Assembly (NCBI GenBank): GCA_020725175.1
Contig: DYFM01000010.1
Location: 1-54,832, forward strand
Reading direction: 5' to 3'
Length of the DNA stretch: 54,832 nt
From: Candidatus Paceibacter sp.
Lineage (GTDB): Bacteria; Patescibacteriota; Patescibacteriia; Magasanikbacterales; UBA922
Within the stretch, counting starts at the first letter, position 1. Each line of letters opens with the position of its first letter. Made by a program: the position numbers and the translations under genes. The notes under the pieces were generated by a model. The model worked only from the letters and a program-made list of their open reading frames with translations. It searched no databases and was not told the DNA's origin. Shown piece after piece: positions 1 to 54,832 of the stretch.

Positions 1-15
1 TAGAAACATACCAGA

Positions 16-550
16 ATCTACAAAAGTAGAAATTGAATATATGTATTAGAGAATGATAGAGTTTGCTCATATCTCTCGTATCTACAAAAGTAGAAATTGA
101 ATATATGTATTAGAGATAAATTTTGTATTTTGCTGATCGAAATCTACAAAAGTAGAAATTGAATATATGTATTAGAGATAATTTCACTAGCACGGTGAGA
201 AGTATCTACAAAAGTAGAAATTGAATATATGTATTAGAGTTGGGTGGCTGATTTCTGCTCCAAAAATCTACAAAAGTAGAAATTGAATATATGTATTAGA
301 GGTGGCAATAATTTTTCCCGTTTTACATCTACAAAAGTAGAAATTGAATATATGTATTAGAGCTAATGCAGTATGCACTGGTATGTCTTATCTACAAAAG
401 TAGAAATTGAATATATGTATTAGAGTAACGTCAGGTAAAAAAACTACTTTCAATCTACAAAAGTAGAAATTGAATATATGTATTAGAGAATATGGGATAC
501 GAATACTTGATCAAATCTACAAAAGTAGAAATTGAATATATGTATTAGAG
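16..550 (-). CRISPR. Type V-A CRISPR array: 9 identical 36-nt repeats (minus strand CTCTAATACATATATTCAATTTCTACTTTTGTAGAT) with 8 complete 25-28 nt spacers; probably continues beyond the window start
   Basis: Repeats start at 16, 80, 142, 204, 266, 327, 390, 453, 515; the 3' end AATTTCTAC-TTTT-GTAGAT is the canonical Cas12a handle; next to cas2. Confidence 0.99.
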
Positions 551-711
551 AGCTGAAATGGCTAAAATAAGCGCAAAAGATGCAAATCTTGCGCAAAAGG
601 CAAAGACGACTTTTTTGCTTATTTTAGCACAATTCATAAAAATTATATAAAGGTTTTTCTCTAATCTATACATAGAAACTTCTACATTTCTATAAATAAA
701 TTGTAAAGATC
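551..711 (-). promoter_or_regulatory. CRISPR leader
   Basis: AT-rich noncoding gap between the cas2 stop and the first repeat; TATAAT on the minus strand at 642-647. Confidence 0.8.
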
Positions 712-993
712 TCATTCAAAAATCACCACTTCCTCTTCCTCGTTGGCAGCATATCCATATCGCTTCACTTTTCCCTTACAACCTTCACATAATTGCATTA
801 TAAGGATACTATCACTGTTTGTAAAGTGGGGTTCATACACCATTTCAACCTCTGTCATGATATTTTTTAATACACGAGAGCTGTTTCTAATTTCAAAAAT
901 CGAGTACTGAATACGTCTACCAAACTTCTTTAAAAATTTAGAAAACTTCGTTCTTCGACGGTTACTCTCAATATCATAAGAAACAATGTACAT
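712..993 (-). CDS. cas2: CRISPR-associated endonuclease Cas2
   Basis: MYIVSYDI...RIQYSIFE Cas2 motifs; position after cas1. Confidence 0.97.
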   Translation of the reverse strand: MYIVSYDIESNRRRTKFSKFLKKFGRRIQYSIFEIRNSSRVLKNIMTEVEMVYEPHFTNSDSILIMQLCEGCKGKVKRYGYAANEEEEVVIFE

Positions 994-1000
994 ATTGAAT

Positions 1001-1951
1001 TTATTTCACATAAAAAAACGGAATCTCGTCAGTGTCATTCATAATGCAGTAGTAATAGTCCCGCACATAAGAAAACAATTCTTCTTTTCTATCCATAATC
1101 GCTTCTGAAAAAATTCGAATATACTTTTTTTGTTTGTCATACGAAAGACTGTACTTTCCCTTCAGACAGAGAAAATCTTTTTTATCTATTTGTTTAAGAT
1201 TGTATGACTTTACAATTTGTTTATCAATAATGCAGCGAAACGGCTCTACAATATCACATACAAGCGACTTTCTCTGGAAAAACAAGGTATGATAGACACC
1301 TTTATACGTATCAAATCCATAAAGGTTCAATAACGCATCGACAAAATTAAACAACATCGTATACCCAATGTCCATCAGAAGATTGTTAACGTCCACTTTT
1401 GCTCGTGGCAATCTCCGATACCAATTCATTTCTTTAAAATATTCTTGAAAGTACAATTTTGTCGCACTACCCTCGATTCCTAACAGTTCTTTTGATGTCA
1501 ATGTATTTTCCATCTTTTTCTCTATCTCTTTTTCAAACACACGTTTTGCCTCAATTGAAGTCGTATTCTTAAGAAGTATTTGTTGATTGACCAACTTATT
1601 TATTACAACTCTTTTAGCAATAGAAAAATCTCTAGAGGAAGCGTACTGTTTTTCTCGAAGTAAATAATTTCCTGATGCTGTAGATATAATTGACGCATAA
1701 GATAAAAAATTATCTTTTAGTAAAAACAGAGAAACCCCATATTGTTGACAATTTCTAATGAGTACGGTTGTGAGAGAAAAATCACCAACGATAAAAACGG
1801 CAAATACTTTATGACATGAGAGCTGATTGACAATATTCCCATCTTGAGTGAAACATATATTCTCATTCTTAAACTGAAGCCTGTTTTCCGCGGCATCTTT
1901 GGCTGCTATCACAAGCAATTGCTTCTCCTTGAAATCTGGTAATGACATCAT
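1001..1951 (-). CDS. cas1: CRISPR-associated integrase Cas1 (type V)
   Basis: LLGIEG, NLLMDIGY, GVYH, SLVCDIVEPFR motifs; start placed at the ATG overlapping the cas4 stop. Confidence 0.96.
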   Translation of the reverse strand: MMSLPDFKEKQLLVIAAKDAAENRLQFKNENICFTQDGNIVNQLSCHKVFAVFIVGDFSLTTVLIRNCQQYGVSLFLLKDNFLSYASIISTASGNYLLREKQYASSRDFSIAKRVVINKLVNQQILLKNTTSIEAKRVFEKEIEKKMENTLTSKELLGIEGSATKLYFQEYFKEMNWYRRLPRAKVDVNNLLMDIGYTMLFNFVDALLNLYGFDTYKGVYHTLFFQRKSLVCDIVEPFRCIIDKQIVKSYNLKQIDKKDFLCLKGKYSLSYDKQKKYIRIFSEAIMDRKEELFSYVRDYYYCIMNDTDEIPFFYVK

Positions 1952-2496
1952 AGAGGGTGACACAGTGGCTGATAAATACATTGTGCGCATTTTTTGCTAT
2001 CCGCCAAAATTTTGGCCTCAGCAACTGAAAAATTATTCACACGCTCTACAATATCAATAAACTTCTGCCATTCTTCTTCATTCGGCATGTCCAAAATGTA
2101 ACTTTTATTATCAGAGAGTGAATGGATTTTAAGCGTTTCTATCTCAAACCCCATTTCTCTCATACACGCCATTTGCGCATATAATTGATACTTATACCCA
2201 TCATAAATTTTAACAACTTTCCTTTTCCGTTCAATAAGTGTTTTAGTTTGAAGATCGTATATATCAATTTTCCCGCACAAACTAAGTTCGTCGGAATACA
2301 CTTCCTTGCCCATCAAATATCGTTTACGAGAAGAATATGCACCAGTATCAATACTTTCGTGTGCTATCGTTCCGGCAATTTGTGGAGTTCTTTGATAACT
2401 CTTTTTGTGAAAATTATCGTAGATAGTATGTAGATACACCGAACGAGGACAAAAAATAAAATCATTTATTTTTGAGATTTGGATGTAGGATTCCAT
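1948..2496 (-). CDS. cas4: CRISPR-associated exonuclease Cas4
   Basis: N-terminal FCPR, GKID...ERK, QLYAQ and C-terminal CxxCxxxxxC Fe-S ligands. Confidence 0.96.
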   Translation of the reverse strand: MESYIQISKINDFIFCPRSVYLHTIYDNFHKKSYQRTPQIAGTIAHESIDTGAYSSRKRYLMGKEVYSDELSLCGKIDIYDLQTKTLIERKRKVVKIYDGYKYQLYAQMACMREMGFEIETLKIHSLSDNKSYILDMPNEEEWQKFIDIVERVNNFSVAEAKILADSKKCAQCIYQPLCHPL

Positions 2497-2497
2497 G

Positions 2498-5400
2498 TTA
2501 TTGTTTTCGTTTTAAATTTTTTTCATTTTTCTTTATCCAATTTTCCCAAATCTCTCTACCCGCCAACCACGCACTCCATTCTTCATCAGATATAAACAAG
2601 CTCAAATCCCTTTTGATATGCTCACACATAATAATTCCTTTTCGTGCGATATTGTATGCACCATTAGCGTCACCAGAGGTTGGAAGATTTAAATTTATCT
2701 TTCTGGAATCAAAATGGTTTCCGTTTTTATCTCGTACGGGGGAAAGAATAAAGTCAGCGTCTTCTTCTGTTTTACCTGAATTTCTGATCTGCTGAATTAA
2801 ATCAATTACAAAACGCAGAGACTCCCATGAGGTGCGATCATTGATTTTATTTGGATTTTTTCCTTGTCTCAGTTGTTCAAGTAGTGATTTCTCTTTGTCA
2901 AAACCTTCAAATAAGCCATCAAGGATTTTCTTTAAATTTTGTTCTTTTGGAACCCATTTTTTATCACTGTTCTCATGCACCAATTCTCTGTAATATCTAT
3001 CTAAACTTTCTCCGTCTTTACCAGAATATAGTTCCCATGGTTTATTGGTATTTCTATCAGTATATTTAAAGTAGTAGTCTTTACCATCAAATTTAATATC
3101 GTCGAAGTTATCCAATATCTGTTTTTTAATACTTTCTTCAGAACCTTTTTTCAGATAGATAGTTTTTCTCCAGCCGGTAACAGGGTCTGTCTGTGACGTA
3201 TAATCAGCTTTAGTGTAAAACATAATCCCAAACTGCTTTTTACCCTCAATATCACCAAAATTATTTACGAGCGGAGTTAACTGCAAGGCAGAAGTTACCG
3301 AGCCAATTTCTCCTTCTTTAGCATGTTTATCAACAAGAAAATTTAACTTCTTTGCGAGAGCTAATTCAAGTTTTTGATATACTTGTTTTTCAATCTTTTG
3401 TCTACCACGCTTGAATCCGATATTCAAATCTTCCAAAACTATAAAGGCAGGAGTTTCTCTGAATACTTTCTTTTCAACATCCTCGTAAATAGCAAGATCA
3501 ACAATTTTTCGCACAACTTGAGAGATGTAGCCATCTTTCAATTCCTTTATGGTACCAATGGTTTTCCAGTTCTTTCGCGCCTCGTCACGATTTCCTGCCA
3601 TTTTCTCAAGTTTTTCAGCATAATTTTGTCCATTGATTTCATTGAAGCTGCCTTGATCTAAAGTTTCAATTTTTCCGTCTTTTGTTTGTTTGACAACAAA
3701 GTAGTACGCAAGATGTTTTTCACCGCGATCAATACCGATGGTAGTAATATCATCATTTAATTTAACCATGCTTTCATTGATTTCATCATTAAACTTTAAA
3801 GATCTCAAACAGAAATTTAAAGTTATAGGGCAATGAAAAACAAATTTTTCATTTGCGAAACGTTTATGCTCTAAAACTTCTTTGCCACTTTTGTCTTTTT
3901 TCTTCCCCAATTTTTCTTTCAATCTTATTTCGAACTCCTTATCTGTCTCATTTTCTTTTTTCTTTAAGATAGTTTTTCGATAAAAAATTTCAGCTTCACC
4001 ATTTAATTTCGGCTTATTAGCAACATCACCAAAAATTTCATTCCAATAAATAGTGTGTAAATTTTTTTCACTTGTTTTTTCTTTCCCTTCTTTTAAATTA
4101 TTATCTTTATTACGAATCTCAAAAAAGTATATTTCACCGTTTTCAACTGCCTCGTTAATTAATTTTTTACTAATAATATTCCATGAAAGTTTATACCCCT
4201 GTTTCTCAACTTCATTATAAAATTGATCAATACTCTCAAATTTTTCAGTTGGTGAAAAATTAAAGCCAAACAAATCCTGCCACGATTTTTCTGCTGATGG
4301 GTATACTTTTAGACCTTCTTTGTAGAAATCGATGATCTTCCACAGTTTTTCTTTTGTGAATGACGGTTGATTTTTCTTAAACCCACCTTCATCATAAATT
4401 GATAAGATATCGTCAGTCGCTCCAAATTCTTTGCGGTTACGCTTTGGTAACAAAACTTTTGGTAACATCTTATTCGGACCTGGTAAAAGTTTATAGTCCA
4501 TCTTTAAATAATTTTCATCTGTTACAACTTCTTTATATTTTGCCTTTTCGCCAAAAAGTTTTTGTGATGCTTTGGTTAAAATTGCTAAATACTTTTTCTC
4601 ACCATCTTTTAAAATTAAGCACCACCGTTCAGGCTCTTTATTTACATCCCAACCACCACCTAAGACAGAATTATCAAAATTCAACTTTAACTTATTTAGC
4701 CCTTCCTGAGGTCTTTTAGTTAAATAATTTCGAATAATGTCGTAAAACTTTGTTGGATTATTATCGCCAAACAAAATCGCTTTCAAACTTTCCGCCAATA
4801 TTGGATCAACCGCAAATTTGTCTTTTACTTTCCAGTACTTCACAATTTGATTTACATATAAAGCACTATCCAAAAGCATCTTAATATTTTCTATATGTTC
4901 AGGTTTTTTAAAATCTGTCGTTATGGATAAAACCTTTGGTGACAGCTCACTAAAATCTTTTGCCATTTTCTCCACATCAGCAAAAATCATCCCAAGCAAT
5001 GCCTTGCTAGGTTTTTCAGCTCGTTCAATTATTCCTTTCTTGTTACCCTCACCATCAAAAAGCGATGTCTTAAAAAGTCCATCTTCCTTATTTTTCCATT
5101 TTTCTGTTTTATCTAAAATTTCAAACAAATTTTTCAGCTCTACGGCTTGAGGAATTTTAATATCCTCATCGTCTTTTTTCTTCCCGCCAAACACACCACC
5201 TTCTTTAAGGGCTTTTTTCAAGATAAACCAATTTGCAAAATACTTTCCTGAAATTGTATTCAATGCTTTGTCACTCCAAAAAATGCCCTCAAAACTTTCG
5301 TGGTTTATAATATAGTGGACAAACTCACCTACTGTATCAACTTTGTCTTCAATCTTTCCATCAAATTGTCCAAAATATTTTTCACCATTTTCTACAACAT

Positions 5401-6541
5401 TTTTCAAAACAGCTCTCAACCCATCATCATTTTTAATTGCTGGGATAAAATCACCCTTTTCACCACATCCAATTTGCTTGTAGAGAGTTTTAAAAATTCT
5501 CAACTTTTTGTTTTTTTCACTTTGCTGTTGATTGTACCTATTAATTAAATTATTCGCATTACCAATATTTAAATTGTACTTTTCAATTTCTCTTTGTGAT
5601 AAACAATTTGTAAAATAACCAATTTCAAAAATATCTGCAATAATTTTTTCCAATTCAACTTTCTCACCTTTTTGATTTTTTCCAATTGTTTCAATTCCGT
5701 TTTCTTTTAAAAAATCATATACTTTTAAATATTCATCTTTTCTTTTCTGAAATTCCAAAACATTGTCCGCAAATTTTGGCAAATTTTCATCGATAATTCG
5801 TGAAGCAACCGCTGTGGCTTTCTCTTCCGTTGAATAGTAATTTTCCCGATTTTGATTAAAACCGGTTAGATACGTAAAAAAGCCCTCAAACACCCCCTTT
5901 GAATCAGCGGTTCCTAAAGCTTTCTCTAAGTCTTCTTTTTTTACTTCTTTGCCTTCGTGGGTTTTTAAATTCATCACCACAAACTCCTCAATTTTTGCTT
6001 TAACGTATTTCAAAATTCCAACTTCCGTAAGAATCTTAAAACTGTCTTCTTTTAAAATAGGTTTGCCTTTTTTGTCGCTCCCGACTTTGCTCTTAAACTT
6101 TTCTCCTTCTGCCTTATAAATATCAGAAAACGCAGCCCGCAAATTTTTTTCTTTCGTTTCTAATGATTTTTCTATCTTTTTCTTCTCTTCCCTATCTTGC
6201 TCATTTCTTAAGTTTTTATAAACAGAAAAGTAATCCTCAAAAGAGAGGTGTTTTGCTTCATCACTCTCCAAACTTTCAGTAATAAACTCCTCATGTAATT
6301 TATCAAATACCGGCTTTAATATTTGATAGGCGTCTTCAATTTCTTTATCACGAATAAAGTTAGGATTTGCTTTTTCGATATTCTCGCGAGTCTTCCCAAC
6401 CGGTCTCAACTCAAACCGCAAGGTCTTCGATAATGCATACTTCCTCGTAAACTGATCAAAAACTGATTTGTTACTAAGCACCTCGGCTTGTTTTTTTTCA
6501 GTAGACACAGAAACAATAGATGATGACATATCGATATGCAT
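2498..6541 (-). CDS. cas12a: Type V-A effector Cas12a (Cpf1)
   Basis: LSKTLRFELRP N-terminus, GWDVNKE, PGPNKMLPKV, intact RuvC motifs IGIDRGE / VLEDLN / DANGAYNIARKG; 1347 aa; exact start uncertain. Confidence 0.98.
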   Translation of the reverse strand: MHIDMSSSIVSVSTEKKQAEVLSNKSVFDQFTRKYALSKTLRFELRPVGKTRENIEKANPNFIRDKEIEDAYQILKPVFDKLHEEFITESLESDEAKHLSFEDYFSVYKNLRNEQDREEKKKIEKSLETKEKNLRAAFSDIYKAEGEKFKSKVGSDKKGKPILKEDSFKILTEVGILKYVKAKIEEFVVMNLKTHEGKEVKKEDLEKALGTADSKGVFEGFFTYLTGFNQNRENYYSTEEKATAVASRIIDENLPKFADNVLEFQKRKDEYLKVYDFLKENGIETIGKNQKGEKVELEKIIADIFEIGYFTNCLSQREIEKYNLNIGNANNLINRYNQQQSEKNKKLRIFKTLYKQIGCGEKGDFIPAIKNDDGLRAVLKNVVENGEKYFGQFDGKIEDKVDTVGEFVHYIINHESFEGIFWSDKALNTISGKYFANWFILKKALKEGGVFGGKKKDDEDIKIPQAVELKNLFEILDKTEKWKNKEDGLFKTSLFDGEGNKKGIIERAEKPSKALLGMIFADVEKMAKDFSELSPKVLSITTDFKKPEHIENIKMLLDSALYVNQIVKYWKVKDKFAVDPILAESLKAILFGDNNPTKFYDIIRNYLTKRPQEGLNKLKLNFDNSVLGGGWDVNKEPERWCLILKDGEKKYLAILTKASQKLFGEKAKYKEVVTDENYLKMDYKLLPGPNKMLPKVLLPKRNRKEFGATDDILSIYDEGGFKKNQPSFTKEKLWKIIDFYKEGLKVYPSAEKSWQDLFGFNFSPTEKFESIDQFYNEVEKQGYKLSWNIISKKLINEAVENGEIYFFEIRNKDNNLKEGKEKTSEKNLHTIYWNEIFGDVANKPKLNGEAEIFYRKTILKKKENETDKEFEIRLKEKLGKKKDKSGKEVLEHKRFANEKFVFHCPITLNFCLRSLKFNDEINESMVKLNDDITTIGIDRGEKHLAYYFVVKQTKDGKIETLDQGSFNEINGQNYAEKLEKMAGNRDEARKNWKTIGTIKELKDGYISQVVRKIVDLAIYEDVEKKVFRETPAFIVLEDLNIGFKRGRQKIEKQVYQKLELALAKKLNFLVDKHAKEGEIGSVTSALQLTPLVNNFGDIEGKKQFGIMFYTKADYTSQTDPVTGWRKTIYLKKGSEESIKKQILDNFDDIKFDGKDYYFKYTDRNTNKPWELYSGKDGESLDRYYRELVHENSDKKWVPKEQNLKKILDGLFEGFDKEKSLLEQLRQGKNPNKINDRTSWESLRFVIDLIQQIRNSGKTEEDADFILSPVRDKNGNHFDSRKINLNLPTSGDANGAYNIARKGIIMCEHIKRDLSLFISDEEWSAWLAGREIWENWIKKNEKNLKRKQ

Positions 6542-6692
6542 TAATAATAAAAAAGATAATAAAATACAAAAAAGGACGACGGTGGTCGCCCAATAGATAT
6601 GCTTACCAAACGGTTAAGCTGTATTGGAACCGTCGCCCGTCTTTATAGCTTAAAGGGGCGATAGCATATCTTATATTTTGGGCGACAAAATA

Positions 6693-6720
6693 AGTATACA
6701 CCCTACAAAAATAAAATCAA
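6693..6720 (-). promoter_or_regulatory. Putative sigma70 promoter of the cas operon
   Basis: TTGATT-N16-TATACT on the minus strand; predicted +1 near 6686. Confidence 0.55.
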
Positions 6721-6738
6721 GACCAAAAACATCCTTAT

Positions 6739-6778
6739 CAAAAAAAAAACAAAAAAGCACCCGACGTCTCGAGGCTTG
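6739..6778 (-). terminator. Putative intrinsic terminator upstream of the cas promoter
   Basis: Imperfect AAGCCTCGA/TCGGGTGCTT stem followed by a long T tract on the minus strand. Confidence 0.55.
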
Positions 6779-6861
6779 TTTGTCCGTATTGGTTGGCCAA
6801 CGGATGAGTGTGGTCCATGTGCTTGCGCCCGCGGACCGCCCTCCTTTTTGTATGTTTCCTC

Positions 6862-7068
6862 CTATCTCTTCTCGTAGAGAATCGTGACGATGCACGTCTC
6901 TACGCCCTGCGAACGAGCAAGAGACTGCTGCATGCTGTGGATCTTGACCCCTCTATTCAAGAAGGTCTCCAGCTTCTTGCTGAGTTGTTCATCCAGCGGT
7001 GCAGGCTGATGCCCCATGTACCTCTTGTCCTGATACCAGTAACGCACCACGATAACTTCAACTCGCAT
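6862..7068 (-). CDS. Small hypothetical protein (Cse60/DUF2758-like pattern)
   Basis: ORF with G-rich RBS; beta-helix-beta-beta pattern MRVEVI...LETFL...IHSMQQS...TILYE. Confidence 0.45.
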   Translation of the reverse strand: MRVEVIVVRYWYQDKRYMGHQPAPLDEQLSKKLETFLNRGVKIHSMQQSLARSQGVETCIVTILYEKR

Positions 7069-7235
7069 GTCATCCCCCATCCCCACTAGCCAAACCCAAT
7101 GTCTGGCTTTCTCTGTGGGAATAGCCAACTCTATCGCAATAACTACATTCTGTCAATACACTTCGTCAATCTATATAGCAAATTATATTATATATTAGCC
7201 AAATTATCTGTATATAATTAAATTGTGGAAACATA

Positions 7236-7264
7236 TTGACACAAAAGAATGATTGTGCTATAGT
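7236..7264 (+). promoter_or_regulatory. Sigma70 promoter with extended -10
   Basis: TTGACA-N17-TATAGT with TG upstream of the -10. Confidence 0.75.
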
Positions 7265-7280
7265 ACCTTTGCCTCTATTA

Positions 7281-7310
7281 TCCGCCGAAGCTCCAAAGAG
7301 TGAAGGTGGA
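7281..7310. repeat. REP-like short palindrome
   Basis: TCCGCCGAAGCTC...GAGTGAAGGTGGA imperfect hairpin. Confidence 0.5.
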
Positions 7311-7389
7311 AAAACCATCCTCAAAAAATTCATACCCGTCCGAGCAGCGGTGCAGCTGTTTGGTGATTGTTCATATCCTTCGTAAAAGG

Positions 7390-7466
7390 TAGTGGAATGA
7401 CGAACGCCAGTTCGTCAAAGAATAGAACACCTACCTTGTGGCGAACTGACGTTCGTCACTCCACTA
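7390..7466. repeat. REPIN-like inverted doublet
   Basis: About 28-nt arms (TAGTGGAATGACGAACGCCAGTTCGTCA and its near reverse complement, 3 differences), each with an internal palindrome. Confidence 0.8.
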
Positions 7467-7475
7467 ACACAAAAA

Positions 7476-7575
7476 CATTCGCATAATTCGCATCATTCCC
7501 CGCCCAAGGCGGGTCCGCCTTGGGCGGAGCATGTTCGTAGTTCGTATGTTCGTACTTACTGTTCGTACGTTCGAA
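7476..7575. repeat. Degenerate (A/G)TTCGYA short tandem run with a nested 30-nt double hairpin (7499-7528)
   Basis: ATTCGCAT/GTTCGTA units interrupted by CCCGCCCAAGGCGGG-TCCGCCTTGGGCGGA. Confidence 0.75.
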
Positions 7576-7595
7576 CATAATTTGCCTTCTAACCC

Positions 7596-8393
7596 ATGAA
7601 CAACTCTCTCCTCCCCCTGAAGGAATTTCTGTTATCTCTCGATCTGCCGGAAAAAGAAGTCAATGTCTATCTGGTACTCTTGACTATGGGAAAGGGAACC
7701 GTATCAGAAATCACTCGCCAAGCCGGACTCAATCGTACTACGGGCTATGATATCTTGAACAAACTGATCGACTACGGCCTGGTGAGTATTTCCGGCAAAG
7801 AACCAAAGCAGGAATATGTCGCCGAATCACCCGACAACATTATCAAACTACTTGAGGAACGAAAAAAACGCACACAAGTACTTCTCAAACAAGCCAAACA
7901 AAAACTTCCGGAATTGAAATCAATTCACAATGTGAGTGATCGCCCAAGAGTTCGATTTTATGAAGGAAAACAAGGACTAGAAGATGTATATGAAGACACG
8001 CTGACTGCCAAAGAAACCATTCGCGCCTACGCCACGGTAGACGACATGCACGCCGCGCTCCCGGATTATTTTCCAAAATACTATCAACGCCGCGCCAAAA
8101 AACACATCAACATTCGAGCTATTATTCCTAGCACCGACATTGGTCAAGAGCGAGCCAGCAAAGACAAAGAAGAAGCCCGAGAGACAGCCCTCATACCACC
8201 AGACAAATATTATTTCTCCCCCGAAATAAACATCTATGACAACAAAGTCATGATTGCCTCCTGGCGAGAAAAACTCGGGATCATTATTGAAAGCGCCGAA
8301 ATTGCTGATGCCATGAAGAAGATTTACGAGCTGGCCTGGGCGGAGGCGAAACGACTTGACGAAATACAACGAAATGACGAAACGTCGAAATAG
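7596..8393 (+). CDS. TrmB-family transcriptional regulator
   Basis: N-terminal wHTH (EVNVYL...RTTGYDILNKLIDYGLV), VRFYEGKQGL, C-terminal EINIYDNKV...IIIES. Confidence 0.88.
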   Translation: MNNSLLPLKEFLLSLDLPEKEVNVYLVLLTMGKGTVSEITRQAGLNRTTGYDILNKLIDYGLVSISGKEPKQEYVAESPDNIIKLLEERKKRTQVLLKQAKQKLPELKSIHNVSDRPRVRFYEGKQGLEDVYEDTLTAKETIRAYATVDDMHAALPDYFPKYYQRRAKKHINIRAIIPSTDIGQERASKDKEEARETALIPPDKYYFSPEINIYDNKVMIASWREKLGIIIESAEIADAMKKIYELAWAEAKRLDEIQRNDETSK

Positions 8394-8477
8394 AGAAATA
8401 ACGAAATAGGGAAATAGCTCCGCCCCCACTCTAGGTGGGCAGGCAAGGCGGACTCGTCTGGGTCGATGAAATAATGA
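8387..8477 (+). repeat. Dispersed ~90-nt composite element, copy 1
   Basis: GAAATA octamer run enclosing a GC-rich palindrome; near-identical reverse-complement copy at 34040-34125. Confidence 0.85.
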
Positions 8478-8488
8478 AGTACGTGTGT

Positions 8489-8591
8489 CAGATAACAGAT
8501 AGCAAATAGCAGATATCAGTATTGATTGTAGTTTGACCAAGAAGAGTATATATCTGTTATCTGTTATCTGTTATCTGTTATCTGTTATCTG
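8489..8591. repeat. Mirror heptamer array
   Basis: (CAGATAA)-like x4 at 8489-8515 facing (TATCTGT)x5 plus a partial unit at 8551-8591. Confidence 0.9.
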
Positions 8592-8709
8592 AAATTGGTT
8601 AGATATTAGAAATTAGATGAATTAGAAATTACCCCGCCTCCATCTTTTCTCCCCAGAGAAACTGTGGTACAATACCCCCATTCTTACGCTTAATGAACGA
8701 CCACTTGTT

Positions 8710-11328
8710 ATGTCCCGACCAAGACAATCACGCCGTCAAGCTGCTAGTACCTTTGACCCTACCCTCTCTCACGGCATTCTCGCCATCATTCTCATTATCA
8801 GCGCCATCATCATTGGACTCAGTTTTTTTGAAAAAGCTGGAACTATTGGTATTATTCTCAATGAGTATGTGCTCAGTTTTCTATTTGGTTCAATTCGCTT
8901 TGTCACACCAATTATTCTCTTGGTTTCAGCGTGGTATCTTATTACAGATCGAGAATTTTCCTATCGACCGGTGCATCTGATAGGCGCTGGTCTTTTTTTC
9001 CTTTCTCTCTCAAGTCTTCTCCATATCAGTTTTCCACTGGAATCCATGTGGACAGAATCACTTGAAGGAAATGGAGGCGGCGTATTTGGTATGCTCGCTT
9101 GGCCGGTAAAAACATATCTTGGAAGCATTGCCGGCGTCATTGTCCTTATGGGTACTGCCATGGTCTCTGTCATGCTCATGTTCCACACCACACTCGATGC
9201 TTTTATTCATCTTCAGCGCAGCTTTCTAGAACTTCTCGCTACTATTCCACACCGCATCTGGACCGGCATGAAAAGTGCCTTTGTAAAAGAACCGACCCAA
9301 AAACAATTTTCCTATCCGGAAGATGAATACGACGACGAAGAGGAAGAAGAGACCGCAGAAACACCGGCTCGACATTTCTTTAGTAAAAAACTGGGCGAGA
9401 AAATCAAAAAACAACAAAAAGAGCGAGAAGAAGAGATGGAAGACGAAGATGAATCAGAAGAAGACATTGAAGAAGAGGTGGAAGCACCGGTGCGTCGCGC
9501 TCCGGCTCGCGCGGAAAAAACCGAATCAGCTGAAGAAGAAAAATCCGGTGCACTAGAAACTCCGGCATGGCTTCAACATGTATTGATTAAACCAATCCCT
9601 TCTGTAGCACTTCTCAATAATAAAAAAGGGAAACCATCTAGTGGGGACATCAAAACCAATGCCGAGATTATTCAAAATACGTTCAAAGAGTTTAATATTG
9701 ACGTCGCCATGGAAGATGTGCGAGTAGGCCCAACCGTAACCCAATATTCACTCAAGCCGGCAAGTGGAGTAAAATTGTCACGTATTACCAGCCTCTCAAA
9801 CGATCTGGCTCTCGCACTTGCGGCTCACCCCATTCGGATTGAAGCGCCAATTCCCGGAAAATCACTGGTCGGTATTGAAGTACCAAATGAAAAAACCGCC
9901 ATGGTTTCCTTTCGAGAATTGTTGGAAAGTCAAGAATTCATTGCTCGCCCGCACAACATGATGATCGCGCTCGGAAAAGACGTGGCCGGAAAAACTTGGT
10001 TTGCGGATTTACCTCGCATGCCACACCTTTTGATTGCCGGAGCTACCGGATCCGGAAAAACTGTCTGTGTCAATACGCTGATCATGTCGCTCTTATACCA
10101 AAACACTGCTGAAACACTCCGCATGATTATGGTTGATCCAAAACGAGTAGAGTTAACCTTATATAATGGCATTCCACATCTCCTGACGCCGGTTATTACC
10201 AACACTCAACAAACAGTAAACGCTCTCAAATGGGCAATCGGTGAAATGGAACGTCGCTTTGAACTTCTTTCCCAAGCCGGCAATCGCGATATTACCAGTT
10301 TCAACAAACACGCCAATCCAAAACTCCCGCACATTGTCTTTATCATTGATGAATTGGCTGATCTCATGGCTACCGCTCCGGGAGACGTGGAAGCCGGCAT
10401 TATTCGTCTCGCTCAAATGGCACGCGCAGTGGGCATCCACTTGATCTTGGCAACACAACGCCCGAGTGTTGATGTTATTACCGGTCTCATGAAAGCCAAC
10501 ATTCCGGGTCGTATTGCCTTTTCAGTAGCATCACTCACCGACTCTCGAACGATTCTTGATACCGGCGGCGCGGAAAAACTACTGGGGCGAGGTGATATGT
10601 TGCTGTCTACTGCAGAATTATCCAAACCGGTGCGTATTCAAGGCGCGTACATTTCCGAAGAAGAAATGAAGCGTGTCGTGCAAGAATTGACCGGCGGAGA
10701 GAAACCGGTCTACGATGATTCTATTGTAGCAAAACCTTCGGCCGGCGGTACCATGAATATGTTTGGTGGACCCACAGACGATCAAGATCCATTGTTTGAA
10801 GATGCAAAAAATCTCATTGTTGAACAAGGTAAAGCGAGCGCGTCATTTTTACAACGTCGGTTCAAAGTTGGATATGCTCGAGCAGCACGCATTCTTGATG
10901 AACTCGAAGAAGCCGGTATCATTGGCCCGGCCGACGGCGCAAAGCCGCGAGAAATTCTGGTCACGGAACGAGAGATTGAAGAAACCATGGATATGGGCGG
11001 AGAACTCAATGTCTACAAACAACCTCGCAAAACTGAAGAGGCACCTGACGTATTTGAAGACGAGGAAGCATATGAGAGTGAAGAAGAAAACGAAGATGAA
11101 GAAGACATCAGTAAAAATTTGGAAGATACCACTGATAGTGAATTACCCAATAACGATACTCCAGAAATGGATGACGATTCTTATACCAAAGATGAAGATG
11201 AGACACTTGAACATGATGAACCGATAGATGAAGACAACGAAGAAGATGAAGACACCTATTCAAATAAAAGGTCAAACAAACCACCCCAAAAACCCGAAGA
11301 GACCATAAAAAACTCCTTTTGGCACTAA
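8710..11328 (+). CDS. ftsK: DNA translocase FtsK/SpoIIIE
   Basis: N-terminal TM helices, PHLLIAGATGSGKT Walker A, IIDELADLM, ATQRPS, gamma domain SFLQRRFKVGYARAARI. Confidence 0.97.
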   Translation: MSRPRQSRRQAASTFDPTLSHGILAIILIISAIIIGLSFFEKAGTIGIILNEYVLSFLFGSIRFVTPIILLVSAWYLITDREFSYRPVHLIGAGLFFLSLSSLLHISFPLESMWTESLEGNGGGVFGMLAWPVKTYLGSIAGVIVLMGTAMVSVMLMFHTTLDAFIHLQRSFLELLATIPHRIWTGMKSAFVKEPTQKQFSYPEDEYDDEEEEETAETPARHFFSKKLGEKIKKQQKEREEEMEDEDESEEDIEEEVEAPVRRAPARAEKTESAEEEKSGALETPAWLQHVLIKPIPSVALLNNKKGKPSSGDIKTNAEIIQNTFKEFNIDVAMEDVRVGPTVTQYSLKPASGVKLSRITSLSNDLALALAAHPIRIEAPIPGKSLVGIEVPNEKTAMVSFRELLESQEFIARPHNMMIALGKDVAGKTWFADLPRMPHLLIAGATGSGKTVCVNTLIMSLLYQNTAETLRMIMVDPKRVELTLYNGIPHLLTPVITNTQQTVNALKWAIGEMERRFELLSQAGNRDITSFNKHANPKLPHIVFIIDELADLMATAPGDVEAGIIRLAQMARAVGIHLILATQRPSVDVITGLMKANIPGRIAFSVASLTDSRTILDTGGAEKLLGRGDMLLSTAELSKPVRIQGAYISEEEMKRVVQELTGGEKPVYDDSIVAKPSAGGTMNMFGGPTDDQDPLFEDAKNLIVEQGKASASFLQRRFKVGYARAARILDELEEAGIIGPADGAKPREILVTEREIEETMDMGGELNVYKQPRKTEEAPDVFEDEEAYESEEENEDEEDISKNLEDTTDSELPNNDTPEMDDDSYTKDEDETLEHDEPIDEDNEEDEDTYSNKRSNKPPQKPEETIKNSFWH

Positions 11329-11390
11329 CAAAAAATTGTACAAAAGCAGTCACAACAATCTTGTTATAATTTTTCCTCTCAGGAGTATAT

Positions 11391-11418
11391 GTGATGTAGT
11401 GATGTAGTGATGTAGTGA
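11391..11418. repeat. Octamer tandem repeat (GTGATGTA)x3.5
   Basis: Direct reading. Confidence 0.85.
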
Positions 11419-11476
11419 CAAAATTGTCTTTTTCCTCAAAATTCGCTATACTATTCAGCAAGAAAACTTTTTTCCT

Positions 11477-12190
11477 ATGGACAAATTTACCATCAAAAAA
11501 ATCAGCGAAGGAAAACGTGTTTGTTTGCGACTCAAAGAAACCCGTGAGCAAGCCGGTGTGTCACTCAAAGACCTTGCCAAAAAAACCGCTATCAAAGAAT
11601 CATATCTCGAAGCCTTGGAAAACTGTCAATTTGAAAAACTTCCCGGAAGTGCCGTATACCACAAAGGATTTATTGTTCGGTACCTGAAAGGATTACGAAT
11701 AGACCCAACTCCATTTGTCCAACAATATTGTTTGGAAGAAGATACCGCCTCTCCCCCATGTCAACAACCATTGATAGTAAAAAGAAATTATTTTCACAAT
11801 CTCCCTCTTCTTATTCGCACCGCCAGCATTGCCACGATTATTATCGCACTTCTCGGCTATCTCGTATTACAAGTACGACAAATTCTTGAGCCACCGGCCC
11901 TCACACTCTACAACCCAACCAATGGGGAAATTACCCAAGAAAAACAACTTGATATTCACGGAAAAACAGACAAAGAAGTGATGGTCATGATCAATGGCAA
12001 AGAAATTTTCAACAACCAAGAAGGTATATTTACAGAAACGATTGATCTTAAGCCAGGAGTCAACACCATTACTGTTTCTGCCAAGCGTCGTCATGGGAAA
12101 GAAGCACAAGAAACTCGCTATGTCACGTTCCGCGAGCCGGCACCACAACTTTCCCTAAGTAACGACCCTGCCACAGCTCGAGCAAACTAA
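11477..12190 (+). CDS. RodZ-like HTH membrane protein with C-terminal Ig-like domain
   Basis: LKETRE...YLEALE...LPGSAVYHKGFIVRY HTH, one TM helix; ftsK-HTH-recA synteny. Confidence 0.8.
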   Translation: MDKFTIKKISEGKRVCLRLKETREQAGVSLKDLAKKTAIKESYLEALENCQFEKLPGSAVYHKGFIVRYLKGLRIDPTPFVQQYCLEEDTASPPCQQPLIVKRNYFHNLPLLIRTASIATIIIALLGYLVLQVRQILEPPALTLYNPTNGEITQEKQLDIHGKTDKEVMVMINGKEIFNNQEGIFTETIDLKPGVNTITVSAKRRHGKEAQETRYVTFREPAPQLSLSNDPATARAN

Positions 12191-12379
12191 CAAAATACAT
12201 ACCCCAAAACACTGCGTCGCAATCCGTAGTGTTTTTATTTCAAACTCTATACTGTTTTCACAGTAAGACATGATATGTCTGTTTCAGAAGTAGAACATTT
12301 GTTCTCTCTTATCCACATATCGACAAAAAATAACTACAAAAATAGCTTTATTGAAATAAAAAAAATGATCCGAAAATCC

Positions 12380-12408
12380 TTGACACCACGACAAAAAACC
12401 AGTATCCT
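12380..12408 (+). promoter_or_regulatory. recA promoter
   Basis: TTGACA-N17-TATCCT. Confidence 0.7.
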
Positions 12409-12451
12409 AAGAGTACTACATAATTCAAACGCACTCATAACATCATAATCT

Positions 12452-13528
12452 ATGGCCAAAAAACAAACCGAGGAGCAACAAGGAAAACTTCGCGCGACCC
12501 AAACTGCTATTGACCAAATCAAACAAAAATTTGGTGACAATTCCATCATGAAATTTGGTGAGGCACGCACTTCAGATGTTGACGCTGTACCGACCGGCTC
12601 CATTTCTCTTGATATCGCGCTCGGTGTTGGTGGGATGCCTCGAGGACGCATCATTGAAGTATTTGGACCAGAAGCCAGTGGTAAAACGACGCTTGCTCAA
12701 CACATCATTGCCGAAGTCCAAAAACAGGGTGGTATTGCCGCCTTTATCGATGCTGAACACGCCCTTGATCCGGACTACGCTCGAAAAATTGGTGTTGATG
12801 TTGACAATTTGTTTATTTCTCAACCAGATACCGGGGAACAAGCACTTGAAATTCTTGAAACGTTGGTTCGTTCCAATGGAGTTGACGTAGTGGTAGTAGA
12901 CTCGGTAGCAGCGTTAGTGCCAAAGGCAGAAATCGAAGGTGAAATGGGAGACTCCCACATGGGGCTCCAAGCTCGACTCATGAGTCAAGCGCTCCGTAAG
13001 CTCACCGGTATAGTAAGTAAAACCCATACCGTCGTTATTTTCATCAACCAGATCCGACAAAAAATTGGTGTCTTCTTTGGAAATCCCGAAACCACTACCG
13101 GTGGAAACGCACTCAAATTTTATTGTTCTGTCCGCGTAGAAGTCCGCCGTTCTGCTCAGATTAAACAAGGAGAAAAAATTATCGGCAATCGCGTAAAAGT
13201 AAAAGTGGTCAAAAACAAAGTGGCGGCTCCATTTCGTACCACTGAATTTGATATCATGTACAATGAAGGTATCTCACTCGCTGGCGATCTTCTCGATACG
13301 GGAGTTGCACATAAAGTCATTGCCAAGTCCGGCAACAGTTACAGCTTTGGTGAAGAAAAATTGGGGGTAGGTCGCGAAAAAGTAAAAGAATATTTGAAGA
13401 GCGATCCAAAACTCATGAAAAAAATTGAAGAAAAAATTTGGGAAGTAGTAGAACGTGGAGAAGCACCGGAAGAAGAAAAAGCAAAACCAGGTGAGGCGAT
13501 GGCGATGGAGGAAGAAGTGGGGGTGTAG
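12452..13528 (+). CDS. recA: Recombinase RecA
   Basis: [36 protein letters not shown]. Confidence 0.99.
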
Positions 13529-13549
13529 GAAAACAGAGACTATTAATAG

Positions 13550-13580
13550 CAAAACAGACGGTTTTCAACCGTCTGTTTTG
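13550..13580. terminator. Bidirectional intrinsic terminator
   Basis: CAAAACAGACGGTT/AACCGTCTGTTTTG 14-bp stem between convergent genes. Confidence 0.85.
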
Positions 13581-13679
13581 TTATCTATACACATACTATA
13601 GAGACACCTCATATTTTTATACAAGTACAATTTATTTGAGAGTAAAGTCGTACAATGAACCCTGTCATGAGTTTTTAAC

Positions 13680-14375
13680 TTAATGCAATCTATTTTTATA
13701 CATTTGTAACCCTCTTTCCGATAAACGTCTTTGGTGAATCTCATTGTACAAGCGAAATACATCTTTCTCAATTTTGATAGTATCAACCATAGTTGATAAA
13801 AGCTCTTTTATTTGTTCGGTTAATGTAGCTGCCACTACCATACCTGCTTGATGTTCCTTTACGCCTATTTCATCTTGATCAGAGTTTGGTGTATTTACAA
13901 GGTTTCTGAAGACACGACTATCAGCGGAGGGAAGTTTTGATAAAAATTCATGAAAGGAAACAGGCTGTGAAGCATCTGTTTCAAGACCAAAGGACAGGTG
14001 CTGTATTCTTCTTAGAGCTCCGAAAGTGAAGACCTCTTCAACACCAATTTGATTAAGTAATTCGACCATTTTCTGATCACTCTCTTTAAGGAACTGATTG
14101 TATTTTCTATAAAAAAAATTCTCTTTCTCCCTACGCGTTGTTTCATCTAGCTCATCTAATGATGATTCTTCAGCATAAGTTTTCAAGAATGTTTCAAGAG
14201 CCTCTTCATACGGATCTGGAAATGTCGGAATTGTATCTTTATCAATTTTTATTACAGGTTCGTTGAAACCATTTTCATCTTTCCTCTTCATGATATATGA
14301 ATGGAACAAAATACGAACCAACCTTTTACCTTCATCCGATAACTTCTCGAATGTATTATATGACAAACCATTCAT
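13680..14375 (-). CDS. Hypothetical protein
   Basis: Long AT-rich ORF, no recognised motif; start set at MNGLSY. Confidence 0.6.
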   Translation of the reverse strand: MNGLSYNTFEKLSDEGKRLVRILFHSYIMKRKDENGFNEPVIKIDKDTIPTFPDPYEEALETFLKTYAEESSLDELDETTRREKENFFYRKYNQFLKESDQKMVELLNQIGVEEVFTFGALRRIQHLSFGLETDASQPVSFHEFLSKLPSADSRVFRNLVNTPNSDQDEIGVKEHQAGMVVAATLTEQIKELLSTMVDTIKIEKDVFRLYNEIHQRRLSERGLQMYKNRLH

Positions 14376-14462
14376 ACGAAAAAGTTTATATGTATGTATA
14401 GATATACATAATAACATAAAAAGGTTTAGTGCCTGGTCTCTGTACTTTCTGGTAATCGTTTT

Positions 14463-14855
14463 AGTAATTCAAATATGCCTCATTTACTATAGTTTCTGTT
14501 CGAATATTTGGATAAAACCAATTGACAGTTTTGATATATTCTTTAATTTTCTGAGTAATAATATCAAATGATAAATAATTTAGATTGGCTAACATATAAT
14601 TTCTAACTCCAGCCAAAAAACTTTTTCTGCATTTCGTTCTAACTCATCACACATCTGGTTATCTATTTCATGTTGATTCTCTTCAGTCCCATGCAAAAAT
14701 CTATCTTTTATCCCCACTTCAGTTGCGGTATCGCTTATGCGATTACTAAAAATTATTGTTTTATACAAACAAGAAGTTTCACTTGCCCATAAAAACAAAG
14801 TTCTCAAAATCTGTTTCTCATTTTCACTTAAACGTTGAAAAGCACTGTACTCCAT
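14463..14855 (-). pseudogene. Probable frameshifted paralog of the 13680-14375 gene
   Basis: N-terminus YSAFQRLSENEKQILRTLF resembles YNTFEKLSDEGKRLVRILF; another frame gives ITQKIKEYIKT, resembling LTEQIKELLST. Confidence 0.5.
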
Positions 14856-14870
14856 ATAAGTAGCAAAATG

Positions 14871-16817
14871 TTAGTACACCCTCTCAATCCCAACCCCCGT
14901 ATAATAATACTTCAAAATCTCCTCCCACGTCGCCTTGCCCTCAACCGCTCGAATAATCGCATCACGATTACTCATTCCCACGCCATGACCCCAGAGTTTC
15001 TTTCCATCTCGTTTATCATAGGTAGCTTCCACTGACACCAGCCACGGCTTGTCTTTTCCACCCCACACCTCGCTCCATGACCGAGTTCTCCCATCGGTAT
15101 TGGAGAAATATGGCGTAATTACAATTTCCGACGGAGTAGATGGATTGTTATCCGTATCATAGGTAATCATCATACCACGAGTATCATTGGCGGCTTTACG
15201 AATATTCGGCATGGCAATCTCAGCGTTGTATCCCAAAAACAACTGATCGGCGGTACTAGGTACCACATCAAACGATCCGTACTTACACGCGCAACTCTTC
15301 AGATAATACGCATAGGTCCGCGCGGCAATAAGAAGTGCTTTTTGATACTCCGGATGGGTATCATTACCTGTTTCGGCGATCCCTGCAACATAATCTTCAA
15401 ACAACGTTTCATTGATCACCCAAAACTGTTTATCTTTTTTACCAAATTGAAGGATAACATTGCCGCGGTATTTGTTGTAGTTGGTGTTTTTCTTCCAAGA
15501 AACAGTTCGAGAAAAATTTTTCAGCTCAAACACTGCGCTAGGATTGGAAGAAGGAACAAGCCGAACAATACCTTGCAACGTGAATTTCTTTTCAGCATAC
15601 GACACAACAATAACGCCGTTGGTATGTGATATTGTTGCCGTTATATTTTTTGGAATACGGCCAACTTCTGTTTCATCATCAAAAATAATATAGTCATCTT
15701 CCGGAGTCCAAAATTCAACTGTTTTCGGTGCTTCCCACAAGCCGATTTTAATCGTTGGCTCCGTAGAAAGTCGTAGCTCAGTTTCATTTGGCTGAAAAAC
15801 TACTGGTTTTTTCTTAGATATTGATTCTAAATTCTGAGAAACAGTAATTGGGATTTCCACCATAGCTCCGGCGACTGAGATACCGTCAGCTTCTAGCTGT
15901 AACTTCAATACATAGTGACCCTCTTCAGTCGGCATGGTGAGAAAAAACGTGTTTTCCGCTAAAAACTTTGGCGCGATATTCTTTATCACTTTTTTTGTTG
16001 ATTGAGAATCAGTCCAATCGCCATCTGAAAAGGAGATGGTTTCATTTCCAACAGTGGTAGCTCGTAGAAAAAACGAAGACCATGCTGCCGTGCCAATATT
16101 TCTAAAATGCGCGCGAACCTTTACTTTTTCACCCGGCCTCGCGACGATTTCTTTTTTTGAAACTATCGCTCGTTCTCCGAGATAGGTACCGGTTTTTTTC
16201 AAGGCATTCTCCGAAGCGGTCGGTGTAATAGCAGCCGAAGGAGCATTACCAGAAGATGTTGCGGGCACCACCTTTATATCCAGATAAAAATATCCTCCGT
16301 GAATCCAAGTATGGTTGTACGCAGCCAAATAAAACTGCTCTTTATACACTCCAGGCTTTCCGGCCCTCAATTCGACCGGTAATTCAGCTGTTTCACCTGG
16401 TTGCACTGCTTTTACAATCGATGCAGTTTGGTCTTTCCCTTTCCAGCTAGCTCCTCGAAATTCTGACGTCCGATACTTTGGTTCTATGGTAAACGCGGAA
16501 ACATACCGTGTACCACCTGCATTCCACGTTGTTGATCCGGTGTTTTTAAACTTGAGCACCACTGTTTTTGTTTCCCCCTCAGTAAGCACAATCGGATCCG
16601 GAAGAGACTGCCCGACATAACGCGCACTATACGCTTCATCCCGAATAGTCATGACCGGAACATTCGCTGCCTGAACTGAGTTGAAACTACCAACTGATAA
16701 AAAAATACCGACGGTTACGAAAGTAAAACCGAGAAATATACGAAACAAAAAGGAATTTTTTGATATCATAGAAAGAATCTTATTATGCGAGCAGTATACC
16801 ATTTTTTTATCTTTCAC
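14871..16817 (-). CDS. SpoIID/LytB-domain secreted protein with Ig-like N-terminal domains
   Basis: EDYVAGIAE, KALLIAARTYA, DQLFLGY, GHGVGMS...ILKYYYTG; start may be 16766. Confidence 0.9.
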   Translation of the reverse strand: MKDKKMVYCSHNKILSMISKNSFLFRIFLGFTFVTVGIFLSVGSFNSVQAANVPVMTIRDEAYSARYVGQSLPDPIVLTEGETKTVVLKFKNTGSTTWNAGGTRYVSAFTIEPKYRTSEFRGASWKGKDQTASIVKAVQPGETAELPVELRAGKPGVYKEQFYLAAYNHTWIHGGYFYLDIKVVPATSSGNAPSAAITPTASENALKKTGTYLGERAIVSKKEIVARPGEKVKVRAHFRNIGTAAWSSFFLRATTVGNETISFSDGDWTDSQSTKKVIKNIAPKFLAENTFFLTMPTEEGHYVLKLQLEADGISVAGAMVEIPITVSQNLESISKKKPVVFQPNETELRLSTEPTIKIGLWEAPKTVEFWTPEDDYIIFDDETEVGRIPKNITATISHTNGVIVVSYAEKKFTLQGIVRLVPSSNPSAVFELKNFSRTVSWKKNTNYNKYRGNVILQFGKKDKQFWVINETLFEDYVAGIAETGNDTHPEYQKALLIAARTYAYYLKSCACKYGSFDVVPSTADQLFLGYNAEIAMPNIRKAANDTRGMMITYDTDNNPSTPSEIVITPYFSNTDGRTRSWSEVWGGKDKPWLVSVEATYDKRDGKKLWGHGVGMSNRDAIIRAVEGKATWEEILKYYYTGVGIERVY

Positions 16818-16973
16818 TCAATCACATCCTCCTACCAAAGTCATCTTTCTTTCATGAAAAGAAATATCTCATGACCGATTGATTTTTTCCTTCTGATATA
16901 TTATAATTCGCTTAAACAACGACAGAATTGTTGAAGTCACACACCTCAATTGGTGAAAAGAATAGTAATCCAC

Positions 16974-18416
16974 ATGACCACTACACGCAATATTGCCCAC
17001 AACACAATAATACAGATTGGTGGTAAAGCTATTTCTACCCTGCTCGGGCTGGCAGCGGTTTTTTTGTTGACTCGATATTTAGGACCGGAAAAATTTGGCT
17101 GGTATAGCACTGTTATCATCTTTCTCCAGTTTATCGGTATACTGACCGACTTTGGATTAACTCCGGTGACATCACAAATGCTCAGCAAACCCGGAGTCGA
17201 TAAAGTAACACTACTTAAAAATCTGCTCGGTTTTCGTCTAGTAACGGCAGTGGTTGGCTTTGGTATTGCGCCGTTACTTGTGTTGTTGTTCCCCTATCCT
17301 GCTGAAGTAAAGCAGGCGGTCAGTTTTACCACTATCTCTTTTTTAGCCATTGCTCTCAACCAAGTGTTCATGGGGTTTTACCAAACGCAGCTCAAGATGT
17401 ACATCGAGGTCATTGGTGAAGTGCTCGGAAGAATTGTCTTGGTAGCAGGGTTATGGTTCCTCGGAATCTACGGTGCGTCCTTTTTACCCATGATGGGAAT
17501 GATTACCCTCGGCAGCGTAGTATATACCGCCTATGTTTGGTGGAAAGCGCGTAGCCTGAGCCCGATCGGATTTGCGTACAACAAAGAAATCTGGAAAGAA
17601 ATCAGTCTCACCATGTGGCCAATTGCCGTTGCGATTGTATTTAATACCATTTATTTAAAAGGCGACGCGTACCTACTTACTTGGTACCGCTCGCAAGAAG
17701 AAGTTGGTTTTTATAATCTCAGTTATCGAGTCATCGACATTGTAACGCAAGTTGCGATGATGACTATGGGAATACTCCTTCCACTGCTTTCTTACGCCTG
17801 GAACAGAAATCTCAAAGAAGAATTTAAAAAACGATATCAACAAGCCTTTGATACCATGATGCTGATCGGGCTTCCTTCATCAATCGCTATTGGCGTACTC
17901 GCCAAACACGCTATTTTAACCATCAGTGGTCAAGAATACTTACCAGCGGTAGCTCCGCTTCAAATATTATCATTGGCTATTTTTGGCTTATATCTCGGCG
18001 CGGTATTTGGTCACGCCGTTGTTGCGATTAATAAACAAAAGGTTGTACTGTGGGTGTATTTCTCCAATGCAGTTATCACACTTCTTGGGTACCTCTTAGT
18101 TATCCCAAAGTACGGAATGATTGGAGCGGCCTGGATGACAGTATTTTCCGAACTCTATGCCGGTGTTGGTCTGTATCTTGTCGTTCGTCAAACCACCAAG
18201 GAAAAATTACAAGTTCGATCATTTGCCAAGATGCTCTTTGCCGCGATTGTTATGGGGTGCATCTTGTTTCTCTTCCGTGATTTACATCTCATTCTCCTCC
18301 TCCCTCTTGGCGCAGCCGTCTACTTCTTTTTTGTGTACGGTCTTGGCGTGATATCAAAAGAAACATTGCAGGAAATTTTCTCTCTTCGTAACAAAGCATC
18401 TGACACCACTGTATGA
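16974..18416 (+). CDS. Polysaccharide flippase (Wzx/RfbX-like)
   Basis: LTRYLGPEKFG, DFGL, VGFYN, YGMIGAAW; many TM helices. Confidence 0.9.
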   Translation: MTTTRNIAHNTIIQIGGKAISTLLGLAAVFLLTRYLGPEKFGWYSTVIIFLQFIGILTDFGLTPVTSQMLSKPGVDKVTLLKNLLGFRLVTAVVGFGIAPLLVLLFPYPAEVKQAVSFTTISFLAIALNQVFMGFYQTQLKMYIEVIGEVLGRIVLVAGLWFLGIYGASFLPMMGMITLGSVVYTAYVWWKARSLSPIGFAYNKEIWKEISLTMWPIAVAIVFNTIYLKGDAYLLTWYRSQEEVGFYNLSYRVIDIVTQVAMMTMGILLPLLSYAWNRNLKEEFKKRYQQAFDTMMLIGLPSSIAIGVLAKHAILTISGQEYLPAVAPLQILSLAIFGLYLGAVFGHAVVAINKQKVVLWVYFSNAVITLLGYLLVIPKYGMIGAAWMTVFSELYAGVGLYLVVRQTTKEKLQVRSFAKMLFAAIVMGCILFLFRDLHLILLLPLGAAVYFFFVYGLGVISKETLQEIFSLRNKASDTTV

Positions 18417-19846
18417 TTTTTATTTTTATCATCTTGCTCTTCTTATTTTTCCTTATTTCTTGGAAAAATCTCGTGTGGGGTCTTGCTGTTTTTTTTACAC
18501 TTCTCCCTACGTACCTTATTCGGTTTCACATTGGACCAATACCAACCACATTTTTGGAAATACTGTTTTGGATTCTATTTTTTGTTTGGATCACAAAGCA
18601 AACGAAACAGGGCTCCCTCATTTCAAATGTCAAATTACATTTCTCCAAGCACCCAACACTCTTCCTTGCGCTTTCTCTCTTTCTCGCTGGCGCAACAATG
18701 GCTATTTTTTTCTCATCCAATCTTCGTTCAGCTCTTGGTGAGTGGAAAGCATTTTACATTGAACCAGTATTACTTTTTTTTATTCTTATTCAAACGATCA
18801 AAACAAAACAGCAAGTCCATCTTATCCTTAAAGGAATCCTCTTCTCAGGTTTCATCACCGCACTTCTCGCAATCTACCAACACTTCACCGGCTGGCTCGT
18901 ACCGCACGCCTTCTGGGCAAATCGAAATACGTATCGTGTCACCGCTTGGTATGGATTTCCAAATGCGGTTGGATTATTCCTCGGACCATTGGTACCCTTG
19001 GCACTTTACTTACTGACTGAGCGCTGGAAAAAGATTCAAGAAACAAGTTACAAGAAACAAGCAAATCTCAATCATAAAAGTCCAAATCTCAATTGGCTGT
19101 GGAAATTAGAAATTGGAAATTGGAAATTGTTTGTTTCTTGTGTCTTGTATCTTGGAATATTATCTGCACTCATTCTAGCCATCATTTACGCAAAATCAAC
19201 CGGCACTCTGATCGGTATCGCAGCCGGAACTGGTATCCTTCTTCTCTTTTATAAAAAAACTCGTTGGCCGGCAGTACTACTTGGTCTCGCCGGGCTTGTT
19301 GTTTTATTTATTCTCCCGGCAAATAATCCAATAAAGGCAGAGCTTCTCGCCCAGGATCGCTCTGGGCAAATTCGTATCCAAATGTGGGGTGAAACAGTAG
19401 AATTATTATCTGACTATCCAATTACTGGTGCCGGATTGGCTTCGTATTCTGAAAAAATTGCCCCTTACCACACCCCGGTAAATGGTGAGCGAATTGAGAT
19501 CTTTCATCATCCGCACAATATCTTCATGACGATGTGGGTAAATGTAGGATTGTTGGGATTGGTCGGATTTATGTGGGTGCTGGTATTTTTTTATAGACTT
19601 GGAGTACATCTCTGGAAATTGAAAATTGGAAATTGTCAGCCCAAGGCTGATCCGCCTTGGGCGGAGAAATTAGGGATTTTCCTGATGAGTAGTATGACGG
19701 TAATTCTGGTGAGTGGACTGGTCGATTCGCCGTATATCAAAAATGATTTGGCGATGTTGTTTTGGTTGATAGTGGGATTGATGGTTGTGTCTTCTTCACA
19801 AACAGTACAACCATACAAGCTAAAGAAGTATACCATTTCAGAGTAA
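18413..19846 (+). CDS. O-antigen ligase family (Wzy_C/WaaL-like) protein carrying two in-frame repeat insertions
   Basis: RVTAWYGFPNA, R..MW, PITGAG, HPHNIF motifs; multi-TM. Confidence 0.88.
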   Translation: MIFIFIILLFLFFLISWKNLVWGLAVFFTLLPTYLIRFHIGPIPTTFLEILFWILFFVWITKQTKQGSLISNVKLHFSKHPTLFLALSLFLAGATMAIFFSSNLRSALGEWKAFYIEPVLLFFILIQTIKTKQQVHLILKGILFSGFITALLAIYQHFTGWLVPHAFWANRNTYRVTAWYGFPNAVGLFLGPLVPLALYLLTERWKKIQETSYKKQANLNHKSPNLNWLWKLEIGNWKLFVSCVLYLGILSALILAIIYAKSTGTLIGIAAGTGILLLFYKKTRWPAVLLGLAGLVVLFILPANNPIKAELLAQDRSGQIRIQMWGETVELLSDYPITGAGLASYSEKIAPYHTPVNGERIEIFHHPHNIFMTMWVNVGLLGLVGFMWVLVFFYRLGVHLWKLKIGNCQPKADPPWAEKLGIFLMSSMTVILVSGLVDSPYIKNDLAMLFWLIVGLMVVSSSQTVQPYKLKKYTISE

Positions 19847-19902
19847 CACAAAAGCGTTCAATTTTTTTCAGTACACTTTTTTTCTTTGTAAAATGTTTAA
19901 GT

Positions 19903-20316
19903 ATGAAAGAAAGAAAAAAATCGGTTGGTTGTTTTTTAACCCACAATAACACTTTTCTTATAATGCATCGAACATCTCATTCCTACGGCGGAGCAAAGTG
20001 GGGACTGGTTGGTGGAAAAGTAGAAATAAATGAAGATCCCAGACAGTCAGTCATCCGCGAAATTTCTGAAGAGACAGGAATACATGTCCAAGAACACGAA
20101 CCGGTGTTTATTGCTGAAACGATTCTTGAATATCCTGATGTTAAATGGAAATTTTCCCTCTTTCGATTGCCATTTGTGGAAAGACCTACAATTATTCTTG
20201 ATACAAAAGAACACCAAGCGTTTCAGTGGGTGACCAAAGAGGAAGCCAATGCTCGAGAAGATCTTATGCCGGGACTGTATGTATTGTTGGAGAGGTTCGA
20301 GAATCAGGTCTTCTAA
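19903..20316 (+). CDS. NUDIX hydrolase
   Basis: GGKVEINEDPRQSVIREISEETG Nudix box. Confidence 0.92.
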   Translation: MKERKKSVGCFLTHNNTFLIMHRTSHSYGGAKWGLVGGKVEINEDPRQSVIREISEETGIHVQEHEPVFIAETILEYPDVKWKFSLFRLPFVERPTIILDTKEHQAFQWVTKEEANAREDLMPGLYVLLERFENQVF

Positions 20317-20347
20317 AAATACTTTTTTATCTACCAAATACTTTCAT

Positions 20348-20632
20348 ATGTCACAATGGAAAACCCCCTCCCTCAAAAAACTTGCCCAAACACTGACCGA
20401 CATAGATTCAGAAGATCTTATGATGCGATTTTTGCGTGATTTATGCACTCTCGAAGAACTTTCTGTGTTGTCTGTACGATGGAAGGCGGTCAAACTCTTA
20501 GAAAAAGGGATTTCTTATCGCGACATATCAAAGCAAACTGGTCTTTCGACAACCACTATTGGCCGCATTTCTCACTGGCTCCAACACGGCGAAAACGGAT
20601 ACAAAGATGCGCTAAGTCTTAAGAAAACATAA
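20348..20632 (+). CDS. TrpR-like repressor (YerC/YecD family)
   Basis: FLRDLCTLEEL...RW...SYRDISKQTGLSTTTIGRI...GENGY. Confidence 0.9.
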   Translation: MSQWKTPSLKKLAQTLTDIDSEDLMMRFLRDLCTLEELSVLSVRWKAVKLLEKGISYRDISKQTGLSTTTIGRISHWLQHGENGYKDALSLKKT

Positions 20633-20662
20633 CATAGTAAACCACTTATCCCCAACCGCTTC

Positions 20663-20708
20663 TTGACAACAGCCAACAATTGTATTACTGTATTAATACA
20701 TTGATACA
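20663..20708 (+). promoter_or_regulatory. Promoter with overlapping palindromic operator(s)
   Basis: TTGACA-N17-TACTGT; overlapped by TGTATTAATACA and GTATTAATACATTGATAC palindromes. Confidence 0.55.
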
Positions 20709-20712
20709 CATT

Positions 20713-20823
20713 ATGATACAAGCAACATTCTCACAAACCATGCACCACACCATACGTCTGAGATGATCAAGACTTCTTGATGATACTCAGATGTTTCAAT
20801 CGCTTTTAGGCGATTTTTTGTTT
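20713..20823 (+). promoter_or_regulatory. Attenuator-like leader: short ORF MIQATFSQTMHHTIRLR, stem-loop and terminator
   Basis: ORF 20713-20766; TCTGAG/CTCAGA stem; AATCGC/GCGATT hairpin with T tract. Confidence 0.45.
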
Positions 20824-20835
20824 ATTCATTTTTTT

Positions 20836-21804
20836 ATGAACTCTACTTTCCCCAGCAAACTCATGCTCAACGACGGCATTCGAATAATTGCCCCCTCTTT
20901 GAGCAAAACAACAGTCGATGAAATAACCCTGCAGCAGTCTCAATCCTTTTTCGAAGCCAATGGTTATTCGATAACGTTTGGCACATATACAGAAGAGTGC
21001 AATCTCTTTGATTCATCACCAATTCAGAGCCGACTCTCAGATATTGCCGACGCCCTGAATGATCCCGACACCAAGATGATCTTACCTGCAATCGGCGGAT
21101 ACAACTGCAACCAACTTTTACCATTTCTCGACTATGAAACAATTCAGCAGACAAAAAAAATCTGGTGTGGCATGTCAGATATTACGGTCCTTCTCAATGC
21201 TATCTATGCCAAAACTGGTCTTGTGACGTATCTGGGTCCCAATTTTAATCGGTTTGGTTTGGAAGCAGAACGAGAGTACACAGCGCAATCTTTTTTTGCT
21301 GCAGTCTCAGGAGAAACAACCACACCTCTATCAACCTCCTCCTATTACTTTGACCAAAACAACAGAGAAATAAATCCGGGACCAATCATCATCAATAGTG
21401 GTCATGCCAAAGGAACAATCATCGGAGGCAATCTGTGTTCGTTCAATCTGCTCCAAGGTACGGAGTATATGCCACCGCTCAAAAATAGCATCTTGTTTAT
21501 TGAAGATGATCCACTACTCGAAGATTTTGCGGTCGAATTCGAGCGCAATCTCTACTCGGTACTGCAACAGAAGGATGGCAGAAGTATTCGGGGTATTTGT
21601 ATTGGACGATTTGAAAAGGCGTGTAGCATGACAACAGAAAAGTTGAACGCTATATTTGATACTGATCCGCTGTTCAAATCAATTCCCATTATTGCCAACC
21701 TTGATTTTGGTCACACGCTTCCCATGGCAACCATACCAATTGGCGGAACAGCAGAAATCATTGCAACAGAAGAGCAAGCTCAAATATTTCTATTACAACA
21801 ATGA
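20836..21804 (+). CDS. S66 family peptidase (LD-carboxypeptidase / MccF-like)
   Basis: IIAPS, IGGYN, GMSDIT (Ser), GGNL, FIED (Glu), DFGH (His) triad. Confidence 0.93.
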   Translation: MNSTFPSKLMLNDGIRIIAPSLSKTTVDEITLQQSQSFFEANGYSITFGTYTEECNLFDSSPIQSRLSDIADALNDPDTKMILPAIGGYNCNQLLPFLDYETIQQTKKIWCGMSDITVLLNAIYAKTGLVTYLGPNFNRFGLEAEREYTAQSFFAAVSGETTTPLSTSSYYFDQNNREINPGPIIINSGHAKGTIIGGNLCSFNLLQGTEYMPPLKNSILFIEDDPLLEDFAVEFERNLYSVLQQKDGRSIRGICIGRFEKACSMTTEKLNAIFDTDPLFKSIPIIANLDFGHTLPMATIPIGGTAEIIATEEQAQIFLLQQ

Positions 21805-21810
21805 ACCTAC

Positions 21811-21890
21811 GGAATAACTCACGACCCGCAGGGAGTGAGCTAGAAAGAACGTGCATTTCAACTCACTCCCTGCGGGTCGTGAGTTGTTCC
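21811..21890. repeat. REPIN-like 29-bp hairpin
   Basis: GGAATAACTCACGACCCGCAGGGAGTGAG and its reverse complement with 1 difference; 22-nt loop. Confidence 0.9.
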
Positions 21891-22009
21891 ACATTTATTC
21901 TTCAATATGACGTGCATACACTTTTTGAATATTCTTTTTGAGTAGCGACAGCTAGTCAATTTTGACTGCCTTTCCCTCCTCAAAAAAACGAGGAGGAAGG
22001 AGCAAAATA

Positions 22010-22876
22010 GTGAGCGGACGGTACGGACGAGGTGGGCGACCTTTCGGGGTCGTCCACCTCAACCCTCTCCGACAGGAAGCTGTCCGGAGGGGGTTGATCA
22101 AGCCGGGAGAGCGGTCGGTCGATGCTCTCCCGGTTGAAGAATTCCGAACTCTAACAACAATTCTCAATGACCTGCCGCGACCGGGCAGGCCTTTGAGCGC
22201 CGAGGGTCAGCGGTTGGTCGCCGCCGCCCTGCTCGACAATACACCACTTTCGACACTGTCCATCGTTTGTGTCTCGTTGACGCAGAAAAAACGATGGACA
22301 GCCGAGGGTGGCCGTTTCTCGCTCACGCTCGGAGAGCAAGAAATGTACGACCGAGCCGAGCACGTCCGTGAGGCCTGTCGCCAGTTGGGCCTCGTGTTTC
22401 AATGGCGTCTGGTCCTCGCAGACGCCTGGTCGGTGAATCTCTTCCCGGAGGCCACCGACCTCGCCATCAACGACGCGTACTGCTCGTTGATGGCAACCGA
22501 GACCCAGCGGCGGGGCCTGCTCCCGCCCGTCCGCTGGACAACCCTGATGCGAGAGAAAAAAAATCTCTTCCTTCGTGGTCTCGAGCTCGCCAGAGCCGAG
22601 ATCACGAAGGAGATGGTGCGAGCCGAGGCGGAGCGGGGGGAAACCCGTTTCGACTCGCACCGGGACAAGGACCACGCCCTCGAGCTCGCTCGTCGCCACA
22701 TCGAGTGGCGAGCGGCCGAGGGCGTGGTCTTCACCGAGCTGTGGGGGCAGCAGCTCGGCCTCTCCACCGAGTCCCACCGCCTCCGCCGGTGGGACAACCT
22801 GGTCGTGCCGAGGGAGGTCTACCCTTGGCATGACTTCATGCCGAAATACCCACACTGGCCGGATAGCTGGCACTAG
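22010..22876 (+). CDS. GC-rich hypothetical protein, probably horizontally acquired
   Basis: GTG start after an AGGAG RBS; GC visibly higher than flanks; followed by a terminator. Confidence 0.7.
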   Translation: MSGRYGRGGRPFGVVHLNPLRQEAVRRGLIKPGERSVDALPVEEFRTLTTILNDLPRPGRPLSAEGQRLVAAALLDNTPLSTLSIVCVSLTQKKRWTAEGGRFSLTLGEQEMYDRAEHVREACRQLGLVFQWRLVLADAWSVNLFPEATDLAINDAYCSLMATETQRRGLLPPVRWTTLMREKKNLFLRGLELARAEITKEMVRAEAERGETRFDSHRDKDHALELARRHIEWRAAEGVVFTELWGQQLGLSTESHRLRRWDNLVVPREVYPWHDFMPKYPHWPDSWH

Positions 22877-22959
22877 CCAGGCATCCGGCCAGCTGTGGAA
22901 AGCTGCGCGCACCGGCTTCATCCTGTGCGCACCAATCTTTTGTCTTGCAAGAAAAAAGT

Positions 22960-22999
22960 AAACAAAAAACCGAACTGCTTGTCAGCCGGTTTTTTGTTT
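22960..22999. terminator. Bidirectional terminator
   Basis: AAACAAAAAACCG...CGGTTTTTTGTTT between convergent genes. Confidence 0.7.
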
Positions 23000-23082
23000 A
23001 AAAGCATTTTCCCTAACAACCAACCCCTATCAAACATCACTACACCACTTGTTACTAATTACTTACTACCAGCTACTAAAAC

Positions 23083-24837
23083 CTATCCCTTCCTCTCTCG
23101 AATCTCAGAGAGCACCCGCTCCACAAAATTCTCCTTACTCATCTTCAACTGATCCTTCTCCCCGCGCACTCGAATCATCCAATCTTCCCCACTCATCTCT
23201 TTATCACCATACACTATAACGTACGGAATTTTTTGCCCGGCAGCTTTACGAACTTTATTACCAATGGTTTCCGAAGCATCGTCAACTGCAACACGAATGC
23301 CAAGCTCATCAAGTTCTCTAGCCAATTCGTTTGCCGCATCTACATGCTTGTCCGATACCGGAGCCAGTTGAATTTGAACCGGAGAAAGCCAAACCGGCCA
23401 GGCACCGGCATAGTGCTCAATCAAAAAGGCGGTGAATCGTTCATGAGTCGACAGTGGCGCCCGATGAATGACAAACACTTCATTATTTTCCGCCCCAGAA
23501 TCATCAACATAACTCAAACCAAAGCGCTCTTTCGCCGCAAAGTCTAGCTGTACCGTAGACATGGTTTCTTCTCGTCCAATAACTGACTTAAACTGAACAT
23601 CTACTTTTGGTCCGTAAAACGCCGCTTCGTCGTCAACTTCAACAAATTTCACGTTCATTTCTTCCAGCACTTCACGCAAAACCCCTTCTGCGTATTGCCA
23701 GTTTTCAGGTTGATTGATGTATTTCTCCAAATGGTCCGGGCTCCATTTGGATAACCGAAACCAATAGTTTTCGAGCTTAAACAACGAGAAGTAATGAATG
23801 ATAAGTTCCATTACCTTTTTAAACTCATCTTTGATTTGATCTTTGCGACAATAGATATGCGCGTCGTTCATTGCCAGTCCTCGCACTCGCAAGAGACCAG
23901 CCAATGTTCCGGACAACTCATTGCGATACACTGTACCGTATTCAGCCATCCGGAGTGGTAACTCACGATAGCTATGCTTCTTGTGTACGTAAATGCGGTG
24001 GTGATGCGGACAATTCATGGCTTTCAGATAATACGTGCCATCATCCATCACCATAGCCGGGTACATCCCATCTTTGTAATATGGTAAATGACCGGACGTC
24101 AAAAACAATTCTTCTTTCGCCATGTGTGGCGTTGTCACACGAACATATCCTTGCTTATGCTCCAATTCAAGTGCCAACCGTTCAATTTCACTTTTAATGA
24201 TATTTCCTTTTGGCAGCCACATGACTAACCCCTTTCCCACCATATCATCGATAAAAAACAATTCTTGTTCTTTTCCTATTTTTCTATGGTCACGGAGCTT
24301 TGCCTCTTCGAGCATCTGCAGATGTTGCTCCAACTCTTCTTGGGTAGGAAAACATGTTCCATAAATACGAGTGAGCATTTTATTTTTCTCACTTCCCCGC
24401 CAGTATGCTCCAGCCAAGGACAGTAGCTTGAAATGTTTCAACTCTTCTGACGGTTTATCAGTATGACCACCACGACACAAATCTGTAAATGAACCGGATG
24501 TATACAATGACAACGTCTGGCCTTCTTCAGCAAATTCATTGATCAACTCTTGCTTATATTCGTTGGAAGAAAAATATTCTAACGCGCCAGCTTTATCAAC
24601 TTCTTGTCGCGTAAAGCCTTGCCACGAAGAAACCAGTTCACGCATTTTTTCTTCGATACGAGGCAAATCATCTTCTGATACTTTTATCTCACCAAAATCA
24701 AAATCATAGTAAAATCCATTTTCAATTGCCGGCCCAATAGTCCGTTTTGCTTCCGGATATAACTCCATCACAGCCGCAGCAAGTAAATGCGCGCAGGAAT
24801 GGCGGAGATGTTCTAAAAACTGGTTATCTTCTGACAT
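23083..24837 (-). CDS. thrS: Threonine--tRNA ligase (lacking the N-terminal TGS domain)
   Basis: RHSCAH, DLCRGGH, RDHRKIG, KAMNCPHH, AAFYGPK, IHRA. Confidence 0.98.
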   Translation of the reverse strand: MSEDNQFLEHLRHSCAHLLAAAVMELYPEAKRTIGPAIENGFYYDFDFGEIKVSEDDLPRIEEKMRELVSSWQGFTRQEVDKAGALEYFSSNEYKQELINEFAEEGQTLSLYTSGSFTDLCRGGHTDKPSEELKHFKLLSLAGAYWRGSEKNKMLTRIYGTCFPTQEELEQHLQMLEEAKLRDHRKIGKEQELFFIDDMVGKGLVMWLPKGNIIKSEIERLALELEHKQGYVRVTTPHMAKEELFLTSGHLPYYKDGMYPAMVMDDGTYYLKAMNCPHHHRIYVHKKHSYRELPLRMAEYGTVYRNELSGTLAGLLRVRGLAMNDAHIYCRKDQIKDEFKKVMELIIHYFSLFKLENYWFRLSKWSPDHLEKYINQPENWQYAEGVLREVLEEMNVKFVEVDDEAAFYGPKVDVQFKSVIGREETMSTVQLDFAAKERFGLSYVDDSGAENNEVFVIHRAPLSTHERFTAFLIEHYAGAWPVWLSPVQIQLAPVSDKHVDAANELARELDELGIRVAVDDASETIGNKVRKAAGQKIPYVIVYGDKEMSGEDWMIRVRGEKDQLKMSKENFVERVLSEIRERKG

Positions 24838-24849
24838 ATATAATTGTTA

Positions 24850-24979
24850 AAATCTTAAGATACAAGATACAATTTCCAAACAAATTATAAAAAACAATTT
24901 CTAAGTTCCAAAACGAATTGGAAATTATGTATTATTTAGTAGATTTTGCTTGGAAATTGTATCTTGCGATTTGGAAATT
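24850..24979. repeat. About 130-nt palindromic element (CAAGATACAAG family)
   Basis: CAAGATACAATTTCCAA...TTGGAAATTGTATCTTG inverted arms; relatives at 19033, 27978, 28663, 47175. Confidence 0.8.
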
Positions 24980-25233
24980 AAAAAACCCCGACAACACACT
25001 GAATTTCTTCAATACATTCTCGGGGTCATTTTTGCTCGCATGTTCGTACAGTTCGTACGTTCTCACATAATGACGGTTCCACCCGTTATTTTACTTGTTT
25101 GAATTTGTACATCGTGTCTCGTTTGAGATATACAAGTGGTACCATACGGATTCTTTTGAAGAAAGCTCTCAGTCTTTGGCTTTCTCTCCCTTGGCAAAAG
25201 CGGGCCGCTGGGCTCGTTTGTATGTCACGATGT
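24980..25233 (-). ncRNA. T-box riboswitch (Thr, ACC specifier) upstream of thrS
   Basis: Stem I ACATCGTG/CACGATGT with AG-rich bulge and ACTGAGA distal loop; ACC-A candidate specifier at 25140-25137; T-box GGGTGGAACCGTCA pairing with TGACCC; terminator with U6. Confidence 0.85.
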
Positions 25234-25239
25234 GTTTGT

Positions 25240-25268
25240 ATACTAACTGATTTGAGTACGGGTGTCAA
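25240..25268 (-). promoter_or_regulatory. thrS promoter
   Basis: TTGACA-N17-TAGTAT immediately upstream of T-box stem I. Confidence 0.7.
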
Positions 25269-25409
25269 GAGCGACAAAGCTCTCTATTCCAAATTTTAAT
25301 TACTAAACAAACTTTCTTTAGCATCACTGTTCAGATAAGACATACACTGTCGAAATTCATACATATGTCAATAAACCCTTATTTCGTTATTTCTCTATTT
25401 CGTTATTTC

Positions 25410-26339
25410 CTATCGCTTATCCTTCCAAATCTGCGTGCAGTTTCCACTTCGGGTACTCTTATCAAAATACGATGGACACGAATTGTTTACATCGTTGTTT
25501 GGAAAACACAAGACTTCCCCCTCTTTATTGTATAGAGTACTAAAACTAGTATCACTACCTTGTTGATAGTAATACACAACCGTCTTACCAAATGTACACT
25601 GTTCAATAAACGATCGAGGATTGGTAGGACCACCTGAAAGCGTGATATCAATAAGCATGCTCAACCATTCTGCCTGAGCTGCCGGAGTATTGGGAATCTC
25701 TGATGAAGGAGGAAGTGGCTGTGGTGTAGGGGTAGGAGTATCTGTCTGACCACCAGAGGAAGATCCACCAGAAGAACCACTGGATCCGGAACCACTTTTT
25801 GAAGAAGATTTCGTTGACTGCTTTTTTGCTGGTAACACTGTTTGTGGCTCAGCTTGCGGCGACAGTGACGCAATTTCTTCCGGAGTACAATCACCTTCAT
25901 GTAGCACAGCTACTTGTTGTAATTCTGCAATACATCGGTTTACGTACGTTTTGTAATTCTCTCCACACACCGAGGGAGATGTTTCATCGCATGCACGAAT
26001 TTGCTGCAATTCTTCCGCGGCATCACTGTCATAAACTACTGCACCTGAAGAAATGGAACAAGAACCGTTTCCAAATAACAACAACGGACACGCTGTACCA
26101 TTGGCAAAAACACAATAAGAAACATTTATTCCGTTTTCTTCTTGTATCCCAACACTGTATCCTTTGACCAAACACTGTTCATACGCCTGTTCTTCTACCG
26201 TGACAACGGTGGGTTTTTTAATGACAGTTCCCGGTGTACTGGTAGAACCACCATTGTTATTTGAGTTTGTTCCACCCGAACAACCTGCTCCTATTAGCAA
26301 AATGGTTGCCGTGATGAAAAAAAAGGGACGGATTTTCAT
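25410..26339 (-). CDS. Cys-rich lipoprotein with DUF333-like and Kazal-type modules
   Basis: Lipobox LIGAGC; C.VKGY...YCVFANGTAC; VCGENYKTYVNRC...HEGDC; S/G/P linker. Confidence 0.75.
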   Translation of the reverse strand: MKIRPFFFITATILLIGAGCSGGTNSNNNGGSTSTPGTVIKKPTVVTVEEQAYEQCLVKGYSVGIQEENGINVSYCVFANGTACPLLLFGNGSCSISSGAVVYDSDAAEELQQIRACDETSPSVCGENYKTYVNRCIAELQQVAVLHEGDCTPEEIASLSPQAEPQTVLPAKKQSTKSSSKSGSGSSGSSGGSSSGGQTDTPTPTPQPLPPSSEIPNTPAAQAEWLSMLIDITLSGGPTNPRSFIEQCTFGKTVVYYYQQGSDTSFSTLYNKEGEVLCFPNNDVNNSCPSYFDKSTRSGNCTQIWKDKR

Positions 26340-27286
26340 AGCGATACGCAGTAACTATGTAAAATATTTGCAGAAGATCGTAAAAGTTTTTTTTCTTCAG
26401 ATGATAATCGAACCGGCCAATGTCGCTCTATACCATTTCTTCCAACCACCACCGGTAAACTCAGTGAAACGCAAGGACTGCCGTAGGTGGACGGCATCAT
26501 TGTGGAGAGCGGTAGTACTTGGCGCTGATCAAACACAATCGCTTCAATAATATCAGTCACTACCACACCAATTCCAAAATGGGTAGCGCCTTTTCGAGCA
26601 ATAATTTCATACGCTTCTTTTTTGACTGCTTGAGCTACTTTTTTCTGACGATTTTTTGTAAACCCGGGAATTCTGTCAACCGATACTCCGGCAACCGAAA
26701 CCGTACTCCACGCCACAAATTCGCTATCCCCATGTTCTCCAAGGACGTATCCCTGAACCGCTTGAGCTGAGACACCACACTCACGAGCTACATGCGCCCG
26801 AAGTCGGGCGGTGTCCAGTGCTGTACCAGTACCAAAAATTCTCTCCGGTGGTAATTTGATAATTTGATGTGTAAGATATGTCAGGACATCTACTGGGTTT
26901 GCCACCAACACAATCGTTGCGGTTGGCTTGACCGTTCCTATTGATGAAAAAATTGATCGAAGAATACCGGCGTTTTTCTTTACCAAATCCAATCTCGTTT
27001 CCCCTGGTTTTTGTGGTGCACCGGCAGTAATAACAAGAATATCAGCTTGGCCGGCATCAGAAAAATCCGCTCGCCGGATTGAACCCGTTTCAATAAACGC
27101 CGTCGTGTCAGCAATATCCATCACCTGCCCCTCTTCCATTTGTTCATTGATATCAACCAACAAAATATCAGCCACAATATTTTTGATAGCCAACGCATAG
27201 GCTGTTGTTGCTCCTACAGCACCAGCACCGATGATGGCGACTGACATTGGTTGTATCTTAGTACGTGTATTTATAGAAGATGGCAT
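26336..27286 (-). CDS. ldh: L-lactate dehydrogenase
   Basis: IIGAGAVG, TAGAPQKPGETRLDL, ANPVD, GTALDTAR, GEHGDS. Confidence 0.95.
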   Translation of the reverse strand: MPSSINTRTKIQPMSVAIIGAGAVGATTAYALAIKNIVADILLVDINEQMEEGQVMDIADTTAFIETGSIRRADFSDAGQADILVITAGAPQKPGETRLDLVKKNAGILRSIFSSIGTVKPTATIVLVANPVDVLTYLTHQIIKLPPERIFGTGTALDTARLRAHVARECGVSAQAVQGYVLGEHGDSEFVAWSTVSVAGVSVDRIPGFTKNRQKKVAQAVKKEAYEIIARKGATHFGIGVVVTDIIEAIVFDQRQVLPLSTMMPSTYGSPCVSLSLPVVVGRNGIERHWPVRLSSEEKKLLRSSANILHSYCVSL

Positions 27287-27319
27287 ATATTTTGCAAGTT
27301 GACGGAGAATCTACATTTT

Positions 27320-27416
27320 CTCAGTTAGCTAAGTTGACTTGGTTGACTGAGTATACTTTGCGAACTTAGCTATCTCAGTAAACACAGTCAACTCAGATAA
27401 CTCAGATAACTCAGCC
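27320..27416. repeat. Mirror 9-mer array (AACTCAGAT family)
   Basis: AGTTGACT-type units facing (AACTCAGAT)x2 plus variants. Confidence 0.65.
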
Positions 27417-27425
27417 TAGTATAAC

Positions 27426-27450
27426 AAAACTCGCCATATTTGGCGAGTTT
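27426..27450 (-). terminator. rplK terminator
   Basis: AAACTCGCCA/TGGCGAGTTT stem. Confidence 0.75.
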
Positions 27451-27468
27451 GCTGTGTATAATGTTGTT

Positions 27469-27897
27469 CTATTTTTCCTCAACCGTCACTCCCATCTGTC
27501 GAGCAGTACCGGCGATGATCTTCATAGCCGCATCAATATCATTGGCATTCAAGTCCGGCATTTTCTTTTCTGCGATTTCCTTCAGCTGTGCTTTTGATAA
27601 TTTTCCTACTTTTTCTTTGAGCGCACTACTGGAACCCTTTGGAAGTTTGAGTGCTTTTTTAATCAATTCACTTGCCGGAGCTACTTTCATGATGAAGTCA
27701 AATGATCGATCTTCATACACAGAAATAATCACCGGAACTACTTCTCCTTTTTTATCAGCGGTCTTCGCATTGAATTCAGTACAGAAACCCTGAATGTTTA
27801 CCCCATGCTGACCAAGTGCCGGACCAACCGGTGGTGCTGGATTGGCCGCTCCACCCTGAATTTGCAACTTAATTTGAGCCATTAATTTTTTTGCCAT
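27469..27897 (-). CDS. rplK: 50S ribosomal protein L11
   Basis: [27 protein letters not shown]. Confidence 0.99.
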
Positions 27898-27977
27898 ACA
27901 ATGTTACAGTTAATTACCTTTACAGTTCGATTGAGAAGCTCCTTGGAAAGGACAATCTTCTGTAGGTTTGAGAAATA

Positions 27978-28099
27978 AATCCCAAGATACAAGCTACAAA
28001 TTCCAAACAAATCTTAATGAACAATTTCCAACCAGTTTTGGAGCTTGTAATTTATTATTTGGAATTTGTTTATGCCTTGTTTCTTGTATCTTGGGATTT
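27978..28099. repeat. About 120-nt palindromic element (CAAGATACAAG family)
   Basis: 17-bp perfect terminal inverted repeats AAATCCCAAGATACAAG/CTTGTATCTTGGGATTT plus inner pairing. Confidence 0.9.
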
Positions 28100-28106
28100 A
28101 AAACAC

Positions 28107-28652
28107 TTAGATTTTTTTTACTTGCAATGCATCAAGCTCAACCGGTGTTTCTCGACCAAACATGTTGACCAAGACTTTCACCTTGCCGCGCGCGCTATCA
28201 ACCGCACTCACTTTTCCTTCAAAATTCTTAAACGGTCCATCGGAAATACGCACTGGCTCATCAACATTGAGATCAATCTTGTGTTCCGGCTCTTCTACAC
28301 CCATGCGTTTTTGAAGCGCATCAATTTCTTTTTGATCAACCGGGGTTGGGGTAGTTCCGGATCCAACGAAACCAGTTACATTTGGCGTATTTCGAACTAC
28401 ATACCATGAATCATCGGTCACGATCATTTCTACCAACACATAACCAGGAAAGATTTTTTCTTCTACCACAGTACGTTTTCCATTTTTGATCTTGATTTTC
28501 TTTTCTTTTGGAACCAACACACCAAAAATCTTATCCGCCATATCAAACGTTTCAACACGTTGTTCCAAGTTTCGTTTTACATTTTCCTCGTACCCACTGT
28601 ACGTATGAAGCACATACCACCGTCGGCCGAGATCAAGGGTTTGTTTTGCCAT
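28107..28652 (-). CDS. nusG: Transcription factor NusG
   Basis: WYVLHTYSGYE, FPGYVLV, VRNTPNVTGF, KOW GPFKNFEG, FGRETPVEL. Confidence 0.98.
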   Translation of the reverse strand: MAKQTLDLGRRWYVLHTYSGYEENVKRNLEQRVETFDMADKIFGVLVPKEKKIKIKNGKRTVVEEKIFPGYVLVEMIVTDDSWYVVRNTPNVTGFVGSGTTPTPVDQKEIDALQKRMGVEEPEHKIDLNVDEPVRISDGPFKNFEGKVSAVDSARGKVKVLVNMFGRETPVELDALQVKKI

Positions 28653-28747
28653 ACAATTGAAAAGTTCCAAATTCCACCATACAAGTTCCAAAAGCTATGT
28701 TCGCCTCAGTAAAGTGTATTTGGAAACGTGAAGTTATGAATTGGAAA

Positions 28748-28927
28748 TTATATGATTTGTGTCAGTCCCCAGTTGAGAATATAGTCGAGAATTCCAAAGA
28801 AGATCGCCACTCCGAGACTGAGTGCGATGACGACTATAGAATAGTTGATCACCTGTTTTTTGGTTGGCCAGGTGACTTTTTTCATTTCTCCCACTGAATC
28901 ACGGACGTACGTAATGAGCTTGTTCAT
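28748..28927 (-). CDS. secE: Preprotein translocase SecE (59 aa; not in the ORF track)
   Basis: Manual translation MNKLITYVRDSVGEMKKVTWPTKKQVINYSIVVIALSLGVAIFFGILDYILNWGLTQII; upstream of nusG. Confidence 0.95.
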   Translation of the reverse strand: MNKLITYVRDSVGEMKKVTWPTKKQVINYSIVVIALSLGVAIFFGILDYILNWGLTQII

Positions 28928-29147
28928 AGCGAATATTGCTCAAATATTTGCTTATTTTAAATGTTTTTTGTAATTATTCCACCTAAGATGCAAATACTTG
29001 TATTTAAAAACGGCCTGGGGCCGATTACGTGGAGAAGTATAGGCTTTTTTGGGGGAATTGTCAAGAAGGGAGAGGTGGATATCTTTCTTGATAAATCCTT
29101 TCAAATTGGTTATTGTATGTATGTCGTTTTTAATATGTAACCAAAAT

Positions 29148-29618
29148 ATGAGTGAAAAAGATACAAGTAATAGAGTACCTCCATCAATTCCTGAAAAAAA
29201 GGGGGGGAGGCTTGATGTCGTAAGGTTTGGCAATAAGGAGTACCCGGTTGAATATCCAACCTCTCTTTGCATTGACAATATAGTATCCAACGATAGAGTA
29301 ATTATAACAACACAGAGTGGAAGTAGATACATGCTGCGAAGATCAAGATCATCCGGGGGAGTAGTAAAGGTATATCGAGAAGAAGGAGGTAGTTTTCGTG
29401 AACTAGGTGTGCCTATCCATACAAGTTTTACTCTTGAGTCTGGAAAACCTGCAATATTTATAATAAGAGTATCTGAAGAGAGAGGAAGACAAACAACAAC
29501 AACTAATATTACTAAAATTAGAGTAATAAAAGGGATTGATTCAGATTTAAATACAACCAAAGTAGGAGGCGTCCCTCTAACACAGGCTCTCATAAAAGCA
29601 GCTAAGGGAGAGGAATAA
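29148..29618 (+). CDS. Hypothetical protein
   Basis: Purine-rich ORF with a ITTQSGSRY beta-rich segment. Confidence 0.6.
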   Translation: MSEKDTSNRVPPSIPEKKGGRLDVVRFGNKEYPVEYPTSLCIDNIVSNDRVIITTQSGSRYMLRRSRSSGGVVKVYREEGGSFRELGVPIHTSFTLESGKPAIFIIRVSEERGRQTTTTNITKIRVIKGIDSDLNTTKVGGVPLTQALIKAAKGEE

Positions 29619-29746
29619 GTTGATTAAGTAATACAACCAAAATTTTTCGCATATAAAAGCAAAACGTGTGCACAACAAAGGGAACTGATTATCATCCCGG
29701 ATATCGTACTTACGTTCTTTGCCTTTTATATACTATATACGAACCT

Positions 29747-30328
29747 ATGGCCCTCATCCCCTTTCTCATCTTTATCGCAATTGTCGGTTTTTCCGTATGG
29801 TACTTTAAAAAAACAAACCAACGGATCATTGAAAACTTCCAGTACCTGGCAAACAAACATGGACTAGAGATAGACACAAGCGTCCGAGTAGGGGTTACAA
29901 AGCACCCTTCAGTATGGGGCAAGATCAATGGATATGAAGCGTCAGTTAGAAGTGAAGTGATACGTGGTAACGCCTTTACTCGGTATACCTTCACCCTTCC
30001 CCGCACACTTCATGTTCCGTTTGCGATATATAGTTTAAGCTATCTGGGAAGAGGTGTCATGATTCAAGATCATCTACATTTTACCAATCCGACTCTTGAT
30101 AAACGCACTATATTTGCTTCACCCCAAAAAGAAACGGCCAAACAGTACCTGTCACAAAAGGAATCACAGCTGGCGGCAATATTTGAACAAAATTTATTTT
30201 ACCATCTCAAGCTGGAAGGAAATACCATTGAATATCTGGAGCGACTATTAATCCACACGGAGAAAAAACGAGATCGAGCTGAAAAAATCATTACCTTTCT
30301 TACCAAACTTGCCGAAGATGCACCGTAA
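29747..30328 (+). CDS. Hypothetical membrane-anchored protein
   Basis: N-terminal TM helix followed by a soluble domain. Confidence 0.7.
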   Translation: MALIPFLIFIAIVGFSVWYFKKTNQRIIENFQYLANKHGLEIDTSVRVGVTKHPSVWGKINGYEASVRSEVIRGNAFTRYTFTLPRTLHVPFAIYSLSYLGRGVMIQDHLHFTNPTLDKRTIFASPQKETAKQYLSQKESQLAAIFEQNLFYHLKLEGNTIEYLERLLIHTEKKRDRAEKIITFLTKLAEDAP

Positions 30329-30338
30329 TAAATTGAAC

Positions 30339-30364
30339 AAAAAAGAGCCAACTGGCTCTTTTTT
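30339..30364. terminator. Bidirectional terminator
   Basis: AAAAAAGAGCCA-AC-TGGCTCTTTTTT. Confidence 0.85.
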
Positions 30365-30381
30365 ATGTCGCGTACAGACTG

Positions 30382-32544
<2,163 letters not shown>

Positions 32545-32734
32545 TCATCAGTTGTTGTGAAAAAATGCAAAATCGTGTATACTATGTTCATTATACAAGA
32601 GCTTCAAATAAGTTTACGTATCATTCAAACAGAACCTTATCACCAATATTTTGTTCAATTAAAAAACTCACGACTGCTATTTGAACAAAGACGCAGAAAA
32701 CGATAAGCGTTTTTATCAAGCAACTTTCTTTTTC

Positions 32735-33637
32735 ATGTTTACCCCCACTGACAAAAAAGAAAAGTACCTCAACTACAAAAGTCCACTCCAAGAACTGTCC
32801 GGACGTGAGTTGAAGTTTGCTTCCTGGTATGTACGCCACAAAATACTCATCACGCGTATTACTACATTTTCCTTGTTTGTATTTGGGTTCTTTACCAATC
32901 TCTTTGGGATAGTTATGTGGGGAAAATATGTCCTGTTTGATTATAGCAATGACCAAGCTCTGTTGCGCTCGCTGGTCACCAACTCAATAAATTATACGGC
33001 AACCAAAGAACGCCTGGGAGCACGACCTCTGGCAGTAGGTACCACGCAACTATACGACAGCGCACCAGGGAAATATGATGTTGTCACTACCGTGAGCAAC
33101 CCAAATCCATTTCACTACGCGGTCGTCACATTTCGCCATTCCGCCGGCGTTCCAAGTGATAAGACCACAACCATGGTAGTACTTCCCCAAAAGACCGTAC
33201 CACTCACGAGCTTTGGTGTTGAATCCTTGACAAGTGCTCCGAGTGCTAATTTTGTTATTGACAGTATCCAGTGGAAGCGATTAAACCGACATACGATTCC
33301 CGACCCAAAAGCATACATTGATCAACGACTCCAATTTGAAATATCAAATGTTGCGTTCCAACGAAAAAATACCATCGACGGTGTTGCAACAAATAAACTG
33401 ACCTTTGACCTGAGTAATCTCAATCCATACAGCTATTGGTCACCATTGTTTATCGTATCTCTCATCGACGGTGGCACCACCGGTGTCCTCCGACTGGAAG
33501 TACCAGAACTTCGTGCCGGTGAAACTCGGTTTATCGACCTTCGCTCACTCTCTGATTTTGCCTCTGCTTCTGAAATAGAGGTAACACCAGTGATCAATGT
33601 GTTTGATAAAAATGAATATATCTTACCGGGAAATTGA
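32735..33637 (+). CDS. Hypothetical membrane-anchored beta-rich protein
   Basis: One TM helix then Ig-like segments. Confidence 0.7.
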   Translation: MFTPTDKKEKYLNYKSPLQELSGRELKFASWYVRHKILITRITTFSLFVFGFFTNLFGIVMWGKYVLFDYSNDQALLRSLVTNSINYTATKERLGARPLAVGTTQLYDSAPGKYDVVTTVSNPNPFHYAVVTFRHSAGVPSDKTTTMVVLPQKTVPLTSFGVESLTSAPSANFVIDSIQWKRLNRHTIPDPKAYIDQRLQFEISNVAFQRKNTIDGVATNKLTFDLSNLNPYSYWSPLFIVSLIDGGTTGVLRLEVPELRAGETRFIDLRSLSDFASASEIEVTPVINVFDKNEYILPGN

Positions 33638-34039
33638 TATTTTTTGAAATAATGAAATCAGTCTCCGCTTGGCTACGCCTGATAAGTTGCGAAATAGATA
33701 TAGCGAATTAGCGAAACAGTGAGGCGCTGCTTATAAGAGCAGTGTTTTTTTCTTTGCAAAACGAAGTGTATGTTACCATTCATTTTTTATATCCAATTGA
33801 ATAAAGATGAACAATGAAGGTAGACCGAATACTCCTTGCATCCTTCTGACAAAGAAAATGATTTTAAAAAAAATTAAAAAGTCTTTCAGGTGTTGAGGGT
33901 TGAATTCGTGACTTTTTTCTTTTATGAAAAACGTGTTCTGAATACCGCCAAACCACCTCTAAACGACCCCCTTGCGTCCCCTAATAGGGGGAAATCTTGT
34001 TATGGAGTCTTGCTTTTCATGAAAAGCAAGAGAATTTAT

Positions 34040-34125
34040 TTCGTTATTTCCCCGACCCAGACGGGTCCACCTTGCCTGCCCGCCTAGGGTGGGGGGCGGA
34101 GTTATTTCCTTATCTCCTTATTTCG
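34040..34125 (-). repeat. Dispersed ~90-nt composite element, copy 2
   Basis: Reverse complement of 8387-8477 with scattered substitutions. Confidence 0.85.
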
Positions 34126-34181
34126 TATTACTCTTTACCATTCTCCAAAAATCCGTATAATACCAACAGTCTTTTTTCCTT

Positions 34182-35294
34182 ATGTTCACGTTTCGACAAC
34201 GCATTTTTCAATTTGACTGGCTACTCTTATCTGTCGTTTTTGTGTTGACCGCGGTAGGCTTGGCGGCAATTTATAGCGTCGATCTTTCACGGGGTGGACC
34301 ACTGAGTTTATTTCCGACTCAGGTTACCGCCCTACTCATTGGTTTAGTCGCACTACTGGTAGCCGGAAGTACTCATATTACGGTTTACCAGTCTTCTGCA
34401 AAAATTGCGTATATCGTAGGGTTTCTTCTCTTAATTGCGGTTCTTATCTTCGGGCAAAGTATTCGTGGCACCACCGGATGGTTTCGCGTAGCCGGATTTT
34501 CTTTTCAGCCAGTTGAATTTGCCAAAGTGAGTTTGATCTTATTTTTAGCCAGCTGGATCCATCGATACAATCGACGCTTTCGCTCATGGCAGTTTTTGGT
34601 TTCTACCGGGTTTTTTACGCTCGTCTACATGGGTCTTGTTATGCTACAGCCGGATCTTGGTTCAGCACTTATTCTTGGCAGTGTTTGGGTAGGGCTTTTG
34701 GCTTTGGCCGGAACCAAAAAAAGATATTTACTTGGAATGATTGGTCTCGTGGCATTGGCCGGAACTGCTGGATGGTTTTTCCTTTTTGAAGATTACCAAA
34801 AAGATCGACTCCGAACATTTGTCAATCCGGAAGCCTACGCGTCTAACGAAGGATATAATGTGGTGCAGTCGATTATTGCCATTGGTGCCGGACGACTTAC
34901 CGGAAGAGGTCTTGGTTTTGGTTCTCAAAGTCAGCTCCACTTTTTACCAGAAGCTCAGACCGACTTTATTTTCTCTGTCATTGGCGAAGAGCTCGGTTTT
35001 ATTGGCGCCCTTATTCTTCTCACCCTCTATATTCTCCTGTTATGGCGACTAATCCGCATCGCTCTACTGTGCAAAAATGACTTTGCCGCTTTTTTTGTCC
35101 TTGGCGTTGCCGTCATGATCTCAGTACAGGTCTTCATAAACATTGGCGGTACGACCGGACTACTACCAGTAACCGGAGTAACCCTGCCGTTTGTCAGTTA
35201 CGGTGGTTCTTCGCTCATCATGAACTTGCTTCTTATCGGCATTGCCCAAAGTATGGCGGTAGCCACCAACAGAAACAGTGGTTTTGAGCTCTAA
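34182..35294 (+). CDS. rodA: SEDS peptidoglycan glycosyltransferase RodA
   Basis: FQPVEFAK, QPDLGS, LPEAQTDFIFSVIGEELG, LPFVSYGGSS; RodA vs FtsW inferred. Confidence 0.88.
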   Translation: MFTFRQRIFQFDWLLLSVVFVLTAVGLAAIYSVDLSRGGPLSLFPTQVTALLIGLVALLVAGSTHITVYQSSAKIAYIVGFLLLIAVLIFGQSIRGTTGWFRVAGFSFQPVEFAKVSLILFLASWIHRYNRRFRSWQFLVSTGFFTLVYMGLVMLQPDLGSALILGSVWVGLLALAGTKKRYLLGMIGLVALAGTAGWFFLFEDYQKDRLRTFVNPEAYASNEGYNVVQSIIAIGAGRLTGRGLGFGSQSQLHFLPEAQTDFIFSVIGEELGFIGALILLTLYILLLWRLIRIALLCKNDFAAFFVLGVAVMISVQVFINIGGTTGLLPVTGVTLPFVSYGGSSLIMNLLLIGIAQSMAVATNRNSGFEL

Positions 35295-35415
35295 CACCGC
35301 AACAGTCCCTCTGAATCAAGAATAACGCGGTTCATCCACTGGACAAACTCTTGACTTTCCTCTATACTTCTGATACACTCATCCCCGTCTAAAGAATAGG
35401 GGTTATTGCTTGTCT

Positions 35416-35787
35416 ATGAACGAAAAAAACCCGCAACCATCAGAACAAATGCCATTTTTGCGCCGCCTACAGGAAGGATTTAGTTTTGTGAAAGCCTGTC
35501 CGGTCTGCAAAGGTGAATATTCAGACCGCACTCCCCATGTTCTGTATGAACAAGATCCGGTTCACCTCATCCACATGTCGTGTCCGCATTGCGAGAGCAG
35601 CATTCTTTCCATTGTGACACTGTCAGATATTGGTATGAGCTCAGTGGGAGTATTTACCGATTTATCAGCCGACGATGTGGTCCGATTTCATGGGCGTGAG
35701 GCATTTGAAGATAACGATATTCTCGCTCTTCATGAATTCCTCTCTTCCAAGGATGCCCCAAAAATAAGTCAACTATTTGTTCGTTAA
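35416..35787 (+). CDS. Hypothetical zinc-ribbon protein
   Basis: CPVC...CPHC pairs. Confidence 0.7.
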   Translation: MNEKNPQPSEQMPFLRRLQEGFSFVKACPVCKGEYSDRTPHVLYEQDPVHLIHMSCPHCESSILSIVTLSDIGMSSVGVFTDLSADDVVRFHGREAFEDNDILALHEFLSSKDAPKISQLFVR

Positions 35788-35906
35788 TTATTGTCTATTT
35801 GTTTAATCGTTTACCGGTTTATTGATTGCATTTCTAAGATTGTTTAGAAAAAAACTAGACTCCTACAAATCAACCAATAACCCAATAAACACTTTATCCT
35901 CAACCT

Positions 35907-36566
35907 ATGGCATTTGCAATTATCGCTGAATCACGAGCCAACAATACGGCCGCAGAAGTGCGCGAAGCTGGAAAAATCCCAGCAATCATGTATGGTCCTG
36001 ATACCAATCCAGTTTCAGTTTCAATTGGCTACACAGAATTTATCAAACTCTACAATGAAGCCGGTGAATCAAGTTTGATTGATTTTTCTGTTGCTGGAAA
36101 TGGCGCGCCAACAAAAGTATTGATCCAAGACGTACAGCTAGACCCGGTAAAAGGCACTGTTATCCATGTTGACTTCCGTCAAATCAATATGAAGGAAGAA
36201 ATGACTGCCAACACTGAGCTCAACTTTATCGGAGAAGCACCGGCTGTAAAAGCCTTAGGCGGTACGCTGATCAAAGGACTTGAAACACTGGAAATCAAAT
36301 GTCTTCCAAACAATTTGGTGAGTGAAATTGATGTTGATCTTTCTGTGCTGCACACCTTTGATGACGTGATTGAAGTCAAAGATTTAACTATTCCTGCCGG
36401 CATTACGGTGCTTGACGAACCAACCGCAGTCGTTGCCAAGGTGCAAGCTGCCCTTACTGAAGAACAAATTAAAGCCATGGAAGAATCCGGTCCAAAAGAT
36501 GTAGCTGATGTAGAAGTGGAAGAAAAAGGTAAGAAAGAAGATGAAGAGTCAGCTGATGAAAAATAA
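35907..36566 (+). CDS. rplY: 50S ribosomal protein L25/Ctc
   Basis: GKIPAIMYG, VQLDPV...HVDF, GEAPAVK. Confidence 0.95.
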   Translation: MAFAIIAESRANNTAAEVREAGKIPAIMYGPDTNPVSVSIGYTEFIKLYNEAGESSLIDFSVAGNGAPTKVLIQDVQLDPVKGTVIHVDFRQINMKEEMTANTELNFIGEAPAVKALGGTLIKGLETLEIKCLPNNLVSEIDVDLSVLHTFDDVIEVKDLTIPAGITVLDEPTAVVAKVQAALTEEQIKAMEESGPKDVADVEVEEKGKKEDEESADEK

Positions 36567-36584
36567 GCGTTATTTGAGCGAAAC

Positions 36585-36614
36585 AAACAAGCCTTTTCGA
36601 AGGCTTGTTTTTTT
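36585..36614 (+). terminator. rplY terminator
   Basis: AAACAAGCCTT/AAGGCTTGTTT plus T tract. Confidence 0.85.
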
Positions 36615-36751
36615 GTTATGATGGTGTGGTCACCGAACATGTTGTTCATCCCCATTTACTTTCTGCTCATACCCTCTCTCAATATACGTATTGAAACAAC
36701 GGATGTGAGCAGAATTCTAGCGGAACAGAGCGGAATAACCATTATGTAGGT

Positions 36752-37867
36752 ATGAAGATCAAAATAAAACCCTTTTTTCAGCCAAAAACTTTTCGATACG
36801 GAAGTATTTCTCTTCTCATTGCAGCCATAGTTGGAATAGGTATCTTCACAGTTACAGAACAAAAAAATGCAGGACTTGGAGAGAACAATACAGATACTCC
36901 AAAAAAAGAAATTGCCACGAAAGATGCCCACTGTGCCTTTCGCCGTATCCTTGATGGGGTGTGTGTTGATTCAACAGAAGAGACCAATCCCAAACTCGCC
37001 GCTATTATGATTGAAAACCATACTGCTGCTCGCCCACAAGCCGGTCTTAGTGCCGCTTCAATCATTTATGAAGCGCCGGTAGAAGGAAATATCCCTCGGT
37101 TCCTGGCAATTTACCCTCTTTCCGAAAATCTCAACGTTCCAACAATTGGACCGGTGCGAAGCGCCCGGGAATATTTTTTGAATTGGGTTCGTGAGTATGG
37201 TGATTCGTTTTATCTTCATGTGGGTGGTTCACCGGAAGCGCTTGGCCATATAAAGCAATATGGCATCAATAATCTCGACGAGTTTTTTCATGGTGGCACG
37301 TACTTTTGGCGAAGCCCTGAACATACCGCACCACACAATACCTTTACTTCTTCTGTTATGCTACAAGCCCTCCTCGCAAAACGAGGGGAGCGATATGAAG
37401 ATGATACATACTCCGGTTGGGTATACACCCATCACCCAACCTGTGCTGAAGAAACATGTATCACAAACCTTTCGGTTGATTTTGGGGGACACGGGTATCT
37501 GGTTCGGTGGGCATATGATAAAGAAAAAAATCAATACCTCCGCTCCCACGGCAATCTACCTCACCGGGACAGTACCACAAACGAACGATTGGTAGCTGAT
37601 ACTCTCATCATTCAAGAGGTAAAAACCCGTGTGTACGATGAATATGGACGACTGAACATGACTCAAACCGGAACAGGTAAGGCCACAATTATTCGTGCCG
37701 GAACACTAACAAATGGAACTTGGAAAAAAGAAACGCTTGCTGACCGCACCCATTGGCTCGATGAACACGGAAATCCAATTGTGCTCCAGCCCGGAAAAAT
37801 ATGGATTGAAGTGGTGAATGCAGCAACAGAAGTAGATATTGAATCCACCTCCACCCAAGGCGGATAA
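36752..37867 (+). CDS. DUF3048 (YerB-like) protein
   Basis: IMIEN..ARPQAGL, VEGNIPRF, GPVRSAR, APHN. Confidence 0.88.
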   Translation: MKIKIKPFFQPKTFRYGSISLLIAAIVGIGIFTVTEQKNAGLGENNTDTPKKEIATKDAHCAFRRILDGVCVDSTEETNPKLAAIMIENHTAARPQAGLSAASIIYEAPVEGNIPRFLAIYPLSENLNVPTIGPVRSAREYFLNWVREYGDSFYLHVGGSPEALGHIKQYGINNLDEFFHGGTYFWRSPEHTAPHNTFTSSVMLQALLAKRGERYEDDTYSGWVYTHHPTCAEETCITNLSVDFGGHGYLVRWAYDKEKNQYLRSHGNLPHRDSTTNERLVADTLIIQEVKTRVYDEYGRLNMTQTGTGKATIIRAGTLTNGTWKKETLADRTHWLDEHGNPIVLQPGKIWIEVVNAATEVDIESTSTQGG

Positions 37868-37916
37868 ACAAGACGGATAAACAACGCGGATAAACAAGGT
37901 CGGTAAACAACGCGGA
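37861..37916. repeat. 13-nt tandem repeat x4 overlapping the stop codon
   Basis: CGGATAAACAAGA / CGGATAAACAACG / CGGATAAACAAGG / TCGGTAAACAACG. Confidence 0.85.
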
Positions 37917-37950
37917 CTCGTGCTGCGGGGACATTCATCACCACATAATC

Positions 37951-37988
37951 AACAAAAAGCCATCGCAATACTCCGATGGCTTTTTGTT
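37951..37988. terminator. Bidirectional terminator
   Basis: AACAAAAAGCCATCG/CGATGGCTTTTTGTT. Confidence 0.85.
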
Positions 37989-38009
37989 TCTTGTTTGAAA
38001 AAGTTTGAG

Positions 38010-39560
38010 CTATTTTAGTTTCTCCCGCAACACCTTCTCCACCACCACCGGATCCGCACTTCCTTCACTCGCCTTCATGACCATGCCGATCAAAAACTTT
38101 ATCAACGGGTCTTTGCCGGCTTTAAACTGAGCTACTTGTTCCGGATACTGATGAATAACGGTATCAACAAATCCTTCAATCGCTCCACTATCACTCACCT
38201 GCCCATACCCTTTTTCTTCCATAATATGAGTGGGATCAAGATTGGTACCGGAATCAATCATTTCGGCAAGAATTTTTTGCGCATTAGTAGAATTTACCCG
38301 ATTCGCGTACACCAGCGCAACCAGTTCGGCAATATTTTCCGGAGAAACTTTCAAAATACGAATATCGATTTTTCGCTCATTGAGCATCCCCATGAGCTTA
38401 CTCGTTATCCACCCTCCTGCCAGCCGTGCAATTTTTTGCTTCTTTTCCTCTTTAATTTCATCAGTTTCCCCTTTCACCTCCGGTAGCGCATAGAGCCAAT
38501 CGATCAACTCACTCATCACCGCTTCTGTAAAGTTTGCCCAAGAAAGATCACTGCTCAACAAATGCGCATCGGCATAAGAAAATCCATACTCCTCATGAAA
38601 GCGCTTTCGCTTGGCTTGCGGCAGTTCCGGTAATCGTATTTCCCCGGCAACAACTTCCGGATGAAAGGGAGGAATGTCTGGTTCCGGAAAGTACCGGTAG
38701 TCAGCCGCCGATTCTTTGGTACGCTGCAAGACAGTCTCCCCTTTTTCATCATTCCAACCGCGTGTTTCCGGACTCCACGTTTCACCTGCTTCAATCAACG
38801 CAGTTTGCCGTTTGATTTCGTACGCAATGCCCCGCTCCACCGCTTTAAATGAATTGAGGTTTTTGAGTTCCACTTTATTGTTGAGCGTATACTCTCCAAG
38901 CGGCCGCACCTCTCCGGCAATGATTTCAAATCGTCCTTCCTCTTGGACAGAAATGTTGGCTTCACAGCGCATATGACCTTTTTCCATGTCTGCATCGCTG
39001 ACTCCCAGCGTTCGCAACAAACTGCGTAGTTCCTGACAGTACAACTTTGCTTCGGCCGCACTTTGAAAATCCGGATCTGTCACAATCTCGACCAATGGGG
39101 TTCCGGCGCGATTAAAATCAACCAACGTATTCCCATCGGTATCGTGCAATAATTTTGCTGTATCTTCTTCCATATGTGCTCGACGAATTCCGATCTCCGC
39201 CACTGAACGATGATTTTCTTCGAACACAAATTCCAAAGTTATTTTCCCGTGCTCTGCAATTGGCTCATCATACTGAGAAATTTGGTATGCTTTTGGCAAA
39301 TCCGGGTAAAAGTAATGTTTGCGGTCAAATTTTGAAAGAGCTCGGATCGTGCAGCCCAGTGCTTTACCAATGATTACTACATCAGCCAATGCCTGGCGGT
39401 TTGGCACCGGCAATGTTCCCGGATGACCAAGACAAACTGCACACACGTTGGTATTGGGAGTTTTTTCATCAGGATCATTTTTGCACAAACAAAACATCTT
39501 ACTTTTTGTTTTTAGTTCCACATGGACCTCCATACCGATAATGGGAATGTACTTGGGCAT
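38010..39560 (-). CDS. gatB: Asp/Glu-tRNA amidotransferase subunit B
   Basis: GMEVHVEL, YFYPDLPKAYQISQ, HMEED, DYRYFPEPD. Confidence 0.98.
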   Translation of the reverse strand: MPKYIPIIGMEVHVELKTKSKMFCLCKNDPDEKTPNTNVCAVCLGHPGTLPVPNRQALADVVIIGKALGCTIRALSKFDRKHYFYPDLPKAYQISQYDEPIAEHGKITLEFVFEENHRSVAEIGIRRAHMEEDTAKLLHDTDGNTLVDFNRAGTPLVEIVTDPDFQSAAEAKLYCQELRSLLRTLGVSDADMEKGHMRCEANISVQEEGRFEIIAGEVRPLGEYTLNNKVELKNLNSFKAVERGIAYEIKRQTALIEAGETWSPETRGWNDEKGETVLQRTKESAADYRYFPEPDIPPFHPEVVAGEIRLPELPQAKRKRFHEEYGFSYADAHLLSSDLSWANFTEAVMSELIDWLYALPEVKGETDEIKEEKKQKIARLAGGWITSKLMGMLNERKIDIRILKVSPENIAELVALVYANRVNSTNAQKILAEMIDSGTNLDPTHIMEEKGYGQVSDSGAIEGFVDTVIHQYPEQVAQFKAGKDPLIKFLIGMVMKASEGSADPVVVEKVLREKLK

Positions 39561-39576
39561 ATTGTATGGTTGTTAT

Positions 39577-39640
39577 TAGGCAGAGTAAACAGAGTAGGCA
39601 AAGTAGGCAGAGTAAGTAGTTGCTTATTCTGCTTATTTTT
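39577..39640. repeat. Mirror 9-mer array (AGGCAGAGT family)
   Basis: Four degenerate AGGCAGAGT units, then complementary TATTCTGCTT. Confidence 0.7.
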
Positions 39641-39743
39641 TACTATTTGAGCGGACAAGCGCCTAATCTGCTTCATTCTCAAGTAGTCCAAGTGTACCAA
39701 AATCCCCCTAAAAAGAAAAGACCCTCATCCGAGGGTCAGAGTA

Positions 39744-40592
39744 TCATTCAGTATCAGATGTATGAACCGGTGGATCGGCAAAAAAAGCATACATGAGGGT
39801 GACAACTACCGTTGCCCAAAGGGTGACAAGAATGACCCCATACTGAAAAGGCAAGGAAAGAAACGCCGTAGCTATATTGAACTGAGTAAGAGATCCAATA
39901 ACACGCTCAGATAAAAACAAGATAACCGTATCAGAAAAAACTGAAAACGCTCGTTCAACTCCGTACGCGACCGCACCAACCAACAATACCGCCGCAAAGG
40001 GCTTCCATCCCATACGTCTTAACGTTGACACACTATCGGACACTGCTTGAACACCCCTTTTTTTCTTGATCACCACCGCTTGATATACATACACAAAAAG
40101 TACTGACGCAATACCATAGAGTACGGTAATCAAGTTGTTGAAGTTTGCTTCGAGTACTCCTGTCGGAATAAATAATGAAAGAAGAATAGAAAGGATTGTA
40201 CCGATTATTAAAATAAATACAAAGATTGCCAGTGCGTGCACAAGCGCAGTAACAACTACAGACGTAAAACGTGGCTTGACATCATGAAACAACTCTTTCA
40301 CGGAAAGTACCGGATGTTGTTCGTACCAACGGTACACAAATACAATAAATGGAATACTGATTAAAATACCAAACAAACTCAACAGTGCGTATACAGGTGT
40401 CACCAAAAAAATATCTGTCATCGCTACCGTCTGCAATACCAACGTATATTTATTGATCCCCACAATCGCTCCAAAGATATTTCCAATCACTTGCGGAATG
40501 AGCAACAGAAGCCCAAAAACCAGCCACAGTCGCCAGTGTTGTTTGATCAATTGAAATGATGTTTTGAATAACGAGGTAAAAGAAAATGACAT
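39744..40592 (-). CDS. Multi-pass membrane protein
   Basis: About 6 TM helices; layout like 41448-42353. Confidence 0.75.
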   Translation of the reverse strand: MSFSFTSLFKTSFQLIKQHWRLWLVFGLLLLIPQVIGNIFGAIVGINKYTLVLQTVAMTDIFLVTPVYALLSLFGILISIPFIVFVYRWYEQHPVLSVKELFHDVKPRFTSVVVTALVHALAIFVFILIIGTILSILLSLFIPTGVLEANFNNLITVLYGIASVLFVYVYQAVVIKKKRGVQAVSDSVSTLRRMGWKPFAAVLLVGAVAYGVERAFSVFSDTVILFLSERVIGSLTQFNIATAFLSLPFQYGVILVTLWATVVVTLMYAFFADPPVHTSDTE

Positions 40593-40663
40593 ACAAAATA
40601 TGACAGGCTAAATATGCCGATAGTATACTGGAAAATGTGCTAAATCGCAAGGAACACTGCAAC

Positions 40664-40731
40664 AGTTGGCAAGTTGACAAGTTGGCAAGTTAGCAAGTTA
40701 GCAGGTTGGCAAGTTAGTAAGTTAACAAGTT
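40664..40731. repeat. Octamer tandem repeat GTTRRCAA x8
   Basis: GTTGGCAA GTTGACAA GTTGGCAA GTTAGCAA GTTAGCAG GTTGGCAA GTTAGTAA GTTAACAA. Confidence 0.9.
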
Positions 40732-40846
40732 AATTATTTAACAATATAGCAATATAACATACAACAATTCAACAAGATAACAATTCAGCAATATACTAAT
40801 GAAACAATACCCTAACTACCAAAACCACCACAACACCTACTATTCT

Positions 40847-41446
40847 TTACAACAAACTCGACACCTTCTTTTCTACCACTTGCCACAGTTGCTCATGAAT
40901 TTCTTCGATACTCTTGTTTGCATTGATGGGGATCCAGCCATTTTCTTGACCGAGTGTCTGATGAACAGTTCGCACGTTATTCATCAGTTCATCATTGGTT
41001 TCATGCTTATGTCCTATCTCAGTAGAATCCAAGAATCGTTCCCCTTCAAACAAAAATGCTACATCTTCTTTGAGCAGATGTTCGTTGATCCGGTGCATAA
41101 AAGCCGGATCTATGCCTGCGCCAATACCCCAAGCAATTCCGGTACCTACATAATCCTCAGCCACGATATGGATGCCTTCTTTTAGCTTTTTCTTCACTGC
41201 CGGTTCGGCTTGAGTCCGGTTCAACACATAGAGTAATTGTGCTTCGCGAGAAGATAATTGGTGTGGATTTCCACTCCGCAGATAGTCATTGATCATTTCT
41301 CCGGAAGGTGCCAAGTCATATATCGGGTATTTGAGGTATTGTGCTTCATGACCTTCAGACAGCAACCGCTCCACCAGTTTTTTTGCTTGCGTGGTTTTTC
41401 CGAGATTGTTGATTCCGTATAACACGATAAATAATCCTGGTTTCAT
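40847..41446 (-). CDS. tmk: Thymidylate kinase (divergent)
   Basis: FIVLYGINNLGKTTQ P-loop variant, KYP, LLYVLNR; in the dTTP cluster. Confidence 0.8.
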   Translation of the reverse strand: MKPGLFIVLYGINNLGKTTQAKKLVERLLSEGHEAQYLKYPIYDLAPSGEMINDYLRSGNPHQLSSREAQLLYVLNRTQAEPAVKKKLKEGIHIVAEDYVGTGIAWGIGAGIDPAFMHRINEHLLKEDVAFLFEGERFLDSTEIGHKHETNDELMNNVRTVHQTLGQENGWIPINANKSIEEIHEQLWQVVEKKVSSLL

Positions 41447-41447
41447 A

Positions 41448-42353
41448 TTACTCTGTGCTTGATACCGGCGCTCCAGCCGTACTTCCAACCGTTACCTGAG
41501 CTTTACGATACAGGACAACCACAGCGGTAGGGAGCAAAATGATAGCCACGAACACGAGATATAAAATACCAAGCATCATCATGATAACTCCCAACGTTCC
41601 CCTCGCAAAAGCCAAAAGTTGAAACACGTAAAACGGAAGAACAAACACAAACGCCGGAATAACAAGTCGGAACAGCATGGCCCACCATCGGCCTTTAACC
41701 ATTTTTTTACTATTTGTCATCGCCTCTTTTATCGTACTCCCCTTCAATGCCACATCCATCATAGCAAACATATACGCAACCGTGACATACAGAGCATGAA
41801 AAAAACCGTACGCCATCAGAAGCATGGAAAGACCAAACAACGGACCGAAACCAGCACCAGTGTCGCCCGACAACACCCCCGGAACGGCGAGCATCATGAG
41901 TAACATAGCCGCCAAATATGGCACTATAGAATATAGCCCAACCAATAGATTAACCCCTACTGCTCTCCACAGAACACTTTTTTGCGTGTCCCATGTCGGT
42001 ACAGATGTACTCCCTTCTGTTTCAGCAATCGCAGTATTGATCGCACGAACAAATGCGATACCGATTGCGGTGAATACAAGAGTTACCAAAAAAATAATTA
42101 GAGCCAAAAGAAGAGCAAAGAGGACAAACGAACTGCTAAATAGTGATACAAATGCCGACGAATCTATCATTGTTTCCTGGCCGGCCAATTGCATTACTCC
42201 GCCGAGTCCAACAAAAAATAGAATTATGATACTAACAAACAAGCTTACTAAATAAGCAAAGACTAGAATAAGCGGATATTTAATGAGCCGTTTCCACTGT
42301 TTTTTATACACTTCTATTGTCTCTTTAATAAGATCTGTAATGGTGATGAGCAT
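41448..42353 (-). CDS. Multi-pass membrane protein
   Basis: TM helices; SKKMVKGRWW motif. Confidence 0.75.
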   Translation of the reverse strand: MLITITDLIKETIEVYKKQWKRLIKYPLILVFAYLVSLFVSIIILFFVGLGGVMQLAGQETMIDSSAFVSLFSSSFVLFALLLALIIFLVTLVFTAIGIAFVRAINTAIAETEGSTSVPTWDTQKSVLWRAVGVNLLVGLYSIVPYLAAMLLMMLAVPGVLSGDTGAGFGPLFGLSMLLMAYGFFHALYVTVAYMFAMMDVALKGSTIKEAMTNSKKMVKGRWWAMLFRLVIPAFVFVLPFYVFQLLAFARGTLGVIMMMLGILYLVFVAIILLPTAVVVLYRKAQVTVGSTAGAPVSSTE

Positions 42354-42401
42354 AACAATGCTATTTATATGAATACAAAGATTAACATGTTTCTCGATAT
42401 A

Positions 42402-42896
42402 TTACGTTCGCCCCACACCTTCATTTCTTCTATAGGTAACAAACGAGTAACTTTCTCTATCATCTCGCTCCACTTCTCGCCATTTCTCCGTATCAATGCG
42501 AGGAAAAAAAGCCGTCCCATCGGGAATAAACGTATGAACATGGGTGATATAGAGCGTATCCGCGAGTGCAATCGTTTGTTGATATATTTCCGCTCCACCA
42601 ATTGAAACCACCTCTTCCCCTTGATGTGCCGCCAGAGCCTCTTGTATGGTAGTATAACGCTCAACTCCGACTGGTAGTTCGTATGTTTCTTGTCTAGTAA
42701 TGACAATATTCAATCGATTTGGTAAAGGTCGAAATTTTTCCGGTAGCGATTCCCAAGTCTTGCGCCCCATCAAGACAACTTTTTCTGTTGTAAGGTCTCG
42801 AAAACGCCGCAGATCATCGGGAATATGCCAGGGCAACACACCGTCTTTTCCAATACAGCTGTTGCGAGAGATAGCGGCAATGAGGGAGAGGGGCAT
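42402..42896 (-). CDS. folA: Dihydrofolate reductase
   Basis: LPWHIPDD, MGRKTWES, RPLPNR, IGGAEIY. Confidence 0.97.
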   Translation of the reverse strand: MPLSLIAAISRNSCIGKDGVLPWHIPDDLRRFRDLTTEKVVLMGRKTWESLPEKFRPLPNRLNIVITRQETYELPVGVERYTTIQEALAAHQGEEVVSIGGAEIYQQTIALADTLYITHVHTFIPDGTAFFPRIDTEKWREVERDDRESYSFVTYRRNEGVGRT

Positions 42897-42960
42897 AAAG
42901 TGATAGTAAAAATTTTTTTATTCGTTTCCTAAGCTCCTATCTAATTCTCTTATTATTTCC

Positions 42961-43840
42961 TCAATTATCCCAATTATTAGGTGTATCTCCATCTTCGTAT
43001 GAGTAAAATCCATTAGCGCCACTGATATTCGTTCCACTTGCAGCACCTCGACCTGAATTTGAACCATTCCCAGAAAATAGCTTTGATAAAACTATTGCGG
43101 TCGAATTATGTGTAATATGAGATAGAATAGAATGATCAATTCCACGTTCTCGCATTAAATACCATAAAAATAAGCCATGCAGAAAAATATCAATAGGAAT
43201 AGTATCAGTTTTAAAATATTTTCGACCACTTTCATCAGTAGACCGCATATGAAGAAGTGCAAATATCACGTTTGTTGGAATTCCTGCTTTCCAAGCCATG
43301 CCCTTTTCGTTTTGAACAAGTAAATTTGGTAAATATCTTAATAAAATTTCTTCTATTGCAGGCAGAAGTCCTCCGATTACTATTGGCATAATAACAGGCA
43401 TTTCTTCAAGTAACTTTGCTAGTTCTTTATGATTCGGGTTACCTGTTTTAATACCTGCCGCTTTACAGATTTTGCGAAATAGTATTTTACCTATATACAC
43501 AAAGGCTGTTTGAATTTCAGTATCCAAATAATTTTTCCGCTCATCTTTTTCCGTAGTATCATTATCTACCTTGTTATTAATTACCTCTTTCACCGCATCA
43601 TCCCTCTCTTTATCTTCATACCCCCTCTCCGTTTTTTTTTAAACCACCCCTTTCTTGGGCCAGCGTCTCACTATCTCCTTCTACAAGCATTATTCCAGCT
43701 ATAATTCCTGACATGAGTTTTAACATGTCTCTGCGGGAAATTCCTGTTTCTACAGTACCTGCGGCATTAGGAATGCGAGGTTGATCTTGGGTTCTCCCAA
43801 GCATTCCCCTTAATAACTCACGCCTTGATAAAGAAGACAT
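42961..43840 (-). pseudogene. CPBP/CAAX (Abi) intramembrane protease with twin-Arg N-terminus, split by a frameshift in an A9 tract
   Basis: EEILLR, FALLH, HITHN motifs in 42961-43593; SRRELL/SRRDML in 43616-43840; removing one A at 43632-43640 joins both frames. Confidence 0.7.
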
Positions 43841-43850
43841 AGTCTAGTAA

Positions 43851-44723
43851 TTACACAGCAATCTCAAAAGCAATCTTCGGATAGCTTTCGTAGTTTACCA
43901 CCTGAGAATCTTCGGCTTTCCAGCTAAAAATTGATGTAAAGCTATCTGTTTGAAGTGACGGGAGTGCATATTTATCCGGGTCACGAGCAAGTTGTTCTTT
44001 GGCACCATCAATATGGTTTTCATAAATGTGTACATCGGCTAAAAATCCTACCAACTTACCCTCTTTTAATCCCGCTTCCTTTGCGAGTAAATGTAAGAGA
44101 AGTGCGTAACTAGCTATGTTAAAAGGGAGTCCCAGCATAGTATCTACAGATCTCTGATTCCACAGCAAATTTAATCTATCGTTTATTACCGTAACCTGAA
44201 ACCCATAATGACACGGTGGCAATGCCATGGAGTCAAGCATAGTCGGATTCCACGCCATAACAATCATTCGCCTATCATGCGGTGCGGTTTTGAGTCGGTC
44301 AACTATTATTTTGAGCTGATCAATACCCTTATTTACCGAACAAGTGGCATGATCAATATATTCGCCGTTAAAATTTCTCCACTGATATCCATAGATTGGT
44401 CCCAAGTCTCTCTCTTCCATCATTCTCTTTTTTGTTTCTTCATCATGACCATATGGAACTTTTTTAGGATGTGCCCACTCATTCCAAATATGATTATTTT
44501 TTTGTTTCAACCACTCTTTGTCTGTAATTCCTTTTAAAAAAAATTCTAATTCAGTTGCGACTAATCGAAACGGGACCTTTTTCGTAGTTAACAAAGGATA
44601 ACCATTTGCCATATCATGCTCAAACATTGCACCAGCCACAGCTATAGTATCAACCCCAGTTCGATTTGGCTTTCGCTCTCCTTTTTCTAGAATAGTTTTG
44701 ACAATATCATGATATGTCTTCAT
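43851..44723 (-). CDS. thyA: Thymidylate synthase
   Basis: YPLLTTKK, LGPIYGYQWR, LPPCH, QRSVD...PFNIASY. Confidence 0.98.
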   Translation of the reverse strand: MKTYHDIVKTILEKGERKPNRTGVDTIAVAGAMFEHDMANGYPLLTTKKVPFRLVATELEFFLKGITDKEWLKQKNNHIWNEWAHPKKVPYGHDEETKKRMMEERDLGPIYGYQWRNFNGEYIDHATCSVNKGIDQLKIIVDRLKTAPHDRRMIVMAWNPTMLDSMALPPCHYGFQVTVINDRLNLLWNQRSVDTMLGLPFNIASYALLLHLLAKEAGLKEGKLVGFLADVHIYENHIDGAKEQLARDPDKYALPSLQTDSFTSIFSWKAEDSQVVNYESYPKIAFEIAV

Positions 44724-44733
44724 AAAAAAATAA

Positions 44734-45162
44734 TTACCCGGTAGAGCCAAATCCGCCCCGGTTGATTTCTTGCATGGTAGAAACCTCTTCCCACTCTCCG
44801 CGTTCAATACGAACAAACATTCCTTGCGCCAATCGCTCGCCTACTTCCACTACCACATCACGCGAAGAATAATTATGAACCAACAAATGAATTTCATCAG
44901 CCTCCCCACAATAATCTTGATCAATAATACCAACGCCATTGGCCATCTTGAGACCTTTCTTCTTTGCCAAACTTGATCGTGCCGCCAACATGAGCATATA
45001 TCCTAGTGGCGTTTCAATAATCAGATTGGTTGGCAAAAGTTTTGTCTCCCCGGCGGCAATCGTTTCTTTTGTTCGGCTGTACAAATCAAAGGCAACCGCT
45101 CCTGTTGTATGATATTCCGGCAACGGCAAGGTAGGATCTACCCGCTTAATTCGAACCCGCAT
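44734..45162 (-). CDS. dut: dUTP diphosphatase
   Basis: AFDL, ARSSL, GIIDQDY, RLAQ, RGGFGSTG. Confidence 0.96.
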   Translation of the reverse strand: MRVRIKRVDPTLPLPEYHTTGAVAFDLYSRTKETIAAGETKLLPTNLIIETPLGYMLMLAARSSLAKKKGLKMANGVGIIDQDYCGEADEIHLLVHNYSSRDVVVEVGERLAQGMFVRIERGEWEEVSTMQEINRGGFGSTG

Positions 45163-45706
45163 ACTTTTGAACCAAAGCATCAAGCTGTGTATGTAAATCT
45201 TCGAGTGTTCCATCATTATTGATGACTTCACTGGCTTCCCGCATAATAGCGGCGATTTTTTGTTCCGGTTCTTGCTCATGATCAGCCTGAAACTGTTCAA
45301 AGGTCTTGGTTGTATCATCGGTATTTTCTCCACGCGCAACAATACGGTCATAGCGAACTTTCATATCCGCTTCAATCGCTACCAACACAAACCCGGGGAT
45401 TGTACCGAGATAAAGAATATCATCCGGTCGACGAATTCCTTCTACCACAATAATCTGATTCGTGTCATGTTCCACGTCGTTTGCCATAACTCGTGCCAAT
45501 GTATCTTCCCCAAAGTTTTGCCGAAGCGTACTCGATAAGAGTTGCATGTTGTTGCGAGAATGTTCGAGGTACAACCGATCGAGAATATCTCGTAACATAG
45601 TAGAAAATCGATACGTACTGGCTTGGTACCTTTTTTCCAAGTATTCCGCTACCGTTCCTTTTCCACAAGCAATTTGACCGGTAAAACCGAGAATGAGTTT
45701 TGACAT
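45146..45706 (-). CDS. P-loop NMP/dephospho-CoA kinase-like protein
   Basis: GFTGQIACGKGT, VVEGIR, INNDGT. Confidence 0.8.
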   Translation of the reverse strand: MSKLILGFTGQIACGKGTVAEYLEKRYQASTYRFSTMLRDILDRLYLEHSRNNMQLLSSTLRQNFGEDTLARVMANDVEHDTNQIIVVEGIRRPDDILYLGTIPGFVLVAIEADMKVRYDRIVARGENTDDTTKTFEQFQADHEQEPEQKIAAIMREASEVINNDGTLEDLHTQLDALVQKYAGSN

Positions 45707-45746
45707 ATAACAAATAACAGATAACAAATAGCAAACGAAAAAATGA

Positions 45747-46229
45747 TTACTCAATGCTATTTAGTTGATAAGATCGACAGACTATACCGGCAGCATCCAA
45801 CATTCTCCTTGACGCTACAAAAATGTCTTCATCATGATATTTATCGCTTTCATAGATGACTTCCACAATACCGTTTTGTATGATTGCCTTAGCACACTCA
45901 TTGCATGGAAATAAGGTAGAATATAGTTTACACCCTTTTGGTTGGACATTTGCATTGTAAATAGCATTCACCTCTGCATGACAAATATATGCGTATTTTG
46001 TTTCAGACAACTTGACCCCTTCTCTCTGCCAAGGAAGGACCCCGTCTTCTATTCCCCGAGGAAAACCATTGTACCCAAGACCAACCACAATATTATTTTG
46101 ATCAGCAATCACCGCACCAACTTGAGTAGAGGGATCTTTTGAGCGCAGGGCAATGACATGTGCCATACGCATAAAGCATTCATCCCAAGAAATAGCTACC
46201 CGCGGTAGTACTTGTGTGCTCGTTTCCAT
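45747..46229 (-). CDS. dCMP deaminase (ComEB family)
   Basis: RSKDPSTQVGA, GYNG, HAEVNAI, PCNEC. Confidence 0.94.
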   Translation of the reverse strand: METSTQVLPRVAISWDECFMRMAHVIALRSKDPSTQVGAVIADQNNIVVGLGYNGFPRGIEDGVLPWQREGVKLSETKYAYICHAEVNAIYNANVQPKGCKLYSTLFPCNECAKAIIQNGIVEVIYESDKYHDEDIFVASRRMLDAAGIVCRSYQLNSIE

Positions 46230-46284
46230 ATGTAAAAAGTTATTTTCCCCCAGTGTATCAAATTCCCTCTTCTCCCGCAAGTAC

Positions 46285-46309
46285 AAAAAACCCGCCGGGC
46301 GGGCGGGTT
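46285..46309 (-). terminator. rplA terminator
   Basis: AACCCGCC/GGCGGGTT stem plus T6 on the minus strand. Confidence 0.8.
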
Positions 46310-46329
46310 GGATATGTTTCTCAAATTTC

Positions 46330-47010
46330 TTACATGTTGGCGTCTACTCGGACACTTGGTCCCATACTGGTACTCAAGTACAACGCTTTGATGTACGCAC
46401 CTTTGGCAGCTGATGGCTTAGCTTTTTTGAGCGCATCTACAAAGGCCAAAATGTTTTCTTTGATTTTCACGTCGTCAAAACTGATTTTTCCGACTGCTTG
46501 ATGAATATTTGATGTGTCGTCGTTCTTAAAAGCAACTTTACCGGCTTTCAGTTCTCGAATCATCTTTGCCACATCCGGATCAACGGTTCCGGTCTTGGGG
46601 TTTGGCATGAGGCCTTTTGGACCAAGCACACGAGCGGCTGGAGCCAGTTTTGGCATCATATCCGGAGTCGCTACCGCTACATCAAATTCCACTTTTCCGG
46701 TATCTTTAATAGCTTTGATTTCTTCTTCACCGTAGATAAAGTCTGCTCCGGCTTCTTTGGCTGCTTTTTCACCGTTTGGACCTACAAAAGCGGCTACTTT
46801 TTTGGTTTTTCCGGTTCCGTGTGGAAGCTCTACCGTCGCACGAATCTGTTGATCACTTTTCTTTGGATCAATTCCCAAGCGCGCGTGCACTTCTACACTA
46901 GCATCAAATTTGACAGTATGAGTTTCTTTGAGCAGCTGTACTGCTTCATCGAGCCCGTACACTTTGGTCTTATCGACCTTCGCGGCAATCGCCTGCATTC
47001 TTTTTGACAT
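46330..47010 (-). CDS. rplA: 50S ribosomal protein L1
   Basis: KFDASVE, LPHGTGK, LGPKGLMPNPKTGT, STSMGPS. Confidence 0.99.
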   Translation of the reverse strand: MSKRMQAIAAKVDKTKVYGLDEAVQLLKETHTVKFDASVEVHARLGIDPKKSDQQIRATVELPHGTGKTKKVAAFVGPNGEKAAKEAGADFIYGEEEIKAIKDTGKVEFDVAVATPDMMPKLAPAARVLGPKGLMPNPKTGTVDPDVAKMIRELKAGKVAFKNDDTSNIHQAVGKISFDDVKIKENILAFVDALKKAKPSAAKGAYIKALYLSTSMGPSVRVDANM

Positions 47011-47019
47011 ACTCTATAT

Positions 47020-47123
47020 ATACGAATGATGCAAATATTTGTGCGAATGATGCAAATTATGCGAATAACATTGTTTATCTATTTGCATAATTTACGTCAT
47101 TCGCGTGTATTCGCGTATTCGTA
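47020..47123. repeat. Mirror repeat element between the L1 site and rplA
   Basis: CGAATGATGCAAAT x2 facing ATTTGCAT...CATTCGC...TATTCGTA. Confidence 0.75.
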
Positions 47124-47128
47124 TCCTA

Positions 47129-47164
47129 TTGTGGTTCTAACCCCCGAGTGGTCGAGGTCCCACA
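47129..47164 (-). ncRNA. L1-binding autoregulatory leader
   Basis: Minus strand UGUGGGA-CCUCGA..UCGGGG-GUUAGAACCACA resembles the GUGGGA...ACCAC L1 mRNA site. Confidence 0.7.
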
Positions 47165-47675
47165 GATTGAATTATTTCCAAATCCCAGGATACAAGTTCC
47201 AAGGATAAAGTGGCGGAATTATACTATATTTGGTGATTTTGTCAAGGGGTGGTGCGGCGTATTTCCTCTTGTTATTTCCGTGGTTTTTCTTTATACTTAA
47301 GGTGCTTTTGAGTACTTTGATGTGGAACCATACAGGGTTATGGTTACACGTTTTTATGAAAATAGTGGCTTATTTTAGCAAAATTTTTTAGAGGTTCGTA
47401 TATAAGGAGTTATATGACATACATTTTTACAATTTGATATTTTTTCACTCTGCTTTTTTTGAATAAGGAATTATATAATAAGATTTTTCATTATTTAATG
47501 AGGGGGATAAAGCGGTATTTTTACTCCGTTCCTCCGCAAAAATGATTATTTGATAAGGGGGAAATAATCATTTTCTCCGCTATCGCTCCGAAAATGATTA
47601 TTTAATTTAAGTAGGAAAATTAAATAAAATTAGTATATTATAAACACAAGATTTTAACAGATAAAAAACTTTTCT

Positions 47676-49484
47676 ATGGCAAAGATAAAAGACATTTCAA
47701 AAGTACTTCGTCCAAGGGAGAAATTTCTCCAAAAAGGACCAAATGCACTTTCTAAAAGTGATCTTTTAGCTATTGTTTTAGGAAGTGGAATAAAAGGAAA
47801 AAATGTTCAAGAACTTGCACAGCAGATTGTCAAAAAATTTAGTGATAATTTTTTAGATGTTACTGTTGATGACTTACAAACAGTTGATGGAATAGGTCCA
47901 GCAAAAGCCTTACAAATTGCTTCGGCAATCGCTTTGGTAAAAAGATATTATGAAGAAAAGAACGGAAAAGAAATTGTTATTAAAAATTCAAAAAATGTTT
48001 TGAATTTAACTTATGATTTGAGAGAAAAGAAAAAAGAATATTTGGTTTGCTTATATCTCAATGCAAGAAATGTTTTAATTAAGAAAGAAACAATAAGTGT
48101 TGGTTTACTTGATAAAAGTTTACTTCATCCAAGAGAAATTTTTCATCCTGCGGTTGAGTTAAATTCTGCAAGCATAATTTTAGTTCACAATCACCCTTCG
48201 GGGAATTCTACACCAAGTGAAAAAGATAAGGAAGTTGTTAAAAAAATAGCACAAGCAGGAGAACTTATGGGGATTCCTGTAATTGATTTTTTGATTACTT
48301 CTGAAAAAGACGATTACAGTTTTTTTGAAGAACTAAAAGATCAAAACAGAAGTTTTGATTATGTTGCTGACGGAGTACAAGGAACTTTGTTTGATTATTT
48401 GGAGATTGAAAAATCAGCTTATAATGTAAGTGTTCAAAAAATAGACAAAGTCTATTTTCAACCAACACAAACAAAAAATAATTTTTTCCAATTACAAAAT
48501 CGTAGATATTTGGGAAATAAGTATAAATTACTCGGTTTTATTGAAGATATAATTTCTGAAAAGTGTGGAGATATAAAATCTTTTTGCGATATTTTTTCTG
48601 GAACCGGTGTCGTTGGGGAAAGATTTAACAATGGAGAAATTAAAATTATTTCTAACGATTTACTTAATGCAAACTATGTTTGTTTAAAAGCATTTTTAGG
48701 ATCAAAAGAAAATATTGAAGAAAATATTGTTGAGAAAATAAATCATCTAAACAACTTGAAAGCAAAAGAAGAAAATTATTTTTCAGAGCATTTTGGAGGG
48801 ACATTTTTTACAATTGAGAATGCAAAAAAAATTGGTGCAATTCGTGAAGAAATAGAAAAAATTGCAAAAAATGAAGAAGAAAAAAATATTTTACTTTGTT
48901 CTTTGATTTATGCCGTCGATAAAGTTGCAAATACAGTTGGTCATTATGATGCTTTTAGAAAAAAACTTGATTCTGTTCAGCCTTTAAATCTTTTAATTCC
49001 TGATATTGACTATTCCCATAATTCACAAAATGAGGTTTACAATGAAGATTCAAATTCATTAATTCGTAAAATTTCTTGTGATGTTTTGTATATAGACCCT
49101 CCTTATAATTCAAGGCAATATTGCGATGCTTATCATCTTTTAGAAAATTTATCAGAATGGAAAAAGCCAAAAGTCGAGGGGATTGGAAAAAAAATGGATC
49201 GTTCACACATTAAAAGTGCTTATTGTTTAAAGAATGCAACACAGGCTTTTGAAGATTTAATTAGAAATGCAAATTGTAAACACATTTTGTTATCATATAA
49301 CAATACAGCAGATTCAAAAGATGATCGCTCTAATGCTAGAATGAAAGATGATGATATTATTAGAATTTTGAAAGAAAAAGGAGAAATTGAAATCTTTGAA
49401 AAAGATTATAAAGCATTTACCACTGGAAAAAGTGATGGAGAAGGAAATGCTGAAAGAATATTTTATTGTAAAGTAACTAAATAA
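47676..49484 (+). CDS. Fusion of RadC (HhH + JAB) and N6-adenine DNA methyltransferase (D12/FokI-like)
   Basis: RPREK, GIGPAKA, HPREIF, HNHPSG; then RRYLGNK, DIFSGTG, YIDPPY in one frame. Confidence 0.9.
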   Translation: MAKIKDISKVLRPREKFLQKGPNALSKSDLLAIVLGSGIKGKNVQELAQQIVKKFSDNFLDVTVDDLQTVDGIGPAKALQIASAIALVKRYYEEKNGKEIVIKNSKNVLNLTYDLREKKKEYLVCLYLNARNVLIKKETISVGLLDKSLLHPREIFHPAVELNSASIILVHNHPSGNSTPSEKDKEVVKKIAQAGELMGIPVIDFLITSEKDDYSFFEELKDQNRSFDYVADGVQGTLFDYLEIEKSAYNVSVQKIDKVYFQPTQTKNNFFQLQNRRYLGNKYKLLGFIEDIISEKCGDIKSFCDIFSGTGVVGERFNNGEIKIISNDLLNANYVCLKAFLGSKENIEENIVEKINHLNNLKAKEENYFSEHFGGTFFTIENAKKIGAIREEIEKIAKNEEEKNILLCSLIYAVDKVANTVGHYDAFRKKLDSVQPLNLLIPDIDYSHNSQNEVYNEDSNSLIRKISCDVLYIDPPYNSRQYCDAYHLLENLSEWKKPKVEGIGKKMDRSHIKSAYCLKNATQAFEDLIRNANCKHILLSYNNTADSKDDRSNARMKDDDIIRILKEKGEIEIFEKDYKAFTTGKSDGEGNAERIFYCKVTK

Positions 49485-49486
49485 TT

Positions 49487-51304
49487 ATGAAAAAACCTTG
49501 GTCAATAACAACAACTTTAAGAAATCCTGAAAGATTAAGGAGTTTTCTAATAGTTCTAAAACAATTAGAAGGAGAAAGCTGGAATTTGGAGAATCAAAGA
49601 AAATTCCAAGTCTTGCTTATAAAAGAAAGAGTTTACGGATACGGAAGTACACAATTTTATAATGGTTTAGCCAAAGAACAGATTGATTTGATTGACGATC
49701 AAACAAAAGAAATTTCTTTTGAGAAAGCGGAAGAAATTTTTAATGCAAAAAATTATGAAGATCCTGCAATGAGAGGAAGACAGTCTATAAATCCCCTTAA
49801 AAAAATCGGTCTTGTTGTTATCAAAAATGAAAAAATATTTATTACCAGTTTAGGAAAATTATTTTTGCAAGATGATTTTGATTTAGGAGAAATATTTTTT
49901 AGAAGTTTTATAAAATGGCAATTACCAAATCCTGATTCATCAGATTATAAACTTGAAGATGGCTACAATATAAAACCTTTTATTGGAGTTTTACACTTAA
50001 TAAATCAAGTAAATCAAAAATCTTTAGAAAATGGAGAAAAGGCAAAAGGAATTAGCAAACAAGAATTTTCTTTGTTTGCCCCAAGTCTTATAAATTTTCA
50101 AGATATTGAAAATTATGCAGATAAGATTTTACAATTAAGGGAACAACAAAAAGGAAAAAACAAGCAAGAACAAAAGCAAATTTTTGATAATTATAAAAAA
50201 GTTTTTGCTCAAGAATTTTTGGAAACAAGCAATCAAATAGAAATCAAAAAACTATTAAAAAACTTAAAAGATTATGGAGATAATGCCATAAGATATTTCC
50301 GCTTAACTCGTTTTCTTTTTATTCGTGGAGGTGGTTTTTATGTTGACTTAGAACCGAGAAGACAAGTAGAAATTGAGAATTTACTTGATTTTGATAATGC
50401 ATCATTTATAGAATTTGAAACAAAAGAACAATATTTAGATTATATTGCTGATATTTCAGAACCAAAATTACCTTGGGAATCAAAAGAAGAATACAAAAAA
50501 ATTCTTTCAAAACTTATTGAAGATATTAAAACATATGAAGAAAATTTGAATATTGAAGCAAAAGAAATTGTGAATTATCAAAATTTCAATGAAGAAGAAT
50601 TGAAAAAGTATATTTCAGATTTAAGACAATACAGAAGAGAACTACAAAATGAAGAAAATCATCAAAACTCACAAGAATTAGATCAAATAAATGATTATAT
50701 TGAAAAACTAGAGAATATTTTTGATTTTGATGATAGACCAATTTTACTAGAAAAGTTATCTACTCTAGGGCTTAATGCTTTAAATGATGCTTTAAAAATA
50801 AAACCAAATTATCCTGTTGGAGATGATAATGAACCAACTTTTACAGCTCCTGCAAATACTCCTGATATTGAATGTTATTATCATGGATTTAATGCTATTT
50901 GCGAAGTAACAATGTTAAAAAGTCGTGATCAATGGTACAATGAGGGGCAACCAGTAATGAGGCATTTAAGAGATTTTGAAAATCAAAATAACGATAAAAA
51001 ATCGTATTGTTTATTTATAGCTCCAACCATTCATAGAGATACACTCAATACTTTTTGGATGGCAGTAAAATATGAATATGAAGGACAAAAACAAAATATT
51101 ATTCCTTTAACCATCAATAATTTTACACAGCTTTTGAAAATTCTTGTTGAAATCAAAAAACAAGGAAAATTTTTGAAACACAGTGAAATTTCTCGTTTAT
51201 ATGACGAAATCGTAAATAATTCTCAGAATTTTACAGATTCAAACGAGTGGCTTAATGAAATTCCAAATACTATTGATTCTTGGCGAAAGAGTCTTGCTTT
51301 TTAA
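49487..51304 (+). CDS. AlwI-family type IIS restriction endonuclease
   Basis: KPWSITTTLRNPERL start, KWQLPNP, DYGD...RYFRLT, PD...ICEVT, EGQPVMRH; flanked by MTases. Confidence 0.85.
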   Translation: MKKPWSITTTLRNPERLRSFLIVLKQLEGESWNLENQRKFQVLLIKERVYGYGSTQFYNGLAKEQIDLIDDQTKEISFEKAEEIFNAKNYEDPAMRGRQSINPLKKIGLVVIKNEKIFITSLGKLFLQDDFDLGEIFFRSFIKWQLPNPDSSDYKLEDGYNIKPFIGVLHLINQVNQKSLENGEKAKGISKQEFSLFAPSLINFQDIENYADKILQLREQQKGKNKQEQKQIFDNYKKVFAQEFLETSNQIEIKKLLKNLKDYGDNAIRYFRLTRFLFIRGGGFYVDLEPRRQVEIENLLDFDNASFIEFETKEQYLDYIADISEPKLPWESKEEYKKILSKLIEDIKTYEENLNIEAKEIVNYQNFNEEELKKYISDLRQYRRELQNEENHQNSQELDQINDYIEKLENIFDFDDRPILLEKLSTLGLNALNDALKIKPNYPVGDDNEPTFTAPANTPDIECYYHGFNAICEVTMLKSRDQWYNEGQPVMRHLRDFENQNNDKKSYCLFIAPTIHRDTLNTFWMAVKYEYEGQKQNIIPLTINNFTQLLKILVEIKKQGKFLKHSEISRLYDEIVNNSQNFTDSNEWLNEIPNTIDSWRKSLAF

Positions 51305-51320
51305 TTCTCAATAAAAACCT

Positions 51321-52091
51321 ATGAAAAAAAATATTATCTACAACGGAGATTGTACCGAAATATTAACAAAGAAAATTGAAGAAAATTCAATTGATCTTGT
51401 TTTTGCTGACCCTCCTTACAACCTTTCTGGAAATGGTTTGCACTGGAAAGGAAATAAAACAGGCGGAGATTGGTTTATGGTAAATGAGGAATGGGACAAA
51501 ATGACAGCTCCTGAATATATGCAATTTACGAGAAAATGGATTGCAGGTTGTCATAAAGCACTAAAAAACAACGGAGCAATCTATATTGCTTGTAGCTATC
51601 ACAATATCGGAGAGGTTATGATTGTTTTGAAACAGTTAGATTATAAAATAAATAATATCATCACTTGGTACAAAACAAATGCTATGCCAAACATGACAAG
51701 AAGAGTTTTTACACATGCAACAGAATTTGTTATTTGGGCAGTAAAAGGCAGTGGTTGGACTTTTAATTATGAAAAAATCAAAGAAATAAATCCTGAAAAA
51801 CAAAAAGACGGAACAGATAAGCAAATGAGAGATTTTTGGGAAATGCCTTTAGTTCAAGGAAAAGAAAGATTAAGAGGAGAAGACGGGAAAGCACTACACC
51901 CAACACAAAAACCCGAAGAAATGCTGAAAAGAATTATTATAGCAAGTTCAAACGAAGGAGATGTTGTTTTAGACCCATTTATGGGAAGTGGAACAACAGC
52001 TTTTGTTGCTCAAAAATATGGTCGTAATTTTATCGGAATTGAGAGAGAGAAAAAATATGTTGAAGCGACTAAGAAAAGATTAGGTTTATAA
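51321..52091 (+). CDS. Beta-class N4/N6 DNA methyltransferase
   Basis: FADPPY before HPTQKP and VLDPFMGSGTT. Confidence 0.95.
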   Translation: MKKNIIYNGDCTEILTKKIEENSIDLVFADPPYNLSGNGLHWKGNKTGGDWFMVNEEWDKMTAPEYMQFTRKWIAGCHKALKNNGAIYIACSYHNIGEVMIVLKQLDYKINNIITWYKTNAMPNMTRRVFTHATEFVIWAVKGSGWTFNYEKIKEINPEKQKDGTDKQMRDFWEMPLVQGKERLRGEDGKALHPTQKPEEMLKRIIIASSNEGDVVLDPFMGSGTTAFVAQKYGRNFIGIEREKKYVEATKKRLGL

Positions 52092-52107
52092 AATTGCAAT
52101 TAAATAA

Positions 52108-54483
52108 ATGAAACTAAAAGCCATCAAAAAAATCAAAGATTACAAATCATTTCAAGATTTTTCTTGGGCTTCTTTTTTCAATTCTCAAGAATTTCACGAA
52201 ACAGCCAATATCTTTTATGGTGAAAACGGGGCAGGAAAAAGTTCACTTTGCAATATCCTAAAAAGTGTTTGTGAGAAAAAAACTTTTGCAATCAATCAAA
52301 TCCCTAATGAAATTTGCTTAAAGTTTGAAGATGGAGAATATAAGTTCCCAAACGGATCGAATATTTGGGATAAAAACAAAGACTCTGACGATTTTTTATT
52401 TTTTGATCATGAATTTGTGCATGACAATATTCACCTTGGAAATACTAGAGATACACAAGCAAATGGACAAGAACAAAAATCAGGGAAAATGATTATTGAA
52501 TTTGACGGTGAAGCAATAAAGCTCCGTGAAGCTCGCCAAAAAACGAAAAAAGCTAAAGAGGACAAAGATGAAGAAATAAAAAAATATAAAAACTATCACA
52601 AAGACACTTTGGATTTTTCACTTTCTGATGATGAAATCATCTTGTATGACACATATAAAGACAAAACGAAAGAAGAAATTACAGAACTAAAAAAAGAGCT
52701 TGCGAAAGAGAAAAAAGAAACAGAAAAGAAACTTGAAACCGACAAAGCAACAGCCAAACAAGTTAATGACATTCAGAACTCCATTTCCGAAATCAGTAAT
52801 GAAAACATAGAAATAGAACTAACAGAGCAATCTGCTTATCAAGATCTTTTCAATTTTGATCTAAAAGAACAAGTCCAGATACAAGCCGAGCAAGATTTAA
52901 TTACCAAAATCAGACAACATAAAGATTTTTTTCAAACTGGTATTGAAATAAGAGAGGAACACAAAAGCAAGTGTCCATTTTGCCAATCAGAAAATGAAGA
53001 AGAAAATATCGGAAAAATCATCAAGACCTATAATGATATTTTTGACGATACTTATAAAAAACAACTTCAAACATTTGGAACTAACAAAACAACACTGATT
53101 GAAGAATTGGAAGAAATTATCAATGCAGTTAAAAATTACGATCTCAGTTCGGTTTTTGTTGCTTTAAACGAACTTAATCAAAAATACAAAATCAAAAATA
53201 TTTATTCAGTCGAAGAACAAAAGAAATACACAAAACCGACAACAAGCAAAATTACAGATTTAAAGAAAAAAATCGAAAATTTAAAAAAGCCAAGCAATGA
53301 AGATATTGCAGAAATTTACAGCAAGGTAGAAAATGAATTTGATGCTTTAGAAACCTTTTTTAATGATATTTTCACATTTATTGATGAAAAAAATAAACTT
53401 ATCCGTAAATTTAAAACCGATAATACAGACGAGAAAATACAGCAAAGAATTACAGCCAACAGTCAAAAAATTAGTGAAAATGAATTAAAATTAGCTTTTT
53501 TCAACGAAAAGAAAATTGAGAAACAAAAGCAGAAAGAAGTCAAAGAAAAAGAGCTTGAGAGTATTCAAAAAGAATTTGATGAGTTGAAAACAAAACACGA
53601 TACAGCAAAAGAAGACTATGAAAAGTATTGTTCCGAAAAAGTATTTGAAAAAACCCTTAAAAAGATTGAAGAATATTTTGATAAATTCAAATTCAGCTTC
53701 AAATTGGAATTAAAAACAGAGAAAACAAGAAACAAAACAGAATTTCCTTTTGCTTTCAAGGTTTTAGATAACGAAGGAAACGAGAGAGATTTCAAAGAAG
53801 GTTTATCAGAAGGAGAGTTGCAAGTTTTATCATTGTGCTTTTTCTTCGCATTTCTCAATATGCAAACAAATCCTGAAAATAAAATTTTGGTATTAGATGA
53901 TCCGATAACAAGCCTTGATAACAATAATTTAAGCCATTTAGTTGATTTAATCACAGAAGAACACACAAAATTCTCTCAAACCTTTATTTTTAGTCATCAC
54001 AGAACATTTTTTAAGTTTCTGAGAAAGAGTTTTAAAACTGGAAAAGGTGATAACTTAGCTGATGAATACAATATTATTCGTAATAAGAAAGAATTAGGTG
54101 GAAGTTTTATTTGCAAAAGTTGTTCAACAAATTTCAAACAGAAGCTAAAAGATTTTGAGAAAAATATTTATAATAAAGCACAGCAGGGAATACCAATAAA
54201 TATTGAAATGAAAATTGTTGAATATGGGCAATATTTAAGATACGAAGTAGAGAAATTTATAAAAAACGATTTATTATTTTGGGAAGCTGATAGTCAATTT
54301 TCAAAAGCAATTAATGGGATAAAAAGTAGCAGAAATAGCATAACCGATGAAGATTTAGACAAAATCAATGAAATATATAAGTTTTGCAATTTGACAACTT
54401 CTCATGTAGATATTGGAGATGATCACGGACTAGGACAGCTAAAAGATAAAATCAGTGATTTTGTTCGGATAATTGGAGAATAA
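52108..54483 (+). CDS. RloC-like ABC/SMC ATPase (AAA_13) with zinc hook and putative HEPN tail
   Basis: YGENGAGKS, CPFC hook within coiled coil, LSEGE, VLDDPITSLD, SHH, C-terminal LRYEVE...NLTTSH. Confidence 0.8.
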   Translation: MKLKAIKKIKDYKSFQDFSWASFFNSQEFHETANIFYGENGAGKSSLCNILKSVCEKKTFAINQIPNEICLKFEDGEYKFPNGSNIWDKNKDSDDFLFFDHEFVHDNIHLGNTRDTQANGQEQKSGKMIIEFDGEAIKLREARQKTKKAKEDKDEEIKKYKNYHKDTLDFSLSDDEIILYDTYKDKTKEEITELKKELAKEKKETEKKLETDKATAKQVNDIQNSISEISNENIEIELTEQSAYQDLFNFDLKEQVQIQAEQDLITKIRQHKDFFQTGIEIREEHKSKCPFCQSENEEENIGKIIKTYNDIFDDTYKKQLQTFGTNKTTLIEELEEIINAVKNYDLSSVFVALNELNQKYKIKNIYSVEEQKKYTKPTTSKITDLKKKIENLKKPSNEDIAEIYSKVENEFDALETFFNDIFTFIDEKNKLIRKFKTDNTDEKIQQRITANSQKISENELKLAFFNEKKIEKQKQKEVKEKELESIQKEFDELKTKHDTAKEDYEKYCSEKVFEKTLKKIEEYFDKFKFSFKLELKTEKTRNKTEFPFAFKVLDNEGNERDFKEGLSEGELQVLSLCFFFAFLNMQTNPENKILVLDDPITSLDNNNLSHLVDLITEEHTKFSQTFIFSHHRTFFKFLRKSFKTGKGDNLADEYNIIRNKKELGGSFICKSCSTNFKQKLKDFEKNIYNKAQQGIPINIEMKIVEYGQYLRYEVEKFIKNDLLFWEADSQFSKAINGIKSSRNSITDEDLDKINEIYKFCNLTTSHVDIGDDHGLGQLKDKISDFVRIIGE

Positions 54484-54832
54484 ACCAAATAAAAGGCAAA
54501 AATTCATTCCCCTTAAACCCCTTTCTTTTTGCCTTTTATTTGCAGTAAGGTGTTTTAAAAAATGGAATTCACCCCTAACCCCTCTTCCATTTTTTAAAAC
54601 GGAAAAATCTTATTTTATAAACAATTAAATGAAAAAAGCAGAGTGAAAAAGAATAATAAGGAAAAAATGTACGCTTCGTCGCTCCGTTTCTCTCCGCTCC
54701 TTGCCCCGTTGCACTCTCGCCTTTTATTTTTCGATAAATTGAATAGAATAAGGATGAAAAATAAAAGACTCGGGTCATATAACTATCTATATCCCCGTCA
54801 AGAACATCTGTGGATAACAAAGAGGCCGTTTA

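Follow-up and report, generated by a model that had tools for sequence, protein, structure and literature searches.

A conserved two-state RNA leader, probably a transcriptional attenuator, at the head of class 2 CRISPR effector operons in Patescibacteria

Judged from its sequence, the stretch from 6568 to 6686 on the minus strand of the window (the whole 54,832-nucleotide piece of DNA analysed here) is probably the approximately 119-nt 5' leader of a cas12a-cas4-cas1-cas2-array operon and a terminator/anti-terminator attenuator, through which transcription would be terminated and regulated; we put the probability of this reading at roughly 0.7. The two alternative structures of the leader are conserved, as is its placement with respect to the promoter and the gene. 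It belongs to a conserved RNA family that, as far as checked, is without prior description. Because the leader has two states and its relatives head CRISPR effector operons across numerous bacteria of the small-genome, Patescibacteria type, it seems to be an undescribed RNA gate for CRISPR immunity.

An earlier note on this DNA had read the region either as an attenuator or riboregulator gating the cas operon or as a discrete RNA of about 115 nt. The comparative data support the first of these readings through the conserved position at the operon head, the compensatory changes in both folds, the U-run and the placement of the start site. A discrete short RNA that ends at the U-run is possible as a by-product or a second function.

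Layout of the locus

Read along the minus strand, the locus consists of a promoter-like site, a G+C-richer block (6686-6568) that ends in six U residues, 26 A/U-rich bases and the ATG of cas12a at 6541 (Table 1). The contrast in base composition described in the earlier note is real: its GC content is 0.45-0.48, compared with 0.20-0.28 in the flanks on either side. Within the element, four copies of the 7-mer GUCGCCC/GGGCGAC alternate in orientation. The MFE of 6565-6690 is -39.4 kcal/mol, compared with -25.6 +/- 3.2 kcal/mol for 200 dinucleotide shuffles (z -4.36), none of which folds as well, and the corresponding layout is a three-way junction made of P1/P1b, P2 and P3. Farther upstream, beyond the promoter, a small unannotated open reading frame and a terminator-like hairpin end at about 6745 on the same strand.

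Table 1. Features of the leader and of the operon that follows it; positions are those of the window.
Feature	Positions	Strand	Remarks
Sigma-70-like promoter	6693..6720	-	-35 TTGATT 6720-6715, 16-nt spacer, -10 TATACT 6698-6693; 9/12 consensus matches
Segment a, GUCGCCCAA, 5' strand of outer helix P1	6678..6686	-	at or adjoining the predicted +1
Segment b, AGAUAUGCU, 5' strand of helix P1b	6663..6671	-	MFE fold and A7 covariation
Segment c, 5' strand of hairpin P2 (AUC GCCC CUUUA)	6651..6662	-	sequesters the terminator 5' strand
Segment e, GGGCGACGGU, terminator-stem 5' strand	6629..6638	-	split between P2 and P3 in the alternative fold
Segment f, UCCAAUA	6622..6628	-	terminator-fold partner: UAUUGGG (6595-6589)
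Segment g, terminator-fold apical hairpin GCUUA-A-CC GUUU GG-UAAGC	6601..6619	-	in the anti-terminator fold, 5' half forms P3 with ACGGUU
Segments h and i, AGCAUAUCU A UUGGGCGAC, 3' strands of P1b and P1	6585..6603	-	UAUUGGG also partners f in the terminator fold
Segment j and U-run, ACCGUCGUCC UUUUUU	6568..6583	-	terminator-stem 3' strand and termination tract; U6 = 6573-6568
A/U-rich 26-nt spacer, U-run to cas12a start codon	6542..6567	-	
cas12a, 1347 aa, first gene of the operon	2498..6541	-	Pfam RuvC_1, REC1, Cpf1_PI-like, NUC
cas4 1948-2496, cas1 1001-1990, cas2 712-993	712..2496	-	co-directional, downstream of cas12a
CRISPR array, 9 copies of a 36-nt repeat ending in AAUUUCUACUUUUGUAGAU	15..551	-	

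A conserved family of leaders

The element occurs as a single full copy in its own 1.24-Mb, 98%-complete genome (blastn). Origins as a REP, MITE or IS end, part of which the earlier note had raised, were checked and rejected on this ground: the element is single-copy and not a repeat. Relatives that carry the element have one each, and any second match is the same site on the opposite strand. When the block was compared with 60 relatives by blastn, two genomes, G001 and G014, matched strongly, each time directly upstream of cas12a. The block is 82-91% identical in these two genomes, though their Cas12a N-termini share only 34% and 59% identity, respectively, with that of the window; in G001, which accounts for the lower of these values, the element itself is 82-83% identical.

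In the taxonomic family of the window, 6 of 107 genomes are positive, all from different genera; at the level of the order, covariance model R1 matched 8 of 151 genomes (one match, G050, being discarded); in the class, 2 of 151 genomes are positive; and in the phylum, model R2 found 3 of 151 (one match, G396, being discarded). The genome of the window is counted in each of these four figures. Both discarded matches were judged false and are out of all counts: G050 (39 bits) lies before rpmJ-rpsM-rpsK-rpsD, and G396 (29 bits) is a plain terminator. Among 39 loci fetched by means of the Cas12a N-terminus, with one genome per species, 7 carry the element; five of the seven bear the label Patescibacteria group, Paceibacterota or Ryanbacteria, and the other two are MAGs labelled otherwise. 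A search with a pattern of the conserved core added 44 metagenome stretches and found no match in viral contigs.

Together, genomes and metagenomes gave 57 model matches that reduce to 47 distinct sequences, with G214 and G464 as additional members. The weak match L062 was dropped from all counts, and L065 and L095, which are cut at the 3' end, were left out of the energy counts. L107 (identical with G214) is included in the counts of the outer five pairs, the U-run and stem, the energies, the P2 shuffles, the -10 box and the inner helix; L109 (identical with G464) enters few counts only, among them the anti-terminator alignment A7. Conservation is uneven along the element: across the other 46 distinct sequences, the 3' arm matches that of the window with a median identity of 90%, compared with 36% for the 5' part.

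The terminator fold

In the terminator fold (fold B), the 3' arm pairs with itself. Segment e pairs with segment j (GGGCGACGGU/ACCGUCGUCC; e:j), segment f with segment i (UCCAAUA/UAUUGGG; f:i), and both enclose the apical hairpin g. The e:j pairing between 6638-6629 and 6583-6574, with U6 directly behind it, had been proposed earlier and was recovered here. Because the U-run directly follows the hairpin, fold B has the form of an intrinsic terminator. The e:j stem comprises 9-12 pairs, counted up to 12, in all 46 sequences and is often extended by A:U pairs in relatives, while a run of at least three U residues follows segment j in 46 of 46 complete distinct sequences.

Pair counts were taken from alignments (A5 and A7) that were fitted to the tested structures and lean toward them; on this basis, fold B is 98.6% paired across the 47 distinct sequences, and 11 of its 24 pairs show compensatory changes. 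None of 500 shuffles reaches any of the five measures used, and sliding the 3' partner reduces pairing to 21-57%. The terminator stem (helix 1) is paired in 100% of cases, with compensatory changes at 5 of 10 pairs and G-U found 39 times at one of its pairs. Helix 2 (f:i) is 96.4% paired (4/7 pairs compensatory), and helix 3 (g) is 98.8% paired and mostly invariant. The near-invariance of f and g in the large set, including hairpin g, is partly by construction, because the pattern behind the 44 metagenome loci spans these two segments; among members found by blastn or by models, the loop of hairpin g varies.

Individual members illustrate how the fold is maintained. For example, the terminator stem is compensated as GGGCAACAGU/ACUGUUGUCC in G100 and as GCGCCGGU/ACUGGCGUC in L019, where the second helix has also become UCGAUA/UAUCGA. 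All three helices are changed in L020, which has hairpin g in a compensated version, and a different hairpin replaces g in G214.

The anti-terminator fold

In the anti-terminator fold (fold A), the 5' arm pairs with the 3' arm through P1 (GUCGCCCAA/UUGGGCGAC) and P1b (AGAUAUGCU/AGCAUAUCU). Two further helices complete the fold, namely P2 (CGCCC.../...GGGCG), masking the terminator's 5' strand, and P3 (ACGGUU/AACCGU). The two perfect 9-bp helices listed in the earlier note, 6686-6678/6593-6585 and 6671-6663/6603-6595, are present on the minus strand just as it had them. Pairing of the P1 type with a 3' GGGCGAC is found in 47 of 47 sequences, and so is the P1/P1b duplex, at -15.7 to -23.1 kcal/mol; the outer five pairs of P1 form in 48 of 48. 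This duplex starts 25-45 nt upstream of the 5' end of model R1 in nine members and 21 nt inside it in L095.

On alignment A7, with the lean described above, fold A is 84.2% paired and 17 of 37 pairs are compensatory. The 75 doubly changed cells compare with 28.3 +/- 4.2 in shuffles (0/500), and sliding the partner leaves 30-49% paired. All five pairs of P1b (helix 2 of this alignment) and six of the nine pairs of P2 (helix 5) are compensatory, and U-G is found 19 times in P1. In a structure-blind MAFFT alignment of 21 short members, fold A is 79% paired, with values of 97.9% for P1, 96.6% for P3, 72% for P1b and 54% for P2. The last of these helices is weak in part of the family, since only in 18 of 46 sequences do 5 or fewer of 100 shuffles pair as well. 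Taken as a covariation check, these counts and those for fold B show compensatory changes that keep both alternative folds.

Variation in segment e indicates which helices it belongs to. Changes in e are matched in segment c, tolerated through G-U pairs in segment j and unmatched in segment a; e therefore belongs to P2 and the terminator, not to a pairing with a. RNAalifold, run on a structure-blind MAFFT alignment that ends before j, prefers a third arrangement composed of a:e, f:i and g, which points to the existence of intermediate states. As a conserved helix a:e was rejected, since it shows no compensatory change and its pairs break precisely at the varied positions of e or a (L061, G001, G014); it is possible as a folding intermediate.

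Two elements of the earlier description had to be revised. It had grouped 6661-6651/6644-6632 with the GGGCGACGGU/ACCGUCGUCC stem as one competing set. The latter stem does compete, but the former pairing goes with the outer helices in the anti-terminator fold and thus against the terminator stem. An inner helix at 6653-6644/6623-6614 had also been described; it exists, as 10 nt with one mismatch, but is not conserved in relatives. Pairing of this type is matched by 5 or fewer of 100 shuffles in only 8 of 46 sequences (median -5.85 kcal/mol, compared with -5.4 kcal/mol for shuffles), and a conserved loop-loop contact was rejected on that count. In G001, one possible compensatory change in the inner helix was seen, by eye only.

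The two folds are not exclusive at every helix. P1 alone does not exclude the terminator, because P1 and e:j cross and do not overlap, so that both could coexist as a pseudoknot. Exclusivity rests on P2 and P3 against e:j, and on a:i against f:i.

Genomic context

Every copy with enough downstream DNA heads a class 2 CRISPR effector operon. Cas12a homology lies within 3 kb downstream of 40 of the 47 distinct elements, and one further element is followed by a Cas12a-like N-terminus. Another precedes a divergent Cas12-like protein that exceeds 960 aa and matches RuvC_1 weakly, and behind yet another Bro-N comes first and Cas9 (HNH_4, Cas9_a and bridge-helix families) second. The four others run into contig ends, two inside the first gene (Bro-N or unassigned) and two at the element itself. 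The additional elements of G214 and G464 likewise precede cas12a. Among the family members found, no copy was met in a context unrelated to CRISPR, and the link of the element to CRISPR effector operons is exclusive.

The first gene behind the leader is not always the effector. A Bro-N gene lies between leader and cas12a in L059, L073, L074, L091 and L097, and a gene for a DUF2130 protein in L104 and L100; assignment of the first open reading frame of L090 to DUF2130 was rejected as not significant (E 0.21). In L081, only a Cas12a remnant is present, behind a gene for an NYN-domain protein.

On the other side of the element, clustering of open reading frames from the 1.5 kb upstream at each of 48 loci gave a largest cluster of 3 loci. 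A conserved upstream regulator was rejected on this result (3/48). Because the upstream side is not conserved, the element belongs to the effector operon.

Start site and balance of the two folds

The order of promoter, element and gene is the same in relatives. Among the 36 members whose slice extends 40 nt or more upstream, 33 have a -10-like hexamer that ends 6-7 nt ahead of the first paired base, the G of GUCGC. This spacing implies that the transcript should begin at the first base of P1. In the window, the lone promoter-like site nearby on the minus strand places +1 at about 6686-6687, in agreement with the earlier placement of the start at the first base of the outer helix. No promoter-like site was found in the 26 nt that separate the U-run from the ATG, and cas12a must therefore be transcribed through the terminator. 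A search for RNA runs containing 5900-7100 found none, and the region 6400-6800 is not covered by three metatranscriptome contig sets of the same study, results that say nothing on expression.

With either fold imposed in turn, the calculated energies favour fold A in 41 of 46 complete sequences. The two folds differ by a median of 5.2 kcal/mol, with dG(A) minus dG(B) ranging from -14.3 to +6.2, and 21 of 46 sequences lie within 5 kcal/mol. Folding of the growing transcript, calculated for the window, has P1b and P1 form once their 3' strands appear, before segment j is made. Because both the energies and the order of synthesis favour the anti-terminator, the calculated default would be read-through, with the operon ON. 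By these calculations termination may be rare in most members, or the hairpin may serve another purpose.

Such a default would also suit a constitutive, signal-free leader, in which a helix at the 5' end protects the cas mRNA and a leaky terminator fixes a low level of expression. Stem-loops at the start of a transcript stabilise bacterial mRNAs, P1 begins at the predicted +1, the anti-terminator is the calculated default in those 41 of 46 sequences and the element is without a conserved ligand-like pocket. However, a stabiliser needs neither a conserved, covarying and competing terminator fold nor near-equal energies of the two folds, and we regard this explanation as unlikely.

The attenuator reading and its alternatives

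As an attenuator, the leader would work as follows. Transcription would start at or adjoining the G of GUCGCC. With the 3' arm folded on itself as the terminator, RNA polymerase would stop about 30 nt before the cas12a start codon. With the 5' arm paired to the 3' arm via P1, P1b, P2 and P3, the strands of the terminator would lose their partners and polymerase would read into cas12a. Our best guess for the input, held loosely, is a kinetic effect or a factor acting in trans that would keep the 5' arm from pairing or stabilise the terminator arm. An input of this type is favoured because there is no conserved unpaired pocket, the terminator arm is conserved and the 5' arm can vary freely. Almost every conserved base has a partner in at least one of the two folds, and loop sequences differ between members, so that nothing points to a metabolite pocket, and a classical metabolite aptamer appears less likely as the input. 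A leader peptide was rejected as well: the only frame, AUG CUA UCG CCC CUU UAA, has 5 codons and no counterpart in relatives. ARAGORN found no tRNA or tmRNA gene in 6000-7600.

A stand-alone small RNA of about 115-120 nt that acts in trans is about as improbable as the constitutive leader. Expression of cas12a would then be read-through, and the alternative fold would be the mature structure of the RNA. Such an RNA has no need for two mutually exclusive folds, both kept by compensatory changes, and would not demand that the element always stand in the same orientation immediately before the effector operon, with no room for a second promoter. An antisense blastn search in the 98%-complete genome gave nothing longer than 14-nt A/T-rich matches, and complementarity to the CRISPR repeat or to the array leader is no better than that of shuffles. 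In favour of an independent RNA are a promoter directly upstream, a terminator with a U-run at the 3' end and a strongly conserved 3' arm sequence, as for an RNA recognised by a partner.

The element might instead act at the level of DNA, travelling along with CRISPR loci as a site of recombination, a mobile-element end or a protein operator. The effectors behind it differ widely (Cas12a at 23-61% identity to that of the window among element-bearing loci, a divergent Cas12 and Cas9) and the upstream genes vary, which suggests a module that moves or recombines. A DNA-level role is nevertheless very improbable: the element is single-copy per genome, the -10 box stands at a fixed distance, the stem is followed by a U-run and the pattern search matched no viral contig. 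Moreover, G-U pairs are common in both folds and work on the transcribed strand only.

A crRNA- or tracrRNA-like guide (CreR, crlRNA or long tracrRNA) through which the effector would repress its own promoter can practically be dismissed, even though the element sits upstream of cas12a, where V-A CreR genes were reported (bioRxiv 10.1101/2023.03.10.532045), since the crRNA handle, with up to 3 mismatches allowed, is confined to the 9 array repeats (16-533), leaving no repeat-like handle outside the array for a CreR-like regulator, since there is no anti-repeat and the best duplex with the repeat, at -8.0 kcal/mol, is worse than the shuffle mean of -9.2 kcal/mol (136/200 shuffles as good), and since a Cas9 locus is served by the same element.

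The attenuator reading can be extended, more speculatively, to a first RNA switch dedicated to CRISPR immunity, a signal-responsive device that would toggle operons of Cas12a, other Cas12 proteins or Cas9 in ultra-small Patescibacteria and form a mobile promoter-leader cassette for type V and type II systems. We consider this wider proposal possible but doubtful. Under it, the terminator or the 5' arm would be read by a specific small molecule, protein or RNA, and the signal could be tied, for example, to phage infection, host attachment or the state of the CRISPR machinery.

Significance

To our knowledge, control of CRISPR effector expression is known in few model organisms only, where it involves protein regulators or crRNA-like guides. 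Patescibacteria are mostly uncultured and have very few known regulators. The family described here provides a handle on gene regulation in this group, as well as a compact and testable RNA device of about 120 nt for Cas12a and Cas9 operons, and the pair counts already point to helices worth mutating. If a ligand or factor exists, the leader would be a natural sensor that couples the state of the cell to CRISPR immunity.

Comparison with known systems

The element corresponds to no named RNA family, as the earlier note had suspected. In an Infernal search of the kind it had proposed, Rfam 15 gave no match at the gathering score in the whole window. At E<=10, only chance-level matches were found in 6400-7600, such as MicX at 14 bits (cut-off 75) on the opposite strand. 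Among nine homologous loci, Rfam returned three weak rows, none on the strand of the element; one weak match, STnc410 at 17 bits (cut-off 50), overlaps the element of L087 on the opposite strand. Full-text literature searches, within the portions of papers that they covered, returned no structured attenuator or riboswitch before cas genes, a statement that holds for the literature searched.

In ON-type transcriptional riboswitches such as the pbuE/ydhL adenine riboswitch, the aptamer fold takes the strands of the terminator and thereby permits read-through. The leader is alike in that its closing and inner helices use the strands of the terminator within a three-way junction (P1/P1b, P2, P3). 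It differs in having neither a match to the purine family in Rfam nor conserved unpaired junction nucleotides. The usual arrangement of conserved aptamer and expression platform is also reversed, since here the terminator arm is conserved and the 5' arm is variable.

Classical attenuators respond to a protein, a tRNA or the ribosome, as in the trp, pyr, bgl/sac RAT, T-box and ribosomal-protein leaders. They share with the element mutually exclusive terminator and anti-terminator hairpins in a leader. In contrast, the element has no conserved leader peptide and no T-box match, and it would gate CRISPR effectors, not biosynthetic genes.

Within CRISPR loci, control at the level of termination is exemplified by Nus factors and boxA, a short linear motif that counteracts Rho inside CRISPR arrays. 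Transcription of a CRISPR locus would be controlled at termination in both cases. Unlike boxA, the element is a structured candidate switch of about 120 nt with a predicted intrinsic terminator, placed before the effector gene.

CreR of types I-B, I-E and V-A is described as a degenerate mini-CRISPR whose repeat-like handle guides the effector to promoter DNA (bioRxiv 10.1101/2023.03.10.532045). The two have in common an RNA-based control just upstream of cas12a, and the element differs in having a terminator of its own and no repeat-like sequence. As far as checked, the leader thus represents a new RNA family that would apply a known regulatory principle in a new place, at the heads of class 2 effector operons of Patescibacteria.

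Surroundings of the leader and cas12a in the window

On the upstream side of the cas locus, a G+C-rich stretch (0.52-0.62) lies behind a small open reading frame that has no Pfam match. The predicted fold of this stretch is moderate (z -2.69), and a terminator-like hairpin followed by a long U-run is found at its end. The upstream transcript probably has its 3' end here, and the cas promoter would be insulated as a result. Two genes farther out are divergent from the cas locus, and in other loci the sequence upstream of the element showed no homologue of the first of them, a TrmB-family regulator.

The start-codon region of cas12a is joined to a site approximately 95 nt into the gene by a perfect 9-nt inverted repeat (UAAUGCAUA/UAUGCAUUA), which is A/U-rich and could have arisen by chance. 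Elsewhere in the window, 8-nt and 16-nt repeats with AGTTAGCA-type units form a tandem array.

Coordinates and placement of features in the window and in related loci (L-numbers, loci of leader-family relatives from genomes and metagenomes)
Feature	Location	Strand	Placement
Inverted repeat	window 6431-6439 and 6535-6543		cas12a start region
G+C-rich stretch	window 6745-6865	-	upstream of cas locus
Small ORF	window 6862-7128		upstream of cas locus
TrmB-family transcriptional regulator	window 7596-8393	+	divergent from cas locus
FtsK	window 8710-11328	+	divergent from cas locus
Tandem-repeat array	window 40664-40795		
Bro-N domain protein, ~280 aa (96 aa in L097)	L059, L073, L074, L088, L091, L097, L099		first ORF after element
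DUF2130 protein, ~390 aa	L100, L104		between leader and effector gene
NYN-domain protein	L081		between leader and effector gene
Leader, Bro-N gene, Cas9 gene	L099:6002-7933	-	in that order
Protein of >960 aa	L093:6817-9696; also L106	+ (L093)	downstream of leader
Weak model match (L062)	G050:C2:51507-51630	-	upstream side of rpmJ-rpsM-rpsK-rpsD

Genes and effectors downstream of the leader in related loci

Covariance-model searches of the relatives' genomes also returned a weak match (39 bits with model R1 and 35 bits with R2) adjoining a set of ribosomal protein genes. This match was taken as a false positive for the leader family, and an unrelated structured leader may be present at the site.

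In some relatives, one additional gene separates the leader from the effector gene. These Bro-N, DUF2130 and NYN genes resemble cassettes that have each been inserted behind this leader. One subgroup (L073, L074, L086, L088 and L091) carries a second conserved hairpin of the GCGUGGGU...ACCCACGC type with an A-run behind it. This hairpin is located 10-60 nt past the U-run at the end of the leader, ahead of the Bro-N gene.

The large protein of L093 and L106 has a Cas12a-like N-terminus and a sole, weak Pfam match (RuvC_1, E 0.004), and could represent a divergent type V effector. At L099, the effector gene matches the Pfam HNH_4, Cas9_a and bridge-helix families. Because the L099 leader heads a Bro-N gene and a Cas9 gene, the leader is common to type V and type II loci.

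Follow-up and report, generated by a model that had tools for sequence, protein, structure and literature searches.

Short-word tandem arrays at gene junctions of a Candidatus Paceibacter genome as possible gene-less forms of hairpin cassettes

The tandem arrays of short words at gene junctions of the window, the whole 54,832-nt stretch of Candidatus Paceibacter sp. contig DYFM01000010.1 that was analysed, are on balance probably the arms, or lone surviving arms, of gene-less "hairpin cassettes", that is, non-autonomous or landing-pad members of a population resembling rRNA intervening sequences (IVS). In this model each arm would be a tandem run of a 7–9 nt word from a limited vocabulary. Full cassettes would hold one small gene in the loop, either for a 23S-rRNA-IVS-type four-helix-bundle (4HB) protein (PF05635) or for a GxxExxY nuclease of the PD-(D/E)xK type (TIGR04256/PF13366); they would have the architecture of ORF-bearing rRNA IVS and a location between protein genes. 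Three ties between the repeats and these genes point to this reading: shared words, genes and arms travelling together, and the near-absence of arrays where the genes are missing.

Arrays of the window and their distribution in the genome

Arrays in the window were located with TRF and by direct reading of the sequence, and inverted partners were identified by an inverted-repeat search run for each array. Tandem arrays of 7–13 nt units had been predicted at nine gene boundaries and were present at all nine (TRF, sequence). The following features were recorded, with the strand in brackets where one was assigned:

7477–7573: composite of (ATTCGCATA) x2.4, a GC-rich hairpin (7499–7530) and (GTTCGTA) x5.7, just 5' of the TrmB-like gene
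8366–8416 (+): array (ACGAAATA) x6, encoding the final residues and stop codon (8391–8393) of the TrmB-like gene 7596–8393
8417–8465: GC-rich element of 49 nt, nested in the CGAAATA array, which has a degenerate continuation at 8466–8481
8489–8519: left arm of the main hairpin, degenerate (CAGATAA/G) x4.4, period 7 (TRF)
8520–8550: loop of the main hairpin, with related loops, by eye, in three other CAGATAA hairpins (C1 8025, C27 13160, C29 86430)
8551–8591: right arm of the main hairpin, perfect copies of (TATCTGT) x5.9, period 7, pairing with the left arm
8599–8631: third array, (TTAGAAA) x4.4, unmirrored, before the ftsK leader
11391–11418: single array of perfect copies, (GTGATGTA) x3.5, period 8, between ftsK and an HTH gene
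19027–19163: composite palindrome of CAAGAAA / TGGAAAT words, within the open Wzy_C-type ORF 18413–19846
24847–24980: second copy of the composite palindrome, 5' of the thrS start
25042–25062: single array (GTTCGTAC) x2.5 (TRF, sequence)
25379–25413 (−): array (TTATTTCG) x3.9, which reads CGAAATAA on the strand of gene 25410–26339 and overlaps its stop codon (25410–25412)
27316–27414 (27320–27414 in TRF): mirrored 9-mer arrays (AGTTGACTN / CAGATAACT), with mdh/ldh on one side and rplK on the other
27970–28105: third copy of the composite palindrome, in the nusG-rplK junction directly behind the nusG stop
28718–28750: fragments of TTGGAAA/TTGGAAAT words, adjacent to the stop of a 59-aa SecE-like ORF (28748–28927, minus strand)
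34030–34125: (TTATTTCG) words, a reversed GC-rich core (34053–34101) and (TTATTTCC/TTATCTCC) words, 5' of ftsW
35788–35892: degenerate mirrored arrays of period 8 (TTTATTGN / CAATAAAC), which begin directly after the stop 35785–35787 and fill the space up to rplY (L25)
37856–37916 (+): 13-mer array (CAAGGCGGATAAA) x4.7, overlapping the stop 37865–37867
39577–39616: array (GCAGAGTAA) x4.1, period 9, 5' of gatB, with a weak and partial partner at most
40664–40795: two adjoining single arrays of period 8, (AGTTAGCA) x8.6 and (TAACAATA) x7.2 (TRF, sequence)
45703–45735: single array (ACAAATA/ACAGATA) x4.7, period 7, in the short spacer that separates a kinase gene from the dCMP deaminase gene
47015–47110: mirrored words (TGCGAATGATGCAAAT / ATTTGCAT..CATTCGC), 5' of rplA

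A mirror arrangement, with a left arm facing its reverse complement, was found at four of the nine named places (8489, 27320, 35788 and 47020); the other five are single arrays, and the inverted-repeat search returned no inverted partner at 11391, 37856, 39577, 40664 and 45703. The arms are 88% complementary in the main hairpin (8488–8519 / 8561–8592), 81% at 27316–27351 / 27374–27409, 80% at 35809–35828 / 35871–35890 (75–80% for the mirrored arrays of this junction) and 88% at 47043–47067 / 47080–47104. All five contacts with stop codons listed in the original prediction were correct (8391–8393, 25410–25412, 28748–28750, 35785–35787, 37865–37867); three of these stops lie inside an array, namely 8391–8393 in the CGAAATAG array, 25410–25412 in the TTATTTCG array and 37865–37867 in the 13-mer array. 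The array at 45703–45735, made of ACAAATA/ACAGATA words, belongs to the same word family as the one at 8489, as had been proposed. No Rfam family reached the gathering score across the window, and it contains no tRNAs either.

Several of these elements recur elsewhere in the genome. The 8366–8416 array is a member of the largest word family, CGAAATAA, which alone accounts for 48 arrays on 20 contigs, and the family of 39577–39616 comprises 19 arrays genome-wide, 12 of them mirrored. The GC-rich element 8417–8465 matched 20 places, at least nine of which (by eye) hold it in the same register within CGAAATAA arrays, including 34053–34101; the 13-mer array 37856–37916 resembles, also by eye, an amplified piece of this element (CAAGGCGGA motif). 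The main hairpin as a whole aligns with C29 86402–86494 at 83.5% identity over 97 nt. Two candidate functions of this hairpin were rejected. Its reading as a promoter or terminator found one weak promoter-like site (shuffle mean, 1.0) and no terminator-like sites, and the TTGACC motif in its loop, considered as a promoter element, is not accompanied, by eye, by a −10 hexamer at a suitable distance.

The three composite palindromes (~125–135 nt) were absent from the earlier list of arrays in the window. In the copy within the Wzy_C-type ORF, the Wzy_C domain (residues 251–387) begins just past the palindrome. The 125-nt palindrome matched more than 15 loci genome-wide, and 12 aligned copies share inverted ends and have unrelated flanks; inspection of this alignment (unscored) revealed no evident target-site duplication, and no matching IS was identified. 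Covariation among eight copies was weak, with one compensatory change each at 3 of 26 pairs (term +0.59). Overall, for 25 of the 64 hairpins another locus holds a copy that spans at least 70% of the element. The highest identity between any two hairpin copies was 89.8%, so nothing shows recent movement. Judged from their sequences, the gene-less copies in this genome are old, and most of them are probably neutral passengers.

Genome-wide, TRF reported 266 rows with a period of 7–9 and a score of at least 40, whereas three dinucleotide shuffles gave 0, 0 and 1. A total of 344 arrays, with a median size of 3.9 copies and 32 nt, fell into 103 word families; 62 families were singletons, and the top 18 comprised 220 arrays. 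The expected positional bias was observed: with junctions defined by crude in-house ORF calls, 64.9% of array bases were intergenic versus 12.7% of the genome, and array density was 1.76 per kb in co-directional junctions, 0.91 in divergent and 0.97 in convergent ones, that is, with no convergent enrichment. The bias toward stop codons was likewise borne out, with 43 of 172 arrays at the upstream stop versus 25.4 ± 4.1 expected (1.7 times chance) and 20 of 172 at starts. Such a junction bias would be equally expected from selection against insertions inside genes, and active targeting of junctions is thus not singled out.

Enrichment in mirrored arrangements was also found. At a Smith-Waterman score of at least 32, 81 of the 344 arrays face a reverse complement versus 7, 12 and 4 in controls, and two units of the reverse complement occur within 150 nt of 72 arrays versus 7 for the complement, 3 for the reverse and 15 for the direct word. 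Single, unmirrored arrays make up about 70% of the genome's total. A strict scan yielded 46 mirrored pairs, 38 with gaps of 1–172 nt and 8 with gaps of 446–975 nt; six of the eight wide pairs enclose a 4HB, GxxExxY or DUF559 gene.

Shared words and the association with small cargo genes

The genome contains nine matches to PF05635 (4HB), six to TIGR04256 (GxxExxY) and four to PF04480 (DUF559) at E ≤ 0.01. None of the three profiles has a match on the contig at this threshold, which confirms the earlier statement that the window lacks a 4HB gene. The expected association of such arrays with 4HB-type genes holds in this genome, where mirrored word arrays surround, by eye, eight of the nine 4HB genes and all six GxxExxY genes; the 4HB gene on C6 has no clear arms. 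Six word families of the window recur as cargo arms: CGAAATA, TGGAAAT/AATTTCCA, AGTTGGCA, ACTCAG, GTTCGTA and TGCGAATGATGCAAAT. Among 4HB cassettes, the one on C8 has arms made of the word of the 8366–8416 array, the one on C4 arms of CTGAGT words related to those of 27316–27414, and the one on C25 arms of the AGTTGGCA word of 40664–40795. Arms of GxxExxY cassettes consist of the GTTCGTA/TACGAAC word of 7477–7573 on contigs C29 and C31 and of the words of 47015–47110 on C30.

Cargo-bearing relatives with the same words, which the original prediction had called for, exist both in the same genome and in another phylum. In other genera, flanking inverted repeats were found at 20 of 25 evaluable 4HB loci (controls, 3/25 and 4/25) and at all 18 GxxExxY loci (controls, 0/18 and 1/18). 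Among 25 pairs of 4HB proteins with at least 50% identity, arm similarity was 0.335 versus 0.187 in the other pairs, a value reached in none of 5,000 permutations, and in 14 of the 16 most similar 4HB pairs the outer flanks were at background similarity only. The global rank correlation between 4HB and arm similarity was weak (rho 0.11; 158 of 2,000 permutations as high); the signal is carried by close pairs only.

The CAGATAA word of the main hairpin is widespread: at least 123 stretches, spread over many phyla, contain its exact threefold repeat. Of 80 stretches examined, 72 carry single arrays and 78 have no 4HB gene within 150 nt. A mirrored CAGATAA pair brackets a 4HB gene in one of them (L195, a gammaproteobacterial contig), and an array adjoins a 4HB gene in one further stretch (L175); the L175 protein is closest to that of L195, although not reciprocally, and this putative cross-phylum coupling of word and protein comprises two cases only. 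A search for CAGATAA arms with cargo inside the Paceibacter genome itself found none. The TGTTATC ... CAGATAA pair on C24 was rejected as a cassette; it encloses an ordinary YbaK-type editing gene, has a polarity opposite to that of the hairpins and is read as two junction arrays.

The proposal that the arrays are remnants of a mobile system was not supported as worded. The loops of mirrored hairpins span 5–184 nt, with a median of about 27 nt, and at E ≤ 0.01 the contig contains no cargo debris; short loops and the lack of debris fit a non-autonomous or landing-pad nature better than decay.

At the genome level the tie to 4HB and GxxExxY genes was upheld, with array density following cargo across 21 sampled relatives, as fits a single system. 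Eleven genomes lacking these genes had 6 arrays in 500 kb, and ten genomes with them had 66 in 660 kb, in a comparison of related genomes that are not independent samples and of which the second sample was picked by cargo count before arrays were counted. The Paceibacter genome itself had 260 in 1,239 kb. The relatives nearly devoid of arrays have a similar G+C content and no cargo genes. Comparison of orthologous junctions, proposed earlier as a check, was informative for nusG-rplK. This junction is 61–66 nt long and array-free in G003, G009 and G002, carries mirrored gene-less arrays in G012 and G007, holds the composite palindrome in the genome studied here and a 4HB cassette in G011; altogether it has no array in 6 of 11 relatives.

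Strain variation was examined in Logan contigs of runs X6–X9, each of a few hundred bases, where the differences come from single contigs at a depth of 3–6. At this resolution, extra units occur at 8551–8591 in contigs of X7 and X9, an extra 8-letter unit at 25380–25411 in one X6 contig, and 27 letters in place of 8360–8467 in one X7 contig. Several further contig joints, for example 8416 to 19639 and 28016 to 19127, were dismissed as strain variants: they connect two repeat copies and are uninformative.

Within the hairpin-cassette model, the gene-less copies would derive from cassettes as non-autonomous forms or serve as landing pads. Recombination or gene conversion via shared arms, perhaps aided by the nucleases, would have spread or exchanged them at the DNA level. 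The arrays may lengthen and shorten by replication slippage, and a stem built of repeats would still pair after an insertion or deletion. Copies would persist chiefly at gene junctions, often giving the upstream gene its last codons and stop, and, when transcribed in operons, could form stems of 25–35 bp cleavable, as in rRNA IVS, by RNase III, for which the genome has a gene.

Alternative explanations

The arrays could instead be multivalent sites recognised by an oligomeric regulator that binds DNA or RNA, perhaps the 4HB protein itself, with one word per subunit; they would then serve transcriptional or post-transcriptional control, and mirror pairs would function as two-sided operators rather than as mobile DNA. 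The narrow array size (median 3.9 copies, 32 nt), the limited word vocabulary, the words common to close 4HB relatives and the near-confinement of arrays to genomes with cargo genes agree with such a role. We consider it unlikely, however, since the adjoining genes are housekeeping genes of all kinds with no common function, stops are favoured over starts (43 vs 20 of 172), sister genera have other words, or none, at orthologous junctions, complete hairpins with conserved loops are scattered like repeats, and at least 103 word families stand against nine 4HB genes. Another possibility, that the arrays are REP/REPIN-like and are moved by Y1 (HUH) transposases (RAYT or IS200 type) encoded in the same genome, with 4HB and GxxExxY genes as mere loop passengers, appears still less probable. 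It draws on five PF01797 matches in the genome at E ≤ 0.01. One of these five genes (C21, 2897–3337) is situated between an (ACAAGAT) x3.6 array and TTGGAAATTGTAACTTGTTTCTT words, that is, between CAAGATA/TTGGAAAT-type arms as in the three composite palindromes of the window, and other Y1 genes have GC-rich hairpins alongside; recognition of the hairpins as single-stranded DNA would also explain the strand-symmetric mismatches. Yet word-array arms are present at only that one of the five Y1 genes, and seven of ten cargo-bearing relatives (G012, G013, G014, G015, G030, G044 and G050) have no Y1 match at E ≤ 1e-5, six of these seven still having 5–16.5 arrays per 100 kb. The arrays follow the 4HB and GxxExxY genes instead.

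We give little credence to the arrays being host-serving RNA elements, such as operon-internal processing sites, stabilisers or terminators, that tune the relative expression of neighbouring genes. An approximately twofold higher density in co-directional junctions (1.76 per kb vs 0.91 and 0.97) would suit them, as would the presence of an RNase III gene in the genome and the very stable predicted stem of the main hairpin (RNA, −45.4 kcal/mol, z −7.5; DNA, −17.9 kcal/mol, z −5.2). On the other hand, the region 8300–8760 contains no terminator-like site: the stems are rich in A+T and 8591 is not followed by a T run, so that the G+C-rich stem and T run of an intrinsic terminator are missing from the main hairpin region. 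Convergent junctions are not enriched, the same junction is array-free in 6 of 11 relatives, and sister genomes with the same operons manage without arrays. Wobble pairs do not favour the transcribed strand either. In 37 hairpins in co-directional junctions, G-U-compatible mismatches numbered 30 on the transcribed strand and 33 on the other; with such flat counts, selection on an RNA stem is not visible, and folding of the arrays as RNA hairpins is a prediction only. The least probable option, already disfavoured, is that the arrays are plain microsatellite-like slippage products of local origin in non-coding DNA, coincidentally linked to the small genes. Slippage would account for perfect runs (8551–8591) beside degenerate ones (8489–8519), for copy numbers differing between strains and for the majority of arrays being single, but not for identical words at many sites and in other phyla, the roughly tenfold mirror enrichment, the conserved loops and dispersed whole elements, or the near-absence of arrays from related genomes of similar G+C content without cargo genes.

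Relation to known repeats and significance

The arrays have the properties of short tandem intergenic repeats, namely a unit of 6–9 nt, few copies, an excess over chance and a mostly intergenic position; the STRR and long simple-sequence repeats are kindred intergenic heptamer direct repeats. As in REP/REPIN-RAYT systems and MITEs, short palindromic copies devoid of a gene are numerous between genes and copies that bear a gene within the same arms are few, and the family described here has defined ends and unrelated flanks. It differs in that the usual cargo belongs to no known transposase class, the arms contain repeats themselves, most array-rich relatives lack Y1 transposases and a target-site duplication is not evident. 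Rickettsia palindromic elements are palindromic repeats inserted in frame inside protein genes; the 19027–19163 palindrome within the Wzy-type ORF is similar, although it is the only such case in the window. ORF-bearing IVS of 23S and 16S rRNA are cut out by RNase III, and GxxExxY genes occur in IVS as well. The cassettes elsewhere in the genome resemble them in a long inverted-repeat stem whose loop holds a small PF05635 gene; the window copies have the stem only. Unlike IVS, the elements lie between protein genes (the window copies between or inside them), not in rRNA, and their arms are tandem word arrays; the 23S rRNA gene of this genome (C24:35150–37797) has no TRF array inside or beside it. 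For rRNA insertions of CPR bacteria, 23S_rRNA_IVP ORFs and also short ORF-less insertions are reported, and the gene-less short forms parallel the latter (PMC11270868).

Two further repeat types are close in structure. The "putative global regulator binding sites" of classes 1–3 in Geobacter metallireducens, as presented in the main text of PMC2700814, are runs of 3–5 tandem repeats of 7–9 nt, mostly in opposite-strand pairs at variable distance and in tens of copies, and were interpreted as regulator sites. The mirrored arrays have the same anatomy of opposite-strand pairs, variable distance and many copies; the terms "four-helix" and "S23" are absent from that main text, which therefore makes no link to a small cargo gene. 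The TAACTGA heptamer repeats of Beggiatoaceae, Cyanobacteria and Bacteroidetes are described in PMC4679880 as 169 direct sets and one inverted set sited just 5' of start codons; with stop codons contained in the word itself, some of them overlap the upstream stop. Like CAGATAA, they are short, mostly intergenic heptamer runs with one word across distant phyla, but they are almost all direct and near starts, whereas about a quarter of the arrays described here are mirrored and the bias is toward stops. The terms "four helix" and "intervening sequence" are not present in that paper (PMC4679880).

Our literature searches found no paper connecting such arrays with 4HB or GxxExxY cassettes. A broader and rather doubtful proposal is that STRR, TAACTGA repeats, the Geobacter paired sites, rRNA IVS and the 4HB and GxxExxY genes form one undescribed pan-bacterial class of selfish cassettes, in which every 4HB or nuclease lineage would have a word of its own that it recognises (a word-to-protein code) and the arrays of the window would be landing pads or footprints for spread between junctions and genomes.

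Heptamer and octamer arrays of cyanobacteria, Beggiatoaceae, Bacteroidetes and Geobacter have been noted for decades and to our knowledge have no accepted origin, and among the small genes that bacterial annotation leaves unexplained, those for 4HB "23S rRNA IVS" and GxxExxY proteins rank with the most common. If correct, the hairpin-cassette reading would give a whole class of bacterial repeats a testable origin and would provide candidate pairs of protein and nucleic-acid word for biochemistry. It would also account for swollen gene junctions, repeat-encoded C-terminal tails and in-frame palindromic inserts in the annotation of CPR genomes, and would add, inside the operons of even the smallest genomes, a mobile or exchangeable module of a new kind.

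Array census and position at gene junctions

The genome comprises 1.24 Mb in 33 contigs, is estimated to be 98% complete, and contains the window as its contig C20. The gene content of the window is that of a housekeeping region (ftsK, recA, thrS, mdh/ldh, rplK, nusG, secE, gyrB, ftsW, rplY, gatB, tmk, folA, thyA, rplA); a Cas12a locus occupies its left end and a low-G+C island its right. The genome size and the Cas12a-type repeat suggest a bacterium of the candidate phyla radiation (CPR).

Features at the left end of the window
15-6541: type V-A CRISPR-Cas locus (CRISPR array, ORFs, and Cas12a)
15-551: CRISPR array, 62-nt period, 8.6 units

The CRISPR repeat ends in what we take to be a Cas12a-type stem. 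The ORFs of 93, 329, and 182 aa after the array are probably cas2, cas1, and cas4, and the last gene of the locus encodes a Cas12a of 1347 aa with RuvC_1, REC1, Cpf1 PI-like, and NUC domains. The island (47676-54832; G+C content 0.28-0.29 vs about 0.41) opens with a RadC-JAB/D12 N6-adenine methyltransferase fusion of 602 aa, followed by large ORFs of 605, 256, and 791 aa; it is probably acquired DNA and perhaps a restriction or defence island. Local G+C content reaches 0.53 (block 22001-24000) around 21962-22961, where long ORFs overlap on both strands (304 aa on the plus strand, 256 aa on the minus strand); the 304-aa ORF had no Pfam match.

Tandem Repeats Finder (TRF) reported 1260 rows for the whole genome, among which periods 7, 8, and 9 formed a sharp maximum (215, 254, and 223 rows), and 228-236 rows in all for three dinucleotide-preserving shuffles. 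At period 7-9 and score ≥40, 266 genomic rows were found vs 0, 0, and 1 in the shuffles. Arrays were listed by TRF, and are plain in the sequence, at all places named in the original prediction.

The positional census covered 299 arrays (period 6-13, score ≥40) and a crude gene set built from the longest ORFs (≥70 aa) that did not overlap (1147 genes, 87.3% of the genome). By this gene set, 161 arrays were intergenic, 37 straddled a gene end, and 101 were genic; intergenic sequence held 64.9% of the 11,307 array bases vs 12.7% of the genome. Array density was about twofold higher in co-directional junctions (172 in 97,994 nt) than in divergent (26 in 28,540 nt) and convergent ones (20 in 20,543 nt). 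The upstream stop codon was overlapped or lay within 5 nt of the array start for 43 of the 172 co-directional arrays (overlap in 26), vs 25.4 ± 4.1 expected under uniform placement, for which the highest count among 2000 trials was 39. The downstream start was abutted by just 20 of the 172, start calls being uncertain. The positional bias claimed for the arrays is thus borne out by the intergenic and upstream-stop excesses, and the five stop-codon contacts named for the window all hold on sequence and gene calls. In a TrmB-like gene, the final codons and the stop are supplied by a CGAAATA array.

Large junctions of the window also contain long non-coding stretches (25063-25378, 7236-7476, 33730-34030, and 47130-47675) that are neither built of word arrays nor matched by any Rfam family. 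Two of them, 25063-25378 and 7236-7476, look structured and may contain unannotated small RNAs; a promoter-like TTGACA-17-TATAGT lies near 7236.

Mirrored arrays and dispersed hairpin families

Mirror symmetry was scored for 344 arrays (period 6-13, score ≥36, at least 2.5 copies). For 72 of them, a reverse-complement copy of two units lay no farther than 150 nt away, at no more than 15% mismatch, and the controls gave 7 (complement), 3 (reverse), and 15 (direct). Local alignment within 250 nt (score ≥32) yielded 81 reverse-complement partners vs 7, 12, and 4 in controls. About one quarter of the arrays are therefore mirrored, roughly tenfold over controls, and the remaining three quarters or so are single. 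Many of the window arrays had been described as mirrored; this was true of four of the nine named places and failed at the other five, while three composite palindromes missing from that description are also mirrored. The design is less general than was stated.

The main hairpin (8488-8592), built of CAGATAA/TATCTGT arrays, has arms of 31-32 nt that are 88% complementary and predicted folding energies of −45.4 kcal/mol (RNA; z −7.5) and −17.9 kcal/mol (DNA; z −5.2). No terminator pattern was found there.

The 344 arrays fell into 103 word families, of which 62 were singletons and the 18 largest comprised 220 arrays; the CGAAATAA family had 48 arrays on 20 contigs.

Composite and nested elements of the window
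19027-19163, 24847-24980, 27970-28105: composite palindromes of CAAGATA and TTGGAAAT words, about 125-135 nt
8417-8465, 34053-34101, 7499-7530, 37856-37916: G+C-rich element of about 49 nt nested in CGAAATAA arrays

The composite palindrome had BLAST matches at more than 15 genomic loci, and alignment of 12 loci showed defined inverted ends and unrelated flanks. Whole copies elsewhere (at least 70% of the length, loop included) were found for 25 of 64 non-redundant hairpins, at identities of no more than 89.8%, so that the hairpins can be regarded as old, dispersed repeat families. The main hairpin is 83.5% identical to C29 86402-86494, on another contig of this genome, and by eye its loop is common to three other CAGATAA hairpins. 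The 49-nt G+C-rich core at 8417-8465 had 20 matches in the genome, and at least nine copies, including 34053-34101, occupy the same register within CGAAATAA arrays (counted by eye). This nesting makes the word arrays look like targets or carriers of a second, smaller element; by eye, the 13-mer array at 37856-37916 seems to be part of this motif in amplified form.

The palindrome at 19027-19163 lies within a continuous 477-aa ORF (18413-19846) of the Wzy_C (O-antigen ligase-type) kind, whose Wzy_C domain (residues 251-387) starts shortly after it. Like Rickettsia palindromic elements, the palindrome may have been inserted in frame; alternatively, crude calling may have fused two genes.

Small-gene cassettes in the genome and its relatives

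A profile search of all contigs identified nine four-helix-bundle genes (PF05635, 23S_rRNA_IVP), six GxxExxY nuclease genes (TIGR04256; PF13366, PD-(D/E)xK), and four DUF559 genes (PF04480). None of these families matched on C20, so the window is indeed free of four-helix-bundle genes, as originally noted. Elsewhere in the genome, flanks read by eye contained mirrored word arrays at 8/9 four-helix-bundle and 6/6 GxxExxY genes, and G+C-rich inverted repeats enclosed 4/4 DUF559 genes. A strict automatic scan returned 46 mirrored pairs: in 38 the arms were 1-172 nt apart with no ORF between them, and in eight they were 446-975 nt apart, enclosing four-helix-bundle (three), GxxExxY (two), DUF559 (one), and YbaK-type editing (one) genes or no ORF (one). 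Six word families of the window reappear as arms of cassettes on other contigs.

Window word families that form cassette arms
8366, 25379, 34030: CGAAATA; four-helix-bundle cassette on C8
Three composite palindromes: TGGAAAT/AATTTCCA; four-helix-bundle cassette on C1
40664: AGTTGGCA; four-helix-bundle cassette on C25
27316-27414: ACTCAG; four-helix-bundle cassette on C4
7531, 25042: GTTCGTA; GxxExxY cassettes on C29 and C31
47015: TGCGAATGATGCAAAT; GxxExxY cassette on C30

One candidate CAGATAA cassette, C24:29884-30436, was rejected: its (TGTTATC)n and (CAGATAA)n flanks enclose an ordinary tRNA-editing gene of the YbaK type in a polarity reverse to that of all CAGATAA hairpins, and we read them as two separate junction arrays.

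Among 19 other genera of the family, four-helix-bundle genes occurred in 10 genomes and GxxExxY genes in six. Of 45 four-helix-bundle matches outside the genome itself, 26 were taken and 25 scored, one near a contig end being unscorable; 18 of 20 GxxExxY matches were scored, the other two being a match at a contig start and a fragment of 40 residues. At a score of ≥28, inverted repeats flanked 20/25 four-helix-bundle loci (controls 3/25 and 4/25) and 18/18 GxxExxY loci (controls 0/18 and 1/18). For 34 four-helix-bundle cassettes, the rank correlation of protein identity with arm similarity was weak (rho 0.11; a value as high arose in 158 of 2000 permutations). Pairs with at least 50% protein identity (n = 25) had an arm similarity of 0.335 vs 0.187 for other pairs, a value reached in 0 of 5000 permutations, and outer-flank similarity was only background in 14 of the 16 closest pairs. 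Related arms thus accompany related genes in different genomic contexts, and gene and arms travel together over short evolutionary distances.

Arrays in relatives were counted in fixed blocks (period 7-9, score ≥40), the genomes of the second sample having been selected within the order on their cargo counts, ahead of any array counting.

Cargo genes (four-helix-bundle and GxxExxY) and arrays in related genomes
Sample 1, no cargo: G009, 1 array/100 kb; G001, 3/40 kb; G018, 1/40 kb; G002, G016, and G017, 0/40 kb each
Sample 1, with cargo: G014 (1 gene), 0/100 kb; G012 (14), 33/200 kb; G013 (8), 11/100 kb; G015 (7), 3/40 kb; G007 (15), 2/20 kb
Sample 2, no cargo: G038, 1/40 kb; G057, G036, G043, and G049, 0/40 kb each
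Sample 2, with cargo: G053 (5) and G050 (5), 3/40 kb each; G054 (6), 3/40 kb; G044 (2), 6/40 kb; G030 (1), 2/40 kb

Pooled, the cargo-free genomes had 6 arrays in 500 kb and the cargo-bearing ones 66 in 660 kb, from small blocks of related genomes, and the genome studied here had 260 in 1239 kb. Array density follows cargo genes across these related genomes and small blocks, and such contrasts were also seen within two families. Base composition was rejected as the cause of array density: arrays are few in cargo-free genomes at a G+C content of 0.34-0.37 and numerous in cargo-bearing ones at 0.40-0.43.

The nusG-rplK junction was compared in 11 of the 30 relatives matched. It was free of arrays in six (61-66 nt in G003, G009, and G002; 99-113 nt in G001, G013, and G014), contained one single (TTTTTAAT) array in G010 and an ordinary perfect hairpin in G008, and had mirrored (AAAGGCTNN) arrays with no gene in G012 and G007. 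In G011 a four-helix-bundle gene lies between mirrored arrays, and in the window the composite palindrome directly follows the nusG stop. A short hairpin with conserved GAGAAGC(G) was found at this junction in the window (27898-27975) and in each of the 11 relatives; this hairpin is probably the native leader or attenuator of rplK, and no Rfam family matched it at gathering score. Since the composite palindrome of the window leaves the hairpin outside and the G011 arms enclose it, the arms tend to sit at the extreme ends of the spacer.

At least 123 stretches in the species-genome collection carry the exact 21-mer (CAGATAA)x3; hosts among the matches listed included Bacteroidota, Bacillota, Cyanobacteria, Acidobacteriota, several CPR phyla, Gammaproteobacteria, and others. 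Of 80 loci with sequence, 72 had a single array and eight a reverse-complement partner within 1 kb. Among 70 small ORFs no farther than 150 nt from the arrays, two matched PF05635, the rest being ordinary genes: in an uncultured gammaproteobacterium the PF05635 gene is bracketed precisely by (CAGATAA)n and (TTATCTG)n, and in a Bacteroidales genome it adjoins a CAGATAA array. The word is therefore common to several phyla and able to form four-helix-bundle arms, although most copies are single and gene-less.

Our literature search found no paper linking 7-9-nt arrays to four-helix-bundle or GxxExxY genes. The window arrays resemble paired tandem-repeat sites, REP-like elements, and intervening sequences (IVS). 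Passages of PMC11270868 describe CPR rRNA insertions at known IVS sites, comprising 23S_rRNA_IVP ORFs and many short ORF-less insertions. Regulator binding is proposed for TAACTGA direct repeats in MacGregor 2015 (PMC4679880), a paper in which the terms "four helix" and "intervening sequence" are absent. Paired tandem octamer and heptamer sites of Geobacter are treated as putative regulator sites in Aklujkar 2009 (PMC2700814), the main text of which lacks "four-helix" and "S23". The arrays themselves are real, and the original interpretation of them as remnants of a mobile system is partly supported: the link to small-gene cassettes, the positional bias, and the mirror enrichment hold, and RNA folding or excision, active targeting of junctions, and descent by decay are conjectural.

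Level of the symmetry and possible movers

Thirty-seven hairpins in co-directional junctions contained 1013 Watson-Crick positions, and their mismatches would be G-U on the transcribed strand in 30 cases, on the other strand in 33, and of other kinds in 77. The transcribed-strand preference that a selected RNA stem should show was absent from these hairpins (30 vs 33). In eight copies of the composite palindrome the pairs were mostly invariant, with compensatory change in just 3 of 26. The symmetry thus looks DNA-level or neutral. The genome encodes RNase III, making the cutting of transcribed stems plausible.

Sequencing runs suggested array variation, each case in single short contigs: the 8551-8591 arm had extra units in runs X7 and X9, and 25380-25411 had one extra unit in X6. 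In one X7 contig, 8360-8467 (array and nested G+C-rich core) was replaced by 27 letters of GAAAT-type words.

By analogy with REP/RAYT systems, a Y1 transposase could be the mover of the arrays, which we consider improbable. Five Y1 matches were found in the genome, and one of these genes (within C21:2700-3500; IS200/RAYT-type, PF01797, E 3.9e-37), bearing its own G+C-rich end hairpins, lies between an (ACAAGAT) x3.6 array and TTGGAAATTGTAACTTGTTTCTT words; these arms, of CAAGATA and TTGGAAAT-type words, resemble the composite palindromes of the window. The remaining Y1 genes are flanked by G+C-rich hairpins. However, a Y1 match was missing in 7 of 10 sampled cargo-bearing relatives, six of which still carry arrays; such an enzyme is unlikely to drive the arrays in general. 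The gene on C21 suggests that the hairpin loops can take in unrelated small selfish genes, a point in favour of the landing-pad variant.

What the first reader, a model, noticed from the sequence alone, without database searches (positions are those of the whole stretch)
19033..19158. Palindromic intergenic element translated in-frame inside the O-antigen ligase
Seen: about 126 nt with ~32-nt inverted arms (CAAGAAACAAG...CTTGTATCTTG) and GGAAATT heptamers, the same family as intergenic copies at 24850-24979, 27978-28099, 28663-28750 and a half copy at 47175-47205. It reads without stops as IQETSYKKQANLNHKSPNLNWLWKLEIGNWKLFVSCVLYLG between TM helices. Known precedent: Rickettsia palindromic elements in coding sequences. 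Inference: repeat-derived new protein sequence, or a segment removed at RNA level.
Basis: partly seen in the sequence, partly recalled or inferred. Interest (0 to 1): 0.75.

Follow-up and report, generated by a model that had tools for sequence, protein, structure and literature searches.

The report
Palindromic repeat translated inside membrane-protein gene
A 126-base hairpin-forming DNA repeat that normally sits between genes of this ultra-small (Patescibacteria) bacterium lies in frame inside a cell-envelope enzyme gene, where it appears to be read as 42 extra amino acids, including about half of a membrane-spanning helix, much like the palindromic elements known from Rickettsia.

Summary
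Window 19033-19158 is a full copy of a dispersed ~128-nt palindromic repeat. A profile built from 9 other copies finds exactly these coordinates (E 1.1e-17). It lies in frame in a 477-aa Wzy_C (O-antigen-ligase family) gene. Among 57 distinct orthologues with DNA, the stretch holding it is 86 aa here against a median of 61 and a minimum of 52. The closest relative (69% identical) and one other genus carry the same element at the same loop and in the same frame.

The structure model puts the purine-rich 5' arm in a polar extension of one helix, the centre in a low-confidence loop and the T-rich 3' arm in the first ~10 residues of the next membrane helix. Removing the 42 aa would leave 44 aa, fewer than any orthologue has, so removal at RNA level is unlikely. 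No RNA data exist to test that directly.

The same gene holds a second, nested repeat insert (19613-19679), and uvrA holds a half copy of the first family. This is an RPE-like in-frame repeat in a new lineage: a new member of a known kind. This scan has already reported the same kind of event on other DNA of this genome (recG, aspS) and in other Patescibacteria.

The parts
18413..19846 (+). Host gene: 477-aa Wzy_C / O-antigen-ligase-family membrane protein. Its start overlaps the stop of an upstream Polysacc_synt (flippase-type) gene.
   Evidence: ORF. Pfam PF04932, E 3.3e-21, residues 251-387. 496 homologues at E<=0.001. Upstream gene PF01943.
19033..19158 (+). In-frame full copy of the ~128-nt palindromic repeat ('family 1'), covering codons 208-249.
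   Evidence: Leave-one-out nhmmer E 1.1e-17. Fold z -4.8. 0 stops in the used frame and 1-3 in the other five.
19037..19072 (+). Purine-rich 5' arm with CAAGAAA-type heptamers. It encodes a polar peptide (mean Kyte-Doolittle -1.66) that extends helix 193-218.
19119..19154 (+). T-rich 3' arm. It encodes a 10-residue hydrophobic peptide (mean hydropathy +2.26), the N-terminal part of model helix 234-259.
19100..19129 (+). (TGGAAAT)x4.3 heptamer array in the centre and 3' part of the element.
   Evidence: TRF.
19613..19679 (+). Second repeat-derived stretch in the same gene (about residues 401-423). GGAAATT-type words are split by a GC-rich double hairpin. It lies in the loop between model helices 370-405 and 415-437.
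19636..19666 (+). GC-rich double hairpin (arms 19637-19649 and 19652-19664). It corresponds to 11 aa (33 nt) absent from the closest homologue P0002. The same peptide in the same frame occurs in recG.
   Evidence: (D10).
24849..24980 (.). Intergenic full copy of family 1.
27976..28100 (.). Intergenic full copy of family 1.
28662..28763 (.). Weak, degenerate family-1-like stretch.
   Evidence: nhmmer E 0.44; direct-repeat family D5.
47174..47208 (.). 35-nt fragment resembling one terminus of family 1.
   Evidence: Inverted match, 86%, to 24944-24978 (I10). Not found by the profile.
7495..7529 (.). Intergenic copy of the GC-rich double hairpin, flanked by 7/8-mer arrays.
   Evidence: (D10, I11).

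Best explanation
Window 19033-19158 is a copy of a non-coding, hairpin-forming dispersed repeat, similar in kind to REPIN, MITE and RPE elements. Its arms are built from tandem 7-base words. It became lodged in the part of a Wzy_C-family gene that encodes the loop before a membrane helix, a loop I infer to be cytoplasmic.

It is transcribed and translated with the gene. In the structure model, the purine-rich 5' arm gives a Lys/Gln/Thr-rich extension of the preceding helix, the centre gives a flexible loop, and the complementary T-rich 3' arm gives a hydrophobic run that now serves as roughly the first half of the next membrane helix. Because the arms are complementary, either orientation reads polar first and hydrophobic second. 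That suits a loop-to-membrane-helix junction.

The insertion is old. It is at least as old as the split from a 69%-identical relative, and possibly shared with another genus.

Shown: family membership, the open frame, its absence from most orthologues, and its position in the model. Inferred: translation, cytoplasmic topology, the mode of spread, and the co-option of the 3' arm.
For: 1. Family membership. The leave-one-out profile scores E 1.1e-17 at exactly 19033-19158. There are 23 merged family loci in the genome at E<=1e-3, mostly outside long frames. In two other genera, 0 of 12 copies examined lie inside frames of >=100 aa.

2. Extra relative to orthologues. The distance from the WYGFPN motif to the AKSTG motif is 86 aa here. 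Among 57 distinct orthologues it has median 61 and minimum 52, and 11 of 57 are >=68. The 10 other rows of the tree group that holds the window gene and P0002 have 52-61 aa.

3. Read through. The used frame has no stop, whereas only 9 of 66 frames of 11 other copies are open and 1.1% of shuffles are open. The conserved Wzy_C domain (residues 251-387) lies downstream in the same frame.

4. Structure. The AF2 model (mean pLDDT 81.9) has helix 193-218, coil 219-233 (block pLDDT 57) and helix 234-259. Arm hydropathies are -1.66 and +2.26.

5. The same element in relatives. P0002 (sister, support 100) has an element-like peptide at the same site. The G007 orthologue's loop matches the family profile at E 3e-11, in the same frame and register. 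The AU test does not reject one clade for these three (p 0.267 on 31 rows).

6. A second in-frame copy of the family. uvrA holds the purine-rich half only, as a 25-aa insert relative to PDB 9ga5.

7. Not an assembly artefact. Contigs of two studies span 18300-19656 with no differences and no joint.
Against: There is no RNA or protein evidence: no RNA run is listed. Cytoplasmic topology rests on my own reasoning from positive-inside charges and the position of the large conserved loop, not on a tool.

No target-site duplication is visible, and no enzyme could be tied to the family, so 'mobile' is inferred from the dispersed copies alone.

On the free gene tree the G007 copy sits far from the window's gene, and long versus short loops need at least 14 changes on 77 rows. 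One old insertion with many losses, recurrent insertion, and gene conversion therefore cannot be told apart.

The strong hairpin (z about -5) is unexpected for an old, merely tolerated insert. The G007 copy has decayed to z -1.2.
Confidence: 0.8

Rival explanations
1. The hairpin is more than a tolerated passenger. It, or its 7-base words, are kept at this loop for a function in cis, such as an mRNA structure that slows the ribosome while upstream helices insert, a binding array for a word-reading protein, or a target for ongoing repeat-directed gene conversion.
For: Three of 57 orthologues keep strong hairpins in this loop (z <= -4). Two of them (L002, L042) share a run of about 31 identical bases of GGAAACT words, while windowed nucleotide identity across the two genes is 0.46-0.82. 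In L002 the complementary arm carries matching AGTTTC-type words. Four separate loops of this gene family hold variable word-like inserts.
Against: 54 of 57 orthologues have no strong hairpin there, and the median loop is short, so no structure is generally required. The G007 copy of the same element has decayed (z -1.2). No Rfam family, promoter-like site or terminator-like site lies in the element. Recent re-insertion or gene conversion explains the identical arrays equally well.
Confidence: 0.12
2. The element is removed before translation, either excised from the mRNA or deleted from the DNA in expressing cells, so the protein lacks the 42 residues.
For: Only the long hairpin itself, which could in principle be a processing signal.
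Against: Removal leaves 44 aa between the two motifs, below the minimum of 52 in 57 orthologues, and leaves only about 11 hydrophobic residues for the next membrane helix (and direct reading). The used frame is specifically free of stops, unlike other copies. No contig in 4 DNA runs joins across the element. On general knowledge, hairpin excision from rRNA intervening sequences does not rejoin the ends.
Confidence: 0.03
3. The loop is native low-complexity coding sequence, and its likeness to intergenic repeats is convergence of composition, or the gene segment is the source of the family.
For: A control case gives reason for care. The word-like stretch that TRF flagged in pgk proved to be a protein segment conserved in relatives with non-word DNA.
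Against: The match covers the whole 126 nt with both termini and both arms. 46 of 57 orthologues have 52-67 aa there. The family has dozens of extragenic copies in at least three genera.
Confidence: 0.03
4. The gene is dead or the region is mis-assembled.
For: None found.
Against: The frame is full length and the window protein carries every invariant residue of the 35-sequence alignment. The model is confident (pTM 0.86). Independent contigs agree.
Confidence: 0.02

Closest known systems
Rickettsia palindromic elements (RPEs). I saw passages in the review PMC10969869 and in PMC3733652. The original Ogata et al. 2000 paper was not read.
   Same: Palindromic repeats of ~100-150 bp, with copies both between genes and in frame inside functional genes, where they add a peptide. 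The host is a reduced-genome bacterium.
   Different: The lineage is unrelated (Patescibacteria). The arms are built from tandem 7-base words. Most copies are extragenic, with only 2 clear intragenic copies of this family here. The insert supplies part of a membrane helix rather than a surface loop. Sequence likeness to RPEs was not tested.
Intragenic REPs, and TIR repeats around tyrosine-transposase genes ('TIRtrons'). Di Nocera et al. 2013, PMC3733652, passages read.
   Same: Small palindromic repeats that are mainly extragenic but are also found inside genes, notably uvrA, uvrB and other repair genes. Some Y1 transposase genes lie between long inverted repeats that also form gene-less families. 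Here one family-1 copy encloses a Y1 transposase gene.
   Different: There is no GTAG or CGTC tag at the arm ends (read directly). The enclosed gene scores as IS200-type, not RAYT, and has its own end hairpins. The one clear RAYT in the genome (C29) is flanked by a different palindrome, as is a weaker RAYT-like gene (C6).
Bacterial MITEs that give in-frame fusions (ERIC, BOX and others, as listed in the review PMC10969869; passages read).
   Same: The size, the terminal inverted repeats, the lack of coding capacity, and occasional in-frame read-through.
   Different: No target-site duplication is seen and no parent IS with the same ends was found.
Ssn (GIY-YIG) single-strand nucleases and their hairpin repeats. 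Chenal et al. 2025, PMC11893778; abstract and one section read. This is relevant only to the GC-rich double hairpin at 19636-19666.
   Same: A short hairpin repeat in many copies. In this genome one copy lies about 15 nt upstream of a GIY-YIG gene (C14:2097-2124 versus 2140-2352) and another lies within about 350 nt of two such genes on C21.
   Different: Likeness of this hairpin to the published motif was not tested. The hairpin lies near only 3 of the 6 GIY-YIG matches (C14:2140-2352 and the two on C21), and one of the 6, a 441-aa frame, is probably uvrC (my guess).
Heptanucleotide tandem repeats (STRR) of cyanobacteria. No paper on them was found in the library, so the name is recalled, not checked.
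   Same: Tandem 7-base units that can pair into hairpins between genes.
   Different: Here the words form a defined ~128-nt element with conserved termini, and the element is translated.

Membership tests
Rickettsia palindromic elements (RPE) | Palindromic dispersed repeat of ~100-150 bp | tested here: met
   126-132 nt copies; arms 36 nt, 81% complementary.
Rickettsia palindromic elements (RPE) | In-frame insertion in an otherwise intact gene | tested here: met
Rickettsia palindromic elements (RPE) | Sequence homology to RPE-1 to RPE-10, and a host in Rickettsia | not tested
   No RPE sequence was at hand. The nearest homologues of the host gene are from Candidatus Magasanikbacteria / Patescibacteria MAGs, so this is an analogue, not a member.
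MITE | Terminal inverted repeats, 70-300 bp, no coding capacity | tested here: met
   Other copies have 1-4 stops in most frames.
MITE | Target-site duplication flanking the copies | tested here: not met
   An alignment of 12 copies with 25-nt flanks shows no recurring direct repeat at the borders (by eye).
MITE | Parent insertion sequence with the same termini | tested here: inconclusive
   One copy (C21:2721-2778 and 3418-3486) encloses an IS200-type gene that has its own end hairpins. It is more likely an IS200 landed in the loop than a parent element.
REP / REPIN-RAYT | REP unit tagged by GTAG (or CGTC) at one end | tested here: not met
   The consensus termini seen carry no such tag.
REP / REPIN-RAYT | A RAYT gene flanked by the same repeat | tested here: not met
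   The genome has 4 Y1 genes. The only one over the RAYT cut-off (C29, 111 bits) and a weaker RAYT-like one (C6, 37.5 bits, under the cut-off of 80) are flanked by other palindromes. The gene between family-1 arms is IS200-type: NF033573 at 139.6 bits, RAYT model at 32 bits against a cut-off of 80.
REP / REPIN-RAYT | Predominantly extragenic inverted doublets that form a long hairpin | tested here: met
Wzy_C / O-antigen ligase family (host gene) | Match to PF04932 above the curated cut-off; multi-helix membrane protein | tested here: met
   76.1 bits against a cut-off of 31.7. The model is almost wholly helical, with 23 helices and 4 short strands. The substrate and the real function in a bacterium of this group were not tested.

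The most novel reading that the evidence does not exclude
A selfish palindrome has been co-opted as structure: its 3' arm now encodes about half of a transmembrane helix. The loops of this envelope enzyme that I infer to be cytoplasmic are being rewritten again and again across Patescibacteria by a small, clade-wide vocabulary of 7-base words, through repeat-directed gene conversion or a word-specific single-strand nuclease or transposase system. On this reading the repeats act as a standing generator of new protein segments rather than as one-off accidents.
Probability: 0.22. Interest if true: 0.7.

Novelty: new member of a known kind. Interest (0 to 1): 0.45.

Why it matters
It extends the Rickettsia phenomenon of selfish palindromic DNA becoming protein sequence to the candidate phyla radiation. 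I found no paper describing it there.

It also shows a case where the repeat supplies part of a membrane helix rather than a floppy loop. The simple rule seen here is that complementary arms read as a polar peptide followed by a hydrophobic one. That rule predicts where such elements can survive in membrane proteins (loop-to-helix junctions) and why soluble proteins keep only the purine-rich half, as in uvrA.

In practice, such inserts inflate and distort alignments and gene trees of Patescibacteria proteins, and they break assemblies: contigs end at the GC-rich hairpin.

Tried and rejected
- Peptide search. I searched 5.8 billion proteins with the 42-aa peptide (longer proteins allowed). Only the window's own protein was returned, from a single candidate. 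This is weak evidence either way.
- RNA evidence. No RNA holder is listed. Four DNA runs were laid; contigs cannot show transcripts.
- AU test on the full 77-row tree. It did not finish in two runs of 288 s each. I replaced it with a 31-row subset. The tested group was named after I had seen the tree.
- Rfam. The only match is a chance-level microRNA-precursor hairpin, 24 bits against a gathering score of 211. The element has no promoter-like or terminator-like site.
- RAYT link. I considered it and dropped it for this family.
- pgk as a further example. The word-like 8 aa that are extra relative to PDB 3uwd have an aligned stretch of the same length in all 15 relatives aligned, with a closely similar peptide in 3 of them encoded by non-word DNA. 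My motif missed 15 of the 30 loci. It is therefore not evidence of a repeat insertion, and it warns that my permissive TRF census holds false positives.
- Target-site duplications. None were seen.
- Dating the insertion with the DNA of P0002. This was not possible because its contig could not be fetched.

Full report
WHAT IS THERE

The window is a whole 54.8-kb contig (C20) of a 1.24-Mb, 33-contig genome. The ORF 18413-19846(+) encodes a 477-aa protein with a Wzy_C / O-antigen-ligase domain (PF04932, E 3.3e-21, residues 251-387). Its best homologues carry names of Candidatus Magasanikbacteria / Patescibacteria MAGs. Its start overlaps the end of a Polysacc_synt (flippase-type) gene, and a NUDIX gene follows.

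Inside this ORF, 19033-19158 is a long imperfect palindrome:
- The arms are 19037-19072 and 19119-19154: 36 nt, 81% complementary.
- Folded as RNA it reaches -42.8 kcal/mol, z -4.8, with 0 of 200 shuffles as good.
- It holds heptamer arrays, (CAAGAAA)x3.6 and (TGGAAAT)x4.3.

IT IS A MEMBER OF A DISPERSED FAMILY

A profile of the three window copies finds 23 merged loci in the genome at E<=1e-3. A profile built from nine other copies, leaving the ligase copy out, finds C20:19033-19158 at E 1.1e-17 over model positions 3-127 of 129. BLAST with intergenic copy 27974-28102 finds it at E 9e-7.

Aligned copies share both termini and show no flanking direct repeat. Six of the 23 loci lie wholly inside some stop-to-stop frame of >=90 aa. 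Only two of those frames are long: the 480-aa ligase frame and a 910-aa frame. The other four loci lie in frames of 90-238 aa that I did not test.

The 910-aa frame is uvrA (Pfam). It holds the purine-rich half of the element (E 1.4e-9) as a 25-aa insert relative to solved UvrA 9ga5.

The family also occurs in 10 of the 40 relatives searched, 11 of 41 genomes counting this one (19 matches in G012, 11 in G007, 7 in G004). Of 15 regions fetched from G012 and G007, 12 gave a profile hit, and 0 of those 12 lie inside a frame of >=100 aa.

ORTHOLOGUES

I measured the stretch between two conserved motifs that bracket the loop in 70 loci, which gave 57 distinct orthologues after dropping 12 identical duplicates and one mis-parsed locus. 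Another 40 of the 110 loci failed my motif filter; these are the more distant ones. The window's protein has 86 aa. The median is 61 and the minimum 52. Eleven of 57 have >=68 aa, and 3 of 57 have a strong hairpin in the loop DNA (z <= -4: the window, L002, L042).

The closest homologue, P0002 (69% identical over the tree's columns, 68% by BLASTP), has an element-like peptide at the same place. The G007 orthologue's loop matches the family profile (E 3e-11) in the same frame and register, but its hairpin has decayed (z -1.2).

On a quick tree of 77 rows, the window gene and P0002 are sisters (support 100). The 77 rows are the 57 orthologues plus 20 metagenome proteins that I picked from the top of the hit list, which favours long loops. 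The pair sits inside a group whose 10 other rows have 52-61 aa. G007 sits elsewhere, and long versus short loops need at least 14 changes. A 31-row AU test does not reject a clade of the window gene, P0002 and G007 (p 0.267; the group was named after I had seen the tree).

So the insertion predates the split from P0002. Whether the G007 copy is the same event, and how much of the scatter is loss, re-insertion or gene conversion, stays open. G012 has many family copies but a short ligase loop of 54 aa, so a genome can hold the family and still have this site empty.

WHAT THE INSERT ENCODES

The AF2 model (mean pLDDT 81.9, pTM 0.86) has helix 193-218, coil 219-233 and helix 234-259. The 10-residue pLDDT blocks from residue 201 to 250 read 89, 77, 57, 69, 91. 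The 5' arm (mean hydropathy -1.66) extends the first helix. The centre is the low-confidence loop. The 3' arm (+2.26) is the first ~10 residues of the second helix.

Short-loop orthologues have about 18-20 hydrophobic residues before the second motif. Without the 3'-arm residues the window's protein would have about 11 (my reading). Deleting the 42 aa leaves 44 aa, below the minimum of 52. Either the insertion came with a small deletion, or the native helix start was lost later. Either way the repeat-derived residues now look structural.

From the positive-inside rule and the position of the large conserved loop (residues ~301-369), I infer that this loop and the second insertion site are cytoplasmic. 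No tool tested this.

WHY I THINK IT IS TRANSLATED

- The used frame has no stop, while the other five frames of this copy have 1-3 stops. Only 9 of 66 frames of 11 other copies are open, and 1.1% of shuffles give an open frame.
- The conserved domain lies downstream in the same frame.
- uvrA, a soluble protein, keeps only the purine-rich (polar) half.
- Elsewhere in the genome, 11 of 11 AACAAGG-type heptamer arrays inside long ORFs have the purine-rich strand as the coding strand.
- No contig in four DNA runs joins across the element.

There is no direct RNA or protein evidence.

A SECOND INSERT IN THE SAME GENE

At 19613-19679, GGAAATT-type words are split by a 31-nt GC-rich double hairpin. 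The hairpin corresponds to 11 aa that P0002 lacks at that spot. The same peptide, in the same frame and with the same flanking words, occurs in recG.

In the genome this hairpin is usually flanked by direct 7-10-nt repeats or word arrays. One copy lies just upstream of a GIY-YIG gene.

CONTEXT

The genome holds 240 period-7/8 arrays at a permissive threshold: 144 between crude ORFs, 55 at ORF edges and 41 inside ORFs. They draw on a small vocabulary of about a dozen words. The 41 arrays inside ORFs include those in 30 host ORFs of >=150 aa. The 19 of these hosts that I tested, plus uvrA, all have Pfam domains (20 of 20): aminoacyl-tRNA synthetases, PolA, UvrA/B, RecG, SMC, DnaX, IscS, TsaD, PGK and glycosyltransferases.

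The census overcounts. The pgk case proved to be a conserved protein segment, not a repeat insert.

One family-1 copy encloses an IS200-type transposase gene that has its own end hairpins. The genome's one clear RAYT gene (C29) and a weaker RAYT-like gene (C6) carry other palindromes.

COMPARISON AND NOVELTY

In-frame palindromic repeats are known from Rickettsia (RPEs), and intragenic REPs are known in several phyla, often in uvrA and uvrB (passages of PMC10969869 and PMC3733652). This element works like them. It is not shown to be a member of any named family: it has no GTAG/CGTC tag, no matching RAYT and no target-site duplication.

Four searches found no paper describing such inserts in Patescibacteria. 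This scan has, however, reported the same kind of event before, on other DNA of this genome (recG, aspS) and in other Patescibacteria, including a Wzy-like gene.

VERDICT

'Repeat-derived protein sequence' is right, and 'removed at RNA level' is unlikely. It is a new member of a known kind, with two features of note: the membrane-helix contribution and the polar-then-hydrophobic rule.

Noticed in passing
window 15-553: A CRISPR-like array at the contig start: 9 copies of a ~36-40-nt repeat at 61-64-nt spacing.
   Followed up: no
L131:122-887 (G000:C21:2721-3486): An IS200-type Y1 transposase gene (146 aa, NF033573 at 139.6 bits) with its own small GC end hairpins sits at the apex of a family-1 palindrome, between the 5' arm and the 3' arm. 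Either the IS landed in the hairpin loop or this is a TIRtron-like unit.
   Followed up: partly
L133:249-794 (G000:C29, just after ileS) and L134:84-644: Two RAYT-like genes (the first over the NCBIfam RAYT cut-off, the second under it), each flanked by its own GC-rich REP-like palindromes that are unrelated to family 1.
   Followed up: partly
whole genome G000: 240 tandem arrays of period 7 or 8 at a permissive TRF threshold, drawn from about a dozen recurring words (AAATAACG-type 53 arrays, AACTTGCC-type 19, AACAAGG-type 19). The AACAAGG type lies mostly inside ORFs (13 of 19) and, in the 11 arrays in ORFs of >=150 aa, always with the purine-rich strand coding.
   Followed up: partly
window 7400-7640 and 8360-8620; G000:C33:86960-87260: Composite intergenic structures: the GC-rich double hairpin sits inside or between 7/8-mer arrays, often with the same word on both sides, like a 7-10-nt duplication. 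This hints that the hairpin inserts into arrays or that its insertion creates them.
   Followed up: partly
G000:C14:2097-2352 and C21:440-1336: GC-rich double hairpins next to small GIY-YIG nuclease genes (about 15 nt upstream at C14). This recalls Ssn nucleases and their hairpin motifs.
   Followed up: partly
alignment A1, columns 95-130, 185-235, 310-360, 530-575: Four loops of this protein family that I infer to be cytoplasmic carry variable, often word-like inserts in different lineages. The loops I infer to be periplasmic are almost invariant.
   Followed up: partly
window 19762-20316; protein P0002: A NUDIX gene overlaps the 3' end of the ligase gene. In the closest homologue (605 aa) the ligase and the NUDIX domain form one frame.
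   Followed up: no
window 19628-19671: Logan contigs of all four runs end or branch at the GC-rich hairpin, and depth rises about 3-4-fold there and over the GGAAATT words. These repeats fragment assemblies.
   Followed up: no
window 21811-21890 and 40649-40760: A further 40-nt-arm hairpin with no spacer (85% complementary), and a (GTTGGCAA)n 8-mer array of about 10 units. Neither was examined.
   Followed up: no
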